Shown piece after piece: positions 1 through 64,000 of a stretch of 64,000 nucleotides of DNA (the first letter of the stretch is position 1; each line of letters opens with the position of its first letter). Source of the DNA: an uncultured virus (IMG/VR IMGVR_UViG_3300032050_007618). Lineage: Duplodnaviria; Heunggongvirae; Uroviricota; Caudoviricetes. Location: IMG/VR virus record IMGVR_UViG_3300032050_007618; one strand, given 5' to 3'. The translations under genes were made by a program, and so were the position numbers. The notes beneath the pieces are model-generated. The model ran no database searches. It was not told where the DNA came from and saw only the letters and a program-made list of their open reading frames with translations.

Positions 1-2
1 CA

Positions 3-1640
3 CAAGGCGACAAAGGCGCAACTGGTGCACAGGGCGACAAAGGTGCAACAGGATCACAAGGTGCGGTAGGTTCGCAAGGTGCGGTAGGTTCGCAAGGTGC
101 GGTAGGTTCGCAAGGTGCGGTAGGTTCGCAAGGTGCGGTAGGTTCACAAGGTGCAAAAGGTGCAACTGGTGCACAGGGCGACAAAGGTGCAACAGGCGCA
201 CAAGGTGACAAAGGTGCAACAGGCGCACAAGGTGCGGTGGGTGCAACTGGTGCACAAGGTGCGGTGGGTGCAACTGGTGCGCAAGGTGCAACCGGTGTCA
301 GTCCGGGTGGCTCAACTGGGTATTTGGCAAGATTTACTGGTGCTACAACTCTTGGTAACTCTATCATTTATGATAACTTGACTAACGTTGGTATTGGTAC
401 AACTACAAACAGTTATAAACTACACGTTGCAGGTGACATTTATGCCAACGGTGGTTGGTTAAGAGTTAGTGGTACCAACGGTCTATATTTTGAATCATAC
501 GGTGGCGGTTGGTTCATGAATGATAATACTTGGATAAGATCATATAGTAATAAAAATGTATGGACTGATACAGGTATAATAGCCACCAATGGTGGTTTCT
601 CCGCCGGTAGCAGTACAACACCTCCAGTCGGCGGTGCAATGATTGTGGGTAACACCATAATGGGTTCACAATCATCGCCTCTTGGTAAATTGGACGTGGT
701 TAGTACCTCAGCTGGGTCTACAGTAATTAATGCTCGTGGTGTTGCTGGTAATTTGTTTAGTGTGACTGATAGTTTGAGTGGTAGTTTGTTTAGTGTGAAT
801 ACCGCTGCCGGTTTCCCAGTAATGGAAGCATTCTCTGATAGTAGAGTTAACTTGGGTCAATATAACCAAAATGACTTGGTAGTAACGGGTAACAGAGTTG
901 GTATTGGTACCGCTGCTCCTACACACAAACTTCACGTAAGTTCAAGTGGCACTCCTGTTAAATTTGAAGGTCTAACTTCAAGTTCAACTGGTTATTATCT
1001 TACGGTCGATAACACTTCGGGTATTGTTTATAAAACTTCAACCGGCCCTCAAGGCGCACAAGGCGCTGTAGGCGCAACTGGTGCACAAGGTGATAAAGGT
1101 GCAACTGGTGCACAAGGTGATAAAGGTGCAACAGGCGCACAAGGCGATAAAGGTGCAACAGGCTCACAAGGTGCGGTAGGTTCACAAGGTGCAAAAGGTG
1201 CAACAGGTTCACAAGGTGCGGGTGGAACCAATGGTGTTTCAGGCGCACAAGGTGCAAAAGGTTCAACTGGCGCACAAGGCGCAAGTGGTACATCTGGAAG
1301 AACAGATGGTTTACAAACAAGTAACGGTGCTGCAACTGGTGCAATGACAGTTGATTTAAGTCAACAGATTACACAGTGGACTTTGAGTGGTAACGTAACA
1401 AGTATTGCTCATAGTAATGCAAAAGCTTCTGGTACTGTGAACAACTGGATATTAGCAGTGAACAGTACGTCAAGTACGATTACATGGCCATCTACATATA
1501 AATGGCCAGGCGGTGTTGCACCTACAATAACAAGTACTGCAAGTAGACGTGATCTATTTCAGTTTATTAGTTATGATGGCGCAAGTACATCAACTGGCAC
1601 AGTACATGCGATGGTCATTGCACAAAATATCACACCATAA
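3..1640 (+). CDS. Collagen-like tail/capsid fibre protein (5'-truncated)
   Basis: The frame is open from base 3 ([10 protein letters not shown]...), upstream of the track's GTG at 237. It has Gly-X-Y repeats, fibre motifs ([31 protein letters not shown]) and a C-terminal ITWP..KWPGG.AP adaptor-like domain. Confidence 0.85.
60..149 (+). repeat. Five tandem 18-bp repeats (GGTGCGGTAGGTTCGCAA) encoding GAVGSQ
   Basis: Four identical copies plus one copy with a single substitution, read directly. Confidence 0.95.
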
Positions 1641-1645
1641 CAGTT

Positions 1646-2599
1646 ATGATTCCTATTCCGTTACCAAACTGGTATATATATCCTTATCACAGATATCCAC
1701 AAGCGACTGGTTTTAATCGTGGATTACTTGCGTTTGGTGATTTGACTCCACCATATTCTCAATTAAACCGATCACTATCCTTTGCTACATATACGGAAAC
1801 AACACATACAAATATGAGCACCACCGCTCGTATTCAACCAATGCCTTGTGCAAGTCCAACGCATGTATATCAAATGAAAGGATACACCAGTGGTGGATAT
1901 ACATCAACTGTAAATAAACAACAAGCGTTTACAAATACAGAAAGTGTTCCAACAATTACATTTGGAACCGAACGTCGTGGCGGATCCATGCCAATGCCTC
2001 ATTTGAATCGTAACAGAATGTATTATATTGGTGGATACAGTGACAGTTTAGCCACATACACTACTACTATATCATGGGTAACACAAAATACGGAAACTGA
2101 AACAGCGTCGAGTGCTACTTTGCCCGGTGGTCGCCATCTTAGTGCTACTTTATTTAATACTATAGAATCATATAGTGTCGGGGGATATACACCGGGAGGT
2201 GGAACGTCTAGTACCAATTACAGATATACATTTGCAACTGATGCAACTGCAACAATGACGGCTGATACTTATAACTCACAAAATCCATGTGGATTTTCAA
2301 GTAATACCACCGGTTATAGAGTTCAGGGACAGGGACCGTCATATACTCAAAATACAAAATATTCTTTTTCAAGTGGGACTTGGGCAGCGGCCACAAATAG
2401 TCCTGAAAATAATGGAGGCGCATTTGGTACCGGTGCGTTTGTTAACCAATATGAAGGAGCGCTCTGGGGAGGATACAATTCATTTTTCTTAAAACGACTG
2501 GTATATAGGTTGGCGTGGTCAACCGAAACGTATACAAATAGTAGTTATACAACAGCGGATTCAAATAGTGGTTTCATTTATTATCACGGTACTTATTAA
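1646..2599 (+). CDS. Putative fibre-tip adhesin with Kelch-like beta-propeller repeats
   Basis: 317 aa, rich in S/T/G/Y, with repeated YxxGG motifs; directly follows the fibre gene. Confidence 0.5.
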   Translation: MIPIPLPNWYIYPYHRYPQATGFNRGLLAFGDLTPPYSQLNRSLSFATYTETTHTNMSTTARIQPMPCASPTHVYQMKGYTSGGYTSTVNKQQAFTNTESVPTITFGTERRGGSMPMPHLNRNRMYYIGGYSDSLATYTTTISWVTQNTETETASSATLPGGRHLSATLFNTIESYSVGGYTPGGGTSSTNYRYTFATDATATMTADTYNSQNPCGFSSNTTGYRVQGQGPSYTQNTKYSFSSGTWAAATNSPENNGGAFGTGAFVNQYEGALWGGYNSFFLKRLVYRLAWSTETYTNSSYTTADSNSGFIYYHGTY

Positions 2600-2604
2600 A
2601 AGTT

Positions 2605-3216
2605 ATGAACGAGATTATACAACAAAAATACAAAGATTTCAATGATTATTATGATTTGGGATCATTGGATATGTCACAATATACACTTGGAAGAACACGT
2701 TTTCAGTTAGAAAACTTTGTTCTTAGAGAACACGATTGTCCTGAACGCATGTTTCTTCAAGTCATTACTGAACTTAAAGCCTTACGTGACGGTACAATTA
2801 TCGACTGGTTGGAACAACAAAAAATCAAGATAGAGATCAAAAGATTGTTAGCAACCGGAGATGAAATTGATGCTTTAGAAGCTACCAAAAAACACTATAT
2901 TTTATGCACAATGCAAGAAAGTATGAAGAATAGAGAAAGAGAAATACGAATTCTTGCGGATGCATTAAAAAAGTTTCCGAAGATATATACCATTGAAGAT
3001 ATTGAAGCGGCTGAATCAGTCTATTGGGACAAACGTCTTACCAGACAAATGGCGGAAGACATGGTTAGTGCCCAAACTGGTATAAATCAAGGCAATATAC
3101 GTGCGGCAATAGAGGCCAATACAAGTGTTGAACAATACCTCTCGGGGTTCAAAGAACATTTATTGAAGCAGTTTAACCCTCAAGAAATGAATCCGAACAA
3201 TCTTTTAAACAAGTAA
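2605..3216 (+). CDS. Hypothetical coiled-coil protein of the fibre module
   Basis: 203-aa helical ORF packed tightly in the operon. Confidence 0.6.
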   Translation: MNEIIQQKYKDFNDYYDLGSLDMSQYTLGRTRFQLENFVLREHDCPERMFLQVITELKALRDGTIIDWLEQQKIKIEIKRLLATGDEIDALEATKKHYILCTMQESMKNREREIRILADALKKFPKIYTIEDIEAAESVYWDKRLTRQMAEDMVSAQTGINQGNIRAAIEANTSVEQYLSGFKEHLLKQFNPQEMNPNNLLNK

Positions 3217-3222
3217 ACCACT

Positions 3223-3768
3223 ATGGACAAACTTTACGTATTAGTATATTCTGGTAGCATAATTGCGTCAAATCCAGCGCCGTTACCAAATGTTTATAAC
3301 AATATTTCAAACTTTTCAAATCTTGGCGTTACTCAGCCAGAATTGTTGGTGGACCTTGCATGGAGTGGAAATTCATATCAAGGATTCTATGAAACTAAAA
3401 TTAATACGATGCCTACATGTAGCATATATTACGACATAGTTTCTGATTTTACCATTAATTCAACCAATTATAGTGTAACTCAAAGTTTTTCTACATCACC
3501 TGTTTCACAACAAGTTACAGACGGAAGAAACGAAGGATTGTGGAATCAAATACGTGAAATACGTACAAGATATCTTAAAAACACCGATTGGACTCAATTG
3601 CCAGATGTTAACTTGTCAACAGAAAAAGTACAAGAATATGTGGTTTTTAGACAACAATTACGATCAATAACAGATGACTATAGTGATCCATCACAAGTTA
3701 TTTGGCCAACTATACCAACCTCAAGCTCATTGGATCCATTTCCAGAACTACCTCGGTATTACTGTTAA
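3223..3768 (+). CDS. Tail fibre assembly chaperone
   Basis: C-terminal WNQIREIRTRYLKNTDWTQLPDV...RQQLRSIT...VIWP matches the phage tail assembly chaperone motif. Confidence 0.8.
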   Translation: MDKLYVLVYSGSIIASNPAPLPNVYNNISNFSNLGVTQPELLVDLAWSGNSYQGFYETKINTMPTCSIYYDIVSDFTINSTNYSVTQSFSTSPVSQQVTDGRNEGLWNQIREIRTRYLKNTDWTQLPDVNLSTEKVQEYVVFRQQLRSITDDYSDPSQVIWPTIPTSSSLDPFPELPRYYC

Positions 3769-3807
3769 TATAATAAAAATTTGTAAATCGGTGTTATATA
3801 TATTTGT

Positions 3808-4050
3808 ATGGAAATTACGTTATCTAACCTATCTTTGATCGAATTAAAGGCTCATGCCTATGATGAAATTCAAAAGATCGAAGTGGCGCAAAATACTCTC
3901 AAAAAGATAATTGAAACGTCACAAAATAATTTAAGACTGTTAAATTCTGAAATTATGAATAGATCCAACGTACCTCCCACTCCACCCGAACCGGTGAAGG
4001 AAGAGTCAATTCCACCAGTTTCAACCAAAAAATTACCAAAATTTCCTTAA
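3808..4050 (+). CDS. Hypothetical small coiled-coil protein
   Basis: 80-aa ORF after an AT-rich spacer. Confidence 0.6.
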   Translation: MEITLSNLSLIELKAHAYDEIQKIEVAQNTLKKIIETSQNNLRLLNSEIMNRSNVPPTPPEPVKEESIPPVSTKKLPKFP

Positions 4051-4055
4051 ACGTT

Positions 4056-4331
4056 ATGCCAGATACACTCAAGTTTACCGATGACGAAATCAACGAAATT
4101 CGTTTTTTACAAAACAAATTTCAAGACAAACTTATTAAGTTTGGTCAAATTCAATTGGAAATAATCGAATTGGAAGACCGGTTAACCGCTCTCAAAAATG
4201 AACAGTTAAGACTAAAAAATGACTATTTGTCACTTCAAAAGACAGAACAAGAGTTGATGGATAAGTTAACTAACAAATACGGAGAAGGTTCCTTAAACTT
4301 AAAAGAAGGAACTTTCACGCCATCAAAGTAA
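4056..4331 (+). CDS. Hypothetical coiled-coil protein
   Basis: 91 aa with a heptad pattern, ending LTNKYGEGSLNLKEGTF. Confidence 0.65.
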   Translation: MPDTLKFTDDEINEIRFLQNKFQDKLIKFGQIQLEIIELEDRLTALKNEQLRLKNDYLSLQKTEQELMDKLTNKYGEGSLNLKEGTFTPSK

Positions 4332-4367
4332 TACAAGTTTTATTCTTATTTACGTCACGATTGGTAA

Positions 4368-4375
4368 TATTTATA
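4368..4375 (+). promoter_or_regulatory. TATTTATA putative late promoter
   Basis: The same motif recurs upstream of about ten genes (see findings). Confidence 0.6.
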
Positions 4376-4398
4376 AGTCAATTGTATACTTATAAAAT

Positions 4399-5040
4399 AT
4401 GCCAACATACGATCCATCACCGAACGCAGTATTATTGAAACAGTTTCGTACTGGTTCCAATAATTATTTCGAAGAATCATATATATCCGGATCATCTGTA
4501 TTAATTCATACCGACATCACCGGTAGCGTAACCGGTTCAAATTTTACTCTCGCTGCCGATACCAATACATCATATCAACATGTGTTGTATCAAAATTCTA
4601 CATTTAAACTTGCAGCATCTGGAAGCATAGTCGGGGGATCAAGTTTAGTATCACGCCAAGAAAATATTTCAGTAGATACTAAAGCAGTAGTTAGCGGATT
4701 TGGTACGCAAAGTGATTTAAATAACGCTACCATCACATTCACCGGCGGTAATACATTGACAGTTAGTAACCTAAATGCATTTAAATTACAACAAATTACC
4801 GTAATTTATAATTCAAACGTTAACTCTACATCACAGTTTAACTTTGTATACCCAGAACCTAACGGACAAACATCAAGTACTTATACACAATACCCAATCG
4901 TAAGTTATTGGAATAATGCCAGTCCATCAGTAATACAATCAAATACCAATTGGAACGTATCCAATAGTTCTGGCATTTTAACCGTACAAAAAACCGGACT
5001 CGTATCTAATACAGCAGCTGTATTTAAAATTATAGTATAA
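4399..5040 (+). CDS. Putative virion structural protein
   Basis: 213 aa, S/T/N-rich and beta-rich; follows a TATTTATA motif in the fibre module. Confidence 0.55.
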
Positions 5041-5047
5041 ATTATAT

Positions 5048-8000
5048 ATGTCACACATTTATTTAACTGGAAAAATACTTCTTAACTCAGCAGTTACAAA
5101 TGGCGCACAGTGGGATATAAATTTCAACTTTAGCGACCTGAGTGGCGTATTTACAGGAAACGATGTTTTAATTGGTGATCACATCTATCTTGACGCATCC
5201 GATTATAACCTTTCTACCGGAATCATTAGATATGAAATTACAAACATATCACATCAAACCATATCTAATATAACATGTACTGTCAATTATATAGACGTTC
5301 ATATACCCGAACCAGATTTAACATTTATAACCGGACTGTCACACGTCATTTGTAGACCTACAGACAATCAACAACTTGCACAAGTCGTATCACCCGAAAT
5401 TCAACTAATTTCTGATAAATTTTCTTTTTTTCCATTAAACAAAAATTGGCAATATACCGACGCATCTGGCAGTTTTGGAACAAGTGGCGGCGGAGGCGCT
5501 CAAGGCGCTCAAGGCGCAGCTGGAACAAGCGGAGTTACAGGCGCACAAGGTGCAAAAGGTGCAACAGGCGCACAAGGTGCAAAAGGGGTTGATGCCAGTG
5601 GAACCAGTGGAACCAGTGGGGTTTCAGGCGCACAAGGCGACACAGGCGCACAAGGCGATAAAGGTTTAACAGGCGCACAAGGCGACAAAGGTGCAACAGG
5701 TTCACAAGGCGCAACTGGTACTGTAGGAAGTAGTGGAACCAGCGGACTTTCAATTACAGGCGCACAAGGCGACAAAGGATTGACAGGCGCACAAGGCGAC
5801 ACAGGCGCACAAGGCGACAAAGGCGCACAAGGTGATAAAGGATTGACAGGCGCACAAGGCGATAAAGGTTTAACAGGCGCACAAGGTGATAAAGGATTGA
5901 CAGGCGCACAAGGCGACACAGGCGCACAAGGTGCAAAAGGTGCAACAGGTTCACAAGGCGCAACTGGTACTGTAGGAAGCAGTGGAACCAGCGGACTTTC
6001 AATTACAGGCGCACAAGGCGACAAAGGCGCACAGGGTGATAAAGGTTTAACAGGCGCACAAGGCGATAAAGGATTGACAGGCGCTCAAGGCGACACAGGC
6101 GCACAAGGCGATAAAGGTTTAACAGGCGCACAAGGTGCAAAAGGGGTTGATGCCAGTGGAACCAGTGGAACCAGTGGGGTTTCAGGCGCACAAGGCGACA
6201 AAGGCGCACAAGGTGATAAAGGATTGACAGGCGCTCAAGGCGACAAAGGTGCAACAGGTTCACAAGGTGCAACTGGTGATGTAGGAAGCAGTGGAACCAG
6301 CGGACTTTCAATTACAGGCGCACAAGGCGACAAAGGTTTAACAGGCGCACAAGGCGACAAAGGTTTAACAGGCGCACAGGGTGATAAAGGTTTAACAGGC
6401 GCACAGGGTGATAAAGGTTTAACAGGCGCACAAGGCGACAAAGGTTTAACAGGCGCACAGGGTGATAAAGGTTTAACAGGCGCACAGGGTGATAAAGGTT
6501 TAACAGGCGCACAAGGCGCTGCCGGAACAAGTGGCGTTTCAGTTACAGTTCCCGGTGCAAATAATCAAGTTTTAACATCAGACGGATCTGGTGGAATTGT
6601 AGCTGAGGTTAATTTAACTTTTGATGGTACAAATTTAAGTAGTCCATATATCGTTTCTTCAAACTCAACGTTTGATGAGGGAGGTGAAATTTTATTAACT
6701 AAACCTTCTACTAATGCGTCTTATTCTGGCTCTGGAATAGTAATTGATGCATTTCAAAATAAAATAAGAATTTTTGAACAAGCTGGTTCTACTAGAGGAG
6801 CTTACATTGATATAACTGCATGTGCGGGAAATGTAGGTACAAATTTGTTATCACCATCAACCGGCGCACAAGGCGATAAAGGTTTGACAGGCGCACAAGG
6901 CGATAAAGGTTTGACAGGCGCACAAGGCGATAAAGGCTTGACAGGCGCTCAAGGTGACAAAGGATTGACAGGCTCACAAGGCGATAAAGGCGCAACGGGT
7001 TCACAAGGTGATAAAGGCGCAACAGGTTCACAAGGTGATAAAGGCGCAACAGGTTCACAAGGTGATAAAGGTGCACAAGGTGCTGCTGGAACTGGTGGGG
7101 TTTCAGGCGCACAAGGTGACAAAGGCGCAACTGGTTCTCAAGGTGACAAAGGCGCAACTGGTGTTCAAGGTGATAAAGGCGCAACTGGTGCTCAAGGTGA
7201 TAAAGGCGCAACAGGTTCACAAGGCGATAAAGGTGCAACAGGCGCACAAGGCGATAAAGGTGCACAAGGTACGGTAGGTTCACAAGGCGCAACTGGTGCT
7301 GTGGGAAGTAGTGGAACCAGCGGACTTTCAATTACAGGCGCACAAGGCGACAAAGGCGCAACTGGTGCACAAGGCGATAAAGGTGCAACAGGCGCACAGG
7401 GTGACAAAGGCGCAACTGGTGCTCAAGGTGACAAAGGCGCAACAGGTTCACAAGGCACAACTGGTGCTGTAGGAAGCAGTGGAACCAGCGGACTTTCAAT
7501 TACAGGCGCACAAGGTGCAAAGGGCGCAACTGGTGCACAAGGCGATAAAGGTGCAACAGGCGCACAGGGTGACAAAGGCGCACAAGGCGATAAAGGCGCA
7601 ACTGGTGCTCAGGGTGACAAAGGCGCAACAGGTTCACAAGGCACAACTGGTGCTGTAGGAAGCAGTGGAACCAGCGGACTTTCAATTACAGGCGCACAAG
7701 GTGCAAAGGGCGCAACTGGTGCACAAGGCGATAAAGGTGCAACAGGCGCACAAGGCGATAAAGGCGCACAAGGCGATAAAGGCGCACAAGGCGATAAAGG
7801 CGCAACTGGTGCTCAGGGTGACAAAGGTGCAACAGGTTCACAAGGCGACAAAGGTGCAACAGGTTCACAAGGTGACAAAGGCGCAACAGGCGCTCAGGGT
7901 GACAAAGGTGCAACTGGTGCACAAGGCGATAAAGGCTTGACAGGCGCTCAAGGTGACAAAGGTGCAACAGGCGCACAAGGCGATAAAGGTGCAACAGGCG

Positions 8001-9208
8001 CACAGGGTGACAAAGGTGCAACAGGCGCTCAAGGTGACAAAGGTGCAACAGGCGCTCAGGGTGCCAAAGGTGAATCAGTTGGAGTCCCATATAAATTTAA
8101 TACTTCTACTGCAGCAGCAACGCCAGGTGTTGGTTATATATCTTTTAATAATACCACGGTATCTGCTATTACTAAAATTTATATAAGCACTCAGGATATA
8201 AACCTTGTTGTTAGAACAGTATGGATACAACAATGGGACGACAGCACACAATCTGGTAATAGAGGTTATATATATATAAATAACAAGACAACAGGAACAG
8301 ATATAGAGTTTTATGTAAATGGAGCCAATGTTTCTCAAACTGGTTATTTTGAAATATCGGTCGATGATTTAAGAGGTACGTTGCCATCATTAGATGATAT
8401 TTTACATATAACATTTACTAGAAACGGTGACATTGGCGCACAAGGTGCGGCTGGGTCCAGTGGAATTACAGGTGCTCAGGGTGACAAAGGTGCAACTGGT
8501 GCACAAGGCGATAAAGGTGCAACAGGCGCACAGGGTGACAAAGGTGCAACTGGTGCTCAAGGCGATAAAGGTGCAACTGGTGCTCAAGGCGATAAAGGTG
8601 CAACAGGCGCACAAGGCGATAAAGGTGCAACAGGTTCACAAGGCGACAAAGGTGCTGCCGGAACAAGTGGCGTTTCAGGCGCACAAGGCGATAAAGGTGC
8701 AACTGGTGCTCAGGGTGCCAAAGGTGCTCAAGGTGACAAAGGTGCAACAGGCGCTCAAGGTGACAAAGGTGCAACAGGCGCTCAAGGTGACAAAGGTGCA
8801 ACAGGCGCTCAAGGTGACAAAGGTGCAACAGGCGCTCAGGGTGCTGCTGGTGGTGGTGGTACATCGGATCGTCGTTTGAAGAAAAATATTCGACCATTGA
8901 ACAAAGGGTTGAATGAGCTTTTGAAATTGAATCCAGTATCATTTGAGTATAATTCGGTTGGCAACGATAAAAAGTCGGAAGATGTAGTATCTTATGGCAT
9001 TATTGCTCAAGATATATTGAATGAATTTCCCGAACTAGTTACTACATTTGAACAAAAAGCACATCCTAATGATAAGGGTCCACAAAAGTATTACTGGGTT
9101 AATTCTGAAAAACTTCAATGGGTAACTATCAATGCTTTCAAGGAATTGAATGATAGAGTGATTGTTTTGGAAAAACAGGTTAAAGAATTGATGGAAAAAA
9201 TAAAATAA
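5048..9208 (+). CDS. Long collagen-like fibre protein with C-terminal S74-type intramolecular chaperone
   Basis: Three Gly-X-Y tracts ([12 protein letters not shown]) separated by globular domains. C-terminal SDRRLKKNI...GIIAQ...coiled coil is the peptidase S74 autocleavage signature. Confidence 0.9.
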
Positions 9209-9241
9209 TTGTTCAATTGGTTATATTGATAATTGTATATA

Positions 9242-11638
9242 ATGAGTTATAAAATTCTTTACATTACTCCTCATTTATCTACGGGTGGGTGTCCGCAGTA
9301 TCTTTTAAAGAAATTGCGGTTATTGAATGACATACATGAGTTATATTGTGTGGAATATAACGATTATGGCGAGTGGTTTGTTGTTCAAAAGAACCAAGTA
9401 AGAGAATTATTGAAAGAACGGTATTTTGTTTTGGGGGATAATAAGGAAGAGTTGTTATCGATCATTAACAAAGTACAACCGGACATAATACATTTGGAAG
9501 AAATGCCAGAATATTATATGTCTGATGACATATCGTCCAAGGTTTACACCAATAACAGGTTATACAACATTGTAGAAACGTCACATGACAGTAGTTTCAA
9601 CACTGCGTCTAAGCGTTTTTTCCCGGATCGGTTTGTTTTTGTGAGTAATTTTCAGAAAGAGTTGATGAAACCTTTGGGAATTGAGTCACATGTTGTTGAA
9701 TATCCTATTGTTCATAAGAATAAAGTGAACGATAGAGATAAAGCGTTGATTGCGTTGGGATTAGACCCTAATTTATTGCATGTGGTTAATGTGGGGTTAT
9801 GGTCACCGAGGAAAAATCAAGGTGAAATTGTTGAATATGCTAAGAAGATGATTGATTTGCCTATTCAGTTTCATTTTGTTGGTAATACTGCTGGTAACTT
9901 TGAGTCATACTGGTCACCTATTCTTAAAAATCTGCCATCTAACTGCAAAGTTTGGGGTGAACGTAGTGATGTTGACACGTTTTACAGTTGTATGGATTTG
10001 TTTTTGTTTACGAGTCGTGGAAATGAGAATGATAAGGAGACAAGTCCTATTGTTATACGTGAGGCTATTAGTTACAAGTTACCATCGTTGATATATAACT
10101 TGCCGGTTTATCTAAACATGTATGACAAGTATAGTAACATCAAATATTTGTCAAATGATTTGGATAAAAACGTGGATATTATACGATCATACATTTTAAA
10201 AAAAAACATTATAAGTGATTATTCTTATATTGTTTCCACGTATCCTACAACGTCTGCATCTTTTATTACCACGGTTCAATGTTTGAGATCGTTGACCAAC
10301 GCTCATAGAATTTTGACCACACATCATTCTTCGTATGAGAAGTTCAAGAATATTGCCGATACGGTGGTATATGATGAGGCAAATCCTATTATTAAGCACA
10401 CGTATTATTGTAATGCTTGGTGGGATACTGGACGATACCGATGTGATATCAATTTAAAGGCCAATGACAATGATAATTATCATGGATTGGCTGTTTGGAC
10501 CAATTATCAGAATGGAATACGTAAATCAAAAGAATTGGGTTATAAGTACAGTGTGTGTTTGAATTACGATATTGTATTGAATGATAAAGATTTGGTGGTG
10601 GTGGAAGATATTGTTAATCAATTGCGTACATCAACATCCAAGGGGTATTTTATTCATGAGGTATTGGGTGAAGGTGATACTTTAAAGACGGTATTTTTTG
10701 TTATTGACAATGATTATTTTATTGAAAAATTTGAAAGTGTATATAGTGAATCTGATTATAACGCAAGTATTGTTAAACACAACTCTCCATCAAATAGTTT
10801 GGAGAATTACACGTATCATGTGTTAAAGAACAACTTGAGTGATTTAATTATTACAAAAAAGAATGAGAGTGAATTGTTTCCGTATAGTTCATTGAATGCT
10901 TTTTCGTGTGTTGAGTATTTCACGGTGGTTCCTAATGAATCTCTTACTCAATTTTATATATGGAAGAGTTCTTCTAACTTGATTGACAACAAAAATGTTA
11001 TTATTCGTGTGTATGAGGACCGTGCGTGTATTTTGAAGATTGGGTATGTTCAGTTATATAATAGGAATTTTTATCATGTTGTTGATGTAAAACCGGGACG
11101 GGTTTATGATGTAACTTTGGAAGAATATAATTCTGATTGTGAATGCATCAATTTGAAAAAGATTACTGTATCTGATATTCGTGATATTGATAAAAACGGA
11201 CGGTTTGTATTGCGTGATGTGTCCATAAAACCTTCTAATAATATTAATCTACATCATATCAATTCAAATGATATCAAATTGGATTATGTTACAGAGTTAT
11301 CGGTGTGGGGGGTTACATATAGAAGTTATTTACATCAGTCTGAACTCGATGTGATTCATCAACTACAAAATTATGATAACGACATCAATGTAATTATCAA
11401 AAACGCTTCATTGAACGTATCTCCCGATCAACTTGTTCAATATATTCGAAAGACACATTCACATATGTTGACAAATAATATTTCGAGTACTTCATTGAAT
11501 CCCAGAAACGGTAAGAACAGTATCGCATATGTTGTGAACAGCAATTGGATTCGTAACTTTAAAACAATAGATTCTATAGACGAATTTCATAGTTATATGA
11601 AGGTGGGTTCTCTACACCATAATTTTAAATCGTTATGA
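9242..11638 (+). CDS. Multidomain glycosyltransferase (GT4/GT-B N-terminus plus additional domains)
   Basis: HLSTGGCPQ, NVGLWSPRKNQ and DLFLFTS...ETSPIVIREA are GT4 motifs. A second domain with LNYDIV may be GT-A-like. ATG at 9242 preferred over TTG at 9233. Confidence 0.8.
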   Translation: MSYKILYITPHLSTGGCPQYLLKKLRLLNDIHELYCVEYNDYGEWFVVQKNQVRELLKERYFVLGDNKEELLSIINKVQPDIIHLEEMPEYYMSDDISSKVYTNNRLYNIVETSHDSSFNTASKRFFPDRFVFVSNFQKELMKPLGIESHVVEYPIVHKNKVNDRDKALIALGLDPNLLHVVNVGLWSPRKNQGEIVEYAKKMIDLPIQFHFVGNTAGNFESYWSPILKNLPSNCKVWGERSDVDTFYSCMDLFLFTSRGNENDKETSPIVIREAISYKLPSLIYNLPVYLNMYDKYSNIKYLSNDLDKNVDIIRSYILKKNIISDYSYIVSTYPTTSASFITTVQCLRSLTNAHRILTTHHSSYEKFKNIADTVVYDEANPIIKHTYYCNAWWDTGRYRCDINLKANDNDNYHGLAVWTNYQNGIRKSKELGYKYSVCLNYDIVLNDKDLVVVEDIVNQLRTSTSKGYFIHEVLGEGDTLKTVFFVIDNDYFIEKFESVYSESDYNASIVKHNSPSNSLENYTYHVLKNNLSDLIITKKNESELFPYSSLNAFSCVEYFTVVPNESLTQFYIWKSSSNLIDNKNVIIRVYEDRACILKIGYVQLYNRNFYHVVDVKPGRVYDVTLEEYNSDCECINLKKITVSDIRDIDKNGRFVLRDVSIKPSNNINLHHINSNDIKLDYVTELSVWGVTYRSYLHQSELDVIHQLQNYDNDINVIIKNASLNVSPDQLVQYIRKTHSHMLTNNISSTSLNPRNGKNSIAYVVNSNWIRNFKTIDSIDEFHSYMKVGSLHHNFKSL

Positions 11639-13734
11639 AAATTTGTCATGTTACACCGGGATTGATTTCTATTCCTCCCAACGGATGGGGTGCAATTGAA
11701 AAGATTATTTGGGAATACAAACAATCGTTGGAACGATTGGGTCACATATGTGATATTAAATATTTGGATGATGTTCGTAAGGAAGATTATGACATTGTTC
11801 ATATACATGTTGCCAATCTCGCTTTGATTGCGTCAGAACGCAACATTCCTTATGTGTTTACGATGCACGATCATCATACTGAGGTGTATGGAAAAGATTC
11901 TGTATTGTATAAACAGAATCGTGACGCTATTGAGAAATCGGTTGTATCATTTGTACCCGCAAAACATTTGGTGTCATATTTTGATAGTAAACGTGTAAAG
12001 TATTTACGTCACGGTGTTAACAGTTCGTTTTTTACTTTTACGTCACGTGATATTCCAAATCGTCATAAACTATTGTGCGTTGGTCGTAATGGTTTGGCAG
12101 AAGACATGTCGTTTGATCGTAAAGGATTTATTTACGCAATTGAAGCTGCACGTAAACATGGACTTGAAATAACTGTCGCTGGTCCTAGTGCCAATAAGGA
12201 ATTCTTTGAAAAAAACAAAGATTTCAAACCGTATGATAAATTGACGTTTATGTACGATTTGAATGAAGAACAACTGTTAACAACTTATCAGAATCATACG
12301 ATTTTCCTACATCCTTCATCTGTAGAAGCTGGTCATCCAAATTTAACTTTGCTTGAAGCAATGTCGTGTGCTCTTCCCGTTGTATCTACATATGATGATA
12401 ATAGTTTACCGGGAATGGTCAAGATAGAACGTACAGTTGATTCTGTGTATAATGGAATTGCAACTGTGATGAATACGTGGGAAATTTTACGTAAAGAGGC
12501 ACTTGCGTATGCCCGAGACAATGATTGGAATCATATTGTGGATGATTTGGTTAGGGAATATAGAAAGATTGATGAATACCGTATGACAAATGAATTGAAT
12601 GAGATTTATGATTCAACTCAGAGTACTGATAAACAATTACAGGGTGCTAAGATAGAGATTAACTATACGGATGGTGCATATTTGTCTATTAATGGCGGTG
12701 ATGTAAATACTCGTTACAGTTTTGACTTTATTGATGATGAATTTGACGAAGTTTTGTACAGTGGTACAATTAAAACAAACGAGTGGGCAAAATGTTTAAT
12801 CAAACGTTATATTCCGTATCGTGTTAAGTTGAGTGTAGATTCAAAACTTTTGTTGAATCAAAAGTTGAATTTGAAAGGTAAAGAAGTTTTGATTTGTATG
12901 GATACTAAGTCACTTGGTGATTGTATTGCGTGGTTTCCATATATTGAAGAATTTAGAAAGAAACATGAATGTAATGTTACATGTGCTACGAATTGGGAGT
13001 CATTGTTTAAAGAAAACTATCCAGACATTAAGTTTTGTGGATTACAGTGGAGTGGAAATTTTTATGCTATTTACATGATCGGTTGTTATCCCGATACACA
13101 TCGTTCTTTGTTTAACTATAAAGATGTTTCGTTGCAAAGACTATCATCGTCTATATTGGGAGTCAATCATAAAGAGATTAGACCTAATGTTGTCATTAAG
13201 AATACCGCTCGAAAAATTGAACAAAAGTATGTTTGTTTTGCGACACAATCAACTGCTCAGGCCAAGTATTGGAACAATCCAACTGGTTGGCAAGAGACGT
13301 GTGATTATTTGAACAGTATTGGTTTGAAACCGGTTTTGATTCAATCAGAAAAAGAAGACAGATTTACAAATATCCTCAATCTTTCTGGTCCCAAAGACAT
13401 ACATGAAACTATAAATCTTTTGTATAATTGTGAGTTTTTCATCGGCATTGGATCTGGTTTGTCGTGGTTATCGTGGGCAGTTAAAAAGCCTACGGTATTG
13501 GTGAGTGGTTTTAGTTTACCTCGTAGTGAATTTTTCACTCCGTATCGGGTTATTAATACCAACGTATGTAATGGTTGTTGGAATGAATATGATTTTGACC
13601 GTGGGGATTGGAATTGGTGTCCTCGTCAAAAAGGAACTCCACGTCAATTTGAGTGTTCCCGAGAAATTAGTTCTAAGATGGTCATTGATACCATCAACAA
13701 ACTTGTTATAGATGAAGGTATACGTACATCTTGA
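11635..13734 (+). CDS. GT4 glycosyltransferase fused to an Aah/TibC-type autotransporter O-heptosyltransferase
   Basis: N-terminal IPPNGWGAIE...EAGHPNLTLLEAM (GT4). C-terminal SLGDCIAWFPY, GIGSGLSWLSW, EFFTPYRV and C-x2-C-x13-C-x11-C resemble TibC/Aah. Confidence 0.85.
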   Translation: MKICHVTPGLISIPPNGWGAIEKIIWEYKQSLERLGHICDIKYLDDVRKEDYDIVHIHVANLALIASERNIPYVFTMHDHHTEVYGKDSVLYKQNRDAIEKSVVSFVPAKHLVSYFDSKRVKYLRHGVNSSFFTFTSRDIPNRHKLLCVGRNGLAEDMSFDRKGFIYAIEAARKHGLEITVAGPSANKEFFEKNKDFKPYDKLTFMYDLNEEQLLTTYQNHTIFLHPSSVEAGHPNLTLLEAMSCALPVVSTYDDNSLPGMVKIERTVDSVYNGIATVMNTWEILRKEALAYARDNDWNHIVDDLVREYRKIDEYRMTNELNEIYDSTQSTDKQLQGAKIEINYTDGAYLSINGGDVNTRYSFDFIDDEFDEVLYSGTIKTNEWAKCLIKRYIPYRVKLSVDSKLLLNQKLNLKGKEVLICMDTKSLGDCIAWFPYIEEFRKKHECNVTCATNWESLFKENYPDIKFCGLQWSGNFYAIYMIGCYPDTHRSLFNYKDVSLQRLSSSILGVNHKEIRPNVVIKNTARKIEQKYVCFATQSTAQAKYWNNPTGWQETCDYLNSIGLKPVLIQSEKEDRFTNILNLSGPKDIHETINLLYNCEFFIGIGSGLSWLSWAVKKPTVLVSGFSLPRSEFFTPYRVINTNVCNGCWNEYDFDRGDWNWCPRQKGTPRQFECSREISSKMVIDTINKLVIDEGIRTS

Positions 13735-14524
13735 AAGCAATCAATTGGGTGACTGCATTGCGTGGTTACCCTATATTGATATTGCCAGAGAAAAATATGG
13801 ATGGGACGTATATACAAACTTTTATTATAAAAATTTGTTTGCGGACTCGTATCCTTACCTGAAATTTGAGGTACCGTCTTCATATGATAAGAAAGTGGTG
13901 ATTGACGTTGTTGATAGAGAAAAACCTCTACAATGGTCATCTGCGCACGCTTTAGGGGTTGATTATAGTGAACAACGTCCACGATTTAATCTATCAAAAC
14001 TCAAAAAGACTCCGGGTAAGACAATTACTTTTTCTGAATATGGAAGTAACTATTGTAAGTCGTGGAACAATCCTATGGGATGGTTTAAAACGATACAACA
14101 CATTAAAACTATAGGATATGATCCAATTGCGGTATCAAAAGAACCGACTTTGTTATTAAACGTAGCTGATTGTACCGGTTTGGATCTATTGGAGGTCTGT
14201 AACTTGATTTATAGTTCTTCTGTATATATTGGTGTAAGTTCAGGATTGGCGTGGTTGGCATGGTGTTTGGGTATACCTGTAATCATGATAAGTGGACATA
14301 CCAAGCGTTATTTTGAATTTAACAGTAATATTGTTAGATTGGGTCCATCAGAACCAATCTGTTTTGGGTGTTATAACGATAACAATTTAGAAATTAACTG
14401 GGAAGACGTATGGTGTCCACACTATAAAGGAACCTACAGACAACATGAGTGTACATATACTATTAGTCATACCGATGTAGTTAACGCTATAAATTATGTG
14501 CTAAAAAATAGTCTTAAAATATAA
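13712..14524 (+). CDS. Second Aah/TibC-like (GT9-type) heptosyltransferase, single domain
   Basis: QLGDCIAWLPY, GVSSGLAWLAW and C-x2-C-x14-C-x11-C. Confidence 0.8.
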   Translation: MKVYVHLESNQLGDCIAWLPYIDIAREKYGWDVYTNFYYKNLFADSYPYLKFEVPSSYDKKVVIDVVDREKPLQWSSAHALGVDYSEQRPRFNLSKLKKTPGKTITFSEYGSNYCKSWNNPMGWFKTIQHIKTIGYDPIAVSKEPTLLLNVADCTGLDLLEVCNLIYSSSVYIGVSSGLAWLAWCLGIPVIMISGHTKRYFEFNSNIVRLGPSEPICFGCYNDNNLEINWEDVWCPHYKGTYRQHECTYTISHTDVVNAINYVLKNSLKI

Positions 14525-14551
14525 ATATCTAGTCTTTCAAATTTTTAGAAA

Positions 14552-14591
14552 TATTTATATTTAGAGTTTTTTGTATGCGTCTCATACAAAA
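14552..14591 (+). promoter_or_regulatory. TATTTATA promoter followed by a 5'-UTR hairpin (TTTTGTATG-cgtct-CATACAAAA) before the sheath gene
   Basis: Motif at 14552-14559; 9-bp inverted repeat at 14569-14591; GAAAGGA SD-like sequence just upstream of the ATG. Confidence 0.55.
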
Positions 14592-14618
14592 CTAACCAAT
14601 CGAAAGGAAATTTAGCAT

Positions 14619-17600
14619 ATGCCAATTACAGAAGGGGGAACATTTACCCCACATGATAAAATTGTAAGTCCAGGCGTTTTCAGTCGTGAAAACGATCTAT
14701 CAGGACTTGCTCAGGGCGTGGCTGATATCGGTGGGGCCATTGTCGCTCCCTTTCCAAAGGGACCGGGATTTGCTCCAACGATTGTCACCAGCGTGTCTGA
14801 GTTAGAAGAAAAATTCGGTGTAGCGGACGGAGTATATTACGGTCCATACACTGCCAAACAGTATCTACAGGAACAGGGTCTTGTGACCATTTGTCGTGTA
14901 GGTGCGTTGACCGGATATAAGCAAGATAATCCATTTGTTATCTACGCAATTCCGGGTTATTATAATCGTGCAAACGAAAGTGGTTCATTTACTGCTTTGG
15001 GAACAGCCGATTCATCATATATCGCTCTGGATCCAGACGATATTACAGTTAACGTACAATACGTTAGTTCAAGTGGCGGTACTGAGACATTGACTATTAC
15101 CGGCAGTTTGTACGCAAACTTCGAAACCAGTTCATTCTCAACCTACAACCCACCAGGCACAACTGGTAACAAGACTTACACCACTCGTTATATCGGTGAT
15201 GTAAATCTCACATTTGACGCTGCGTCATTTGAAATCAGTTCAAGTTATCAAGGTGACTTGACAATTAGTTCTGAAGCTAAGTTGTTACGTGCTCTTGCTG
15301 AACAAACTGGACGTTTGTCTGGTAGTTTGGCAACCACAAGCAGTTTGGTTAAGTTGAGTGACGACTTCCCAGTTTCAGGTACTGCGTCTGAAGTTATTAT
15401 CAATGGCATCAATTTTGCCAAGTACCGTCCAACCAATAGTTGCGGTGTTCAAATTCAATTGACTTGTAACATTACTGGTAGTTTTGGTAAGTTTACTACA
15501 TTCACCGAGACCGTTGTTTCTGGTGGAGATCCATGTAATCCAGGCGCAGCCCGTGAAGCAGTAGTGCTTGCAGTATTGGGAAATACCCAAAACGCAACTA
15601 TTCAATCGGATGCATCTAACAAGTTGGCACAAGTTGTATATGGTTTCGAAGGTTCAGTGTTGAGCAAGAAGGTTGCAACATCAGGATTGTACAGTGGTAG
15701 CGCTGATCCAACCGCACAAGACTTTGTTCTTGACTTGCGTTATAACATCGGTGGTTCAAGTGGAAGTTATGGAACCTATGAATTCTCATTGGATCCAGCA
15801 AGTTCTAACTATATTACCAATGTATTTGGAACAGATCCAACTGCAGGTGATCCAGCAAAACAAGTTGCTGGTCAAAAGATTGAAGCTGCATATCTCTACA
15901 AGATCTTCAAGGATACCATCGCTCGTATTTCTGAAGAGTCAACCGATCCTTCCGATGGTTGGAAGATTGTAGGAAGTGAAGCTCCTTATACACCAACTGG
16001 TGGTGAAAATAAGGTTCAATTCACTGGTAATCCATTGAAGCTTACTGACGACTTTGGTTACTCACCAACAACTGGTGACAGTGACTTCAGTTTGAAGTGG
16101 GCAACCACTCCATGGGTTAACTCACAACAAGTTGCACCATTCACTGGCACAGCTGATGTGACTGCTCGTCCACAACGTTTCCCACTCTTCCGTCTACACA
16201 CACTTGCTGACGGAACCAATACAAACACTTCCTACAAGGTTGAAATCAGTGACGTAAAACTCGCTGGTACTGTTGCTGGTAGTGACTATGGTTCATTCAC
16301 ATTGAGTGTACGTAAGTTCAGTGACACTGATAAGAATCCTAAGTACTTGGAACGTTTCCAAAACTTGAATCTTGATCCAGATAGCAGTAACTTTATCGCT
16401 CGCCGTATTGGTGATCGTTACAACTATATTGCTTACTCTGGTAAGATTATTGAGTTTGGTACTTATGCTAACTTGAGTAAGTATATTCGTGTTGAGATGA
16501 CCGAGAATGTGTATCCAGAAGCAGCAATTCCTTATGGATTTGATGCTCTTGCTACACCACTCGGAGGTAACGTTGGTGGATTCTTGCCACCAGTACAGTT
16601 TACCCGCGCTTCAACATATTCATCTGCTCCGGGTAAGTATCCATCAGGTATCGTGTTTGGTGAGCCACCAGTTGGTGCATCAGACGATTTGTTGGCCTTG
16701 TATCCTACATCATCAGTTGGTGTATATAGCGTACATAACGACAATCTTCAATACTTCGCTCCATTGCCTGCTTACGAAGGTTTCACTTCAATCGGCAATA
16801 ACGTTGTATTCGATCTTGAAACTGGTGATACATACAATCCAACTGGTTCTAAACAACCAGACGTTCAAAACGATAGCGGTGGTGTTCCATCAACTTATGA
16901 CGCTGCATACGAATCAACACGTGTGAAGATGCGTAAGTTCGTCTTTGGTTTCCAAGGCGGATTTGATGGTCAATCACCAGCAATTCCAATTAATGTTGGA
17001 TCTGATATCATCCCAGGCAATACACAAGGTTTGAATTGTACCAACATTACAAGCCCAGGCAGTGTTGCTTACAGACAGTGTGTCGGTGCATTGGGTAACG
17101 CTGATGAGTTCGATATTAACTTGATCGCTACTCCGGGTATCTTCTACCAACACCACAGTTATGTGGCTCAGTTGGTAATCGATATGTGTGAAGCACGTGG
17201 TGATTGTTTCTACATCATGGATAACGTGGTGTTTCCTAAGAGCAATCAAAGCACTGGATTGATTGATGCCGCAATTAACGTTGCTGCCACAATCGATAGC
17301 AGTTACGCTGCTACTTACTATCCATGGGTCAAGATTCTTGACACCAACTTGAACAAGATTATTAGTGTACCTCCATCTGTTGTTCTACCTGCTATCTACG
17401 CAGCAAACGATAAGGCATCTGCTGAATGGTTTGCTCCAGCCGGTTTGAACCGTGGTGGTATCACTCAAGCTGTTCAAGTGTTGGATCGTTTGACACACGG
17501 TGAACGTGATACACTCTATGAAGGTCGTGTTAACCCAATCGCAGCATTCCCCGGTCAGGGTATCTGTGTATGGGGTCAAAAGACTCTTCAAATCGCACCA

Positions 17601-17927
17601 AGCGCATTGGATCGTATCAACGTTCGTCGTTTGATGATCAACTTGAAGAAGTTCATTGCTTCAAGTTCACGTTTCTTGGTATTCGAACAGAACGTGGCAA
17701 ATACACGTAATCGTTTCTTGAGTATCGTTAATCCATATTTGGAACAAGTACAATCACGTAGTGGTTTGTACGCCTTCCAAGTTAAGATGGACGAAACCAA
17801 CAACACACCTGATTTGATCGATAGAAACATCCTCTACGGACAAATCTTCCTACAACCAACCAAGACTGCTGAATTCATCGTTCTTGACTTCAACATCTTG
17901 CCAACTGGTGCAAGTTTCGGTGCTTAA
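14619..17927 (+). CDS. Contractile tail sheath protein (T4 gp18-like)
   Basis: N-terminal SPGVFSRENDLS and C-terminal YYPWV..WFAPAGLNRG..VNPI..WGQKTL..DRINVRRL..LQPTKTAEFIVLDF. Confidence 0.95.
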   Translation: MPITEGGTFTPHDKIVSPGVFSRENDLSGLAQGVADIGGAIVAPFPKGPGFAPTIVTSVSELEEKFGVADGVYYGPYTAKQYLQEQGLVTICRVGALTGYKQDNPFVIYAIPGYYNRANESGSFTALGTADSSYIALDPDDITVNVQYVSSSGGTETLTITGSLYANFETSSFSTYNPPGTTGNKTYTTRYIGDVNLTFDAASFEISSSYQGDLTISSEAKLLRALAEQTGRLSGSLATTSSLVKLSDDFPVSGTASEVIINGINFAKYRPTNSCGVQIQLTCNITGSFGKFTTFTETVVSGGDPCNPGAAREAVVLAVLGNTQNATIQSDASNKLAQVVYGFEGSVLSKKVATSGLYSGSADPTAQDFVLDLRYNIGGSSGSYGTYEFSLDPASSNYITNVFGTDPTAGDPAKQVAGQKIEAAYLYKIFKDTIARISEESTDPSDGWKIVGSEAPYTPTGGENKVQFTGNPLKLTDDFGYSPTTGDSDFSLKWATTPWVNSQQVAPFTGTADVTARPQRFPLFRLHTLADGTNTNTSYKVEISDVKLAGTVAGSDYGSFTLSVRKFSDTDKNPKYLERFQNLNLDPDSSNFIARRIGDRYNYIAYSGKIIEFGTYANLSKYIRVEMTENVYPEAAIPYGFDALATPLGGNVGGFLPPVQFTRASTYSSAPGKYPSGIVFGEPPVGASDDLLALYPTSSVGVYSVHNDNLQYFAPLPAYEGFTSIGNNVVFDLETGDTYNPTGSKQPDVQNDSGGVPSTYDAAYESTRVKMRKFVFGFQGGFDGQSPAIPINVGSDIIPGNTQGLNCTNITSPGSVAYRQCVGALGNADEFDINLIATPGIFYQHHSYVAQLVIDMCEARGDCFYIMDNVVFPKSNQSTGLIDAAINVAATIDSSYAATYYPWVKILDTNLNKIISVPPSVVLPAIYAANDKASAEWFAPAGLNRGGITQAVQVLDRLTHGERDTLYEGRVNPIAAFPGQGICVWGQKTLQIAPSALDRINVRRLMINLKKFIASSSRFLVFEQNVANTRNRFLSIVNPYLEQVQSRSGLYAFQVKMDETNNTPDLIDRNILYGQIFLQPTKTAEFIVLDFNILPTGASFGA

Positions 17928-17945
17928 TTGAACTGAAAATAATTC

Positions 17946-17976
17946 AAAACCCCGCCCTAAAAAGCGGGGTTTTTTT
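17946..17976 (+). terminator. Intrinsic terminator after the sheath gene
   Basis: AAAACCCCGC-loop-GCGGGGTTTT followed by a T run. Confidence 0.9.
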
Positions 17977-17989
17977 AACACAAAAAATA

Positions 17990-18160
17990 ATGAACAAAAC
18001 TCAAATACTAGGAATAATAAGACACGTTCTAACTTTCGGTGCAGGCTTTTTAGTAGCCAGCGGAAAGTTAGACCTCAACGGAGCTGAAACAATTATAGGC
18101 GCAGCACTCGCTCTTATCGGCAGTGTGTGGTCAGTTATCGCTCCTGAAAAACAGAGTTAA
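17990..18160 (+). CDS. Small two-TM holin-like protein (not in the ORF track)
   Basis: 56 aa, MNKTQILGIIRHVLTFGAGFLVASGKLDLNGAETIIGAALALIGSVWSVIAPEKQS, with two hydrophobic helices and an IIRH.LT..G pattern seen in small putative phage holins. Confidence 0.7.
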   Translation: MNKTQILGIIRHVLTFGAGFLVASGKLDLNGAETIIGAALALIGSVWSVIAPEKQS

Positions 18161-18174
18161 AATAAACATTGTAC

Positions 18175-18201
18175 AAACCCCGCTTTTGAGCGGGGTTTTT
18201 T
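18175..18201 (+). terminator. Intrinsic terminator
   Basis: AAACCCCGC-ttttga-GCGGGGTTTTTT. Confidence 0.9.
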
Positions 18202-18234
18202 ATTGCGTTAACACTTGTTTTCATATTTATATAA

Positions 18235-18429
18235 GTGAAAGAAAACGAAGATAATTTTGAGGTTTATGACGACAATAATTTGAGTCATGTTATAGCTGGA
18301 CCAGATTATGGTCAGCTTGGCAATACAGAGTTAAAATGGACGCTTAAAGCGCCTAAACCTCAAAATAATAACTTAACTATTAATGCCATAAACTCTAAAA
18401 ATATATTGATTAACGTTTTGAAAGTTTAA
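18235..18429 (+). CDS. Hypothetical protein
   Basis: 64 aa with a GTG start 3 nt after a TATTTATA motif. Confidence 0.4.
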   Translation: MKENEDNFEVYDDNNLSHVIAGPDYGQLGNTELKWTLKAPKPQNNNLTINAINSKNILINVLKV

Positions 18430-18514
18430 TGACTCGCTTATTGCGCTGCAATGCTTAGGGGTAAGATTGTACTTTGTCAAGATATTATGATATTTCAGTG
18501 ATATTTATATTCGA

Positions 18515-19141
18515 ATGATACAGTTAAAAAGCGCATTACCTGAAGTATTTGATCATAATCTTCTAGAAACCGAAGATGAAAATGCTACGGTTATTTACTG
18601 CGATATGGATGGTGTTCTTGTGGATTTCGACGAGGGATTTAAGAAAATCTCAGGTGGTAAATCTCCTAATGAATTTGATAACGAAGGACGAACTAGTGAA
18701 ATGTGGTCGTTGATACAAAACAATCCACCCGATAAAGGTATAACGTGGTGGTCAACATTGCCTAAACTGCAGGACGGTGATGTTCTTTGGAAATTTATAA
18801 CATCATTGAAGTTGCCAGTCAAGATTTTAAGCAGCACTTCTTCCAGAAGATCCAAGAGCAATAGTGCTGATATTGGAAAACGTAAGTGGTTAGCTACGCA
18901 ATTAGTACCTCCTCCACAAGATCAAGACATAATCTTGGTAGATAGTTCAGAAGCTAAACAACAATACGCGTTGGGCTCAAATCACATACTGATTGACGAT
19001 CTACCTTCTAATATTGCTCAATGGAGATCAAAAGGAGGAACTGCAATTGAACATAAAAACGCAAGTGATACCATATCACAACTCAAAAAGATTTTGGGAA
19101 TGACGCAAGAAAGTTACGGATACAGTTGGTCTAACATATAA
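18515..19141 (+). CDS. HAD-superfamily 5'(3')-deoxyribonucleotidase (NT5C-like)
   Basis: IYCDMDGVLVDF (motif I), ILSS, K..W, and ILIDD...NI..W...GG (motif IV). Confidence 0.85.
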   Translation: MIQLKSALPEVFDHNLLETEDENATVIYCDMDGVLVDFDEGFKKISGGKSPNEFDNEGRTSEMWSLIQNNPPDKGITWWSTLPKLQDGDVLWKFITSLKLPVKILSSTSSRRSKSNSADIGKRKWLATQLVPPPQDQDIILVDSSEAKQQYALGSNHILIDDLPSNIAQWRSKGGTAIEHKNASDTISQLKKILGMTQESYGYSWSNI

Positions 19142-19142
19142 T

Positions 19143-19832
19143 ATGAAAGCAAGAATTTATAACGATACATTAAATCCGAATATCTGGAATCCTGATAATA
19201 CAATAAAGCCAGAAGTTCGTGATGCATTGTTGAAAGTAGCGCAAGACTTTTACGCCGAATCCGAGTTAACCGCACCAATACAAGACATTTATATGTTAGG
19301 TAGTGCTGCTAATTATAACTGGGGTCCAAGTAGCGATATTGACGTTCACGTATTGATTGATTTTAACAAGTTGTCTATGGAACGTGATCTTGTAAAAAAG
19401 ATGGTGGATAGTATCAAAGCTAACTGGAATAAAAATCACAATATTCAAGTAAAGGCACATCGTGTAGAACTGTACATACAGGATATAACAGAGGCAAATA
19501 GAGCGATGGGTATTTATAGCATTTTGAATAACCGATGGGTTAAATTTCCACAAAAACTAACGTTGAATCTGGATAAAAATGTTATTCAAAAGAAGTATAC
19601 CGACATGGTTCTTCAAATTAAAAACGCTATCAAATCCAACAATCTTGAAGATTTAAAACGTGTATTGAAATCAGTGTATGATATGCGTGAATCTGGATTA
19701 AGCAAGGGTGGAGAATTCAGTTCAGAGAATATTGTATTTAAATTGCTTAGAACTCGTAATCATTTGGATAACCTAAAAAACGCTGTAAACAAAGTATATG
19801 ATGCAAAACTTTCTTTGAAAGAAACCAAATAA
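19143..19832 (+). CDS. Pol-beta-superfamily nucleotidyltransferase
   Basis: LGSAANYNW..SDIDVHV (GS..DxD), third acidic residue in VELYIQD, and a helical C-terminal domain (R..GL..GGEFS.EN..FK.LR). Confidence 0.75.
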   Translation: MKARIYNDTLNPNIWNPDNTIKPEVRDALLKVAQDFYAESELTAPIQDIYMLGSAANYNWGPSSDIDVHVLIDFNKLSMERDLVKKMVDSIKANWNKNHNIQVKAHRVELYIQDITEANRAMGIYSILNNRWVKFPQKLTLNLDKNVIQKKYTDMVLQIKNAIKSNNLEDLKRVLKSVYDMRESGLSKGGEFSSENIVFKLLRTRNHLDNLKNAVNKVYDAKLSLKETK

Positions 19833-19904
19833 CGTATTTTTCTAAAATTTTTGAATAATAACAGTTTATCACTCATATTTATTATCAACTAACCAATATA
19901 ACAT

Positions 19905-20396
19905 ATGGCAGACCTACTAAATCCAAATGAGATGTTCTACACGGTGTTTGAGCCAAAAGTTCAAAATCGTTTCATTTTCAGCATCGATGGCATTCCAGCA
20001 TTCACGATCAAAAAGACAGATCGTCCAAAGCTAGCACAAGAAAAGAAGACCATTGATTATATCAACGTACAACGTTACTACAAAGGTAAGAGCGTTTGGA
20101 ACGATATTTCATTGGAACTTTATGACCCAATTGCTCCATCTGGTGCACAAGCTGTCATGGAATGGGTTCGTCTACACCACGAATCTGTTACCGGTCGTGA
20201 TGGTTATCTTGACTTCTACAAGAAAGATTGTATCATTTCAGTACTTGGACCAGTAGGCGATAAGGTTGAAGAGTGGCAATTGAGAGGCGCTCAAATCGTA
20301 AGCGCAGAGTTCGGTAGTCTCGATTGGTCAAGCGGTGGTGATTCGTTGAATATCACAATGAATCTTGCTTACGACTACGCAATTCTACAATTCTAA
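19905..20396 (+). CDS. Tail tube protein (T4 gp19-like)
   Basis: FEPKVQNRF, RP, GK..W..I...LYDPI, YKKD, VEEW.L.GA..and LDW..L.YDYA. Confidence 0.9.
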   Translation: MADLLNPNEMFYTVFEPKVQNRFIFSIDGIPAFTIKKTDRPKLAQEKKTIDYINVQRYYKGKSVWNDISLELYDPIAPSGAQAVMEWVRLHHESVTGRDGYLDFYKKDCIISVLGPVGDKVEEWQLRGAQIVSAEFGSLDWSSGGDSLNITMNLAYDYAILQF

Positions 20397-20417
20397 TATA
20401 AAACATCGATTGGATTT

Positions 20418-20451
20418 AAACCTCTCAACTCAAACAGTTGGGAGGTTTTTT
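20418..20451 (+). terminator. Intrinsic terminator after the tail tube gene
   Basis: AAACCTCTCAACT-caaac-AGTTGGGAGGTTT followed by a T run. Confidence 0.85.
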
Positions 20452-20474
20452 ATGCGGTATACTATTTATACGAT

Positions 20475-20828
20475 ATGAAGATTACCAGAGCTGAATTAAA
20501 GTCAATCATTAACGAAGTATTGTCGGAAGTGGTTGATAGTGATAAATTCACAAAGGCTTTAGAAACATTGAACAAAAAAGCAAAGGCACAAAATGTTGCT
20601 CTTCAACAAACACGTGTTGCTATTGCCAAAGTAAAAGAACAACAGGCGCAAAGTCGTACACAACAAGCGTCAGATGCGGTAGACGCAGCAGAAGCTAGAG
20701 GCAATGATAGTGGCAATGAACAAGATACGTTGAACAATGCAAGGAAATCGGAAGAAAATGCTGAAGATGGTGTGACTGCTGCTGAGAACAATTTGAAAGC
20801 TGCTCAAAAAGGTGGAACGAGTTCTTAA
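20475..20828 (+). CDS. Hypothetical late protein, possibly head-internal
   Basis: TATTTATA at 20463; N-terminus MKITRAELKSIINEVLSE; Ala/Gln/Glu-rich helix. Confidence 0.6.
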   Translation: MKITRAELKSIINEVLSEVVDSDKFTKALETLNKKAKAQNVALQQTRVAIAKVKEQQAQSRTQQASDAVDAAEARGNDSGNEQDTLNNARKSEENAEDGVTAAENNLKAAQKGGTSS

Positions 20829-20885
20829 TTAAAATAACCCAAAAATTTAAAGACGGTATATATATTGTTATAACAAAAAGTTATT

Positions 20886-21764
20886 ATGAGTGACGAAACC
20901 ATTTCTATTACTAGACCCTCAACAATTGTGGGTGGACCTCCAATTCAAAAACCACAAACCATGTCAGTTCCATTTAATCAAACTGACGCGTCACAAAAGG
21001 TGGTAAGCAAGTTTCCTACTGAAACTATAGAGTTGCCCAGTCAGGGTCATTTCTATCCAGAAGGACATCCTCTTTCTAATGGACAATTGGAATTGAAGAT
21101 GATGACTGCAAAGGAGGAAGATATCCTTACAAATCAAAACCTTATTCGTAAAGGAATTGTTTTGGACAAACTTCTTGAGTCACTTATTGTAACCCCGGTT
21201 AAAATTGATGATGTTCTTATTGGTGATAAGAACGCTGCTTTCTTTGCCGCAAGACGACTCGCATATGGTGATGTTTATGGTCCAGTTAAGATTACTTGTC
21301 CAAAGTGTCAGACTGAGTGTGAAAGAAAGATTGATCTTAGTTTGATGAAGTCAAAAGAATTGGATTTATCTTTGTATCCAAAGGGTCATAATGAGTTTGA
21401 ATTTCTTCTTCCGTATACCAAGAAACTTATCAAGTACAAGTTGTTGACACACCGTGATGAAATGGCAATCGATGCCGAAATAAAAGCACTTGCAAAACTT
21501 AACAAAAATGCAAGTAGCGATGTTACCACACGGTTGCGTACCATGATTATATCAATCGACGGTAATTCTGATAGAACTGCAATCCAACGTTTTGTCACTC
21601 AAGAAATGCCATCCAGAGATAGTTTGTCATTCAGACAACATGTACGTGAACAAACGCCTGATTTAGATATGACATTCGACTTTGGATGTGATGAATGTTC
21701 GCACGAAGAGAGGGTGTCTGTGCCGATGACGGCACAGTTCTTTTGGCCTGACACCGGAAGATAA
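20886..21764 (+). CDS. Baseplate hub / tail assembly chaperone (T4 gp26-like)
   Basis: IELPSQG.FY, MTAKEEDIL, CPKC and C..C zinc ribbons, and an FFWP end; lies before the tape measure gene. Confidence 0.8.
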   Translation: MSDETISITRPSTIVGGPPIQKPQTMSVPFNQTDASQKVVSKFPTETIELPSQGHFYPEGHPLSNGQLELKMMTAKEEDILTNQNLIRKGIVLDKLLESLIVTPVKIDDVLIGDKNAAFFAARRLAYGDVYGPVKITCPKCQTECERKIDLSLMKSKELDLSLYPKGHNEFEFLLPYTKKLIKYKLLTHRDEMAIDAEIKALAKLNKNASSDVTTRLRTMIISIDGNSDRTAIQRFVTQEMPSRDSLSFRQHVREQTPDLDMTFDFGCDECSHEERVSVPMTAQFFWPDTGR

Positions 21765-21942
21765 GATTTCATTACATTCCCAAATCTTCGATTTGGCATA
21801 TTACTCCGAGGGAGCGTTCAACCACGAAATAGTGTACAATCTACCTGTACACTTACGCATATTTTATCTACGTAAACTGGCCGAAGTTCGTAAAAAAGAG
21901 AACGAACAAATGGAAAAGGCATCAAAACCCAAAGGTAAATAA
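21742..21942 (+). CDS. Start-less +1-frame ORF, probable frameshift extension of the upstream chaperone
   Basis: FGLTPEDKISLHSQIFDLAYYSEGAFNHEIVYNLPVHLRIFYLRKLAEVRKKENEQMEKASKPKGK*. It overlaps TTC-TTT-TGG of the upstream gene and has no ATG until its last codons. Confidence 0.7.
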   Translation, partial: FGLTPEDKISLHSQIFDLAYYSEGAFNHEIVYNLPVHLRIFYLRKLAEVRKKENEQMEKASKPKGK

Positions 21943-22002
21943 CCATAGAAAATCGAACAATAACCATATAAATTTTATATTTATAAGGCACAATAGATTT
22001 TT

Positions 22003-25000
22003 ATGGCAGACGATACACTAGATCAAACTAAAAAAGCGGTAAAAGACCTTACTGATAGTCTTAAAAAGGGAGGTGCCGCTTCAAAGGAGGTAACCGATCA
22101 GATTCGTATCTTGGACCGTTCAGTTGATCACTTGGGTGAAGCTGCAAAAATGGCAGCGAAACAAGCCAGAGAATTGCACAGAGAAATAGATTTGGTTACC
22201 AATGCGTTTGCAAATCCAGCCGAGACCTTTAGTGGATTTTTACAAAAAGGAGTCAGTACAGGAGAAGATTTATTACGTACATTTAGTGCAATTGCTGGTT
22301 TGGTGTTCGATGAACCATTAAAGAAGGCAAACGCTGAACTTGATAAAGAAAAGAAAAAACTTGATGAGTTGATGAAACAACGTCACGAAGGCATCAAGAT
22401 TGGTGATGATAATGTTAAACAACTTCAAGAAAAGTTGAAGAACGAAAAAGATTTGTGCGATAGAGTTACAAAGTGTGACGAAAACAAAGTTAAGTCATTG
22501 GAAGAACAACTCAAGACTGAAGGTGACAAATTAAAAGCACTCACCGATGATGTAAAGTTAAACGACGATATCGTCAAAGAACAAGAAGAACAAGTTAAAA
22601 AGGCGGAAGCGTTAAAAAAGAAGCTGGAGAGTCAAATCGGATTTATCAAAGATATGATTGCATCATTCAGTGATGCCTTTGATCGTTTTGTTGAATTAGA
22701 TAAAGCTGCTGGTGCATTTAGACAGAAACTTGGATTGAGCAGAGAAGCTGCTCGTGGGTTGGAAAAGACGGCACTTGAGTTGAATCAACAGTTTGTCACG
22801 TTGGGTGTTAATATTGATAAGGCATATGAGTCACTTGCCGCTCTCGGTAACGTATTTGGTACATCATTGTTGATTAATAAAGAATTGGCACAAACCACAT
22901 CTTTATTGGCAGCAAACTACGGAGTTAGTGAAGCAAACGCTGCTGGGTTTTTACAAAAGATGTCATCTATCGGTGGAATGACTGATAAACAAGCATCAGC
23001 AATGGCTGGGTTTACCGCTAATTTAGCAAACGCTGCTGGTGTCAATTTAGATGAAGTGATGAGAGATGTTGCCAACGCATCTGATGATACCGTTACGTTG
23101 ATGAGAGGCAACGTCAAACAAATGACTTTAGCTGCAGTTCAAGCAAAACAACTTGGTGTAAGTTTGGATAAATCCGCAAGTTCTGCAAAAGGATTGTTGA
23201 ATTTCACTCAGAGTGTATCGGATGAAATGGAAGCAAGTGTGTTGTTGGGCAAGAATCTCAATCTTAATGCCGCACGTCAACTTGCATTCCAAGGAGATGT
23301 TGCTGGTGCTCAAAAGGAGATATTGAATCAAGTACGTTCAATGGGTGACTTCAATAAGATGAATGTCTTCCAACAAGAGGCACTTGCTAAGGCAACTGGA
23401 TATAGTGCAGTTGAGTTGACCAAGATGTTGAAGAACGAAGAAAAACTTGCACAGTTGTCTGACAAAGAAAAGGCATCATACGAAAAAGCTCTTGAAGCAA
23501 TGAAAGAGCAAAACGAGGAGACTGGCAAAGAGTTGTTGATGCGTACTCAGATGCAAAGTGCAATGGCACAATTGAGTAATACGTTTATGGCATTCAAACA
23601 GATACTTGCTGATATTTTGACTCCGGTTGTAAACGTTGCAGTCAAATTATTGATTCCTGCATTGAAAGTAGCTCTTCTTGTTTTTAATGCAATATTGGTT
23701 CCAGTTAAAATATTGGCAAATGCATTATATAAAATGTTTGAACCATTGGAACCGCTTATACAAGCATTTAGTGATGCATTAGATGGTGCAAACGGACGTA
23801 TTGAAACGATTGTACAAGGCGCAACTGACATTGGTGTATTATTGTTAAAAGTAAATTCAGCAGTGATGTTATTTGGGGCATCATTCAGAACGTTTCTAAA
23901 TCCGATTTCAATCGTATTTAAAATTGTCGGAGGATTCTTTTCTGTAATTGATGCTGGTGCGACTCGTTTACTAGGTCGAATCAGTGGAATAAGTAGTGCA
24001 TTTGGAAGTGCGTCAGGTGTAGTTGGAAAATTTGTGGCTGGATTTGGAAATATTGGTCGTATAGGTACATTATTGGGAACCGCTGGTAAAGCTATTCCAG
24101 TTGCTGGAACTGTTATCGCTGTATTACAAGGTATTTGGGGATTGTTTAGTCGTCTTCAAAAAGGAATGGGGTTCTTTGATGCTTTGGGTGAAACATTATA
24201 CGACGTATTTATTGGTCCGTTTGAATTATTAGTCGATCTGTTGGCTAAACTACCGGGAGTAGGAAAGTTCTTTGAAATGTTAAAACCGGTGTTTCCTGCT
24301 ATCAAATCAGCCTTGTCGTCTGTATTTGGTTATTTCAAAGAAGGATTTGACGCAATGAAAGAGTTATTTTCTGGCAAAGATATTTTGAAGAATTTGTTTA
24401 TTCTTGGAAAGGCGATACTCTCATATGTTTATTTCCTACCTGTATTAATATTCAAGACATTTACCGCTTTATTTCCTAATTTGTGGTCGTCTATCACTGG
24501 AATGTTTGAAGGAGGATTTTCGGGTGTTTGGGATTCAATTGTTGAAGGCGCCAAATCATTTGTATCAATGATTGGTAACGCATTATTGACCGGAATAACT
24601 TCGTTCGGACAATTGTGGTATAATTTGTTTATTCAACCGTGGGTTGATGCGTGGGATTTTGTATCCAACTTGTTTGTTGGAAAGAGCAATTCAACTTTGG
24701 GTGATGGCATCATCAAGGGTTTGGTTGGTGTTGGATCTGCAATATTGAGTATTTTCACCTCTCCTTTTGAATTTATTTTCGAAATGATAATGAAAGGATT
24801 TTCTTCAATTGGTCAGTTTATACAAAACGTATTGAGTGTACCGTTCAAGATTGTTGGAAAACTAATTGGTGTTGATACCGGGGGTATTAATGCTGGTGCT
24901 GATGCGGCCGCTGGACCACAAGAAAACGTAATTGCAGCAATAGAAAAAACCAATCAAAAACTTGATACTTTGATTAACTTGATGATGAGTGGTGGTATTG

Positions 25001-25056
25001 CAGTAAATCTTGACGGTAGAAAAGTAAGTGAACAACTTGCTCTTGCAAGTACATAA
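22003..25056 (+). CDS. Tape measure protein
   Basis: 1017 aa, helical and Ala-rich with hydrophobic F/W-periodic C-terminal repeats; lies between tube/chaperone and baseplate genes. Confidence 0.85.
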   Translation: MADDTLDQTKKAVKDLTDSLKKGGAASKEVTDQIRILDRSVDHLGEAAKMAAKQARELHREIDLVTNAFANPAETFSGFLQKGVSTGEDLLRTFSAIAGLVFDEPLKKANAELDKEKKKLDELMKQRHEGIKIGDDNVKQLQEKLKNEKDLCDRVTKCDENKVKSLEEQLKTEGDKLKALTDDVKLNDDIVKEQEEQVKKAEALKKKLESQIGFIKDMIASFSDAFDRFVELDKAAGAFRQKLGLSREAARGLEKTALELNQQFVTLGVNIDKAYESLAALGNVFGTSLLINKELAQTTSLLAANYGVSEANAAGFLQKMSSIGGMTDKQASAMAGFTANLANAAGVNLDEVMRDVANASDDTVTLMRGNVKQMTLAAVQAKQLGVSLDKSASSAKGLLNFTQSVSDEMEASVLLGKNLNLNAARQLAFQGDVAGAQKEILNQVRSMGDFNKMNVFQQEALAKATGYSAVELTKMLKNEEKLAQLSDKEKASYEKALEAMKEQNEETGKELLMRTQMQSAMAQLSNTFMAFKQILADILTPVVNVAVKLLIPALKVALLVFNAILVPVKILANALYKMFEPLEPLIQAFSDALDGANGRIETIVQGATDIGVLLLKVNSAVMLFGASFRTFLNPISIVFKIVGGFFSVIDAGATRLLGRISGISSAFGSASGVVGKFVAGFGNIGRIGTLLGTAGKAIPVAGTVIAVLQGIWGLFSRLQKGMGFFDALGETLYDVFIGPFELLVDLLAKLPGVGKFFEMLKPVFPAIKSALSSVFGYFKEGFDAMKELFSGKDILKNLFILGKAILSYVYFLPVLIFKTFTALFPNLWSSITGMFEGGFSGVWDSIVEGAKSFVSMIGNALLTGITSFGQLWYNLFIQPWVDAWDFVSNLFVGKSNSTLGDGIIKGLVGVGSAILSIFTSPFEFIFEMIMKGFSSIGQFIQNVLSVPFKIVGKLIGVDTGGINAGADAAAGPQENVIAAIEKTNQKLDTLINLMMSGGIAVNLDGRKVSEQLALAST

Positions 25057-25065
25057 TTATAAAAT

Positions 25066-27711
25066 ATGGCAGATCAAATTCAAAGAAACTCAATATCGTT
25101 TCCACTAGAAACCCGTTACAAGAACGCATCTAGTGCACCTACGCCTGGAAATGATCCAAATAATCCACGTAATATGGTACCTCCTATCAACAAGGTACCA
25201 TTGGATTATCCTACGGAACGTATTCCCGGTAAAATCGAGAAACTTTATATTGCCAACAATCAGAAGATTTTAACCAGATTTACTGGAAAAACTGATTATG
25301 CTAATGGTTTGTTACGTTTTGGTCCACGTCAACCGTTTGTTTGGTATAATCCAAATGAAGGAACCAGTGGAACAAACGCAATTAAGAAGTACGACAGTCG
25401 TGCGTTTCCAATAGGATCCACTTTACAGGACGTAATTCGTATCTCCAAATATAGCGTATCTGGCAATGGTGTCATCTTTTTGTTCAAACAGTTGTTGTTA
25501 CAGAATCTACAACCGTTTAACGAAACCAATTTGTATAATCCGTTGATGCCTATAGTCGCAACGTTGCGTCCGGGTTCATTGGGTATACTTCCTAGACCAA
25601 CCAGACATATTGATTTGTCTGGCGGTATTTTAGGCGCATTGGCAAGTGTTGTGGGGTTCGGTGTAAATAACGGCAGATCATCACCAAAAGGAACTGTAGG
25701 TGCCGGAATTCAAGATGACTCTGATAATTCACCTTTATCAAAACAAGCAATTGGTGGTGGTAAGGGTCTTTTGAGAGGTAAAACCGCTTCTGGTGGTTAT
25801 AATTCTCTTGCGTCACGTTGGGGTGGTAATGCAAAAAAGAATAGTTTCTTGAGATCCATTGCGGCATCAGTATTTCCTTCATTTATTAACAGCAAACAAC
25901 CTGAAAAAACTGGATATCGAGCAGATGAAGGTGCATATGGTTGGATGATTTCTGATAAAAAAGGAAAGTTCAATAAACATCATGTTATCACTGACGCTGA
26001 AATTACGTTGAATCAGTTGTGGATTGCTGGAAGTAGCGACGGCGGACCAAAAAACATTCGTAAAGATGGTAATGAAGCACCACAAAACAGAAGAATTGTA
26101 TTTGTTGATGGTACTGAACAGAAAATTTCTGGAACTGAAGTAACTGGACCTACAATTAATGGTGGAACAACCGGATTTAAGTTTGAAAAAGACGTAGACA
26201 ACGTGGAAAAATACGGAAAATCTGTGGGTATTGAACCATACCGTAAGGATATTTCCAACAATTTCAAGTTCTCTGTGATGTTGATGAACTATAAAAAGTA
26301 TCTCGACAAGACCAATAGATTTCCTACAAAAATGGACGGTCCTCCATTGGACTTAACTAACGCAAATGACGTTATTGTTATTAAACCACAGGAAGACTTC
26401 TTCAAAAAGTATGGATTCGACACTGTTCCAAGCGTATTTTTTATCAAATCGATAACCGATATACCAACTCGTCAAGGAAGTGGTGATGAAAAACGTTCTG
26501 CGGTTGCAGTTGAAGGAACTTACGCTAAAAAACGTAGAGATGCCAATGATAACGGTAATCTTGCCAACTTTCATAAGAACATGGAAGATGGAAAGTTCAA
26601 AGGGCTTCCGTCAGAAATTAATGACGTTGGTGATCGTATAAATTCTACTCTTCAAACCAAGAAAGAAGATCCAATTAATAAAGAACAAATCAAGGATCTC
26701 AACAGATTAGTTGAAAAAATTAAGAATACTGGATATTCAATTGCGTTTACCAACGCTGACACACGTGTATTTACTAGTCCTGACACCACATTGTTTGGCA
26801 TCGATAAACTTAAACAATCAAATATCAATGATAAAAAGTTGGTTGATAACTATAAAGACAGTACACAACTGTTGGATGGTCTAGGAAAACATGACCGTAA
26901 GAATAGTCGTAAGATGGCAACATCTAACGCTGGTGATGGTATTAACAGATTGACTATTTTGAATAAAGAAAAACAAATATCAGACGATACTGGCATTTCT
27001 GGTTGGACAACTTATGAACCATATAATGATGATTTGATCGCCTTTTACTTTTACGATATGGTTAACGAAAAGTATATACCATTCAGAGCATCTGTCACTG
27101 GTATCAATGATAGTTTCCAAGCCGACTGGGTTAACTACAAGTATATTGGACGTGCAGATAAGGTTTATACCTACGATGGTATAACACGTCAGTTGAGTTT
27201 TTCATTCAAGGTAATTGCCAATAGCATAAAAGAGTTATTGCCAATGTGGACACGTATTAATTATTTGTGCGGATTAACAATGCCTGCAAATTATACATCT
27301 GCGCCTAGTCAACAAGATGGTAGTGAAAATCAGTTTATGGTACCGGCGTTTGTTTTGTTGACATTGGGTGATATATACAAAGAACAACCTATTGTAATTA
27401 ACCGTGTTGGTCTTAGTATTCCAGATGGTGCTGCGTGGGAAACAATAAATGAAACGTCACAACAAGACTGGTCATATTTAAACAATATTATTACTTGGAC
27501 TGGCTCAAAAGGTAAATCTGCTCAATTTCCAAGAGAAGTTGAAATATCGATGGACATGACTCCATTGTTTAAAGAACGCCCTGTTACTGGCATGGCAAAC
27601 TTTGGACACGCACCAAGAGATTTGACCAATGGTGATTTTATTGGTGGAGATGGTAACTCTTTCTCAAGAGGGTTGGCGGTTCCTAGAACAATAACTAACG
27701 TAGAAGAATAA
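25066..27711 (+). CDS. Baseplate / tail-tube initiator protein
   Basis: The C-terminal FRASVTGINDSFQADW..YIGRADKVYTYDG.TRQLSFSFKV segment resembles tube-initiator folds; gene position fits. Confidence 0.6.
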   Translation: MADQIQRNSISFPLETRYKNASSAPTPGNDPNNPRNMVPPINKVPLDYPTERIPGKIEKLYIANNQKILTRFTGKTDYANGLLRFGPRQPFVWYNPNEGTSGTNAIKKYDSRAFPIGSTLQDVIRISKYSVSGNGVIFLFKQLLLQNLQPFNETNLYNPLMPIVATLRPGSLGILPRPTRHIDLSGGILGALASVVGFGVNNGRSSPKGTVGAGIQDDSDNSPLSKQAIGGGKGLLRGKTASGGYNSLASRWGGNAKKNSFLRSIAASVFPSFINSKQPEKTGYRADEGAYGWMISDKKGKFNKHHVITDAEITLNQLWIAGSSDGGPKNIRKDGNEAPQNRRIVFVDGTEQKISGTEVTGPTINGGTTGFKFEKDVDNVEKYGKSVGIEPYRKDISNNFKFSVMLMNYKKYLDKTNRFPTKMDGPPLDLTNANDVIVIKPQEDFFKKYGFDTVPSVFFIKSITDIPTRQGSGDEKRSAVAVEGTYAKKRRDANDNGNLANFHKNMEDGKFKGLPSEINDVGDRINSTLQTKKEDPINKEQIKDLNRLVEKIKNTGYSIAFTNADTRVFTSPDTTLFGIDKLKQSNINDKKLVDNYKDSTQLLDGLGKHDRKNSRKMATSNAGDGINRLTILNKEKQISDDTGISGWTTYEPYNDDLIAFYFYDMVNEKYIPFRASVTGINDSFQADWVNYKYIGRADKVYTYDGITRQLSFSFKVIANSIKELLPMWTRINYLCGLTMPANYTSAPSQQDGSENQFMVPAFVLLTLGDIYKEQPIVINRVGLSIPDGAAWETINETSQQDWSYLNNIITWTGSKGKSAQFPREVEISMDMTPLFKERPVTGMANFGHAPRDLTNGDFIGGDGNSFSRGLAVPRTITNVEE

Positions 27712-27714
27712 CGT

Positions 27715-28011
27715 ATGAGATACGACAGAAACGTAAACATAAAGAAGAGATGGGACGGTAAACGGTATTTTGGAACAAGATTGTATCCAATCATACCAGT
27801 TACTTCGTCTGATATTTATGTTGTGACCAACGAAACTGATACGTTGGATAACTTGGCGTTCAAATATTATAAGAATCCGTCGTTGTGGTGGATTATTGCA
27901 CAAGCAAATAATATTGGAAAAGGAAAGTTGTCGGTACCTGCAGGATTACAACTACGTATACCTACAAACGTGACTACAATACTAAATAATTACACCGCTC
28001 TTAATTCGTAA
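27715..28011 (+). CDS. LysM-like baseplate wedge protein (gp53/gpX-like)
   Basis: DTLDNLAFKYYKNPSLWWIIAQAN...G.QLRIP. Confidence 0.85.
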   Translation: MRYDRNVNIKKRWDGKRYFGTRLYPIIPVTSSDIYVVTNETDTLDNLAFKYYKNPSLWWIIAQANNIGKGKLSVPAGLQLRIPTNVTTILNNYTALNS

Positions 28012-28016
28012 CAGTT

Positions 28017-30470
28017 ATGTCTACCAGATTCGTAGCACCATTTGAAATTCAACCATTCCCAAAGTACATTCGTGACGAATTAGAACGTCGTGAACGTGAT
28101 GTTGGAGTCAATTTCATTTCCAATACAGTCGCTAGTTGGGATGACAATGGAAACTGGAACACATACAAAGGACCGATGCGTTGTTGGGTCCGTGTGTGTT
28201 CAAACGGTATTGGTGATGTAAAATATGGATCCAAAGAAGGATTTGTATTTGGTGGTGCAAATGGTTTTTATAAAGATTACGGATTTGAACCAAAGGACTA
28301 CAATAAAACCGAAACGGTATTGGGATTTACTCCGTCTGGAATTCCACACGTTATTGAAAATGAAAACACCACAAACGGTATCATAAACAAACACGTTCCA
28401 CCACCCGGAATAATAAGCGTTGACGCTGTGATGCAAAAGTCAATGTATCGTCAAATTACGATCAAGTGGAAGTGTTATTCAAAAGATCACTTGAACTACA
28501 TGACACCATATTTAATGTCTCCGGGTGTTTCGATGTTTATTGAGTGGGGGTGGAATCATTATAATCCACAGTCATTGTTGAATTTGACTGATATTGGTCG
28601 TCCTGCAATAATGAAAGATTCTACTTCGGATAAAACGCCTGGCCCAAGCGGTGATCCAGATGATCCTAGAAAAACAAAAGGATTTGGTCTATTGGGAATT
28701 TATACAGATCCTTTGGAACAACAACTGATTGTAGAAGATGGTAAAGGTCTATATGATTTGACTTGCGGTATCATCACCAGTTTTGATTATTCACTTCAAC
28801 CAGATGGATCTTACGATTGTACAACCGAAGTAAAGAGTAATAGTTTTATATACAGCGGTGTACAAACACGTAGCAACGCTTTGGCATCATCCTCACCTGC
28901 GGATAACAAAGGAAATAAAAAGCCAGAACCGGTGCAAGATCTAAAGGGATATATTGAGAAACAGTTTAAATCGTTGCCAAAGACAGTATTAACCGGTTTG
29001 AATGGTACTACACCATTGTTTCCATTACCGGGATGGCCGGGGCCAGAAACACGTGTGTTCATTCCACGTAATTTGGACACGTCAAACGATCCACGTACAA
29101 AGGTTGATAACGTAACCAAGTACAGTTTTGATTCGGGTGCAAACGATGAGTTCTGGATCACCATGGGACTTTTTGTTGATTTGATTAACAAATTCTGTAA
29201 GGGAGTATCTGACAATACTGGTGCTACATTTAATCAAGTTGATATTAAATCATCATGGATTGGTGGACATAAGAACATGATTAGTACTGATGGCAAAGTG
29301 TTATTGATACCAAATTCACAGGCACCAAATATTTCACCGTCTGTTCAAGATCGTGGCAATTCAAAATTTTATAATACTCCTGATACTCAAAAGAGTGGTC
29401 CAGATCCAGCTGCAGTGAGTGAGCCTGATAAAACATTAGATTCAGTATTTGGTAGCAACACTCGTCAAGATCTAAATGAGATCGTTAACTATTTTAGAAT
29501 AAACAACGGTGGACAAAATCCAGCGGACGTAGAATTTCCTTCCAAATCATACGATTATACTCTGGGTAAACTAGAAAACTTATATATTCATAAAGATTTA
29601 GTTATCAAAGCAATTGAAAAATCTGAAACGGTAACTGACATATTGAACTTTGTATTGAACAAAATTTCAGAGGCAGTAAATGGTTTTTGGAAGTTTAGTT
29701 TGATTCAATATGGTCCATCCAATTCTTTATTGTCTATTATTGATACCGAGTGTTTTAGTTTGAAACGTTTACAAGAATTGAATTCTGATAAACGTCCTTA
29801 CTTATACTTTTTCAAGAATAGAGCTAGCAGAAACAATATTCAGGCACTAAACTTTAGTGTTAAGTTGAGTGATAAGGTTGCGACTACTGTATTGTATAAT
29901 TCTCCGAAGGATAACAAAACATCTGTACCGTTGAAGAATCCATTTGGGTTCGTCACCAGAGATAGATTTTTTCAAATTACAAATGACGCTTCGTATTTGA
30001 CACCATACGATAAAGAACTTTTGACAAAACAGAATCAGAATCTTGAAGCAGAACGTAAACGTTTGGATGACAAACGTAGAGATCAAATCAAAAAGGAACG
30101 TGATGTTAAAGATGGAGCGTATATCTATGGTGTTATAACCCGTGAAAACGGTCAAGAAAAGACGTATATTCGTAAGTTGGTATTGACTGAAAAGGATTTG
30201 TTTACCCTATTAGTTAACGATAAAGATCCAGCAAATGGATCAATTAACTCCTTTCCACAACCGGGAATCAAAGCGGAAATAACGGTTACTGGCATTGGTG
30301 GAATGAAAACATTCCAAATTTTCGGAATTGACAATTTGCCAGAACCGTATGATAAAGATATATTGTTTCAGATTGAAGATGTGAAACACAGTTTACAGAG
30401 CAATGGACAGTGGACTACGACTATTACGGCTGGTATACGTCCTACAAAAGGATTGAATGTCAAGTTATGA
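28017..30470 (+). CDS. Baseplate hub protein (gp27/gpD-like)
   Basis: PPPGI.S, IEWGW, and C-terminal ITVTGIGG..FQI..V.H.....WTT; follows the LysM gene. Confidence 0.6.
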   Translation: MSTRFVAPFEIQPFPKYIRDELERRERDVGVNFISNTVASWDDNGNWNTYKGPMRCWVRVCSNGIGDVKYGSKEGFVFGGANGFYKDYGFEPKDYNKTETVLGFTPSGIPHVIENENTTNGIINKHVPPPGIISVDAVMQKSMYRQITIKWKCYSKDHLNYMTPYLMSPGVSMFIEWGWNHYNPQSLLNLTDIGRPAIMKDSTSDKTPGPSGDPDDPRKTKGFGLLGIYTDPLEQQLIVEDGKGLYDLTCGIITSFDYSLQPDGSYDCTTEVKSNSFIYSGVQTRSNALASSSPADNKGNKKPEPVQDLKGYIEKQFKSLPKTVLTGLNGTTPLFPLPGWPGPETRVFIPRNLDTSNDPRTKVDNVTKYSFDSGANDEFWITMGLFVDLINKFCKGVSDNTGATFNQVDIKSSWIGGHKNMISTDGKVLLIPNSQAPNISPSVQDRGNSKFYNTPDTQKSGPDPAAVSEPDKTLDSVFGSNTRQDLNEIVNYFRINNGGQNPADVEFPSKSYDYTLGKLENLYIHKDLVIKAIEKSETVTDILNFVLNKISEAVNGFWKFSLIQYGPSNSLLSIIDTECFSLKRLQELNSDKRPYLYFFKNRASRNNIQALNFSVKLSDKVATTVLYNSPKDNKTSVPLKNPFGFVTRDRFFQITNDASYLTPYDKELLTKQNQNLEAERKRLDDKRRDQIKKERDVKDGAYIYGVITRENGQEKTYIRKLVLTEKDLFTLLVNDKDPANGSINSFPQPGIKAEITVTGIGGMKTFQIFGIDNLPEPYDKDILFQIEDVKHSLQSNGQWTTTITAGIRPTKGLNVKL

Positions 30471-30844
30471 TTGAACTTAGTAAATACATTAATTTAGCGG
30501 GGGATATAATACCGTCTGTATTTCCACGGGCGTATTTGTTTTCATCTGCGGATATTGATTATAGCATTCAATATACTCGTCGTTATTTTGTAAAAAAGGT
30601 TAACGACAATGACATTGTGGAAGTGAAAGGTGATAACTTTAAAACTATTCCGGAAAACATCTATCAAAAGACAAGTATTACTTGGCAAGTTTCTGGAATT
30701 GAAAGAAACCTTATAAAAAATGGTAAAGTTATTCAGGAGGGTGCTTACGAGTATAACCGTAAACAGGTAGCGTTGGCTGAAAAATACATGTCGGGACTAA
30801 CGTTGAAGATCAGTGAAAATTATTTGAACGGTTTTAAAGGTTGA
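30467..30844 (+). CDS. Hypothetical baseplate-region protein
   Basis: ATG overlaps the upstream stop (ATGA); contains RYFVKKVND..I.W. Confidence 0.55.
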   Translation: MIELSKYINLAGDIIPSVFPRAYLFSSADIDYSIQYTRRYFVKKVNDNDIVEVKGDNFKTIPENIYQKTSITWQVSGIERNLIKNGKVIQEGAYEYNRKQVALAEKYMSGLTLKISENYLNGFKG

Positions 30845-30869
30845 CATTTGACCAAGTTAATGTTATCGT
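30841..30869 (+). promoter_or_regulatory. Sigma70-like promoter TTGACA-N17-TATCGT (extended TG)
   Basis: Read directly; 10 nt upstream of the polymerase start. Confidence 0.55.
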
Positions 30870-30878
30870 CACCGTTGA

Positions 30879-32222
30879 GTGAATCGTCTTAAAAAAATTG
30901 TATCGGAGATTGGAAAGAAAGACATCATTTTGGATGTGGTTCCGATGTCTGATTTTAGACATCCAGCGTCAAACGATCCGTGTTTGGTGTTGATCAAGGT
31001 TGTATCAAGTAGTAAGTGGTATACTATTCATATCAACACATATGACACCACAGAGTTTGTGTCAAAAGATGATGTTGTTGATCAACTCAATAATGTTCGT
31101 GGACGTATCTTTTGCTTTTCCAAACGGAAGGTACTTCATATGTTGAAGATAAACAACCTTCATGATTTGTCTTTGGCATCATTTATTGAATCCGGTGATA
31201 TTGTTGATCAAGACGAATATGACACCGCGTCACATATCTTTTTTAGAAACAAGTATAATCATCATATTGAACTGAATAAGATTGTACCTGTTAATAATCA
31301 CATCTCACGATTTCTTGACATGTGTGAAGATGTAGAGGTTCATATTAAGAAGACGTATGATGATTCTTATCACAAAGTTAATACTTCGATTATAGAAACT
31401 TTACAGTCTATTGAATCACATGGACTGTGTGTTGATATGACGGAGTTTGAGAAACACTTTGCTGACAAGAAACATTTGGTGGTAAATAACCGCATATATA
31501 CCGAGTATAATATTTTTACTTCAACTGGTCGTCCCAGCAATCGTTTTGGTGGTATCAACTATTCAGCGTTGAACAAGGAAAACGAATGTCGTAAGAGTTT
31601 TGTATCAAGGTTTGGGGATGACGGTGTTTTGGTGATGTTGGATTATAGTGCGTACCATCCTCATATTATTGGCAAGTTGATTCGATACGACTTTCCTAAA
31701 GATGTTAACATTTATCAATATTTGGGTCGATATTACTTCAAATCCGAAGATCTTTCCGAAGATCTTGTGAAGAAGTCGAAAACGTTAACGTTCCAACAAT
31801 TGTATGGTTCTATCTCTGATGAATACCTCAAGATTCCGTATTTTGCGAAGATCCGTGAGTACATTGATCACCGGTGGGATTTCTTCAAGAACTTTGGGTA
31901 TATTGAGACTCCTATCTTTAAACGTCCCATAACGTCAAATCATTTGAAGGATTCCAATCCAAACAAGTTATTTAACTACATTCTTCAAGCGTCTGAAACT
32001 GAGTATTCGATGCAAAGTTTGATGGATGTAAATCGTTATCTTAGTGATAAACAGACCAAACCTATTTTGTACACTTACGATTCGATGTTGTTTGATGTAC
32101 ACAAGAGTGAAGGTAAACAAGGGGTTTTACTGGAGATTATACGGTTAATGGAAAATCAAGGATTTCCAACAAAGTGTTATACTGGTAAGAACTATCATGA
32201 CATGACTCCAGTATCTATTTAA
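30879..32222 (+). CDS. Short, divergent family-A DNA polymerase-like protein
   Basis: TSTGRPSN..IN (TGRLSS-like), DYSAYHP (motif A), K.LTFQQLYG (motif B), NYILQ, and YTYDS (motif C). Confidence 0.75.
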   Translation: MNRLKKIVSEIGKKDIILDVVPMSDFRHPASNDPCLVLIKVVSSSKWYTIHINTYDTTEFVSKDDVVDQLNNVRGRIFCFSKRKVLHMLKINNLHDLSLASFIESGDIVDQDEYDTASHIFFRNKYNHHIELNKIVPVNNHISRFLDMCEDVEVHIKKTYDDSYHKVNTSIIETLQSIESHGLCVDMTEFEKHFADKKHLVVNNRIYTEYNIFTSTGRPSNRFGGINYSALNKENECRKSFVSRFGDDGVLVMLDYSAYHPHIIGKLIRYDFPKDVNIYQYLGRYYFKSEDLSEDLVKKSKTLTFQQLYGSISDEYLKIPYFAKIREYIDHRWDFFKNFGYIETPIFKRPITSNHLKDSNPNKLFNYILQASETEYSMQSLMDVNRYLSDKQTKPILYTYDSMLFDVHKSEGKQGVLLEIIRLMENQGFPTKCYTGKNYHDMTPVSI

Positions 32223-32272
32223 AAAGGAAGGTTTTCATGTAAGACGCAATATTTATTAAATATTGTGTCATC

Positions 32273-33943
32273 ATGAATAAAGATAAAATCATCAAAGATA
32301 TACTTTTAGAGTATTCAGTGCTTTCAAAAACTGGCGGTATTGACAAATTGGATCATGATTTGTTGGTTACTGCAATCGAAAATTGTGGTTATGCTTCTTA
32401 TTTTTCAATACCAAAATTGGTCAACGAAATTGAAAGTAAGAAAGAAAACCCCGGATTATCTAATGATGATATTGCGTTGATCAATCAAATTATAGGCAAA
32501 GGATCTGCTCAACAATCACGTGTATTATTTGATGACGATGATTTAAAGACACTTGATTTGGATGATCCACGTAATAAACCTGCTACATTATTTCCAAAAG
32601 ACCGTGGACAAGCGGAGTTAACTTACAATGAATTGATACAGATTGGAAAAGATAATGGCGGATTAAAGATACTTCATAGTCCAAGTTCATTGAGAATTGC
32701 CACAGTCAAAGGTGGTCGTCGTCTTTCTAATATCAATACCACACATGGTATTAAAGATGGCAGCAAAACTTTCGGACAACTTATGTTGTTTTTGAAATTG
32801 GCAAAAGAACACAAAAACATGATTACTCTGGGTATTGAGTCAGCCGCACCTGGCTTAACCGGGGAAGTCATTGCAGTTAATCATATAAACGACTGGTTTA
32901 AAAAGAATAATCCAGAACAACAACCATTCAGATTGCATTTTTGGGATAAGACTGAACGTGTTCCAACAGGAGTTGAAGTTGATGACGCTGTTCATATCGT
33001 TGGTAAGAATAAAGCAGATATTGCTCTACGTAATCAAAACTCAGAAGTATTTTGGATTTCATTTAAAGGAGCTGAGTTTGATCCAAGACAATTCGTACAA
33101 CGTGTAGATAGAGTAGATTTCCCACAGTATTCGGGAATGTTGGGATTGGACGATTCGTTTACTGATGGAAAAGTAAAAGCAGCGTGGGATAGTATTAAAA
33201 TGACGTTTTTGAATGGAATTAAGAAAAACTATACTGTTCCACCATTGTTGATTAACCCAAGGAAGACCACGTTTGATGAAAATAAAGTGGTAATAAATCT
33301 TAATGGAAAATCTGCACTTGAAACCATCGGTCCAAATGCTGAATTTTACACTCGGTTAACTTCAGATTTCCGTAAGATGTTTTATGACTTCGTAACCACG
33401 CCTTCTTCCGGTAAGAAGTATTTGTACTATATGGGTGACAAGTTTGAAGGCCATCTTGATTTCTTGGATGGTAGTGAAGCAACCAGAATCATAGCTGGTA
33501 AAACAATTTACGGACGTGACTTTGATATTAAAGGTAAAGCGCCGTTTGGACAAAACAATTGTAGTATTTTGATGCACAGTCACGCCACTGTGGAAATGAA
33601 GGTAATTCATCCAGAAGATATGGAAACGATGCCTTCACGTGATCCAAAAGATATTGGTTCTATTAACTGGGTTAAAGCAAACGCTTCAAATGCCACAAGC
33701 GAAAGTCATTTGTTGATTAGTACCACTGAAGGTGGTCAACTTTGGTTTAATCCAAATCTACCTCTTCCAAAAGACGCGGCTGATCCTATTTTGAAATACC
33801 GACCAACTCTTAGTTGCAGATCTGGAACAGACGAAGCAGCGGTATTAAAGTTTGGTAATGATGAATATATGTTTATGAAGTTCAGAGTAGTTGTATGGCC
33901 TTTAGCAAAAGTAGGCAGCTCATCCGTAAATCTAAAGAAATAA
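32273..33943 (+). CDS. Hypothetical late protein, possible PD-(D/E)xK nuclease
   Basis: E...KADIAL....FWISFK resembles a restriction-endonuclease-like core; TATTTATT upstream. Confidence 0.4.
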   Translation: MNKDKIIKDILLEYSVLSKTGGIDKLDHDLLVTAIENCGYASYFSIPKLVNEIESKKENPGLSNDDIALINQIIGKGSAQQSRVLFDDDDLKTLDLDDPRNKPATLFPKDRGQAELTYNELIQIGKDNGGLKILHSPSSLRIATVKGGRRLSNINTTHGIKDGSKTFGQLMLFLKLAKEHKNMITLGIESAAPGLTGEVIAVNHINDWFKKNNPEQQPFRLHFWDKTERVPTGVEVDDAVHIVGKNKADIALRNQNSEVFWISFKGAEFDPRQFVQRVDRVDFPQYSGMLGLDDSFTDGKVKAAWDSIKMTFLNGIKKNYTVPPLLINPRKTTFDENKVVINLNGKSALETIGPNAEFYTRLTSDFRKMFYDFVTTPSSGKKYLYYMGDKFEGHLDFLDGSEATRIIAGKTIYGRDFDIKGKAPFGQNNCSILMHSHATVEMKVIHPEDMETMPSRDPKDIGSINWVKANASNATSESHLLISTTEGGQLWFNPNLPLPKDAADPILKYRPTLSCRSGTDEAAVLKFGNDEYMFMKFRVVVWPLAKVGSSSVNLKK

Positions 33944-33944
33944 C

Positions 33945-34622
33945 ATGAAAAAGATTTATAAGAATGTTTCTGAGTTGTTGTCGGAACTTTGTCTTGATAG
34001 ACGAGTTGATGACGGCATATTTGATATTTTCAACAACGATCATATGGATATCCTAAGAGAGAAGCTCTCTGAAATGGGAATTCCAAAAGGAGAAGTTGTT
34101 GAATTGGCAAATAAAGTTATTGAAGGTAAATACCCAGAGAGACAAGCTTATAACTCAAAGGGTATATTGGTCACGTTTCCGAACCCGGAATACAAACAAC
34201 GTGCGATAAAGCGTGGAACTCATTTTGAAGAGGATCCTACAAAAGGCCAAACCAACTTGGATTTTAACGCTCCTGCACAACCAGTACAAGAACCAACATC
34301 ACCTAATGAAAAACCTATCGAAATTGAGCCAGGTGCTCAACAATCTAATCAACAAGTTCAAGGGCAAGACCCAATGCAAGGACAAGGTGGAAGTTCAACC
34401 GGAAGTCAAACCGATGATCTTGCCACAAGAAGCCCCGATCAAAAAGAAAAAGACGCAGAGGAAGTCGAAAAAATCTTAACGACTGAATTTACGTTGGAAG
34501 AAGCCGCAACTCACAATTGGATTCGTAACAAAAATCGGTGGTATAATGCCGATGGTCAATTGGTGGGATATGAGTGGTACAATGTAGACAGCCACAAAAC
34601 AACAATATTATCTGTTAGATGA
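33945..34622 (+). CDS. Hypothetical protein
   Basis: 225-aa ORF coupled to its neighbours, with a Q/P-rich linker. Confidence 0.6.
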   Translation: MKKIYKNVSELLSELCLDRRVDDGIFDIFNNDHMDILREKLSEMGIPKGEVVELANKVIEGKYPERQAYNSKGILVTFPNPEYKQRAIKRGTHFEEDPTKGQTNLDFNAPAQPVQEPTSPNEKPIEIEPGAQQSNQQVQGQDPMQGQGGSSTGSQTDDLATRSPDQKEKDAEEVEKILTTEFTLEEAATHNWIRNKNRWYNADGQLVGYEWYNVDSHKTTILSVR

Positions 34623-35011
34623 AAGATACACAATTACTTTGTACGTTTGCGGTTCCTACTGAATACAAACCCTTGGTGGAACAGATTAAATCATTTTACA
34701 CATTATCCAATAATAAGATTTTTGTGTTCAATAATGAGAAAAATAACAATGAATTGTATCTGACATATAATATCTTACACGGTGAGGCAGCTCGTCAAAA
34801 GCTGCCTAACACTATTTCTATACATCGTAAAAAACAAACCAATACTTTGTATACTTTAAATGCCATGAATAAACTCATTACCGAGGAAAATAATGGCGTT
34901 TTTGATAAAACATACCAGTTGAATTGGGAATATTATAACAACTCTTTAATTATAACAAATGAGGTCTCAGTTAAAATAATTCCCCTCAAAATTTTCGATA
35001 TTATAAGTTGA
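34619..35011 (+). CDS. Hypothetical protein
   Basis: 130 aa, ATGA overlap with the upstream gene; QLLCTF and HRKKQTNTLYTLNA motifs. Confidence 0.65.
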   Translation: MKDTQLLCTFAVPTEYKPLVEQIKSFYTLSNNKIFVFNNEKNNNELYLTYNILHGEAARQKLPNTISIHRKKQTNTLYTLNAMNKLITEENNGVFDKTYQLNWEYYNNSLIITNEVSVKIIPLKIFDIIS

Positions 35012-35036
35012 AAGTTTGGGAAATCCGTACTATAGT
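35008..35036 (+). promoter_or_regulatory. Sigma70-like promoter TTGAAA-N17-TATAGT for the SSB gene
   Basis: Read directly. Confidence 0.6.
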
Positions 35037-35123
35037 TATACCAGAATTAGTTACACGTGGGTGTGTCCGAGTGGATACAAACAGTTAGCTAATTACTAAT
35101 TAACAATTAATAAATAAACAATT

Positions 35124-35966
35124 ATGGCAATTGACTTGTCGAAGATTAAGAGCCGTTTGAACTCTCTTTCAAACACGAATTCCAAGACCCAACTCATTTG
35201 GAAGCCAAAGCCGGGTAAGCAAACAATTCGTATCGTCCCATATAAGTACCAACCTGATGCGCCGTTCATCGAACTCAAGTTCCATTACGGTATCAACAAC
35301 AAGACCTATCTGTCTCCGGATAGTTTCAATCGTCCCGATCCTATCGTTGAGTTTAGCAATCGACTCAAGAAGACTGGTTCCAAGGAAGATTGGCAGACTG
35401 GTCGTAAGATGGAACCCAAGATGCGTACTTTCGCTCCTGTCATCGTTCGTGGTGAAGAGCATGAGGGTGTGAAGTTCTGGGGATTCGGAAAGCAGGTCTA
35501 TCAGGAGATCCTTTCTGTTATGGCCGATCCTGATTACGGTGATATTACCGATCTCGCCTCTGGACGAGATATCGTCGTAGAGTTCCGTACCGCCGAGGAG
35601 AGTGGTAAGAATTATCCCGAAACTTCAATTCGTGTGAAGCCTAACGCTACACCCGCTGTTGATCCGAAGGATACGAGGTTGATTGAGTCGATCAAGAATC
35701 AGACTGACATTCTTGATTTGTTCCCCGAACCTAAGTACGAGGAACTTAAGGAGGTTATGACCTCTTGGCTAAATCCGGAGAATGCTCCTGCTGAGACCGT
35801 TAGCAACGCTGTTGTTGACGAGGATGATACTCAGCCAGTTGCAGCCGCCGCTGCGGTTCAAGCTGCTACGCCTCCAAAGGCAACCAGCAAGTCTCCTACT
35901 GCTAGTGCCGCAAAGACAAATACAGACGACCTTACCAAGGCGTTTGACAATTTGTTCAATAGTTAA
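35124..35966 (+). CDS. Single-stranded DNA-binding protein (T4 gp32-like)
   Basis: WKP..G...IRIVP, PF.E..FHY, GVKFWGFGK.VY, DITD...GRDI, and an acidic C-terminal DDLTKAFDNLF. Confidence 0.85.
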   Translation: MAIDLSKIKSRLNSLSNTNSKTQLIWKPKPGKQTIRIVPYKYQPDAPFIELKFHYGINNKTYLSPDSFNRPDPIVEFSNRLKKTGSKEDWQTGRKMEPKMRTFAPVIVRGEEHEGVKFWGFGKQVYQEILSVMADPDYGDITDLASGRDIVVEFRTAEESGKNYPETSIRVKPNATPAVDPKDTRLIESIKNQTDILDLFPEPKYEELKEVMTSWLNPENAPAETVSNAVVDEDDTQPVAAAAAVQAATPPKATSKSPTASAAKTNTDDLTKAFDNLFNS

Positions 35967-35977
35967 ACAACACTAAT

Positions 35978-36014
35978 AGGAGAGGTGGTGGGTAAACTGC
36001 CACCTCTCCTTTTT
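35978..36014 (+). terminator. Intrinsic terminator after the SSB gene
   Basis: AGGAGAGGTGG...CCACCTCTCCT followed by TTTT. Confidence 0.85.
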
Positions 36015-36030
36015 CATTTCAATAAAAGTT

Positions 36031-37221
36031 ATGGCAGAAGAAACACCGAAAAAGAAAAAGGGAACAACACATGTTACCCATGAAGTTTCGTCACAGAGAG
36101 ATGAACTAGTTGAATCTCTTGCTGATGTTCTAAACAAGGCCAACAAGGACGCGGGTAAGTGTGCGTTCTTCTTGGATCAAAAGGAAGATCCGTCTACAAT
36201 TACGGATTGGATCAGTACAGGTTGCGATATCTTGGATCTCGCAATTTCAAATCGTCCACATGCAGGTATTCCTGTTGGACGTATTACAGAAATTACCGGA
36301 CTTGAAGCCTCTGGTAAGAGTTTGTTGGCTGCACATTTGCTTGCTGAAACCCAGAAGAAGGGCGGACTTGCTGTATTTATCGATACAGAACAATCTGTTT
36401 CTCAGGACTTTTTGGCTGCAATTGGAGTTGATGTTCCAAAGATGTTGTATGTTGCTGCTCACACAGTAGAAGATATCTTTGAAAAGATTGAGACTTTGAT
36501 TGCGCACGTTCGTAAGTCGAACCGTGATCGTCTTGTTACAATCGTTGTCGATAGTGTTGCTGCTGCTTCAACCAAGGCAGAATTGGAAGCGGATCATGGT
36601 AAGGACGGTTTTGCTACCGGAAAAGCCATTATCATTTCCAAGGCAATGCGCAAGATCAATGATATGATTGGTAAGCAACGTATTGCGTTGGTTTTCACCA
36701 ATCAACTACGTGTAAATCTTCAGGCAGCGATGTTTGGAGACAAGTATATTACCAGTGGTGGTAAGGCTATTCAATATCATGCTAGTGTACGTCTTCGTTT
36801 GAAGGGTATGGGAGCATTGAAGGTTACTCAAAATGGAGAACCTGCACATATTGGTGTCAAGACAAGGGCAGTTGTTGTCAAGAACCGTATGGGACCACCT
36901 ATGAGATTTGCTGATTTTAGCATATTCTTTGATAGTGGCATTGATAATTATGGCAACTGGATTGAAGTGTTGAAGAAGCACTCAATTATCACTGGAGCCA
37001 AGTCACCTTACAATTACACCAAGAACAATGGTGAAACTGTCAAGATTGATACCAAGACGTTTGCCAAGGACATGAAGACTGATGCAGAACTTCGTGAGGA
37101 GTTGTATCAAAAGATTGCCGAGGTTACGATCATGAAGTATAAGTCACCTGATAGTGAAATTCGTGAGGATGTGGAAGTTGATTCTTCCGAAGATGCAGAA
37201 GAAGTTGGTGGAGAAGAATAA
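36031..37221 (+). CDS. uvsX: RecA/UvsX recombinase
   Basis: ISTG...LD, GRITEITGLEASGKS, FIDTE, IVVDSVAA, FTNQLR, GGKA...ASVRL and VKNR. Confidence 0.95.
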   Translation: MAEETPKKKKGTTHVTHEVSSQRDELVESLADVLNKANKDAGKCAFFLDQKEDPSTITDWISTGCDILDLAISNRPHAGIPVGRITEITGLEASGKSLLAAHLLAETQKKGGLAVFIDTEQSVSQDFLAAIGVDVPKMLYVAAHTVEDIFEKIETLIAHVRKSNRDRLVTIVVDSVAAASTKAELEADHGKDGFATGKAIIISKAMRKINDMIGKQRIALVFTNQLRVNLQAAMFGDKYITSGGKAIQYHASVRLRLKGMGALKVTQNGEPAHIGVKTRAVVVKNRMGPPMRFADFSIFFDSGIDNYGNWIEVLKKHSIITGAKSPYNYTKNNGETVKIDTKTFAKDMKTDAELREELYQKIAEVTIMKYKSPDSEIREDVEVDSSEDAEEVGGEE

Positions 37222-37226
37222 ATGTT

Positions 37227-38291
37227 ATGAGTTTTAACCAAGATGAAAAGAAAAGATTGTTCTCTATTTTTGAGAACGTTTCACAAGAAGACAGAGACAG
37301 TTTATCAAACCGAAGTCAAAATTCGGATATTCTCTTGGTTGATGGACTAAATACATTTATCCGCGCATATTCGGTGATGCCGTCCATGAATGAAGATGGA
37401 CTTCACACGGGCGGCATCGCCGGTTTCTTAAAGAGTGTGGGTTATGCAATCAAATTGCTTAACCCCACTCGTTGTGTTATTATTTTTGATGGTAACGGTG
37501 GTAGTATGAAACGTAGAAAGATTTACCCACCTTATAAGGAAAAACGTCACACCAAGATTCGTTTGAATCGAGCATATTCAGAACTTTCAACAAGTGATTT
37601 GGAAGAAAAGAATATGAAAGCACAGTTAATGCGTTCTGTGCATTATTTGGATTGTTTGCCAATCTCAACAATGGCAATTGATCACGTTGAAGCAGATGAT
37701 ACAATTGCATACATCGCTCAACAATATTATAAAGATAGCAATGTCAGCATTATGAGTGCTGATAAAGATTTCCTACAGTTGGCAAGTGATAAGATCAAGG
37801 TATGGAGTCCTACAAAGAAAAAGTTGTATGGATGTGCTGAGATTTTGAATGAGTATGGTATTGGCTGTCAAAATTTTATTTGGTACCGAGTTTTGGAAGG
37901 TGATGTATCAGATAATATTGATGGAATCAATGGTGCTGGACTAAAAACCATCATCAAGTGTTTTCCATTTTTTGCCGAGAATCGACATGTAGAACTGAAT
38001 GAGATTTATAATTACTGTGAAAATAATTCCAGTAAATACAAGCTGTATAGAACAATTCTGGACAATAAAGATATTGTTGAAAGAAACTATACGCTCATGC
38101 AATTGAAAGAAACTGAAATTCAGAGTTTTTCACAACTCCGTATCAACGAAATATTGGATTTGCCAAATAAGAAGTTGGACCGTATTGGCTTTTCCAAACT
38201 GGTTACCGAAGATAAAATGTGGAATAACATTCCCAACTACCAAATTTGGCTCAACGAGTGTTTTGGTAAGTTGACCACGCTGGTAAGATAA
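37227..38291 (+). CDS. 5'-3' exonuclease / flap endonuclease (T4 RNase H-like)
   Basis: LLVDGLN, FDG, YK..R, EADD, SADKDFLQL and GD.SDNI.G..G.G.KT. Confidence 0.92.
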   Translation: MSFNQDEKKRLFSIFENVSQEDRDSLSNRSQNSDILLVDGLNTFIRAYSVMPSMNEDGLHTGGIAGFLKSVGYAIKLLNPTRCVIIFDGNGGSMKRRKIYPPYKEKRHTKIRLNRAYSELSTSDLEEKNMKAQLMRSVHYLDCLPISTMAIDHVEADDTIAYIAQQYYKDSNVSIMSADKDFLQLASDKIKVWSPTKKKLYGCAEILNEYGIGCQNFIWYRVLEGDVSDNIDGINGAGLKTIIKCFPFFAENRHVELNEIYNYCENNSSKYKLYRTILDNKDIVERNYTLMQLKETEIQSFSQLRINEILDLPNKKLDRIGFSKLVTEDKMWNNIPNYQIWLNECFGKLTTLVR

Positions 38292-38361
38292 AAGTTAAAA
38301 TAAGTATACTACAGATGATACATGACCTATACTGTGGTCGTGTAATAGAAGAATATTAATT

Positions 38362-39747
38362 ATGAGTGAAAACCATGTAATCGATAATTTGAAGAAGTTT
38401 GGTTCCGAATTCCAGATCAAGTGTATCTCCGGAATTCTCAGCGATAAGTCTTTCTTGGAAAGATTGTCGGATATCATTGATCCATCATCGTTCGAATCTG
38501 ATGCCCATCAATGGATTGTAAAGCAGACCGTTGCATACTTTATGCAATATAAGGATTTGCCTACCCTTAATGTTTTTAAGATTAAGGTTGATAGTATTGA
38601 AAACTCAATTCTAAAAGAAGCAGTCGTTTCACAACTACGAAACGTATATCAAAAGATCACTGATAGTGATCTCAAGTTCGTCAAGGAACAGTATTTGGAG
38701 TTCTGTAAGAGTCAGAAGCTCAAGAACGCTATTATTGATAGTGTTGAACATCTTAAGACTGGTAACTACGAACAAGTCAAGGCACTGGTTGACAGTGCAA
38801 TGAAGGCCGGTATGGAACGTAACATTGGTCATGACTATATGACTGAGGTTGACAAACGTATGAGTGTTATGGCACGTAATACTGTTAAGACTAACTGGAC
38901 CGAGGTTGATACTATCATGGATGGTGGATTGGCTGGCGGTGAACTTGGAATCATTACTGCTTGTGCGGGTAGTGGTAAGAGTTGGGTTTTGGCAAAGATT
39001 GGTGCTGAAGCCATGAAACAGGGAAAGAACGTTGTTCATTTTACTCTTGAGTTGAATGAAAACTACGTGGGTCTTCGTTATGATAGTTGTTTTACCGGAA
39101 TTGATTTCCAAAACATTCGTAATAACGTTGATATCGTTCGTAAGAAGATTGAACAGGTTCCCGGTAAACTGTTCATCAAGTACTTTCCAATCAAAACCGT
39201 CAGCGCACATCATCTAAAGATGCACACCGAACGTATTATGATGTTGGGAAGTAAGATTGACATGATTATTGTCGATTACGCTGACATTCTACGTCCATAT
39301 CAGAGTGAACGTAACAGCAACAGTTATAGTGAAGCTGGTGGTATCTATGAAGAACTTCGTAGTATTGCCGGTGAACTCCAAGTTCCTATTTGGAGTGCCT
39401 CACAAAGTAACCGTGCGGCTATGGATGAAGACATTATTCAGGCAAATAACATTTCTGATTCCTATCGAAAGATCATGACGGCAGACTTTGTTATGTCACT
39501 TAGCCGTAAAGTTACCGATAAAGTGGCGAATACTGCACGGTTTCACATCATTAAGAACCGTTTTGGACCCGATGGTTTGACATTCCCAAGTCGAATGAAT
39601 GCCGGATGTGGTGATATTCAGATTTATGCTGAAAACTCCAAGGATGGTGTGGCAATTCTCAATGAAATGGGTGACAGTGAGAATCTTGTCAAGAAAGCAT
39701 TGAGCAATAAATGGAATGCTCATATCAGTGATGGTGATGACGAGTGA
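38362..39747 (+). CDS. Replicative DnaB/gp41-type helicase
   Basis: GGLAGGELG..AGSGKS, HFTLE, IIVDYAD, WSASQSNR and KNRFG. Confidence 0.93.
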   Translation: MSENHVIDNLKKFGSEFQIKCISGILSDKSFLERLSDIIDPSSFESDAHQWIVKQTVAYFMQYKDLPTLNVFKIKVDSIENSILKEAVVSQLRNVYQKITDSDLKFVKEQYLEFCKSQKLKNAIIDSVEHLKTGNYEQVKALVDSAMKAGMERNIGHDYMTEVDKRMSVMARNTVKTNWTEVDTIMDGGLAGGELGIITACAGSGKSWVLAKIGAEAMKQGKNVVHFTLELNENYVGLRYDSCFTGIDFQNIRNNVDIVRKKIEQVPGKLFIKYFPIKTVSAHHLKMHTERIMMLGSKIDMIIVDYADILRPYQSERNSNSYSEAGGIYEELRSIAGELQVPIWSASQSNRAAMDEDIIQANNISDSYRKIMTADFVMSLSRKVTDKVANTARFHIIKNRFGPDGLTFPSRMNAGCGDIQIYAENSKDGVAILNEMGDSENLVKKALSNKWNAHISDGDDE

Positions 39748-39844
39748 TAGTATGTTACGATCAAAAAACGTAAAAAAAATTTATCAAAATGAACATCAAC
39801 TGGAGGAATTTAGTAATACAAAATCATAGTTATTTTTTGTCTAT

Positions 39845-42142
39845 ATGAACAAAGAAATCTTTATCAAAAAAAGAGGAGGTGCATTGGAGAAATTCAATGC
39901 AGATAAAATCAATAAGGTGTTGCAATGGGCTACCGAAGGAATCAAAAATGTTTCGTTTGAAGAAGTTGCAATGAATGCACATCTGTCATTCTTCGATGGA
40001 ATGACATCTGATAATATTCATATATCGTTGATCGAAGCGGCAGCACAACAGATCTCTGTTGAGAAGCCAAATTATCAATACGTTGCGTCACGTTTGTTGA
40101 ATTATCAACTTCGTAAACGTGTTTGGGGTGGAAAGAATCCTCCAAAGTTGTATGATCTTGTTAAGACAAACATTGAGAAGTTTGTTTATGACGAACAAAT
40201 CTTGGAATGGTATTCCAAGAAAGATTTCGATAAGCTGGATGAATATCTTAAGCATGATCGTGATCTTGATTTTTCTTATGCTGGCATCAAACAGTTATGC
40301 GATAAGTACTTGATTCAAAATCGTAGTACCAAGGAGATTTATGAGACTCCACAGTTTGCATATATGTTGATTGCCATGACGTTCTTCAAGAACTATAAGG
40401 AGAATCGTTTGGAGTATGTCAAGAAGGCGTACAACTATTTCAGTAAACACAAGATCAATCTACCCACACCAATTATGGCGGGTGTTCGTTCTGTCATGAA
40501 GAGTTACGCTTCATGTTCGTTGTTTACCGTCGATGATACTCTCAAGAGTATTTTCAGTAACAACAGCGCAGTTGGATATGCAACCGCAAGTCGTTATGGT
40601 ATCGGACTCAATTTGTCACGTCTACGTGCTACAAATGCTCCAATTCGTAACGGTGAAGTGATTCATACCGGTCCAATTCCGTTTGCCAAGGCGTTCGAAT
40701 CAACTGTAAAGAGTTGTCATCAGAACGGTATTCGTGGTGGAAGTGCTACGGTCAACTTTGCGTGGTTCCATTATGATATCATGGAAATTTTGGTGTTGAA
40801 AAACAACGCTGGTACTGATGATAATCGTGTTCGTAAGTTGGATTATTGTATTGGTCTTGATAAGTTGATCTTTGAACGATTCATGGAAAACAAGGAAGTT
40901 ACTCTTTTCAGTTATCATGAGTGTCAGAGTCTTTGGAATCGATTTGGTTATGAAGATTTTAAGGAGAAGTACGAAAAGGCAGAGAACAACAAGAACATCA
41001 AGTTCAAGAAGACGGTTAAGGCACGGGATTTGATGATGCTTTTGGCAAAAGAGCGTCTTGAGACCGGTCGTATCTACACGATGTTTGTTGATCATGCCAA
41101 TTCACATGGTAGTTGGGTTGACCAAGTTGATACCAGTAACCTTTGTCTTGAAGTGAATCATCCTTTGATTCCTATTGAGGACGTTAACGATCCTAATGGT
41201 GAAATTGGAGTGTGTATTTTGGCAGCGGTTAATTGGTTGGAGATTACCTCGGATGATGAAATGAAGAGTGTTTGTGATGTTATTGTTCGAATGCTTGATT
41301 CATTGATTGATCACCAGAATTATTTTGTTCCGGCTGCTGAGAATTTTGCCAAGAAGCGTCGTAGTCTTGGAGTTGGTGTTACCAACTTGGCGGCTATTCT
41401 TGCCAGAGAGGGTGTAAAGTACTGGGATCCTGAGGCTCCTAATATTGCGGCTCGTTGGATGGAGAAGATGAGTTATTATCTGATTGATGCAAGTGCTGAA
41501 ATGGCCAAGGAATTTGGTAAGTGTGAAAAGTTTGATCGTACCAAGTTTAGTTCTGGCATTTTGCCAATTGATACTTATAAGAAGGACGTTGATGAGTTCA
41601 TTACTGAACCTCTTCATATGGACTGGGAAGGTTTGCGTGAAAAGATTAAACAATATGGAATGCGTCATAGTACGTTGACTGCTTGTATGCCTGTTGAATC
41701 CAGCAGTGTTATTCAGAGTAGTACCAACGGAATTGAACCTCCACGTAGTTTGATTAGTCACAAGGGAAGTAAGACTAATATTCTACCTGTGGTTGTTCCG
41801 GGTGTGGAGAAATACAAAGACAATTACACCTTTGCGTTTGACATGCCTGATAATTCGGGATATCTTAAGGTAGCTGCGGCCATTCAGAAGTTTACTGATA
41901 TGAGTATTAGTACCAACACTTATTATATTCCATCACGGTATCCCCAAAATAAGGTACCGGCTCAGGCAGTGATTATGGATATGATGTTGGCATATAAGTA
42001 TGGATTGAAAAATCTGTATTATGCTAACACCGATGATGGCGATAAACAGACAGCAATGTCAGAAGATAAAGAGACTGTGAAGGTTGAACCTAAGATTGAA
42101 GGTGAACAGTCTGGTTGTACTAGCGGTGCATGTGCAATGTAA
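39845..42142 (+). CDS. nrdA: Ribonucleotide reductase class Ia, alpha subunit
   Basis: ATP-cone, PTPIMAG, SCSL, QNGIRGG, SNLCLE, LGVGV, MPVESSS and C-terminal CTSGAC. Confidence 0.97.
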   Translation: MNKEIFIKKRGGALEKFNADKINKVLQWATEGIKNVSFEEVAMNAHLSFFDGMTSDNIHISLIEAAAQQISVEKPNYQYVASRLLNYQLRKRVWGGKNPPKLYDLVKTNIEKFVYDEQILEWYSKKDFDKLDEYLKHDRDLDFSYAGIKQLCDKYLIQNRSTKEIYETPQFAYMLIAMTFFKNYKENRLEYVKKAYNYFSKHKINLPTPIMAGVRSVMKSYASCSLFTVDDTLKSIFSNNSAVGYATASRYGIGLNLSRLRATNAPIRNGEVIHTGPIPFAKAFESTVKSCHQNGIRGGSATVNFAWFHYDIMEILVLKNNAGTDDNRVRKLDYCIGLDKLIFERFMENKEVTLFSYHECQSLWNRFGYEDFKEKYEKAENNKNIKFKKTVKARDLMMLLAKERLETGRIYTMFVDHANSHGSWVDQVDTSNLCLEVNHPLIPIEDVNDPNGEIGVCILAAVNWLEITSDDEMKSVCDVIVRMLDSLIDHQNYFVPAAENFAKKRRSLGVGVTNLAAILAREGVKYWDPEAPNIAARWMEKMSYYLIDASAEMAKEFGKCEKFDRTKFSSGILPIDTYKKDVDEFITEPLHMDWEGLREKIKQYGMRHSTLTACMPVESSSVIQSSTNGIEPPRSLISHKGSKTNILPVVVPGVEKYKDNYTFAFDMPDNSGYLKVAAAIQKFTDMSISTNTYYIPSRYPQNKVPAQAVIMDMMLAYKYGLKNLYYANTDDGDKQTAMSEDKETVKVEPKIEGEQSGCTSGACAM

Positions 42143-42154
42143 AATAATAAAACT

Positions 42155-43213
42155 ATGAAAACCGTACTAAACAAGAAGAACATTGATCAACTAAAGAACC
42201 CCATGTTTTTTGGTGATGATCTATCTCTTCAAAGATATGATCAGATCAAATATCAAAAGTTCTATGATCTTTATGATCAACAACTGAACTTTTTCTGGAG
42301 ACCGCAAGAGGTTTCTTTGGTAAAAGATATCAGTGACTATAAGGCTCTATCAGACGAAGAACGTTTTGTGTTTGATAGCAATCTTAAATTCCAAACGATG
42401 ACTGATTCGATGTTGAGTCGAAGCATTCATGAGTTGATGAAATACGTTACAAATCCCGAGTTGGAGATTTGTATGAATACGTGGTCGTTTTTTGAAACGA
42501 TTCACAGCAACAGTTATACATATATTTTGAACAACGTCTATCCTGACGCTACTAAGTTCTTTAATAGCGTATTGGAAGATCCTGAAATTGTTAAACGTGC
42601 AACAGCTATCTCTGGAAAGTATGATCAACTGTTGGGCGGTGGTTCAGATGAACGTCAACGTTTGTATGATGCTATTCTGGCCACTCAAATCACTGAAGGA
42701 TTGATTTTCTATGTGAGCTTTGCATGTAGTTTTTACTTTGGTTACCGTGGAAAGATGGAAGGTAACTCAAAGATTATCAAGTTTATTAGTCGTGATGAAA
42801 ACCTTCATGTTGCGATTACTCAAAACATTATGAAAAACTGGATGAATAATCCAGATGAAGGATTCCAAGATATTGTCAAGAAGAACGAAGATAAGGTTTA
42901 TGCTGCCTATGAAATGGCAGTCAATGCTGAAAAGGATTGGGCCGATTATTTGTTCAGTAAGGGCAACTTGGTTGGATTGACATCTGAAAGTCTCAAACAC
43001 TATATTGAATGGTTGGCTAATAACCGACTTTCAAGTTTGGGATATAAGAAGATTTATCCAAATGCCAAGAACAATCCGCTATCTGGATGGTTGGATAGTT
43101 ATTACGACAGTAAAAAATTACAAGTTGCTCCTCAGGAAACTGAATTGAGTAGTTATGTAAAGGGTGTAGATAGTACAATCAATGAAGATAGTTTTGTTGG
43201 TTTCAAACTATAA
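42155..43213 (+). CDS. nrdB: Ribonucleotide reductase class Ia, beta subunit
   Basis: FFWRPQE, FETIHS.SY, EG..FYVSFA, RDENLH and QVAPQE. Confidence 0.97.
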   Translation: MKTVLNKKNIDQLKNPMFFGDDLSLQRYDQIKYQKFYDLYDQQLNFFWRPQEVSLVKDISDYKALSDEERFVFDSNLKFQTMTDSMLSRSIHELMKYVTNPELEICMNTWSFFETIHSNSYTYILNNVYPDATKFFNSVLEDPEIVKRATAISGKYDQLLGGGSDERQRLYDAILATQITEGLIFYVSFACSFYFGYRGKMEGNSKIIKFISRDENLHVAITQNIMKNWMNNPDEGFQDIVKKNEDKVYAAYEMAVNAEKDWADYLFSKGNLVGLTSESLKHYIEWLANNRLSSLGYKKIYPNAKNNPLSGWLDSYYDSKKLQVAPQETELSSYVKGVDSTINEDSFVGFKL

Positions 43214-43243
43214 ACACTATATATCAAAAGAAAGGAATAAATT

Positions 43244-43384
43244 ATGCCAAAGCCAACACCAACGCCAACACCAAGTGGTACGGCCGGAACAAGCGGTTCC
43301 AAGCCAAAGCCAACTGGTACTCCAAAGCCAACGGGATCAGCTGGATCAAGCGGTTCTAGTGGGTCTAGTGGAAAGAAGCGTTAA
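43244..43384 (+). CDS. 46-aa low-complexity P/T/S/G/K peptide (not in the ORF track)
   Basis: AGAAAGGA SD-like site, ATG at 43244, MPKPTPTPTPSGTAGTSGSKPKPTGTPKPTGSAGSSGSSGSSGKKR*, then a terminator. Confidence 0.65.
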   Translation: MPKPTPTPTPSGTAGTSGSKPKPTGTPKPTGSAGSSGSSGSSGKKR

Positions 43385-43403
43385 TAAAGTTAATAACGGT
43401 CAC

Positions 43404-43434
43404 AAGAACACCCTTTACTGGGTGTTCTTTTTTT
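43404..43434 (+). terminator. Intrinsic terminator
   Basis: AAGAACACCC-tttact-GGGTGTTCTT followed by a T run. Confidence 0.9.
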
Positions 43435-43472
43435 GTTGTTATATCTAATCTGTATATATTTATAGTCATAAT

Positions 43473-44147
43473 ATGAAAATCGATCAATTGCGTACACTCA
43501 TTTCTGAAGGAATCCAAGAAGTTCTTGCCGAACGAAAGAAGCGTTTGGATGAAAAAAACAAGATCTCTGGTCTTTTGAAGAAGCTTGTGATGGAAGTCAT
43601 CGAAGAAAAGAGCGTAGAGTTCGATAAAACATGTTCACAAATTGCCGAAGAGTTGGACAAAGAGGCCAAGAAGATCAATAAGAGTTATAGTGTGACCAAA
43701 AATGACGCTGGTAATTTTGAATTGTGTGGATGTGACCCATACCACGTTCATGTACGTCCACGTTGGAACAACAGTTTTGAAGTTTTGGCTTATAAAGACA
43801 AAACAGATCGTACCAAGAAGATTGGTTTGACCTATGACGAAGTAAAAGACTTTATCAAGTCATATTTGACAAGTGATAAAGAAAACTATGTCAATTCCGC
43901 ATATAATAAGGTTGCAGACAACAGTCTTGATAAGGAAAAGAAGAAGAAACAAGAGGACGGACCACAAAAGACTGATGAAAAAGTGGTTGATGCAGTTGAA
44001 AAGAAAGAAGATCTACCAGATCAGCCAATGCAAGATGTAAACCTTAAGAAGGTTGAAAAACAAGTTGATCACTCTTTGAAGGGTGAAAAGGCCAAGTATA
44101 AGTTTCCTAAGCAAAAGGACGATGACTTGACTGTCAAATTTAAGTAA
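43473..44147 (+). CDS. Hypothetical late protein, highly charged
   Basis: TATTTATA at 43457; N-terminus MKIDQLRTLISEGIQEVLAE. Confidence 0.65.
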   Translation: MKIDQLRTLISEGIQEVLAERKKRLDEKNKISGLLKKLVMEVIEEKSVEFDKTCSQIAEELDKEAKKINKSYSVTKNDAGNFELCGCDPYHVHVRPRWNNSFEVLAYKDKTDRTKKIGLTYDEVKDFIKSYLTSDKENYVNSAYNKVADNSLDKEKKKKQEDGPQKTDEKVVDAVEKKEDLPDQPMQDVNLKKVEKQVDHSLKGEKAKYKFPKQKDDDLTVKFK

Positions 44148-44201
44148 GTTGATCGAATACGGGTATATCCGGTGAGGTCAAACTACTGTCGGATAAAACC
44201 T

Positions 44202-44510
44202 ATGAAAAGAATTATAATTAAATCATTACTTGTTGCGTCATTACTCAGTTCAGTAACGGTTAATGCCGGACATTTCAGTTGGGGAGTTTCAATTAACCTT
44301 GGATTTCCAGTATATTGTCCTCCGCCACAACCAGTAATCTATTCACCTGTGGTATATCACCCACAAGTGGTTGTGGTTCCTCAACCAATAGTTCGTCATG
44401 TTGTATATTCTCAACCAGTAGTTGTCGTTGCACCACCACCGGTGATTTACTATCCGGCACCGACAATTTGGGTTGGTGGTGGTCATCATCATCACGGTCA
44501 TAGACGATAA
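44202..44510 (+). CDS. Secreted Pro/Val/Tyr-rich small protein
   Basis: Signal peptide MKRIIIKSLLVASLLSSVTVNA, then GVSINLG, PPP-VY repeats and a His-rich tail. ATG at 44202 preferred over GTG at 44172. Confidence 0.7.
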   Translation: MKRIIIKSLLVASLLSSVTVNAGHFSWGVSINLGFPVYCPPPQPVIYSPVVYHPQVVVVPQPIVRHVVYSQPVVVVAPPPVIYYPAPTIWVGGGHHHHGHRR

Positions 44511-44527
44511 AATCCATAGATTCCTCG

Positions 44528-44558
44528 AAAATCCGCTGATAAAAACAGCGGATTTTTT
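44528..44558 (+). terminator. Intrinsic terminator
   Basis: AAAATCCGCTG-loop-CAGCGGATTTT followed by TT. Confidence 0.9.
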
Positions 44559-44559
44559 G

Positions 44560-44587
44560 TTGACTTTTTCTAGAACCGGTGTAGGAT
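44560..44587 (+). promoter_or_regulatory. Early promoter TTGACT-N16-TAGGAT
   Basis: A near-copy lies at 45566-45594. Confidence 0.6.
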
Positions 44588-44605
44588 AGTGAAAATTAAA
44601 TATAT

Positions 44606-45556
44606 ATGAGCAATACCAAACTCACCTCCGTCAACGAAATCCTCAATTCCGCCGTGTCTATGAAGCCGGCCGATGTCATCATTTCGGATCTCAAGTGGAA
44701 GTACCTTGTTCGATCCGTTCTCTATGGTAAGAACGTCCTCATGATCGGACCCACCGGTTGTGGTAAGACTCTTGCTGCGCAAACTGTTGCAAAAGTCTTT
44801 AATCGTCCTTTCTTCTACTTTAACATGGGTTCTACTCAAGATGCTCGTAGTGCCCTTATTGGCAATACTCACTTTGAAAAGGATACCGGTACCATTTTCA
44901 GCGAGTCTACGTTTGTCAGGGCCATTCAGACTCCCAATGCAGTCATTCTTTTGGATGAAATCAGTCGTGCTCATCATGATGCTGCAAATATCATGATGAC
45001 TGTCTTGGATACTCTTCAGCGTTATCTTCGATTGGATGAAAAGAAGGATAATGCCATCGTGAATGTTGCCAAGGGTGTGTGTTTTATTGGCACCGCAAAC
45101 ATTGGTAACCAGTATACCGCAACCCGTGTTATGGATCGAGCGTTGATGGATCGTTTTTCTGTCAAGATTGAGATGGATTTCCTCGATAAGGAGTCTGAGA
45201 TCAACTTGGTTGTTAATCGGTTCAAGATTGATACCAAGAACTCTGAATTGTTCAACACCATTTCTGCCATTTGTGAGATTGCATCTCATACCCGTGATCA
45301 GTATCGTCAGGATGATGGTAAGATTACCAACTTTGTGTCTACACGTGCTGTGTGTGAGATGGCAGAATTGGTTAAGGATGGATTTAACCTTCGTGAAATT
45401 GCGGAGAGTGCCATTTATCCAGAGTTTTCTGTTGATGGTGGTGTTGACAGTGAACGTACTTATATCAAACAGGTTGTTCAAAAATATATTCCGGCTGAAT
45501 CTACCAATTCTCCTTTGATGAATGATCCGCTCAAGAACACTCAACCTCCTTTCTAA
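44606..45556 (+). CDS. MoxR/CbbQ/CobS-like AAA+ ATPase
   Basis: GPTGCGKT, ILLDEISR, GTAN, and MDRALMDRF. Confidence 0.9.
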   Translation: MSNTKLTSVNEILNSAVSMKPADVIISDLKWKYLVRSVLYGKNVLMIGPTGCGKTLAAQTVAKVFNRPFFYFNMGSTQDARSALIGNTHFEKDTGTIFSESTFVRAIQTPNAVILLDEISRAHHDAANIMMTVLDTLQRYLRLDEKKDNAIVNVAKGVCFIGTANIGNQYTATRVMDRALMDRFSVKIEMDFLDKESEINLVVNRFKIDTKNSELFNTISAICEIASHTRDQYRQDDGKITNFVSTRAVCEMAELVKDGFNLREIAESAIYPEFSVDGGVDSERTYIKQVVQKYIPAESTNSPLMNDPLKNTQPPF

Positions 45557-45565
45557 AAAAAGTTG

Positions 45566-45594
45566 TTGACTTTTGTATAATTCCGGTGTAGGGT
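45566..45594 (+). promoter_or_regulatory. Early promoter TTGACT-N17-TAGGGT
   Basis: Shares TTGTTGACTTTT and CCGGTGTAGG with the copy at 44557-44585. Confidence 0.6.
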
Positions 45595-45603
45595 ATTAAC
45601 ACA

Positions 45604-47622
45604 ATGAAACATGTACATTCCGAATTTTGGTTGGATGAATTTGATGACTTTGACTCAACCGTCGAGGTTGATGCTACAACTCGTCTTATTCGTCTGAACA
45701 TGACTCGTAGGGCTGTTGCCAATTTTGTTAGTATCCTCACCGGAAAGAACATCCCTGTTATTTTTAGTGATAGTGGTGAAAACATGACCGATGGTAAGGT
45801 CGTGTATCTTTCTTCTGATATTGATCAACCAGAGGACTTTGATAGTCTGGTTGGATTGGCTCTTCACGAAGGTTCTCACGTGTTGTTGTCTGATTTTCGG
45901 TTGGTGGTTGATCTGTGGCAGAATATTCCTCGTAGTCTTTATAACATTGCTGAACCAAAGGGTTTTTCCAAGACTGATGTGGCGTCTTTTCTCAAGACTG
46001 TCCTCAACGTTATTGAGGATCGTTATATTGATCAGTTTGTGTATAAGAATGCTCCGGGTTATCGTGGTTATTATTTGGCACTGTACGATAAGTTCTTCAA
46101 CAACAAGAGCATTGACATGATGCTCGAATCACAGATGTATCGTAGCGCTACTCTTCAGTCGTATGAAGCTCGGTTGATTAACTTGACCAACAAGAATACT
46201 GATCTGGATGCGTTGCCTGATTTCCGTAATATTGCCGAATTAATTGGTATTTCCACTATTGACCGATTGGTTACGCCTCAGGATCGTCTTAATGTGGCTA
46301 TTAAAGTCTGTGAACTGATTTTCAAGAACATTGATGCTGACCAACAAAAGTCAGAGGATGGTTCTTCAAAGACTGGAAAAGGATCCGGTGAAAATGCCAC
46401 TGTTGTTATTGTCCCAGAAGATGATGTTATTGGAGGCACTTCTACATCGGTCACTTCTTCTACAATCAATTCTGATGAAGTCACTAAGAAGGCTAATGAA
46501 CAAAGTGGTGTTTCAAAGTCAAAACGTGATGCTGTGGATCGTGCTTTGAAGAAACAAAAGATCTTTGTTTTGGGTAACATTAAGAAGTCGAAGATTTCGG
46601 CTACTCAAAAGAAGATTCTTGATAGTTTGGAAAACGCAGGTGTTACTATTGTTAACGTTGGAAATCAACTTGGCGACAATACTCCTATTACTGCTGGTGT
46701 TGACTGTATTGTTGTCAAGAATTTTACCCGTGACTTGATTTTTTCTGATATTTGTCCTTGTACACAATACGATGATAAAAAGAATCCCACCTCGGAGACC
46801 AAGATGGCAGTTGAACGGGGTGTTCAACTTGGTGTTTTGCTTGGAAAACGTTTGAGTATTCGTAGTGAGATTAATACTACGAAGTATATGCGTAAGTCTG
46901 TTGGCAAAATTGATCGACGTGTTTTGTCTGAATTGGGATTTGACAATGACAACGTTTTCTATAGAATTGAAACTGACTTGTATAAGAAGGCGTTCATTCA
47001 TATTTCAGTTGATGCTAGTGCAAGTATGCAGGGTAAAAAGTGGAATAATACCATAACTTGTGTCACTGCAATTTGTAAGGCAGCGTCTATGATTTCGAAC
47101 ATTCGGGTTAGTGTAAGTGTTCGTACTACCAGTATGAGTTCCGGTCATCCTTATATTGCTATGGTTTACGATTCTGCTAAGGATTCATTTGCCAAGGTGA
47201 TTAATCTGTTTCCGTATTTGGGTCCAAGTGGAAGTACACCAGAAGGTCTTTGTTTTGAGGCAATTATGAATATGTTGAAAGACTGTGGAGAAAACGAGGA
47301 TTATTATTTCCTTAATTTCTCTGATGGCGAACCGGCATATTGTTATAATTCTCCAAAGGTTGGACAGTTTATCCATTATTCTACCGATAATGGGGCAAAA
47401 CACACTCGTAAACAAGTTGGTAAGATTCGTGAGAAGGGATACAAGGTGTTGGCATATTACATTACCGAAAGTAAAACTCTAAAGAGACTTGGTGAATTTA
47501 ATAGTTTTAACGTTTTTAAGACGATGTACGGTAAAGATTCTCGGTACATTGATGTAACGAATATCGTTAGCGTTGCTAAGACGATGAATGAAATGTTTTT
47601 GAACAGTAACAGTAAAGTTTAA
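45604..47622 (+). CDS. VWA-domain protein with N-terminal HExxH metallopeptidase-like domain (CobT-like partner)
   Basis: LHEGSH plus NVIED, and MIDAS residues DASAS, GSTPE, FSDGEP. Confidence 0.85.
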   Translation: MKHVHSEFWLDEFDDFDSTVEVDATTRLIRLNMTRRAVANFVSILTGKNIPVIFSDSGENMTDGKVVYLSSDIDQPEDFDSLVGLALHEGSHVLLSDFRLVVDLWQNIPRSLYNIAEPKGFSKTDVASFLKTVLNVIEDRYIDQFVYKNAPGYRGYYLALYDKFFNNKSIDMMLESQMYRSATLQSYEARLINLTNKNTDLDALPDFRNIAELIGISTIDRLVTPQDRLNVAIKVCELIFKNIDADQQKSEDGSSKTGKGSGENATVVIVPEDDVIGGTSTSVTSSTINSDEVTKKANEQSGVSKSKRDAVDRALKKQKIFVLGNIKKSKISATQKKILDSLENAGVTIVNVGNQLGDNTPITAGVDCIVVKNFTRDLIFSDICPCTQYDDKKNPTSETKMAVERGVQLGVLLGKRLSIRSEINTTKYMRKSVGKIDRRVLSELGFDNDNVFYRIETDLYKKAFIHISVDASASMQGKKWNNTITCVTAICKAASMISNIRVSVSVRTTSMSSGHPYIAMVYDSAKDSFAKVINLFPYLGPSGSTPEGLCFEAIMNMLKDCGENEDYYFLNFSDGEPAYCYNSPKVGQFIHYSTDNGAKHTRKQVGKIREKGYKVLAYYITESKTLKRLGEFNSFNVFKTMYGKDSRYIDVTNIVSVAKTMNEMFLNSNSKV

Positions 47623-47649
47623 CAATTAACAAGAAAGGAAATATATAAC

Positions 47650-48060
47650 ATGAAGAAGACAAATCGACAGAATAAGACTGGACTTAGCGTGAATTGGCCA
47701 ACTGGCTTTTACACGATGGAGACCAGTGAATCACATCCTAACATTACCAGTTTGTGGAGTCAGAATCAGCATTTTGCTGCTTTGATTACGCTTCGGGTTA
47801 GGTTGACGAATGCAATTGAGGCAAATCAGGTGGTTTCTCTGGGTACCATTAAGGGTTCCAAGGGTCGTCCTAAGTTGGTTTTTGCCAACACTCCGGTGTC
47901 TCAAGAAACCATTGAATCTGCTCGTGCAGCTGGCGTTACGCTCAACGATAACATTCCTCACGTTGTGAATGTCATGAGTGTGTCTCCTGCTACTGAGGAG
48001 GTTTCAGAGGTGGTTGATCATGTGAGTCAGACTGACAAGACTGCCGTCTCTGCGGTTTAA
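47650..48060 (+). CDS. Hypothetical protein, possibly DNA-binding (KGSKGRPK)
   Basis: AGAAAGGA SD-like site; 136 aa. Confidence 0.6.
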   Translation: MKKTNRQNKTGLSVNWPTGFYTMETSESHPNITSLWSQNQHFAALITLRVRLTNAIEANQVVSLGTIKGSKGRPKLVFANTPVSQETIESARAAGVTLNDNIPHVVNVMSVSPATEEVSEVVDHVSQTDKTAVSAV

Positions 48061-48112
48061 AATAAAGTAACGGTGTTCACTTTCTATATATATCAAAGGT
48101 AACTTTGGTATT

Positions 48113-48391
48113 ATGAGAAAACACTATTACTATTTTGAATTGGCAAAAGGAGATGCGTATTTGTTATACGATGGGGAGAGTCTAATAAAATTGGACTCTC
48201 CTCTTTCTATTGGCAATGAACGTGAAGTTAAATTGGCTGTAACAAAACTTCCTAAAGATAAAAATGACAAATTGCCAATAGTAACTTATTCTGAATTACT
48301 AAATGTAAAAATAGAGTCATCTAAGATAGTATTTGACTTTAAGCGTGGTACTACTATAGACTTTGAAGATAGAAACAAGAAGAAAACCTAA
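48113..48391 (+). CDS. Hypothetical protein
   Basis: 92-aa ORF coupled to the next gene (TAATG). Confidence 0.5.
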   Translation: MRKHYYYFELAKGDAYLLYDGESLIKLDSPLSIGNEREVKLAVTKLPKDKNDKLPIVTYSELLNVKIESSKIVFDFKRGTTIDFEDRNKKKT

Positions 48392-49581
48392 TGAACACAG
48401 AACATCAATTTTTTGATTTAGACGTATTTAAATTCGATAAGGAAGTAGAAAAAAGAAAGTTCATAGACAATATGAACTTTTTGAAATCTATGAGTGTCGA
48501 AGAGTCAACGTTCTATAAGAAGTGGGAGGAAGTAAAAGAATATAGTAAGTTTGCAACTAAGTCTGATGATGTCTTTTGTAAGATTTGGAAACCCAAGGAT
48601 CTTAACAACGAAGAGTTGACGTTGCAGCAATTGGAGAAAATGAATCCAACTATGGTTCATGTGGAAACTGAACAACAAGAGTTGGATTGGTTGATGTTGC
48701 GTGTGTTTTGTCATACGATGGAGTTTAGTCAAACTCCGGGTAGGTTTCTAAAGTTTCTTATTACTGATGGTAACGAGGATAATCCCAAGTATCTGGGAGC
48801 GGTATCTGTATCAAGTGACGTTATTACGATTCAGGATAGAGATGTTTATCTAGGATGGACACCCAAGAACAAGTTGGAAGATGGTAAACTGGTTCATAGT
48901 GCAATTGGAAGTTGTATTATGTCAACTCAACCTTTTGGATATAACTTTCTTGGTGGTAAGTTGATAGCGTGTTTGGTTACATCTTCTGCAGTACGTGATG
49001 TATGGAAGAAGTTGTACGGACAAACTTTGGTAGGTATGACGACAACCAGTCTATATGGTAGTTACAGTATGTACAACAGTTTGAAGTGGTGGCACAAATG
49101 TGGAACCAGCGCTGGTAAGATCCCTATTAAGCCAGATGACACCTTCTATCAAATTTGGCACGATTGGATCAAGGAGAATAAATCTAATGAATACATCAAA
49201 AAGATGACTCAAAAGGATGATGTCTCTGGACCTGTAACTGGCGCTAAACAACGTGTATTGAGTATGATCTTTCAAGAGTTAAAGATTAAAACTCAAGATT
49301 ACGTTCATGGGTATGAAAGAGGTGTTTATTATAGTTGTTTTTATGAAAATACCAAGGAGTTCTTGAAGAACGAGATTACTGAAGATCGATTGGTAATGAA
49401 AAAATTGTTCGTGGATGACACGAATGTTATAATGAATTGGTGGAAATCTAAGGCAAAAGACCGTTATTTGAAGTTAAAATCGGAAAATAATCTTAAAAAT
49501 GACGTTTTGTATTATAGTCCTATGATCGACCTGTCATATCAAGACGCTAAGGAAAAGTTTTTTAAAGAAGTTGGCCGATGA
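48391..49581 (+). CDS. DUF4338 / Druantia DruA-like protein
   Basis: PGR.LKF, RD.YLGW, QPFGYNFLGGKLIA and TTTSLYG..S.Y motifs. Confidence 0.7.
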   Translation: MNTEHQFFDLDVFKFDKEVEKRKFIDNMNFLKSMSVEESTFYKKWEEVKEYSKFATKSDDVFCKIWKPKDLNNEELTLQQLEKMNPTMVHVETEQQELDWLMLRVFCHTMEFSQTPGRFLKFLITDGNEDNPKYLGAVSVSSDVITIQDRDVYLGWTPKNKLEDGKLVHSAIGSCIMSTQPFGYNFLGGKLIACLVTSSAVRDVWKKLYGQTLVGMTTTSLYGSYSMYNSLKWWHKCGTSAGKIPIKPDDTFYQIWHDWIKENKSNEYIKKMTQKDDVSGPVTGAKQRVLSMIFQELKIKTQDYVHGYERGVYYSCFYENTKEFLKNEITEDRLVMKKLFVDDTNVIMNWWKSKAKDRYLKLKSENNLKNDVLYYSPMIDLSYQDAKEKFFKEVGR

Positions 49582-49617
49582 GTTCATATTTATAATGTAC
49601 AATAAATAGGACTCTTT

Positions 49618-50226
49618 GTGCTAGATTTTATTTCTTATAACAGATTTAACACGTTTATAGAACGTTTGTTGGTGGTGAGAAAAACCCAAGTTTCGCCATC
49701 ATACGTGGATAACTCCGCAAACGGTTTATTTACTGGACCTGTTGGTACCATTCTTCAAAAGCGTGGTAATATCTTTTCGTACAAATATCCCAACGATCCC
49801 GATTTTACTGTCATCAATTATACCAATAACACCATTGAAAGGTTGTGTAATAACTATTCTGTGGTATTAAACAGTGGTGTAAATAAGAATGTAACGTGGG
49901 TCAAAAAGGATAACAGTCCGGGCACAAAATGGGAAAATAAAGGTGTTAACAGTCAGATATGTGTAATTTGTGAAATTACACCTGCTGCGCCATGTACAAC
50001 ACCAATTATCAGTTATATTACACCTACACCTACTCCATCTCCATATACTTATTATGGTGATATTGTTGTTGGTACATTACGAGTAACTACGTTAATTGTT
50101 GACAGTAATACGCCATGTCCACCGACCGGCTCTGGTTCATTTGGACAAGTGAGTATATGTGAAAATTACCTGTATATTTACGATGGTACTAAATGGAAAC
50201 GTTTTGAACTTTCGACTTATTATTGA
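49618..50226 (+). CDS. Putative virion/fibre-related protein
   Basis: TATTTATA at 49587; PT linker; C-terminal GQV..CENYLYIYDG..WKR beta module. Confidence 0.55.
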   Translation: MLDFISYNRFNTFIERLLVVRKTQVSPSYVDNSANGLFTGPVGTILQKRGNIFSYKYPNDPDFTVINYTNNTIERLCNNYSVVLNSGVNKNVTWVKKDNSPGTKWENKGVNSQICVICEITPAAPCTTPIISYITPTPTPSPYTYYGDIVVGTLRVTTLIVDSNTPCPPTGSGSFGQVSICENYLYIYDGTKWKRFELSTYY

Positions 50227-50228
50227 TT

Positions 50229-50420
50229 ATGTCAACAACGTATACTGAAATAAGTGCCAGTACAGCTACAATCACCACTTTGATTGTGAATGATTCTGGC
50301 TCATGCACTCCTACTTCAAGCACCACCGGTACATTTGGTCAAATCATCATTTGTGAAAACTACATCTACGTGTATGACGGTGTTCAGTGGAAACGTGGTG
50401 AGTTTAGCACATATTCTTAA
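50229..50420 (+). CDS. Small paralogue of the C-terminal module of the upstream gene
   Basis: TTLIV..C.P...GTFGQIIICENYIYVYDGVQWKRGEFSTY. Confidence 0.65.
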   Translation: MSTTYTEISASTATITTLIVNDSGSCTPTSSTTGTFGQIIICENYIYVYDGVQWKRGEFSTYS

Positions 50421-50462
50421 AAAAGTCTGTACACGACGGTATTTTTATGATACCGTCATCTC

Positions 50463-51389
50463 ATGCGTAATCATCGTTATAGTCTGTGTTGTATTTCTCT
50501 TCAACTCCAAGATCAGGGTATTCAAGCGTCTACCATGACCAAAACACGGTTTCTTCAGTTGGAACGTGTCAACGCTGAACGTATTGTTGCAGATCGTACT
50601 CTCAACAACGTATTTGTAACTCGTAAGACCCTTGAGTTTTGCGCAACTCGTAAGTGGAATTACCGTGTCAGTAGCGGTTTGATGCCTCTGGAAACTCTTC
50701 CTGAAGCCAATCTTTCAATTGAAACTACCTACAACTTTGACAAAATCAAACAAGAGTTTGATTTGTGTGCGTCAGTGATCAAACAACACAACATTCGTTG
50801 TTCAACGCATCCTGACCAATTTGTGGTTCCTGCCAGCGCAAATCCTGCTGTGGCTCAAAAGTCTGTCATCGAATTGGAATCTCATGGAAAAATGATGGAT
50901 TATTTGGGTCTTCCTCAATCATATGAGGCTCCCATCAACATTCATATGAATTGTTTCAAAGGTGCTGATCTAAAAGACATCGCAAAACGTTTTATTGACG
51001 TATACAACGATCTTTCTGTGTCGGTGAAGCGTAGACTGGTTTTGGAGAACGAAGACAAGCCTAACAGTTGGAATGTGGAACAGTTGTATGAACACATTTA
51101 TCAACAGACTGGTATTCCAATTACTTACGACAATCTTCATTTTCGGTGTAATCCGGGTCGTCAAACTGCTACTGAAGCGTTGAAAATGGCTACAACTACG
51201 TGGTCTACGTACATTCCATTGTTTCACTTTAGCGATAACGATCCTTCTGAAAAGAATCCTCGGTCACATGGACAATATGTTAGGGATATTCCAGTGGAAT
51301 ATGCCACGTATGATGGCAATTTGGATTTGGAGATGGAGTTTAAAGCCAAAGATTACGCCATTGAAAAATTTCAATCTGAGTTGAAATAA
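50463..51389 (+). CDS. uvsE: UV DNA damage endonuclease
   Basis: YRVSS, R.STHPDQF..., INIH, RLVLENED, P.TYD.LH, P.FHFS and E.KAKD.A. Confidence 0.92.
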   Translation: MRNHRYSLCCISLQLQDQGIQASTMTKTRFLQLERVNAERIVADRTLNNVFVTRKTLEFCATRKWNYRVSSGLMPLETLPEANLSIETTYNFDKIKQEFDLCASVIKQHNIRCSTHPDQFVVPASANPAVAQKSVIELESHGKMMDYLGLPQSYEAPINIHMNCFKGADLKDIAKRFIDVYNDLSVSVKRRLVLENEDKPNSWNVEQLYEHIYQQTGIPITYDNLHFRCNPGRQTATEALKMATTTWSTYIPLFHFSDNDPSEKNPRSHGQYVRDIPVEYATYDGNLDLEMEFKAKDYAIEKFQSELK

Positions 51390-51402
51390 AAAAACAATTC
51401 TG

Positions 51403-51430
51403 TTGACATCCTGAGTATGTATGATATGAT
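51403..51430 (+). promoter_or_regulatory. Strong sigma70-like promoter TTGACA-N16-TATGAT (extended TG)
   Basis: Read directly; preceded by an A-tract UP-like element. Confidence 0.65.
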
Positions 51431-51491
51431 AGGAGACGTTAGTTACAAAACTAACAAAATAAAAAACTAAAATACTAAATATAATAAAGTT

Positions 51492-51776
51492 ATGAAGATT
51501 ATTAATGACGCACGTCGTAAGACGTATTTTGTTCAACGTAAGAACGCCGCAATCAATACTTATATTGCGGGACCAACCAATGGCGCTCATCGAGCGACCC
51601 GTTTGACCCTTCATGTCGGCAAGACCCGACTTGACCTCAACGGTCGTCAGATTCGTGCTCTTCGTAATGTCCTCGATACGAGTAAGGCTCTTGCTGGAGT
51701 TCGTACCCGTACGGCGATTAAGGCTGCCAAGCCGACAAAGCCTGCTAAGCCTGCTAAGCCGGTTAAGACCAAGTAA
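51492..51776 (+). CDS. Small highly basic protein with a histone-like KPAK tail
   Basis: R/K-rich, ending AAKPTKPAKPAKPVKTK. Confidence 0.7.
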   Translation: MKIINDARRKTYFVQRKNAAINTYIAGPTNGAHRATRLTLHVGKTRLDLNGRQIRALRNVLDTSKALAGVRTRTAIKAAKPTKPAKPAKPVKTK

Positions 51777-51798
51777 AACTACTAACATAGACAGAGAT

Positions 51799-51948
51799 AT
51801 GGGAAAGACTTATAGAAAGAATTCGGATTCTTTTGAACGCAAGAAAAGGAATCGTAGGTTTGAACAAAGTCTGAGTAAGAACAAGTCCAAGCCAGGAAAA
51901 TTCGATAAGAATCGACCATTCGGAAGAGACGAAGAAGAATATGCTTAA
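51799..51948 (+). CDS. Small basic protein
   Basis: MGKTYRKNSDSFERKKRNRRF..., 49 aa; ATG at 51799 is the plausible start. Confidence 0.55.
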   Translation: MGKTYRKNSDSFERKKRNRRFEQSLSKNKSKPGKFDKNRPFGRDEEEYA

Positions 51949-52243
51949 AAAGACTATACTAACCATAATGGTAGTATTATCTTTGTTAACCTATAAGTTT
52001 GAAGTACTAATACCACTGGGATTCGTCCTAGTGGTATTTTATTTATATCAGGTTCACAAGATGTTACTTATCAACAAACAAGTTATTGATGAAAATAATG
52101 ATGACATGAACAGACTTATAACAACTTTACTAAACAACCAAAAGGTGTTATCTTCTGATCTTAAACTGTTAAGAAATATAAATCATGGCGACAAGAAAAG
52201 CATCAACAAAGAAATCCAAAAAAACAACAGCCGAAGAGAGTAG
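51941..52243 (+). CDS. Membrane protein with two N-terminal TM segments and a coiled coil
   Basis: Hydrophobic residues 5-40; overlaps the next gene by 59 nt. Confidence 0.5.
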   Translation: MLKKTILTIMVVLSLLTYKFEVLIPLGFVLVVFYLYQVHKMLLINKQVIDENNDDMNRLITTLLNNQKVLSSDLKLLRNINHGDKKSINKEIQKNNSRRE

Positions 52244-52703
52244 TACACCTACTGTTAAAGCCTTGGGGTTGTTTGATCATGTTAACCACATACGTAATGT
52301 TCAAAACCCCAAGTATTTTTCAACACTGAGTGACGCTGATAAAAAGAGTTTTGCTCACGTGATGTTGATGAAGTTTTTATCGATGGATCGTAACGCTCTT
52401 GATTCACTATCTTATATTGGAAAGTATCAAGACGGTATGCCATCTGAGAACTTTTATCAGGTGTTGATTGCAACTGTACCTCGTACTAAATATTTTCATC
52501 CTTATATCAAACCAGCCAAGACTAAATACTCACTTGAGTTTTATCAGATGTTGGCACAATGGTATGAATGTTCTTCGTCAGAGGCAGAAGAATATGCCGA
52601 AATTTTAAGTCAAACAGATAGTGGTTTGACCGAAATGATCAATATATGTAAAGCGTATGGTTTGACTGAGGAAGAAGTAGAAGGATTGATGACAAATGAG
52701 TAA
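52185..52703 (+). CDS. Clamp loader small subunit (T4 gp62-like)
   Basis: LFDHVNHI, F...M..KFLSM and Y..L...VP..KYF..YIK pattern. Confidence 0.55.
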   Translation: MATRKASTKKSKKTTAEESSTPTVKALGLFDHVNHIRNVQNPKYFSTLSDADKKSFAHVMLMKFLSMDRNALDSLSYIGKYQDGMPSENFYQVLIATVPRTKYFHPYIKPAKTKYSLEFYQMLAQWYECSSSEAEEYAEILSQTDSGLTEMINICKAYGLTEEEVEGLMTNE

Positions 52704-53361
52704 AAAAGTTTATATTGGAATATCTGGTGTTGCAAGAAGTGGTAAAAACTTGTTTTGCGACATTTCGAAGAAAATTGTCACTGAAACATATGGACTATCA
52801 TGTAGTTCTTATGCGTTGGCATATTATCTCAAGAATGATTGTAAAGAATTTGTACAAGACAAGTTAGGATTGGATGTTTTTACAGAAAATACAGAAGACA
52901 AAAAAGTATTTAGAGAAATGCTTGTGTGGTATGGAGATGTAAAACGTAAACAAACCCAAGGACGTTATTGGACTGAGAAGCTACAACTTGATTTGGAAAA
53001 GGATACTTCGGATGTAATTTTTATAACTGATATTCGTTATAACTTTTACCCGAAAGATGAAGTGTTTTGGATTTACAATGATTTACATGGTCATTTGATT
53101 CACGTTTCTAAGTATACTTATGGTTTCCCTACTGATGGCCGACGTATTCGTAGTGATATTGCCAATACAACTCAGAAAATTTGGACAGAACCAGCGAATG
53201 ACCATGAACGTTGGAACGATCCCAAGGTTAAAGCCGAATCCGATTTTATTGTTGAATGGGAACATATCAAGTCAGACGGAAAAACATACCAAGATATTGT
53301 GAATGATGAAAATCTAAACAAGATTGTATCTCCTATTTACGAAACACTGTTCAAAAAATGA
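52696..53361 (+). CDS. Deoxynucleoside monophosphate kinase (T4 gp1-like)
   Basis: IGISGVARSGKN, LA..LK, R..L..YG...R and ITDIRY. Confidence 0.8.
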   Translation: MSKKVYIGISGVARSGKNLFCDISKKIVTETYGLSCSSYALAYYLKNDCKEFVQDKLGLDVFTENTEDKKVFREMLVWYGDVKRKQTQGRYWTEKLQLDLEKDTSDVIFITDIRYNFYPKDEVFWIYNDLHGHLIHVSKYTYGFPTDGRRIRSDIANTTQKIWTEPANDHERWNDPKVKAESDFIVEWEHIKSDGKTYQDIVNDENLNKIVSPIYETLFKK

Positions 53362-54197
53362 AAGGTATTATTTTATCTGGAGGTACCGGGAGTAGGTTGT
53401 ATCCACTTACATGTGCGAGTAACAAACAGTTATTGCCTGTATTTGATAAACCTATGATTTATTATCCCTTGTCAACGTTGATTAACAAAGGGATACGTGA
53501 AATCATGATCATATCAACACCCAAATGGATCACAGAGTATAAAGCGTTGTTTGGAAATGGAAAACAGTTGGGGTTAAAGATTGTATATGGTGTACAACCA
53601 CAACCAAAAGGCATTGCTCAATCATTTTTGATTGCGGAAGATTTCATTAAGAAGGATTCTATATCATTGATCTTGGGTGATAACATTATTTTTGGCACAT
53701 CGATTGAAACTTTGTTTTCACCCGCACACATACTTGCGTATCCCGTCACAAACCCACGGGATTATGGCGTGGTTGAGTTTTCTTATGATGGAAGGGTAAA
53801 GTCCATAGAAGAGAAACCCGAAGTGCCTAAGAGTAAATACGCGGTTCCGGGGTTGTATTTTTATGACAATACGGTGATTGGTATAGCCAAGAAGTTGAAA
53901 CCTTCGGCTAGAGGGGAATTGGAAATCACCGACGTTAACAAGGTATATCTTGAAAGAAATGAGTTGTATGCTACGTTAATGAAACGAGGATCTGTATGGT
54001 TGGACGCTGGTACACCCACAACATTGGCACAAGCTAGTAGTTATGTACAAACTATTCAGGAACGTCAAGGTATCAAAATTGCGTGTATTGAAGAAGATTG
54101 TTTGAATAATGGATTTATACGATTGGATCAATACAAGAATATAATTGAAAAAACACCGAAATCCGAATATAGAAATTATTTGGAATCGATCATTTGA
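53358..54197 (+). CDS. rfbA: Glucose-1-phosphate thymidylyltransferase
   Basis: GIILSGGTGSRLYPLT..KQLLPVFDKPMIYYPL, LGDN, EEKP and SARGELEITD. Confidence 0.95.
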   Translation: MKGIILSGGTGSRLYPLTCASNKQLLPVFDKPMIYYPLSTLINKGIREIMIISTPKWITEYKALFGNGKQLGLKIVYGVQPQPKGIAQSFLIAEDFIKKDSISLILGDNIIFGTSIETLFSPAHILAYPVTNPRDYGVVEFSYDGRVKSIEEKPEVPKSKYAVPGLYFYDNTVIGIAKKLKPSARGELEITDVNKVYLERNELYATLMKRGSVWLDAGTPTTLAQASSYVQTIQERQGIKIACIEEDCLNNGFIRLDQYKNIIEKTPKSEYRNYLESII

Positions 54198-54212
54198 TAT
54201 ATATTACCGGTT

Positions 54213-55076
54213 ATGATTTTATTATTAGGTGCGTCCGGTTATATTGGTAAAGAGTTCAACAAACAGTTATTTCAAAATAACGTGCCTGTTAGAACGTGTG
54301 GAGTGTCAACAAAAGAGTTGACATATACGCATTTGGAACTGATGCACAAATCATTAAAATTAACTGCAATCGTTAATTGTGCTGGGTATACAGGTAAACC
54401 AAATGTAGATGCATGTGAGACAGACAAACACAATACGATTTATGGCAACGTAGTCGTACCAGAAATGTTGTCGTTGTTTTGTCGTAATCATGGAATTACA
54501 CTGGGACATGTATCGTCTGGGTGTATTTACACAGGACGTAGGTCAGACGGAAAACCATTTACAGAAAAAGATCGTCCTAACTTTAGTTTTGAACACAATA
54601 ACTGTAGCTTTTATAGTGGTACTAAAGCTATGGCTGAAGATGTTATTAGACAGAACTGGGGAAATCATTATATTTGGAGATTACGTATACCGTTTGAGGA
54701 AAATAACAATCCGAGAAACTATCTGTCTAAGATGTTGAATTATAAGAAGTTGTTGGATGCCGAGAATTCGATATCCAACAAGTATGATTTTGTCAATGCG
54801 TGCGTTCAGTCGTTAAAAAAGAATATTCCATATGGCACATACAATGTGACTAATACTGGATTTGTTACTACAAAACAAGTAATTGAAAAGATGCAAAAGA
54901 CTATTGCCAAGGATAAAGTCTTTGAGTTTTTTGATAATGAAGAAGATTTTTATAAGATTGCTGCAAAGACTCCACGGTCAAACTGTGTTATGAGCAATGA
55001 AAAACTACTGTCAACTGGTATTACTATGAGAACGGTCGATGAAGCCTTGAACTATTGTTTAGAAAATTGGAAATAA
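54213..55076 (+). CDS. rfbD: dTDP-4-keto-6-deoxyhexose reductase (RmlD-like, possibly bifunctional 3,5-epimerase/4-reductase)
   Basis: LLGASGYIG, NCAGYTGKPNVDACE, SSGCIY, YSGTK and RLRIP. Confidence 0.75.
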   Translation: MILLLGASGYIGKEFNKQLFQNNVPVRTCGVSTKELTYTHLELMHKSLKLTAIVNCAGYTGKPNVDACETDKHNTIYGNVVVPEMLSLFCRNHGITLGHVSSGCIYTGRRSDGKPFTEKDRPNFSFEHNNCSFYSGTKAMAEDVIRQNWGNHYIWRLRIPFEENNNPRNYLSKMLNYKKLLDAENSISNKYDFVNACVQSLKKNIPYGTYNVTNTGFVTTKQVIEKMQKTIAKDKVFEFFDNEEDFYKIAAKTPRSNCVMSNEKLLSTGITMRTVDEALNYCLENWK

Positions 55077-55077
55077 T

Positions 55078-56340
55078 ATGAAATATACAGAAAAAGTTAC
55101 AAATTGTCGAGTATCAAATGATCAACTTGTTCCATTGTTTACATTGGGAAATTTATTCATTTCAAACTTTGTTAAGGATCAACCATCAGATGATTTCAAG
55201 TCTGAAATGAAGTTGATGTATTCACCTACATCAAAGTTGGTTCAGTTGGAACAGGGCGCTGATCCAAACAAAATGTATGGTCAATATTGGTATCGTTCAG
55301 GTACAAATCAAACTATGCGTAATCAACTCAAGAATGTGGTTGACAGCTGTATGATGGTTCACAGCCCAAAGTCTGACAATCCTCTATGGTTGGACATTGC
55401 GTGTAATGATGGAACACTATTGAGTTATGTGCCGACACCATATTCAAGGTTAGGGATTGATCCTGCCGATGACTCTTATACCAAAGAGAGTGTTAAGTTC
55501 GCAGATCAAGTAGTACAGGATTATTTTTCAAAATCAGCGTTTGATAGAAGTTTATTCAAAGGACGTAAGTGTGATGTAATCACTTGTATCGCAATGTTTT
55601 ATGATCTACCAGATCCAGTTTCCTTTTTAAACGAGGTTCATGAAGTATTACACGATGAAGGATTGTTCGTAGTACAAATGAGTTACACTCCATTGATGAT
55701 TCAACAGATGGCGTTTGATAATATCTGTCACGAACACTTGATGTATTATTCTTTACACTCTTTCAAGTATGTTGCCGAAAAGGCTAATTTTAAGATTGTT
55801 GATTGTGAGTTGAACGATGTCAATGGAGGATCGTTCAGAGTTTATTTGCAGAAGAATATTGCTAAAGTTACATCATATGCTACTGCTCCTTATCGTGATG
55901 TTGCACGTTATCGTGTAAATTCCACTTTAGAATATGAAAACAAGATCGGTGCAAATACCATTGAGTTTTACATGGACTTTTATAGGAAACTTCAAGAGTT
56001 AAAGGAAAAGACTTATAATTTCATCAAACAAGAAAAGGAAAAGGGTAAGAGTATTTGGGTATACGGAGCGTCAACCAAAGGAAACACTCTTCTTCAATAT
56101 TTTGGATTGGATAAAACGTTGATTGATGGTGCGGCAGAACGTAGTCCATATAAGTTTGGATTAAAGACAGTTGGAACTGACATTACAATTTATTCCGAAC
56201 AAGATATGAGAAAGGCTAATCCGGATTATCTTTTGGTATTGCCTTGGCATTTTATTGATGAATTTAAGAGACGTGAGTCAACATATCTAATGACGGGTGG
56301 TCATTTTATAGTTCCATGTCCAGTATTTGAAATTGTATGA
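55078..56340 (+). CDS. NDP-hexose C-methyltransferase
   Basis: LVQL..Y..Y.Y.S, DIACNDG, FDNICHEHLMYYS, NGGS, YGASTKGNTLL and PDYLLVLPW. Confidence 0.85.
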   Translation: MKYTEKVTNCRVSNDQLVPLFTLGNLFISNFVKDQPSDDFKSEMKLMYSPTSKLVQLEQGADPNKMYGQYWYRSGTNQTMRNQLKNVVDSCMMVHSPKSDNPLWLDIACNDGTLLSYVPTPYSRLGIDPADDSYTKESVKFADQVVQDYFSKSAFDRSLFKGRKCDVITCIAMFYDLPDPVSFLNEVHEVLHDEGLFVVQMSYTPLMIQQMAFDNICHEHLMYYSLHSFKYVAEKANFKIVDCELNDVNGGSFRVYLQKNIAKVTSYATAPYRDVARYRVNSTLEYENKIGANTIEFYMDFYRKLQELKEKTYNFIKQEKEKGKSIWVYGASTKGNTLLQYFGLDKTLIDGAAERSPYKFGLKTVGTDITIYSEQDMRKANPDYLLVLPWHFIDEFKRRESTYLMTGGHFIVPCPVFEIV

Positions 56341-57296
56341 AGAAAAATATTTTAGTTACAGGTGGGTGTGGTTTTATTGGATCACACTTTGTAGAAAAGT
56401 TATTGAATGATCCCGATATTGGTTGCATTATTAACGTTGACAAACTAACATATGCAGCCAATAGGGATTTGAAGTTCAATGTAGACCAACGATATAAACA
56501 TTATGTTGCAGATATTAATGATGGAGTTATTTTGTGGCAGACACTAAATAAGTTTGAGATTACTCATGTAATTAATTTTGCTGCGGAAACTCATGTTGAT
56601 AATTCAATTTATGCTCCTGATCCATTTGTAACAACAAATGTTCTTGGAACATACAATTTGATTAAAGCCATATATGACTATGGTAAACTTGAAAAGTTTA
56701 TTCATATTTCAACTGACGAAGTTTATGGGTCTTTGGGTGCCAAGGAGTCATCCTTCACGGTTGAAAGTCCATATCGTCCAAATAGTCCTTATTCTGCCAC
56801 AAAGGCTGCAAGTGATTTGTTGGTACGTAGTTACAACAAAACATATAAACTACCAACTATTATTACCAATTGTAGCAACAATTTTGGACCTCGACAAAAC
56901 GCTGAGAAATTGATTCCGACCTGTATTCGTAAGTTAAAAAACCGAGAACAAATTCCGGTATATGGTACTGGTCAGAATGTACGTGATTGGATCTATGTAA
57001 AAGATCACGTTAACTGTATTTGGGATGTACTTGAAAATGGTGATGTAGGAAGTCAATATTTGATTGGCGGTAACAACGAATTGACCAATCTTGAATTGAT
57101 TGAATACATTAAATCAACGTTTGAAGAAGTAACAAATACCAAGGTAGATTACGACTACATAAGTTATGTCACTGATCGTAAGGGACACGATTTACGATAC
57201 GCTATTGAAACTTTTGAGTATGAACAAAAGTTTGGAAAAATGAAATTGACTGATTTCAAAACAGCGTTAAAGACAACTATTGAAAGTTATATCTGA
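56337..57296 (+). CDS. rfbB: dTDP-glucose 4,6-dehydratase
   Basis: TGGCGFIGS, DKLTYA, FAAETHVDNS, STDEVYG, PYSATK and DRKGHDLRY. Confidence 0.95.
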   Translation: MKKNILVTGGCGFIGSHFVEKLLNDPDIGCIINVDKLTYAANRDLKFNVDQRYKHYVADINDGVILWQTLNKFEITHVINFAAETHVDNSIYAPDPFVTTNVLGTYNLIKAIYDYGKLEKFIHISTDEVYGSLGAKESSFTVESPYRPNSPYSATKAASDLLVRSYNKTYKLPTIITNCSNNFGPRQNAEKLIPTCIRKLKNREQIPVYGTGQNVRDWIYVKDHVNCIWDVLENGDVGSQYLIGGNNELTNLELIEYIKSTFEEVTNTKVDYDYISYVTDRKGHDLRYAIETFEYEQKFGKMKLTDFKTALKTTIESYI

Positions 57297-57590
57297 TTAA
57301 ACATTAAACTCTTGGATGATGGCATTATTTTGAATAAATTTAATATGACCATCACCCAAGGAGTTTTTGAATAAGTTTATATTATTACTTACTTCAGTTA
57401 AAACCAACGATCTGTATTGCATTTCACAATCATTTTTTACACGTTGTTTTTCAGTTCCTCTACAACTGCAAGTATTTTTAAAACGTTCTACCAATAACAC
57501 ATACTCTTTCAGCTTAGAGACTGAATTGGGTATGTTATTGTGCGTCTTTAGTATGTTATAAAATTCTGTGAAGTTTTGGACGAGGATCAT
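57297..57590 (-). CDS. Hypothetical protein (CSC motif)
   Basis: 97 aa; last gene of the minus-strand operon. Confidence 0.55.
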   Translation of the reverse strand: MILVQNFTEFYNILKTHNNIPNSVSKLKEYVLLVERFKNTCSCRGTEKQRVKNDCEMQYRSLVLTEVSNNINLFKNSLGDGHIKFIQNNAIIQEFNV

Positions 57591-57591
57591 A

Positions 57592-57936
57592 TTATCTAAA
57601 AAACTTATTTACGATCAGTAAATATATAACAAGTGTAAACACATAAATTACCGGAAATATGTAAAATGTGGAGAAAATCCATGAAGATAGTAGAGTAAAC
57701 CAGAATCCAATACACCATGGACAATTAACAAGTTTGGTAAAAAAGTTTGGATATGTTTGTTTTAGCCACGACAAATATTCCAAACTGAAATCACTTTCTT
57801 GTGCTTTTTCAAATTCACCAATTTTAAACAGACGTTTCAAATTAAATAGGTTGCAGTATTCAACAAACGCTTCTGTATGAAACCACACAACCAAAAACGT
57901 AACTCCGATAAATATTGTATTTAGTATGTCGATCAT
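57592..57936 (-). CDS. Membrane protein with CPWC motif (DUF1360-like)
   Basis: Hydrophobic segments and KLVNCPWCIGFW. Confidence 0.6.
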   Translation of the reverse strand: MIDILNTIFIGVTFLVVWFHTEAFVEYCNLFNLKRLFKIGEFEKAQESDFSLEYLSWLKQTYPNFFTKLVNCPWCIGFWFTLLSSWIFSTFYIFPVIYVFTLVIYLLIVNKFFR

Positions 57937-58838
57937 AATGATTTAAATGCGTAGTTATTCTTGTTAACAAACTCTCTCAAGCAGTTTCCTAGTTCTGATT
58001 CGGCTTTGCTTTTAAAGTTATTTCTATCTTCAAAATAAGTGATGTATTCCTTGTATGGATTGTGTCTCAATAAATAGTTTTCTGCCACAATGATGTTTTC
58101 CATTAAATATTGTTGAAAATCTACTTTATTGAGTTTCATTATTTGTGCTGCAAACATGACATAGGTATCATCCACACCGTAGGGACCAAGAACGTCTGGT
58201 ATATCGGTAAACGTAAGTAGATTGGAACTAATTAGATTGAACCACCCACCTCCAAACTTGGTTGGATCACACTTGATAAGATTTACATCTTCACTATATG
58301 ACTTGCGGTTTACTTCAAAATACGGATTGATGTTTCGTTCACTTCCATATTTGTTGTTGATAAACTGATGATTCACCAAGTGATCCCACGTTTGATCCCA
58401 AATCTTGGTGATTTGAGGTGTAATAATGTAGTATTGATTCTTAACCTGTTTTGCACAATGTATAGAATACGCTAGAATACCAGATGGAAATACCAAATCC
58501 GAATCCAAATATAGAAACGCATCTACATCTTTGCCATACTTACGAACGCTATTACGACGTTTGTCGTTGATACCTCTACAACTACCGTGGTCATCAACAT
58601 CAAAGATATAGTTTCTCGCCCAACTAGTGTGAGTCACATATTTACTCATTGACTCAAACTTATCAATAAAAAAATCCTTGGGTATCTTGGTCTTATTCCA
58701 GTCAACCGTATTCAGATTGAGCGTAACATCCAAGGTTATTTCTGACGAATCAATCATCTCTTGACTCAGCACGGTCAACTGACGTTCAAATTCGTCTAAC
58801 TCATGAGGTAGAAGATGTGTAACAATTTGTATTTTCAT
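57933..58838 (-). CDS. Putative GT-A glycosyltransferase
   Basis: YLDSD (DxD), GGGWF and YGVDDT; lies in the glycan operon. Confidence 0.65.
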   Translation of the reverse strand: MKIQIVTHLLPHELDEFERQLTVLSQEMIDSSEITLDVTLNLNTVDWNKTKIPKDFFIDKFESMSKYVTHTSWARNYIFDVDDHGSCRGINDKRRNSVRKYGKDVDAFLYLDSDLVFPSGILAYSIHCAKQVKNQYYIITPQITKIWDQTWDHLVNHQFINNKYGSERNINPYFEVNRKSYSEDVNLIKCDPTKFGGGWFNLISSNLLTFTDIPDVLGPYGVDDTYVMFAAQIMKLNKVDFQQYLMENIIVAENYLLRHNPYKEYITYFEDRNNFKSKAESELGNCLREFVNKNNYAFKSL

Positions 58839-59920
58839 AGTTTTTTACAGGTATGTAGTGCAGATCCAATTACTTGATGCATGTCATAGTATCGGTATTC
58901 TGCCAATCTACCTCCAAATATAACATTGATTTCATTTTCGGTCAACGCTTTATACTTTTCATATACAGGCGTATTAACTTTATCATTGACGGGATAATAC
59001 GGTTCAAGACCCTCTCCGTACTCTCTTGGATATTCACGGGTAATATAGGTGAAGTCTGTATTGACAGGATCAAAATGTTTATGTTCAACTATACGGGTTT
59101 CTGGATGATGTAATTCGGTATAATTAACAACCGCATTACCTTGATAATCTGGAACCTCAACTCGCTCGGTTTCAAATTTAAGACTTCTGTAATTTAATTG
59201 ACCGAATCTGTAGTTATAATAAGCGTCAATTGGACCGGTATAAATTACTTTTTTTGCTATACTATTAAACGACTCTTTGTTTTGCAAATAATCTTCATTT
59301 AATCGTACTTCAATTCCATTCAATAACTTTTCAAATATCTGAGTGTATCCTCCAATAGGAATACCTTGATACGTGTCGTTAAAGTAATTATCATCGTGGT
59401 TAAAACGTATCGGCAATCGTTTGATAATGGATGCTGGTAAATCAATTGGATGTCTTCCCCACTGTTTGGTTGTATACCCTTTTATAAACATCATATAAAT
59501 GTCTACTCCAACTTGGGATACGATCCACTCTTCCAAGTTTTTAGGGTTGTCGTTTTTGACCCGAACTTCTTCTAGTTTCTTTTTTGCTTCTTCTGGTGTA
59601 GTTACGCCATAAATTTGATGTAATGTAAACAGATTAATCGGAAAAGAGTATAGTGAGTTCTTATAAAATACCTTTGGACGGTTGATAAAGTTATTAAACT
59701 TAGCAAACTGGTTTACGTAATCCCAAATTTCTTTGTTGGATGTATGAAAGATGTGAGGTCCGTAAACATGAACATTGATACCGTCTTTGTTTTCGGTATA
59801 ACAGTTGCCTCCAATATGGTTGCGTTTATCAATAACCAAACATTTGTTGCCTTTTTTGGTTAGTTCATGCGCACATACTGATCCAAACAAACCGCTTCCT
59901 ACAATCAGATAATCGTACAT
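58835..59920 (-). CDS. glf: UDP-galactopyranose mutase
   Basis: IVGSGLFG, HIGGNCY, YGPHIFHT, YQGIP..GYT, RIVEHKHF and GRLAEYRYYDMH. Confidence 0.97.
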   Translation of the reverse strand: MYDYLIVGSGLFGSVCAHELTKKGNKCLVIDKRNHIGGNCYTENKDGINVHVYGPHIFHTSNKEIWDYVNQFAKFNNFINRPKVFYKNSLYSFPINLFTLHQIYGVTTPEEAKKKLEEVRVKNDNPKNLEEWIVSQVGVDIYMMFIKGYTTKQWGRHPIDLPASIIKRLPIRFNHDDNYFNDTYQGIPIGGYTQIFEKLLNGIEVRLNEDYLQNKESFNSIAKKVIYTGPIDAYYNYRFGQLNYRSLKFETERVEVPDYQGNAVVNYTELHHPETRIVEHKHFDPVNTDFTYITREYPREYGEGLEPYYPVNDKVNTPVYEKYKALTENEINVIFGGRLAEYRYYDMHQVIGSALHTCKKL

Positions 59921-59923
59921 AAC

Positions 59924-60871
59924 TTATTTTGAAACAATTTGATTCACCACATTAAGATAATGTTTTACGACATTTTCCCATGCAAAATTCGTAATTCCAT
60001 ACTGACGAATTTCTTCACGGTGTAACAAAGATTGCTGTCTATTTGTTTCAATAACACCACGAATATAATTCAAATCATAGATCTTATTTTCAGAGACTAC
60101 GCTGATATATGGTTTTGTCAAATCCAAATTAGCGACAGAACATTCTGAAATAACCACTCCAAGTCCTGCCATCAACGCTTCTTTGGTAACAAGAGGATCT
60201 GCTTCTCCATCGCTTAACAAGACCAAATTGGCATAATTGGTTAGATTTTCATATAGTGTTGGTTTATCCCACTCACCAATATAGTTTGTACGTGAAAAAT
60301 CAAAACGATTGTCGTCTTTATTTCCAACAAAATCAATGCCGTTGATGTTTTGATACAACCATTGACGTTTTCTATCGGTGATCTTAGCTAGATACACGCT
60401 CTTTCCGGGTTTAGAAGGTGTCGATGTATATTTAAACAGGTCTTGTCTAGCGCCATTACATACAACGTATAGTCTATTATCGTTTACACCATAGTGTTTA
60501 TATACGTTCTTGATGCCTTCTGATAAACAAACGATGTTGAAATCTCCACGAACAAACGCTTCAAAGATTCTAACGTAACCACCATAACGATGTGGTTGTT
60601 CTAAATAACCATAGTGAGTAGTTGCAGCCTTGTGTTTACAATTAATATACGGTAACACGTCGTACAAATCGTCATATTGAAGATGTACGAAGTCAGGGTT
60701 GTATTGGTTAACTTGATTGACAATCTCTCGACGGTCCTGAGTATTAACAATTTGTACTTCGTGACCCAATTTAGTCAATTCGATATTATAATCCCATATG
60801 AGAGATTCTACAGCACCCCATCCTTTTGGAGGAATGGGCATAATTCCCGGTCCAATAATTGAAATTTTCAT
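59924..60871 (-). CDS. GT4-family glycosyltransferase
   Basis: PIPPKGWGAVE, RKRQ and LLSDGEADPLVTKEA. Confidence 0.85.
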   Translation of the reverse strand: MKISIIGPGIMPIPPKGWGAVESLIWDYNIELTKLGHEVQIVNTQDRREIVNQVNQYNPDFVHLQYDDLYDVLPYINCKHKAATTHYGYLEQPHRYGGYVRIFEAFVRGDFNIVCLSEGIKNVYKHYGVNDNRLYVVCNGARQDLFKYTSTPSKPGKSVYLAKITDRKRQWLYQNINGIDFVGNKDDNRFDFSRTNYIGEWDKPTLYENLTNYANLVLLSDGEADPLVTKEALMAGLGVVISECSVANLDLTKPYISVVSENKIYDLNYIRGVIETNRQQSLLHREEIRQYGITNFAWENVVKHYLNVVNQIVSK

Positions 60872-61491
60872 GATATATAAACGTCGTTATCTTTAATTCT
60901 AGCGTCAAACATATAACCTTTTAGGGCCATATATTCACGATAAGAGTCTTCATTAAAAATGTTTTCCAACATGATAACTTTGGGTTTGAGTAAACTAAGT
61001 CCGTTCATGACTTCTAACTCCCAACCTTCAGTATCAACTGAAAGAATATCGATTTGTTCGATATTCGCTTCTTTAATTATTGTATCCAAACGACGTTGTT
61101 TAACTTTAATTTGGGTTTTGTTTAATTTATTTACCCAACCTTTTGATATTGACTGATATGATTCTTTGATCTTTAAAGAAGAAAAGGCATGATCGGTAAC
61201 ACTGCCACCTGTGATATGAACTATTGTAAAATCTACATCATCTTCGTCAGTCTCAGACGCGGCATATTCATATATTTCATTTCCAATATCACGGTGTTGT
61301 TTAGCAAATGTCGGATTTGGTTCTACAATAACAGTTCTCCATCCGTTTAATGTAAAGTGACGAGATACAGATATAAACTCTGGAGTTGCACCGCCGACTT
61401 CAACCAATGTACCTTTGTAACCATAATCTGGAAAGTATTTTGATCTAAGAAATTGGTCTTCTTTATGTTCTGCAAAAAATGATTCGTTCAT
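60868..61491 (-). CDS. FkbM-family methyltransferase
   Basis: VEVGG, VEPNP and IDILSVDTEGWELEV. Confidence 0.88.
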   Translation of the reverse strand: MNESFFAEHKEDQFLRSKYFPDYGYKGTLVEVGGATPEFISVSRHFTLNGWRTVIVEPNPTFAKQHRDIGNEIYEYAASETDEDDVDFTIVHITGGSVTDHAFSSLKIKESYQSISKGWVNKLNKTQIKVKQRRLDTIIKEANIEQIDILSVDTEGWELEVMNGLSLLKPKVIMLENIFNEDSYREYMALKGYMFDARIKDNDVYIS

Positions 61492-62237
61492 ACAAGTATT
61501 TTTAGTACGGGTAAATGTTGTCCGTTCAACTGTATATATACATTAAACAATGACGGATTACGCTTACAAATATAAGCTAATGCAATTTGTTCGTTATTAA
61601 TCATGTTTTGATCTAACATTTCTTCTTGTAAAAATTTCAATGTAAGATCTGATACTTGAGTTACGTATTCATGATGGCCACCAAAGAAAGTTCCTACCAA
61701 TACACAATCCGACATCCATTTATAGTTATCGTCAATGGGAATTCTGTTGGTATTATAATTACCTTGAATCAAAAATTTTGGTGGAAGTTTGTCGGGATTT
61801 GGAAACGATTTTGGAAGATTCTCAAAAAAACGACTACACCCAGCGTCCATCCAAAAGAAATACTCTGAATTGAATGGATTTTCTTTTATAGTACGTTTCA
61901 ACCATTCAAATTTAGAGTATTGAATAATGTTATACATTGGCAATACACACTCAACTCTATTTGGATGTTTGATTTTTTGTAGATACTCAGGATTGTTCAA
62001 TATACTCTGTATTGTCCCACATTTGTTATATAAAGGTATTTGATCGGGTGAAGTCACAATAACCTTAATATTAGGTTTTTGTGGAATGTATGGAACCACA
62101 CCCGATTCGGTGTATATAACATAGTTGCATGAAAGAGATAATGTTTCTGGAAGCCATTTAAGATAGTCTCTAAAAGGTCTACCGTCACCACGTTGTTCAC
62201 GATTGATGTTATAAAGTGCCGTTACGATTGTTGTCAT
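61488..62237 (-). CDS. HtrL/YibB (WlaTC)-like glycosyltransferase
   Basis: TIVTALYNI.R, Y..IQ.SK, NPFNSEYFFWMDAG, G.FFGG and NEQ. Confidence 0.8.
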   Translation of the reverse strand: MTTIVTALYNINREQRGDGRPFRDYLKWLPETLSLSCNYVIYTESGVVPYIPQKPNIKVIVTSPDQIPLYNKCGTIQSILNNPEYLQKIKHPNRVECVLPMYNIIQYSKFEWLKRTIKENPFNSEYFFWMDAGCSRFFENLPKSFPNPDKLPPKFLIQGNYNTNRIPIDDNYKWMSDCVLVGTFFGGHHEYVTQVSDLTLKFLQEEMLDQNMINNEQIALAYICKRNPSLFNVYIQLNGQHLPVLKILV

Positions 62238-62955
62238 AAAGATATTTAAATTGATGAACCAAAGGATGAGAGGTCTGTCTCCAATAATGGTTTCTGTGAC
62301 ATTCGATTATTTCCGGATTGTATATTTCATGTTCTCCTTGCAGTGCAAATAAAATAGGAAGTATTACATCGTGTGCAAAAACAGCGTAAAATGTTTTTGT
62401 TATACGTGGTAAAAAAGTAGGATCTTGTTCGGTCACATACTTATATGATTTTAAAAAGGTTTCACAATGGATTATTGCCGGGGTTGCTCCCCAACAGTTA
62501 ATATCAATCGCACCGGGAGTTTGTGCAAGTATAGTTCTTAGTGCCGAAGGCAATCCCCAGTTAATTCTGGATCCCAATAATTTGGCACCTTCTGGCAAAG
62601 ACAATGGACCACGAACAAGAGTATCAGGATCCATCAACAATAAATAATCAGATTGACAGAATTCTATTGCTTGTTTGACGCGGTTTAAAAATGAACGTGT
62701 TGCGAATAATATTTTTTCTTGAAAGTATGGTTCTACAAAGTTTTGATCGTTTACTTGTTTGATTATATACATTGTATCTTCTACATGGTTTATTTTAATA
62801 TTGTTTAAAGATAACAACGAATCAAAATTGGTATTTGAACTTTCTGTGGTTAGATAAATTTTGGAATATGGATATATTTTTCTGAACATTGGTAATGAAA
62901 ATTCCAATGCTCGTACTTCGTTGTAACACGTAACTAATACACCCAACGTACTCAT
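62209..62955 (-). CDS. GT2-like glycosyltransferase
   Basis: VTCYNE and YLLLMDPD. Confidence 0.65.
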   Translation of the reverse strand: MSTLGVLVTCYNEVRALEFSLPMFRKIYPYSKIYLTTESSNTNFDSLLSLNNIKINHVEDTMYIIKQVNDQNFVEPYFQEKILFATRSFLNRVKQAIEFCQSDYLLLMDPDTLVRGPLSLPEGAKLLGSRINWGLPSALRTILAQTPGAIDINCWGATPAIIHCETFLKSYKYVTEQDPTFLPRITKTFYAVFAHDVILPILFALQGEHEIYNPEIIECHRNHYWRQTSHPLVHQFKYLYDNNRNGTL

Positions 62956-63890
62956 TTTATAACATTATTAATATTGTCTTCAAAAACTTTAATGAAGTTT
63001 TCATGAGACCACTCATTATAGTATTTTTCCAACGGACCAAAACCGTTATTTATGATTTCTTTTAACGAATTATCTTCTGCACAAATAGATGGTTGAGTAT
63101 TCCAAATGTGTGAAAACATATTACTACGACAAATTGCAATCGGACGTTTGACTGATAAAGCGTAATCTATAGATGATGATATTCCGTTATAACTGGTGTA
63201 TTTTTGGTAGAAGAAGATATTAAGGTCATTGCCAGCAAGAAATGTTAATAATTCATCGTCACTTATAAAGTTTGTAGTAATCTTCAACGTTATGTTAGGA
63301 TTGTTGATAATACGATTTGCCACAAATTTGATTGTTTCAATATCTCTTGTATTTTCACAAAAATGAGAATGTGTTAGATGTAATCGTAGTTCGATAGGAA
63401 ACGTTGTCCTATAAAAGTTATCTCTAACACATGCGCATAACGTTTCATATTGTTTGGATGCAAAGCCAAATCCAAAAGATCCAATTTTAAGTACGTTTGG
63501 ATTCAAATTAAGGTTGTTGGTGTATTCAAACAAGGGTCTCAACAGACGATAGTTATTTTCATTTGGTTGATAATTGGGGTCTTGGTGTAAGTAAAAATCA
63601 AAGAATGTCGAATATGCAACATTATGAACTATCGTTCCTTGTTTGATGCCTAATTGACGTAGTTCATCTACATACATTTTATCAACCCAAGGCATCGTAC
63701 CCGTAAGATGATTGTATACAATAACTTGAGGTTTATGAGTGTCAACTTCTTTTTGAAATTCTTCACGATTGTCCATTTCCAAATAATGAACAACTAAGTT
63801 ATTTGATTTGGAAATAATAGACGATACGCGTTTACCATATTGGTATACGCCGCAGTTTTGTATTTTATGGTTAACCAAGAATATTTTCAT
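62952..63890 (-). CDS. Putative GT-B glycosyltransferase
   Basis: CGVYQYG, IGSFGFG..K and D..IF.Y...GISS..D.ALS..RP. Confidence 0.6.
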   Translation of the reverse strand: MKIFLVNHKIQNCGVYQYGKRVSSIISKSNNLVVHYLEMDNREEFQKEVDTHKPQVIVYNHLTGTMPWVDKMYVDELRQLGIKQGTIVHNVAYSTFFDFYLHQDPNYQPNENNYRLLRPLFEYTNNLNLNPNVLKIGSFGFGFASKQYETLCACVRDNFYRTTFPIELRLHLTHSHFCENTRDIETIKFVANRIINNPNITLKITTNFISDDELLTFLAGNDLNIFFYQKYTSYNGISSSIDYALSVKRPIAICRSNMFSHIWNTQPSICAEDNSLKEIINNGFGPLEKYYNEWSHENFIKVFEDNINNVIK

Positions 63891-64000
63891 ATTTGAGAAA
63901 TCAAATCTTCCGGAAATATTTGATCAAATTTATAGTTGTTTACATTTAAAGTAGGATGTATCCACCAATCTTCAAATCCATTATTATTCAAATGATTTAA
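63887..64000 (-). CDS. C-terminus of a truncated CDS, probably an FkbM-type methyltransferase
   Basis: LNHLNNNGFEDWWIHPTLNVNNYKFDQIFPEDLISQI*; the stop overlaps the next ATG; FEDWW.HP is typical of FkbM-like C-termini. Confidence 0.5.
   Translation of the reverse strand, partial: LNHLNNNGFEDWWIHPTLNVNNYKFDQIFPEDLISQI

Follow-up and report, generated by a model that had tools for sequence, protein, structure and literature searches.

We find that a large uncultured freshwater phage, a myovirus, probably O-glycosylates its own collagen-like tail fiber in the cytoplasm of the infected cell before assembly, as judged by sequence comparison. The window, the whole 64,000-nucleotide stretch of viral DNA analyzed here, encodes two collagen-like fibers essentially devoid of Pro and, directly behind them, three glycosyltransferases (GTs), two of which resemble TibC, the E. 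coli enzyme that O-glycosylates an adhesin. The initial annotation had proposed that the phage glycosylates these fibers, possibly with ADP-heptose taken from the host. By comparison across genomes, fiber glycosylation by the phage is the best-supported reading: an open reading frame (ORF) with Gly-X-Y repeats accompanies the TibC-like gene in 47 of 79 phage loci and 28 of 43 bacterial loci. The donor and the acceptor were not supported in the form first put forward, and the linkage is not universal. Every sequence feature that had been described was found where it had been placed. The fiber locus comprises:

3..1640, plus strand: collagen-like tail fiber 1, open at its 5′ end (PF01391, 92 bits; tail-fiber PHROGs)
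1646..5040, plus strand: six small ORFs between the fibers (1646-2599, 2605-3216, 3223-3768, 3808-4050, 4056-4331, 4399-5040)
3223-3768, plus strand: tail-fiber assembly chaperone, one of these six (PF16778, E 3e-11; phrog_4912, E 1.5e-18)
5048..9208, plus strand: collagen-like tail fiber 2, 1386 residues (PF01391, 402.6 bits; C-terminal S74 chaperone)
9233..11638, plus strand: P0003, GT-B glycosyltransferase with a virus-only domain (Glycos_transf_1 / Glyco_trans_1_4 in Pfam)
11635..13734, plus strand: P0004, GT4-TibC fusion (TIGR04414, 328.2 bits; alignment to 4RAP)
13712..14524, plus strand: P0005, short TibC-like glycosyltransferase, 270 residues (TIGR04414, 153 bits; alignment to 4RAP)
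14619..17927, plus strand: tail sheath, 1102 residues, given for context (Pfam, PHROG)

Fiber 1, the six small ORFs, fiber 2, the three GT genes (9233-14524) and the tail sheath gene follow one another in this order. In the ORF list, the fiber, GT and sheath genes share one strand, and their ends overlap or nearly abut. The first strong terminator-like hairpins stand behind the sheath gene, at 17946-17973 and 18175-18198, and no strong terminator-like site was seen upstream of 17946. We read the fiber-GT-sheath stretch as a late-gene cassette. For the five inter-fiber ORFs other than the chaperone gene, no Pfam family was found.

The two fibers together contain 360 Gly-X-Y triplets and a single Pro, bearing out the near absence of Pro that had been ascribed to them. 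Fiber 1 (545 residues) carries two Gly-X-Y tracts flanking a globular domain, with 62 triplets and one Pro inside the tracts; fiber 2 carries 11 tracts with 298 triplets and no Pro inside them, as well as three globular inserts. Both proteins score above the Pfam cut-off of 27.2 bits for PF01391 (Collagen). A match to phrog_6320 (E 1.4e-210), the PF16778 gene between the fibers, and a trimerizing Peptidase_S74 intramolecular chaperone domain at the C-terminal end of fiber 2 (PF13884, E 3.2e-14) supply the fiber context. Tracts and context point to a collagen-like trimeric tail fiber with a predicted triple helix. The commonest triplets of fiber 2 are GAQ (77), GDK (68), GAT (46) and GLT (21), and its Y positions hold Thr in 75 and Ser in 34 of 298 cases. 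That the fibers of the window are mainly GAQ/GDK/GAT counts against the fiber-glycosylation reading, as does the lack of Gly-Thr-Ser blocks in fiber 1.

The Ser-rich interruptions recognized in the initial annotation are present in fiber 2 only, as 11 blocks of the GTSG[TLV]S type; one 13-residue sequence recurs in six copies and another, also of 13 residues, in two. Fiber 1 has no such block. The broader motif G[ST]SG[STLVA]S occurs 18 times in fiber 2 and in none of the other six-frame ORFs of at least 60 residues in the 64-kb window. Because the motif is confined to fiber 2 within the window, its clustering there is not a matter of chance. The 11 GTSG[TLV]S-type blocks are the likelier acceptors in this phage, and we propose them as the modified sites.

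The identification of three GT genes behind the fibers, two of them TibC-like, was confirmed by Pfam, by TIGR04414 and by alignment to the TibC structure (PDB 4RAP). TIGR04414 (hepto_Aah_TibC) is the NCBIfam equivalog model for the Aah/TibC enzymes (bacterial autotransporter heptosyltransferases, BAHT), which take heptose from ADP-heptose and attach it to Ser, their substrate being an autotransporter passenger encoded close by; its cut-off is 200 bits. The suggested membership in this family was upheld for P0004, which scores 328.2 bits, and not for P0005, which at 153 bits lies under the cut-off. P0004 couples a GT4 domain (residues 1 to ~325) to a complete domain of the TibC/Aah type (331-690), which aligns with TibC residues 15-386 (E 4.8e-71) and by this alignment keeps the N-terminal flattened β-barrel (TibC 1-97). 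P0005 aligns with TibC residues 104-386 only (E 1.3e-29), and the barrel is absent. P0003 joins a GT-B domain of ~330 N-terminal residues (Glycos_transf_1) to ~470 C-terminal residues that form a domain confined to viruses; this C-terminal part matched no known family, and its fold was poor.

The residues central to TibC function are retained. In both P0004 and P0005, the LGD motif singled out in the initial annotation aligns with the TibC catalytic Asp-110, and the four Cys fall on the iron-finger residues Cys-339, 342, 358 and 370; the finger is conserved in these four Cys, and iron binding is predicted. P0004 has Asp-429 (the proposed catalytic base), Thr-540, Lys-544, Trp and the four iron-finger Cys, and P0005 has Asp, Ser, Lys, Trp and four Cys at the corresponding TibC sites. 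Across the phage representatives, TibC Asp-110, Thr-226, Lys-230, Trp-305 and the four Cys never vary (49 of 49). In TibC, Thr and Lys sit at the β-phosphate, Trp-305 sits at heptose O4 and Asp acts as base, and the iron finger is tied to dodecamer assembly and protein-substrate recognition (PMC4358343).

Two other regions diverge. The thumb, a β-hairpin with Phe-265 and Val-266 that builds the TibC dodecamer (PMC4358343), spans 11 residues in P0004, and the alignments to TibC show gaps of 8-9 residues in this region; across 51 aligned sequences it measures 16 residues in 30 and 19-20 in 10. At the position of TibC Arg-286, P0004 has Thr and P0005 has Val; Arg itself stands there in only 11 of the 49 representatives from phages and in 12 of the 43 loci from bacteria. 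In TibC, this Arg touches adenine N1, to which the use of ADP-sugars is ascribed; the contact is called weak, yet the R286A mutant is inactive (PMC4358343). Because the adenine-contacting Arg is lost and the thumb shortened, the phage enzyme may work differently from TibC. No heptose-pathway gene appeared among the Pfam/NCBIfam hits of the window, and among 47 related records gmhA exceeded its cut-off in one and rfaE domain II in none. Given these three observations on Arg-286, the window and its relatives, an ADP-heptose donor is not supported as originally written. We regard ADP-heptose as a doubtful donor; since Arg-286 is replaced and no heptose gene was seen in the window, its supply by the host is only possible.

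Two gene groups for other sugars lie elsewhere in the window:

53358-54197, plus strand: RmlA (TIGR01207, 364.9 bits; cut-off 360.65)
54213-55076, plus strand: RmlD-like reductase
55078-56340, plus strand: NDP-sugar C-methyltransferase (PF08484, E 1.2e-42)
56337-57296, plus strand: RmlB (TIGR01181, 371.3 bits; cut-off 365.1)
57933-58838, minus strand: ORF of no known identity
58835-59920, minus strand: UDP-galactopyranose mutase (TIGR00031, 416.7 bits; cut-off 303.75)
59924-60871, minus strand: GT4-like protein
60868-61491, minus strand: FkbM methyltransferase
61488-62237, minus strand: HtrL/YibB-like protein

The dTDP-sugar genes (53358..57296) may supply the fiber glycan, and we infer a tie to the same glycan for the genes at 57933..62237.

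Relatives of P0004 are encoded on 273 viral stretches, from which 79 loci were kept and searched for a Gly-X-Y ORF within 10 kb of the TibC-like gene. The expected co-occurrence with collagen genes was borne out in part: such an ORF is present in 47 of these loci, but it is absent within 10 kb in 24 of 52 clusters. In control loci it was found in 0 of 35 centered on RecA (47/79 versus 0/35, Fisher p 5e-11) and in 1 of 49 centered on the sheath gene and lacking TibC. Clustering at 80% identity gave 52 clusters, of which 28 carry a Gly-X-Y ORF in the locus and 25 carry it within 5 kb. Other parts of the module recur as well: 40 of the 52 clusters have a P0003-like (P3-like) GT in the locus, with TibC fusions of this GT in six and of GT4 in 25. 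The GT4-TibC fusion is also encoded, at 43% identity, by the 735-kb phage LR756501, where its neighbors are a P3-like GT and a collagen ORF; in a relative that is 73% identical, the fiber 2 position is occupied by a (Gly-Thr-Ser)n fiber. Across whole contigs of the window's clade, PF01391 matches occur in 13 of 14 with TibC versus 3 of 15 without, a comparison weakened because many contigs are fragments and a single lineage seems to account for about 10 of the 14 with TibC.

Gly-[Thr/Ser]-Ser repeats characterize 24 of the 28 linked ORFs, counted one per cluster. Y-position Thr, which the initial annotation had stressed, is indeed present in fiber 2 (75/298) but is not the feature that the partners share; these repeats are. 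The same type of partner recurs in bacteria; in 21 of the 28 linked loci it lies within 400 bp of the TibC-like gene. On a complete Methylobacter chromosome, for instance, the partner is a signal-peptide protein whose gene immediately precedes the TibC-like gene.

TibC-fiber adjacency is not universal. Throughout the wider clade of the window the sheath gene follows the GT module, making the sheath, and not a collagen gene, the constant neighbor of the P3-like and GT4-TibC genes; among 80 sheath-centered loci, TibC is present in 31, of which just 5 also have a Gly-X-Y ORF. A sister subclade has the module next to the sheath gene, with replication genes on its other side; in locus L031 replication genes stand upstream of it. 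Such arrangements would suit a module whose glycosylation target is a different virion protein, such as the capsid or the sheath, which at 1102 residues is unusually long, with its place beside the fibers in this phage being incidental, and mycobacteriophage capsid and tail-tube subunits are reported in a review to be glycosylated (PMC12619734). We nevertheless consider this unlikely: outside the clade, no sheath match stands beside TibC in the fetched loci, and the Gly-[Thr/Ser]-Ser partner recurs, including in bacteria, where virion genes are lacking. Moreover, the sheath-adjacent contigs of the sister subclade still have fibers of the same Gly-Thr-Ser type, encoded ~30 kb from TibC, and neither the sheath nor any further window ORF outside fiber 2 contains G[ST]SG[STLVA]S.

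It is quite unlikely that the enzymes modify host LPS, surface proteins or envelope glycans, for superinfection exclusion or receptor masking, rather than the virion. Phage GTs are described as changing host serotypes (PMC12619734), the closest family apart from TibC/Aah is that of the LPS heptosyltransferases, GT9 (PF01075), and the dTDP-sugar, UDP-galactofuranose and HtrL/YibB-like genes of the window are of kinds that otherwise serve cell-surface glycans. P0004, however, reaches 328 bits with TIGR04414, a model for protein glycosylation, and only 25 and 18 bits with the models for LPS heptosyltransferases I and II, and it retains the iron finger, which is tied to protein-substrate recognition (PMC4358343). 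The GT genes also sit within a structural gene block, and a host target leaves unexplained why they are linked to Gly-X-Y ORFs in phages as well as in bacteria. These last two points tell equally against glycosylation of the phage DNA as a shield from restriction, in the manner of the T4 glucosyltransferases, even though DNA-modifying phage GT-B enzymes are well known (cited in PMC12619734) and the window encodes many nucleotide-metabolism genes. With an equivalog-level match to a protein O-glycosyltransferase family that has a protein-binding iron finger, a DNA target is very improbable.

Glycans on surface fibers are known from several settings. BclA of the Bacillus exosporium is a glycoprotein that forms a collagen-like surface fiber, sugars on Thr stabilize the Pro-poor triple helix of vent-worm cuticle collagen, and giant viruses make their own glycan for surface fibrils. 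The last two systems belong to eukaryotes or giant viruses and use other enzymes, and the likeness is one of idea only. Closest to the phage enzymes are the TibC-TibA and Aah-AIDA-I pairs of E. coli (BAHT; 4RAP/4RB4; PMC4358343), which belong to the same family, P0004 passing the equivalog cut-off and aligning over the β-barrel, the two-lobe catalytic domain and the iron finger. As with TibC and TibA, a soluble enzyme is encoded beside a repetitive, Ser/Thr-bearing fibrous substrate, here a proposed one. The autotransporter is β-helical, whereas the proposed substrate is a virion Gly-X-Y collagen-like fiber; none of the Pfam hits to the window ORFs was to an autotransporter family, and the neighbors are collagen-like fibers. 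The phage enzymes further depart from TibC in the Arg-286 replacement by Thr or Val, the shortened thumb, the fusion of P0004 to GT4 and the missing barrel of P0005.

In Clostridioides difficile, a GT gene, sgtA, likewise adjoins the gene for a collagen-like surface fiber, BclA3, and O-linked sugar is placed on Thr, with Ser also accepted, in its Gly-X-Y (GPT) repeats (PMC7157674). According to that report, SgtA is of the GT-A type with UDP-GlcNAc as donor, so unrelated to TibC, and BclA3 is a spore surface protein with Pro-containing GPT repeats, not a phage protein. Mycobacteriophages offer a parallel in which phage GTs act on the phage's own virion proteins (Freeman et al. 2023, as summarized in PMC12619734); instead of collagen-like fibers, the targets in that case are capsid and tail-tube subunits, modified at their C-termini.

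If the phage glycosylates its own fiber, the soluble GTs would act in the cytoplasm ahead of virion assembly. The TibC-like domains of P0004 and P0005 would start the glycan on Ser/Thr residues within the Gly-Thr/Ser-Ser blocks that fiber 2 carries, with the conserved Asp as base; other Ser/Thr residues of both fibers are perhaps further first-sugar sites. The fused GT4 domain of P0004 and the P0003 GT would then extend the glycan, and the donors may include sugars from the phage's own dTDP-sugar and UDP-galactofuranose genes. The resulting sugar coat would stiffen or stabilize the Pro-free triple helix, or shield the fiber.

No description of a TibC-like gene paired with a Gly-X-Y fiber was found in the literature searched. 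We tentatively suggest that TibC-like iron-finger GTs and Gly-[Thr/Ser]-Ser collagen-like repeats could constitute an undescribed, very widespread enzyme-substrate system, acting on the fibers of many large aquatic phages and on the secreted proteins of some bacteria, in which dense O-glycosylation would replace hydroxyproline in a Pro-free triple helix or make a stiff mucin-like brush. Within such a system, the window's branch may have switched from ADP-heptose to a different donor, perhaps a sugar of the phage's own making.

The collagen-like fibre genes and the three glycosyltransferase (GT) genes lie in a plus-strand block of a large myovirus, and a set of nucleotide-sugar and glycan genes sits towards the far end of the window.

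Features of the window (coordinates, strand, description)
1 to ~57 kb, +, block of a large myovirus
3-1640, +, fibre 1, collagen-like; the window opens inside the gene
3223-3768, +, tail-fibre assembly chaperone, one of six small ORFs between fibres 1 and 2
5048-9208, +, fibre 2, second collagen-like gene
9233-11638, +, GT gene P0003
11635-13734, +, GT gene P0004
13712-14524, +, GT gene P0005
14619-17927, +, tail sheath, 1102 aa
downstream of the sheath, +, tail tube, baseplate and tape-measure genes, then replication and nucleotide-metabolism genes
within 53358-62237, ~40 kb downstream of the fibre genes, +, RmlA, RmlD-like reductase, NDP-sugar C-methyltransferase and RmlB; RmlA and RmlB above equivalog cut-offs
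within 53358-62237, -, UDP-galactopyranose mutase, GT4-like protein, FkbM methyltransferase and HtrL/YibB-like protein
57933-58838, 62209-62955 and 62952-63890, three ORFs without family beside the glycan genes

The GT genes overlap by 4 and 23 bases, and a hairpin scan revealed no strong terminator-like hairpin upstream of 17946. A search with the sheath C-terminus matched at least 593 viral stretches, the best 80 of which are 74-98% identical; the window's phage is therefore a member of a common, uncultured group. Its closest cultured relative is Microcystis phage Mel-JY01 (sheath 44% identical, RecA-like protein 51%), and a near-identity DNA search of GenBank phages gave no match to 9233-17927. 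Within the sheath, known sheath families match only from about residue 806 (phrog_23 at 806-1100, Pfam at 824-1093), and residues 1 to about 800 match no family. The same phage carries a UvdE-type UV damage endonuclease (50463-51389; PF03851, E 1.6e-38), a MoxR/AAA_5-type ATPase (44606-45556) followed by a 672-aa ORF without family (region 44606-47622), and an ORF (48391-49581) that matches the Druantia defence protein DruA in Pfam (E 4.9e-21), an odd possession for a lytic-looking phage.

We characterized the two fibres by composition count. Fibre 1 contains 62 Gly-X-Y triplets with one Pro, and fibre 2 contains 298 with none. The commonest triplets of fibre 2 are GAQ (77), GDK (68), GAT (46) and GLT (21), with Thr at 75 and Ser at 34 of its 298 Y positions, and its C-terminal end is an S74 intramolecular chaperone domain, as in trimeric fibres. 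What had been described as Ser-rich interruptions resolve into 11 blocks, mainly [13 protein letters not shown] and [13 protein letters not shown], and including [11 protein letters not shown]. All that the initial annotation stated about the sequence of the fibres and GT genes was borne out, from Pro content and Thr/Ser usage to the Ser-rich interruptions and the GT families.

We then compared the GTs with TibC, the E. coli adhesin-glycosylating enzyme. P0004 fuses two enzymes, a GT4 domain and a TibC-type domain; the latter scores 328.2 bits on the Aah/TibC family model TIGR04414, against an NCBI equivalog cut-off of 200, and P0004 aligns with TibC residues 15-386 (E 4.8e-71). P0005, which lacks the N-terminal barrel, aligns with TibC residues 104-386 (E 1.3e-29) and stays below the cut-off at 153 bits, so the proposed Aah/TibC membership is upheld by the profile for P0004 and not for P0005. 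P0003 combines a Glycos_transf_1 domain with a 470-residue C-terminal part without known family. Its predicted fold, from an 11-row alignment, has a mean pLDDT of 58, with the C-terminal domain mostly below 50, and an Atlas look-up of this domain returned only virus-only clusters without family, at TM scores of at most 0.5.

The TibC structure report (PMC4358343) assigns the role of base to Asp-110, places Thr-226 and Lys-230 at the beta-phosphate, Arg-286 at adenine N1 and Trp-305 at heptose O4, links Pro-300 to stereoselectivity, and describes an iron finger of Cys-339, 342, 358 and 370 and a beta-hairpin thumb from which the dodecamer is built. The Asp, Thr, Lys and Trp and the four Cys show no variation in the HMMER alignments or across 49 aligned phage representatives, and the phage proteins are therefore true TibC relatives with an intact catalytic core. 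At the Arg-286 position P0004 has Thr and P0005 has Val, and only 11 of the 49 representatives have Arg; the thumb region has 11 residues in the window's enzyme, 16 in 30 of 51 aligned sequences and 19-20 in 10 of 51. As aligned, the predicted nucleotide contact and ring-forming element differ from those of TibC. Set against the TibC/Aah family as described, the window's enzymes belong with it but depart from it in Arg-286, the thumb and the autotransporter substrate. We also considered loss of Arg-286 as a marker of collagen-linked enzymes, given a Gly-X-Y neighbour in 48 of 67 non-Arg versus 5 of 23 Arg sequences (Fisher p 5e-5). The marker was dropped: a FastTree phylogeny of 91 sequences shows just 4 changes of the Arg state and only 2-4 independent pairs, and we do not claim the association because the pattern is not independent of phylogeny and may be a clade effect.

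We next asked how often TibC-like genes lie near collagen-type repeats in other phages. Relatives of P0004 occur in at least 273 viral stretches, from which 79 loci were kept, each extending up to 10 kb on either side of the P0004 relative. A Gly-X-Y ORF, here any stop-free frame holding 8 or more triplets in runs of 6 or longer, is present in 47 of these 79, versus 0 of 35 RecA-like-centred loci and 1 of 49 sheath-centred loci without TibC. When 115 TibC-bearing loci were clustered at 80% identity of the TibC domain, 28 of the 52 resulting clusters had a Gly-X-Y ORF in the locus, 25 of them within 5 kb. TibC is present in 31 of 80 sheath-centred loci, of which only 5 have a Gly-X-Y ORF. In this sheath-adjacent subclade, a P0003-like GT, sometimes a further GT, and the GT4-TibC fusion sit between the replication genes and the sheath gene, and the collagen ORFs lie about 30 kb away from TibC. 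The sheath-centred loci speak against simple adjacency. Across whole contigs of the clade, Pfam Collagen occurs in 13 of 14 with TibC versus 3 of 15 without (a single match in each of the three), a comparison weakened because about 10 of the 14 TibC contigs resemble one lineage and many contigs are fragments. Two near-complete genomes (296 and 304 kb) have neither TibC nor a collagen gene.

Several IMG/VR contigs from close relatives (L006, L007, L009-L012 and L014) break off inside Gly-X-Y repeats about 0.4-1.4 kb upstream of the P0003-like GT gene, much as the window begins within fibre 1. Assemblies apparently break at Gly-X-Y repeats, which leaves fibre genes undercounted in metagenomes; with many contigs ending in repeats just upstream of GT genes, the TibC/Gly-X-Y pairing is undercounted as well.

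Unlike ordinary collagen, the ORF linked to TibC in 24 of the 28 clusters consists of Gly-[Thr/Ser]-Ser repeats, with Ser and Thr making up 56-100% of X and 44-100% of Y positions and almost no Pro. The other four clusters have only truncated end pieces, three of which come from the window's closest relatives and, like the fibres of the window, are rich in Ala and Gln. A relative with a 73%-identical GT4-TibC protein has a (Gly-Thr-Ser)n ORF where the window has fibre 2, with a whole-contig frame of 5275 codons; the globular inserts that interrupt the repeat show the frame to be real. The fibres remote from TibC in the sheath-adjacent subclade also belong to the Gly-[Thr/Ser]-Ser type; among them is one with 546 triplets, 283 of them GTS and 151 GSS. 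Mel-JY01 (PP395634.1) has a stop-free, Gly-periodic plus-strand frame at 2-3049. Its 1016 codons include 202 triplets, mostly Gly-Thr/Ser-Ser, and the annotation of the record gives this stretch two hypothetical genes on the minus strand and a short gene on the plus strand.

What remains of the Gly-Thr-Ser type in the window is the set of 11 blocks in fibre 2, a fibre of mixed type, and a motif scan found the block motif in no other window ORF, sheath included. Thr in the Y position had been proposed as the acceptor; most TibC-linked partners have few Thr there, and mostly Ser, which argues against it as a conserved site. Since Gly-[Thr/Ser]-Ser is common to the partners and its motif is confined to fibre 2 in the window, we place the putative acceptor in the 11 blocks, which by this comparison are likelier candidate sites than the Y-position Thr of GAT and GLT.

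The pairing extends to bacteria. Searching bacterial genomes and MAGs with a profile of 24 phage TibC domains yielded at least 43 TibC-like loci, a set biased towards the phage branch, from which both search patterns derive. A Gly-X-Y ORF is present in 28 of 43, at most 400 bp from the TibC-like gene in 21 of these, and nearly all partners are Gly-Thr/Ser-Ser/Ala repeats. In a complete Methylobacter sp. chromosome (NZ_CP197401.1, 8968-11152; locus L215), a protein of 281 aa, whose start resembles a signal peptide and which carries a GTN/GTS/GLS tract, lies directly upstream of a 432-aa TibC-like gene, and ordinary cellular genes surround the pair. That the pairing reaches beyond phages favours an enzyme-substrate relationship.

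The companion enzymes bear on the glycan itself. Of the 52 TibC clusters, 40 have a P0003-like GT in the locus, which in 6 is fused to the TibC domain, and 27 have a GT4 domain, which in 25 is fused to it. Mel-JY01 encodes, at 4750-8430, a 1226-aa protein annotated 'methyltransferase FkbM' that joins a GT1-family domain to a TibC domain. Such fusions suggest a glycan with more than one sugar. Host ADP-heptose, the donor initially suggested, is possible; the altered Arg-286 position casts doubt on it at the residue level, and the name heptosyltransferase is not warranted. No heptose-pathway family is among the family matches in the window, and among 47 related records gmhA exceeded the cut-off in one and rfaE domain II in none, leaving a phage-borne ADP-heptose pathway unsupported for this clade. 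The single clear heptose-pathway gene in those records is a GmhA (251.5 bits, over the equivalog cut-off) in a 636-kb uncultured phage (LR756504.1, 430182-430640; locus L200), about 27 kb from its TibC-like gene. The nucleotide-sugar and glycan genes of 53358-62237 could conceivably feed the fibre glycan.

We propose that, late in infection, soluble TibC-like domains would place a first sugar on Ser/Thr of the Gly-Thr/Ser-Ser blocks while the fibre is still unassembled, and that the fused GT4 domain and P0003 would then lengthen the glycan. The resulting coat might stabilise or stiffen the Pro-free helix, or shield the fibre. TibC acts prior to export of its substrate, and a pre-assembly step would parallel this. 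A different virion protein might instead be the target, and the sheath is the obvious candidate as the constant neighbour of the GT module in the clade; the missing block motif and the bacterial TibC-like/Gly-X-Y pairs make this improbable. Modification of host envelope molecules seems less probable still, given 328 bits on the protein-glycosylating model versus 25 and 18 on LPS heptosyltransferase models. DNA is likewise an unlikely substrate for an iron-finger protein glycosyltransferase whose genes are placed among structural genes. The gene module is confirmed. That the phage O-glycosylates its own Pro-poor collagen fibres, as initially suggested, is partly supported: the comparisons favour it through linkage and speak against a conserved Y-position acceptor and universal adjacency, and its functional part is read from sequence comparison.

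Functionally, the nearest analogue is the SgtA-BclA3 pair of C. difficile, where a GT is encoded beside a collagen-like spore protein. According to PMC7157674, SgtA is a GT-A type enzyme that puts GlcNAc on Thr of the BclA3 GPT repeats, with Ser also accepted. Glycosylated phage virions were met in few cases in the literature searched, among them the mycobacteriophage capsid and tail tube, as cited in PMC12619734. As far as open-access papers and bioRxiv preprints reach, the pairing of TibC-like enzymes with Gly-X-Y fibres is undescribed; a description in other literature is possible. In these phages and bacteria, another class of candidate substrate accompanies a family of protein O-glycosyltransferases that is known from two E. 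coli adhesin systems. If the fibres are indeed sugar-coated, re-annotation would be needed, as for the Mel-JY01 TibC-domain gene, and the enzyme and repeat would offer a simple, clonable pair for glycosylated collagen-like materials. Such a coat would account for the stability of long collagen-like fibres that lack Pro, in some cases over thousands of Gly-Thr-Ser triplets, and would add a layer to phage-host recognition and virion shielding.
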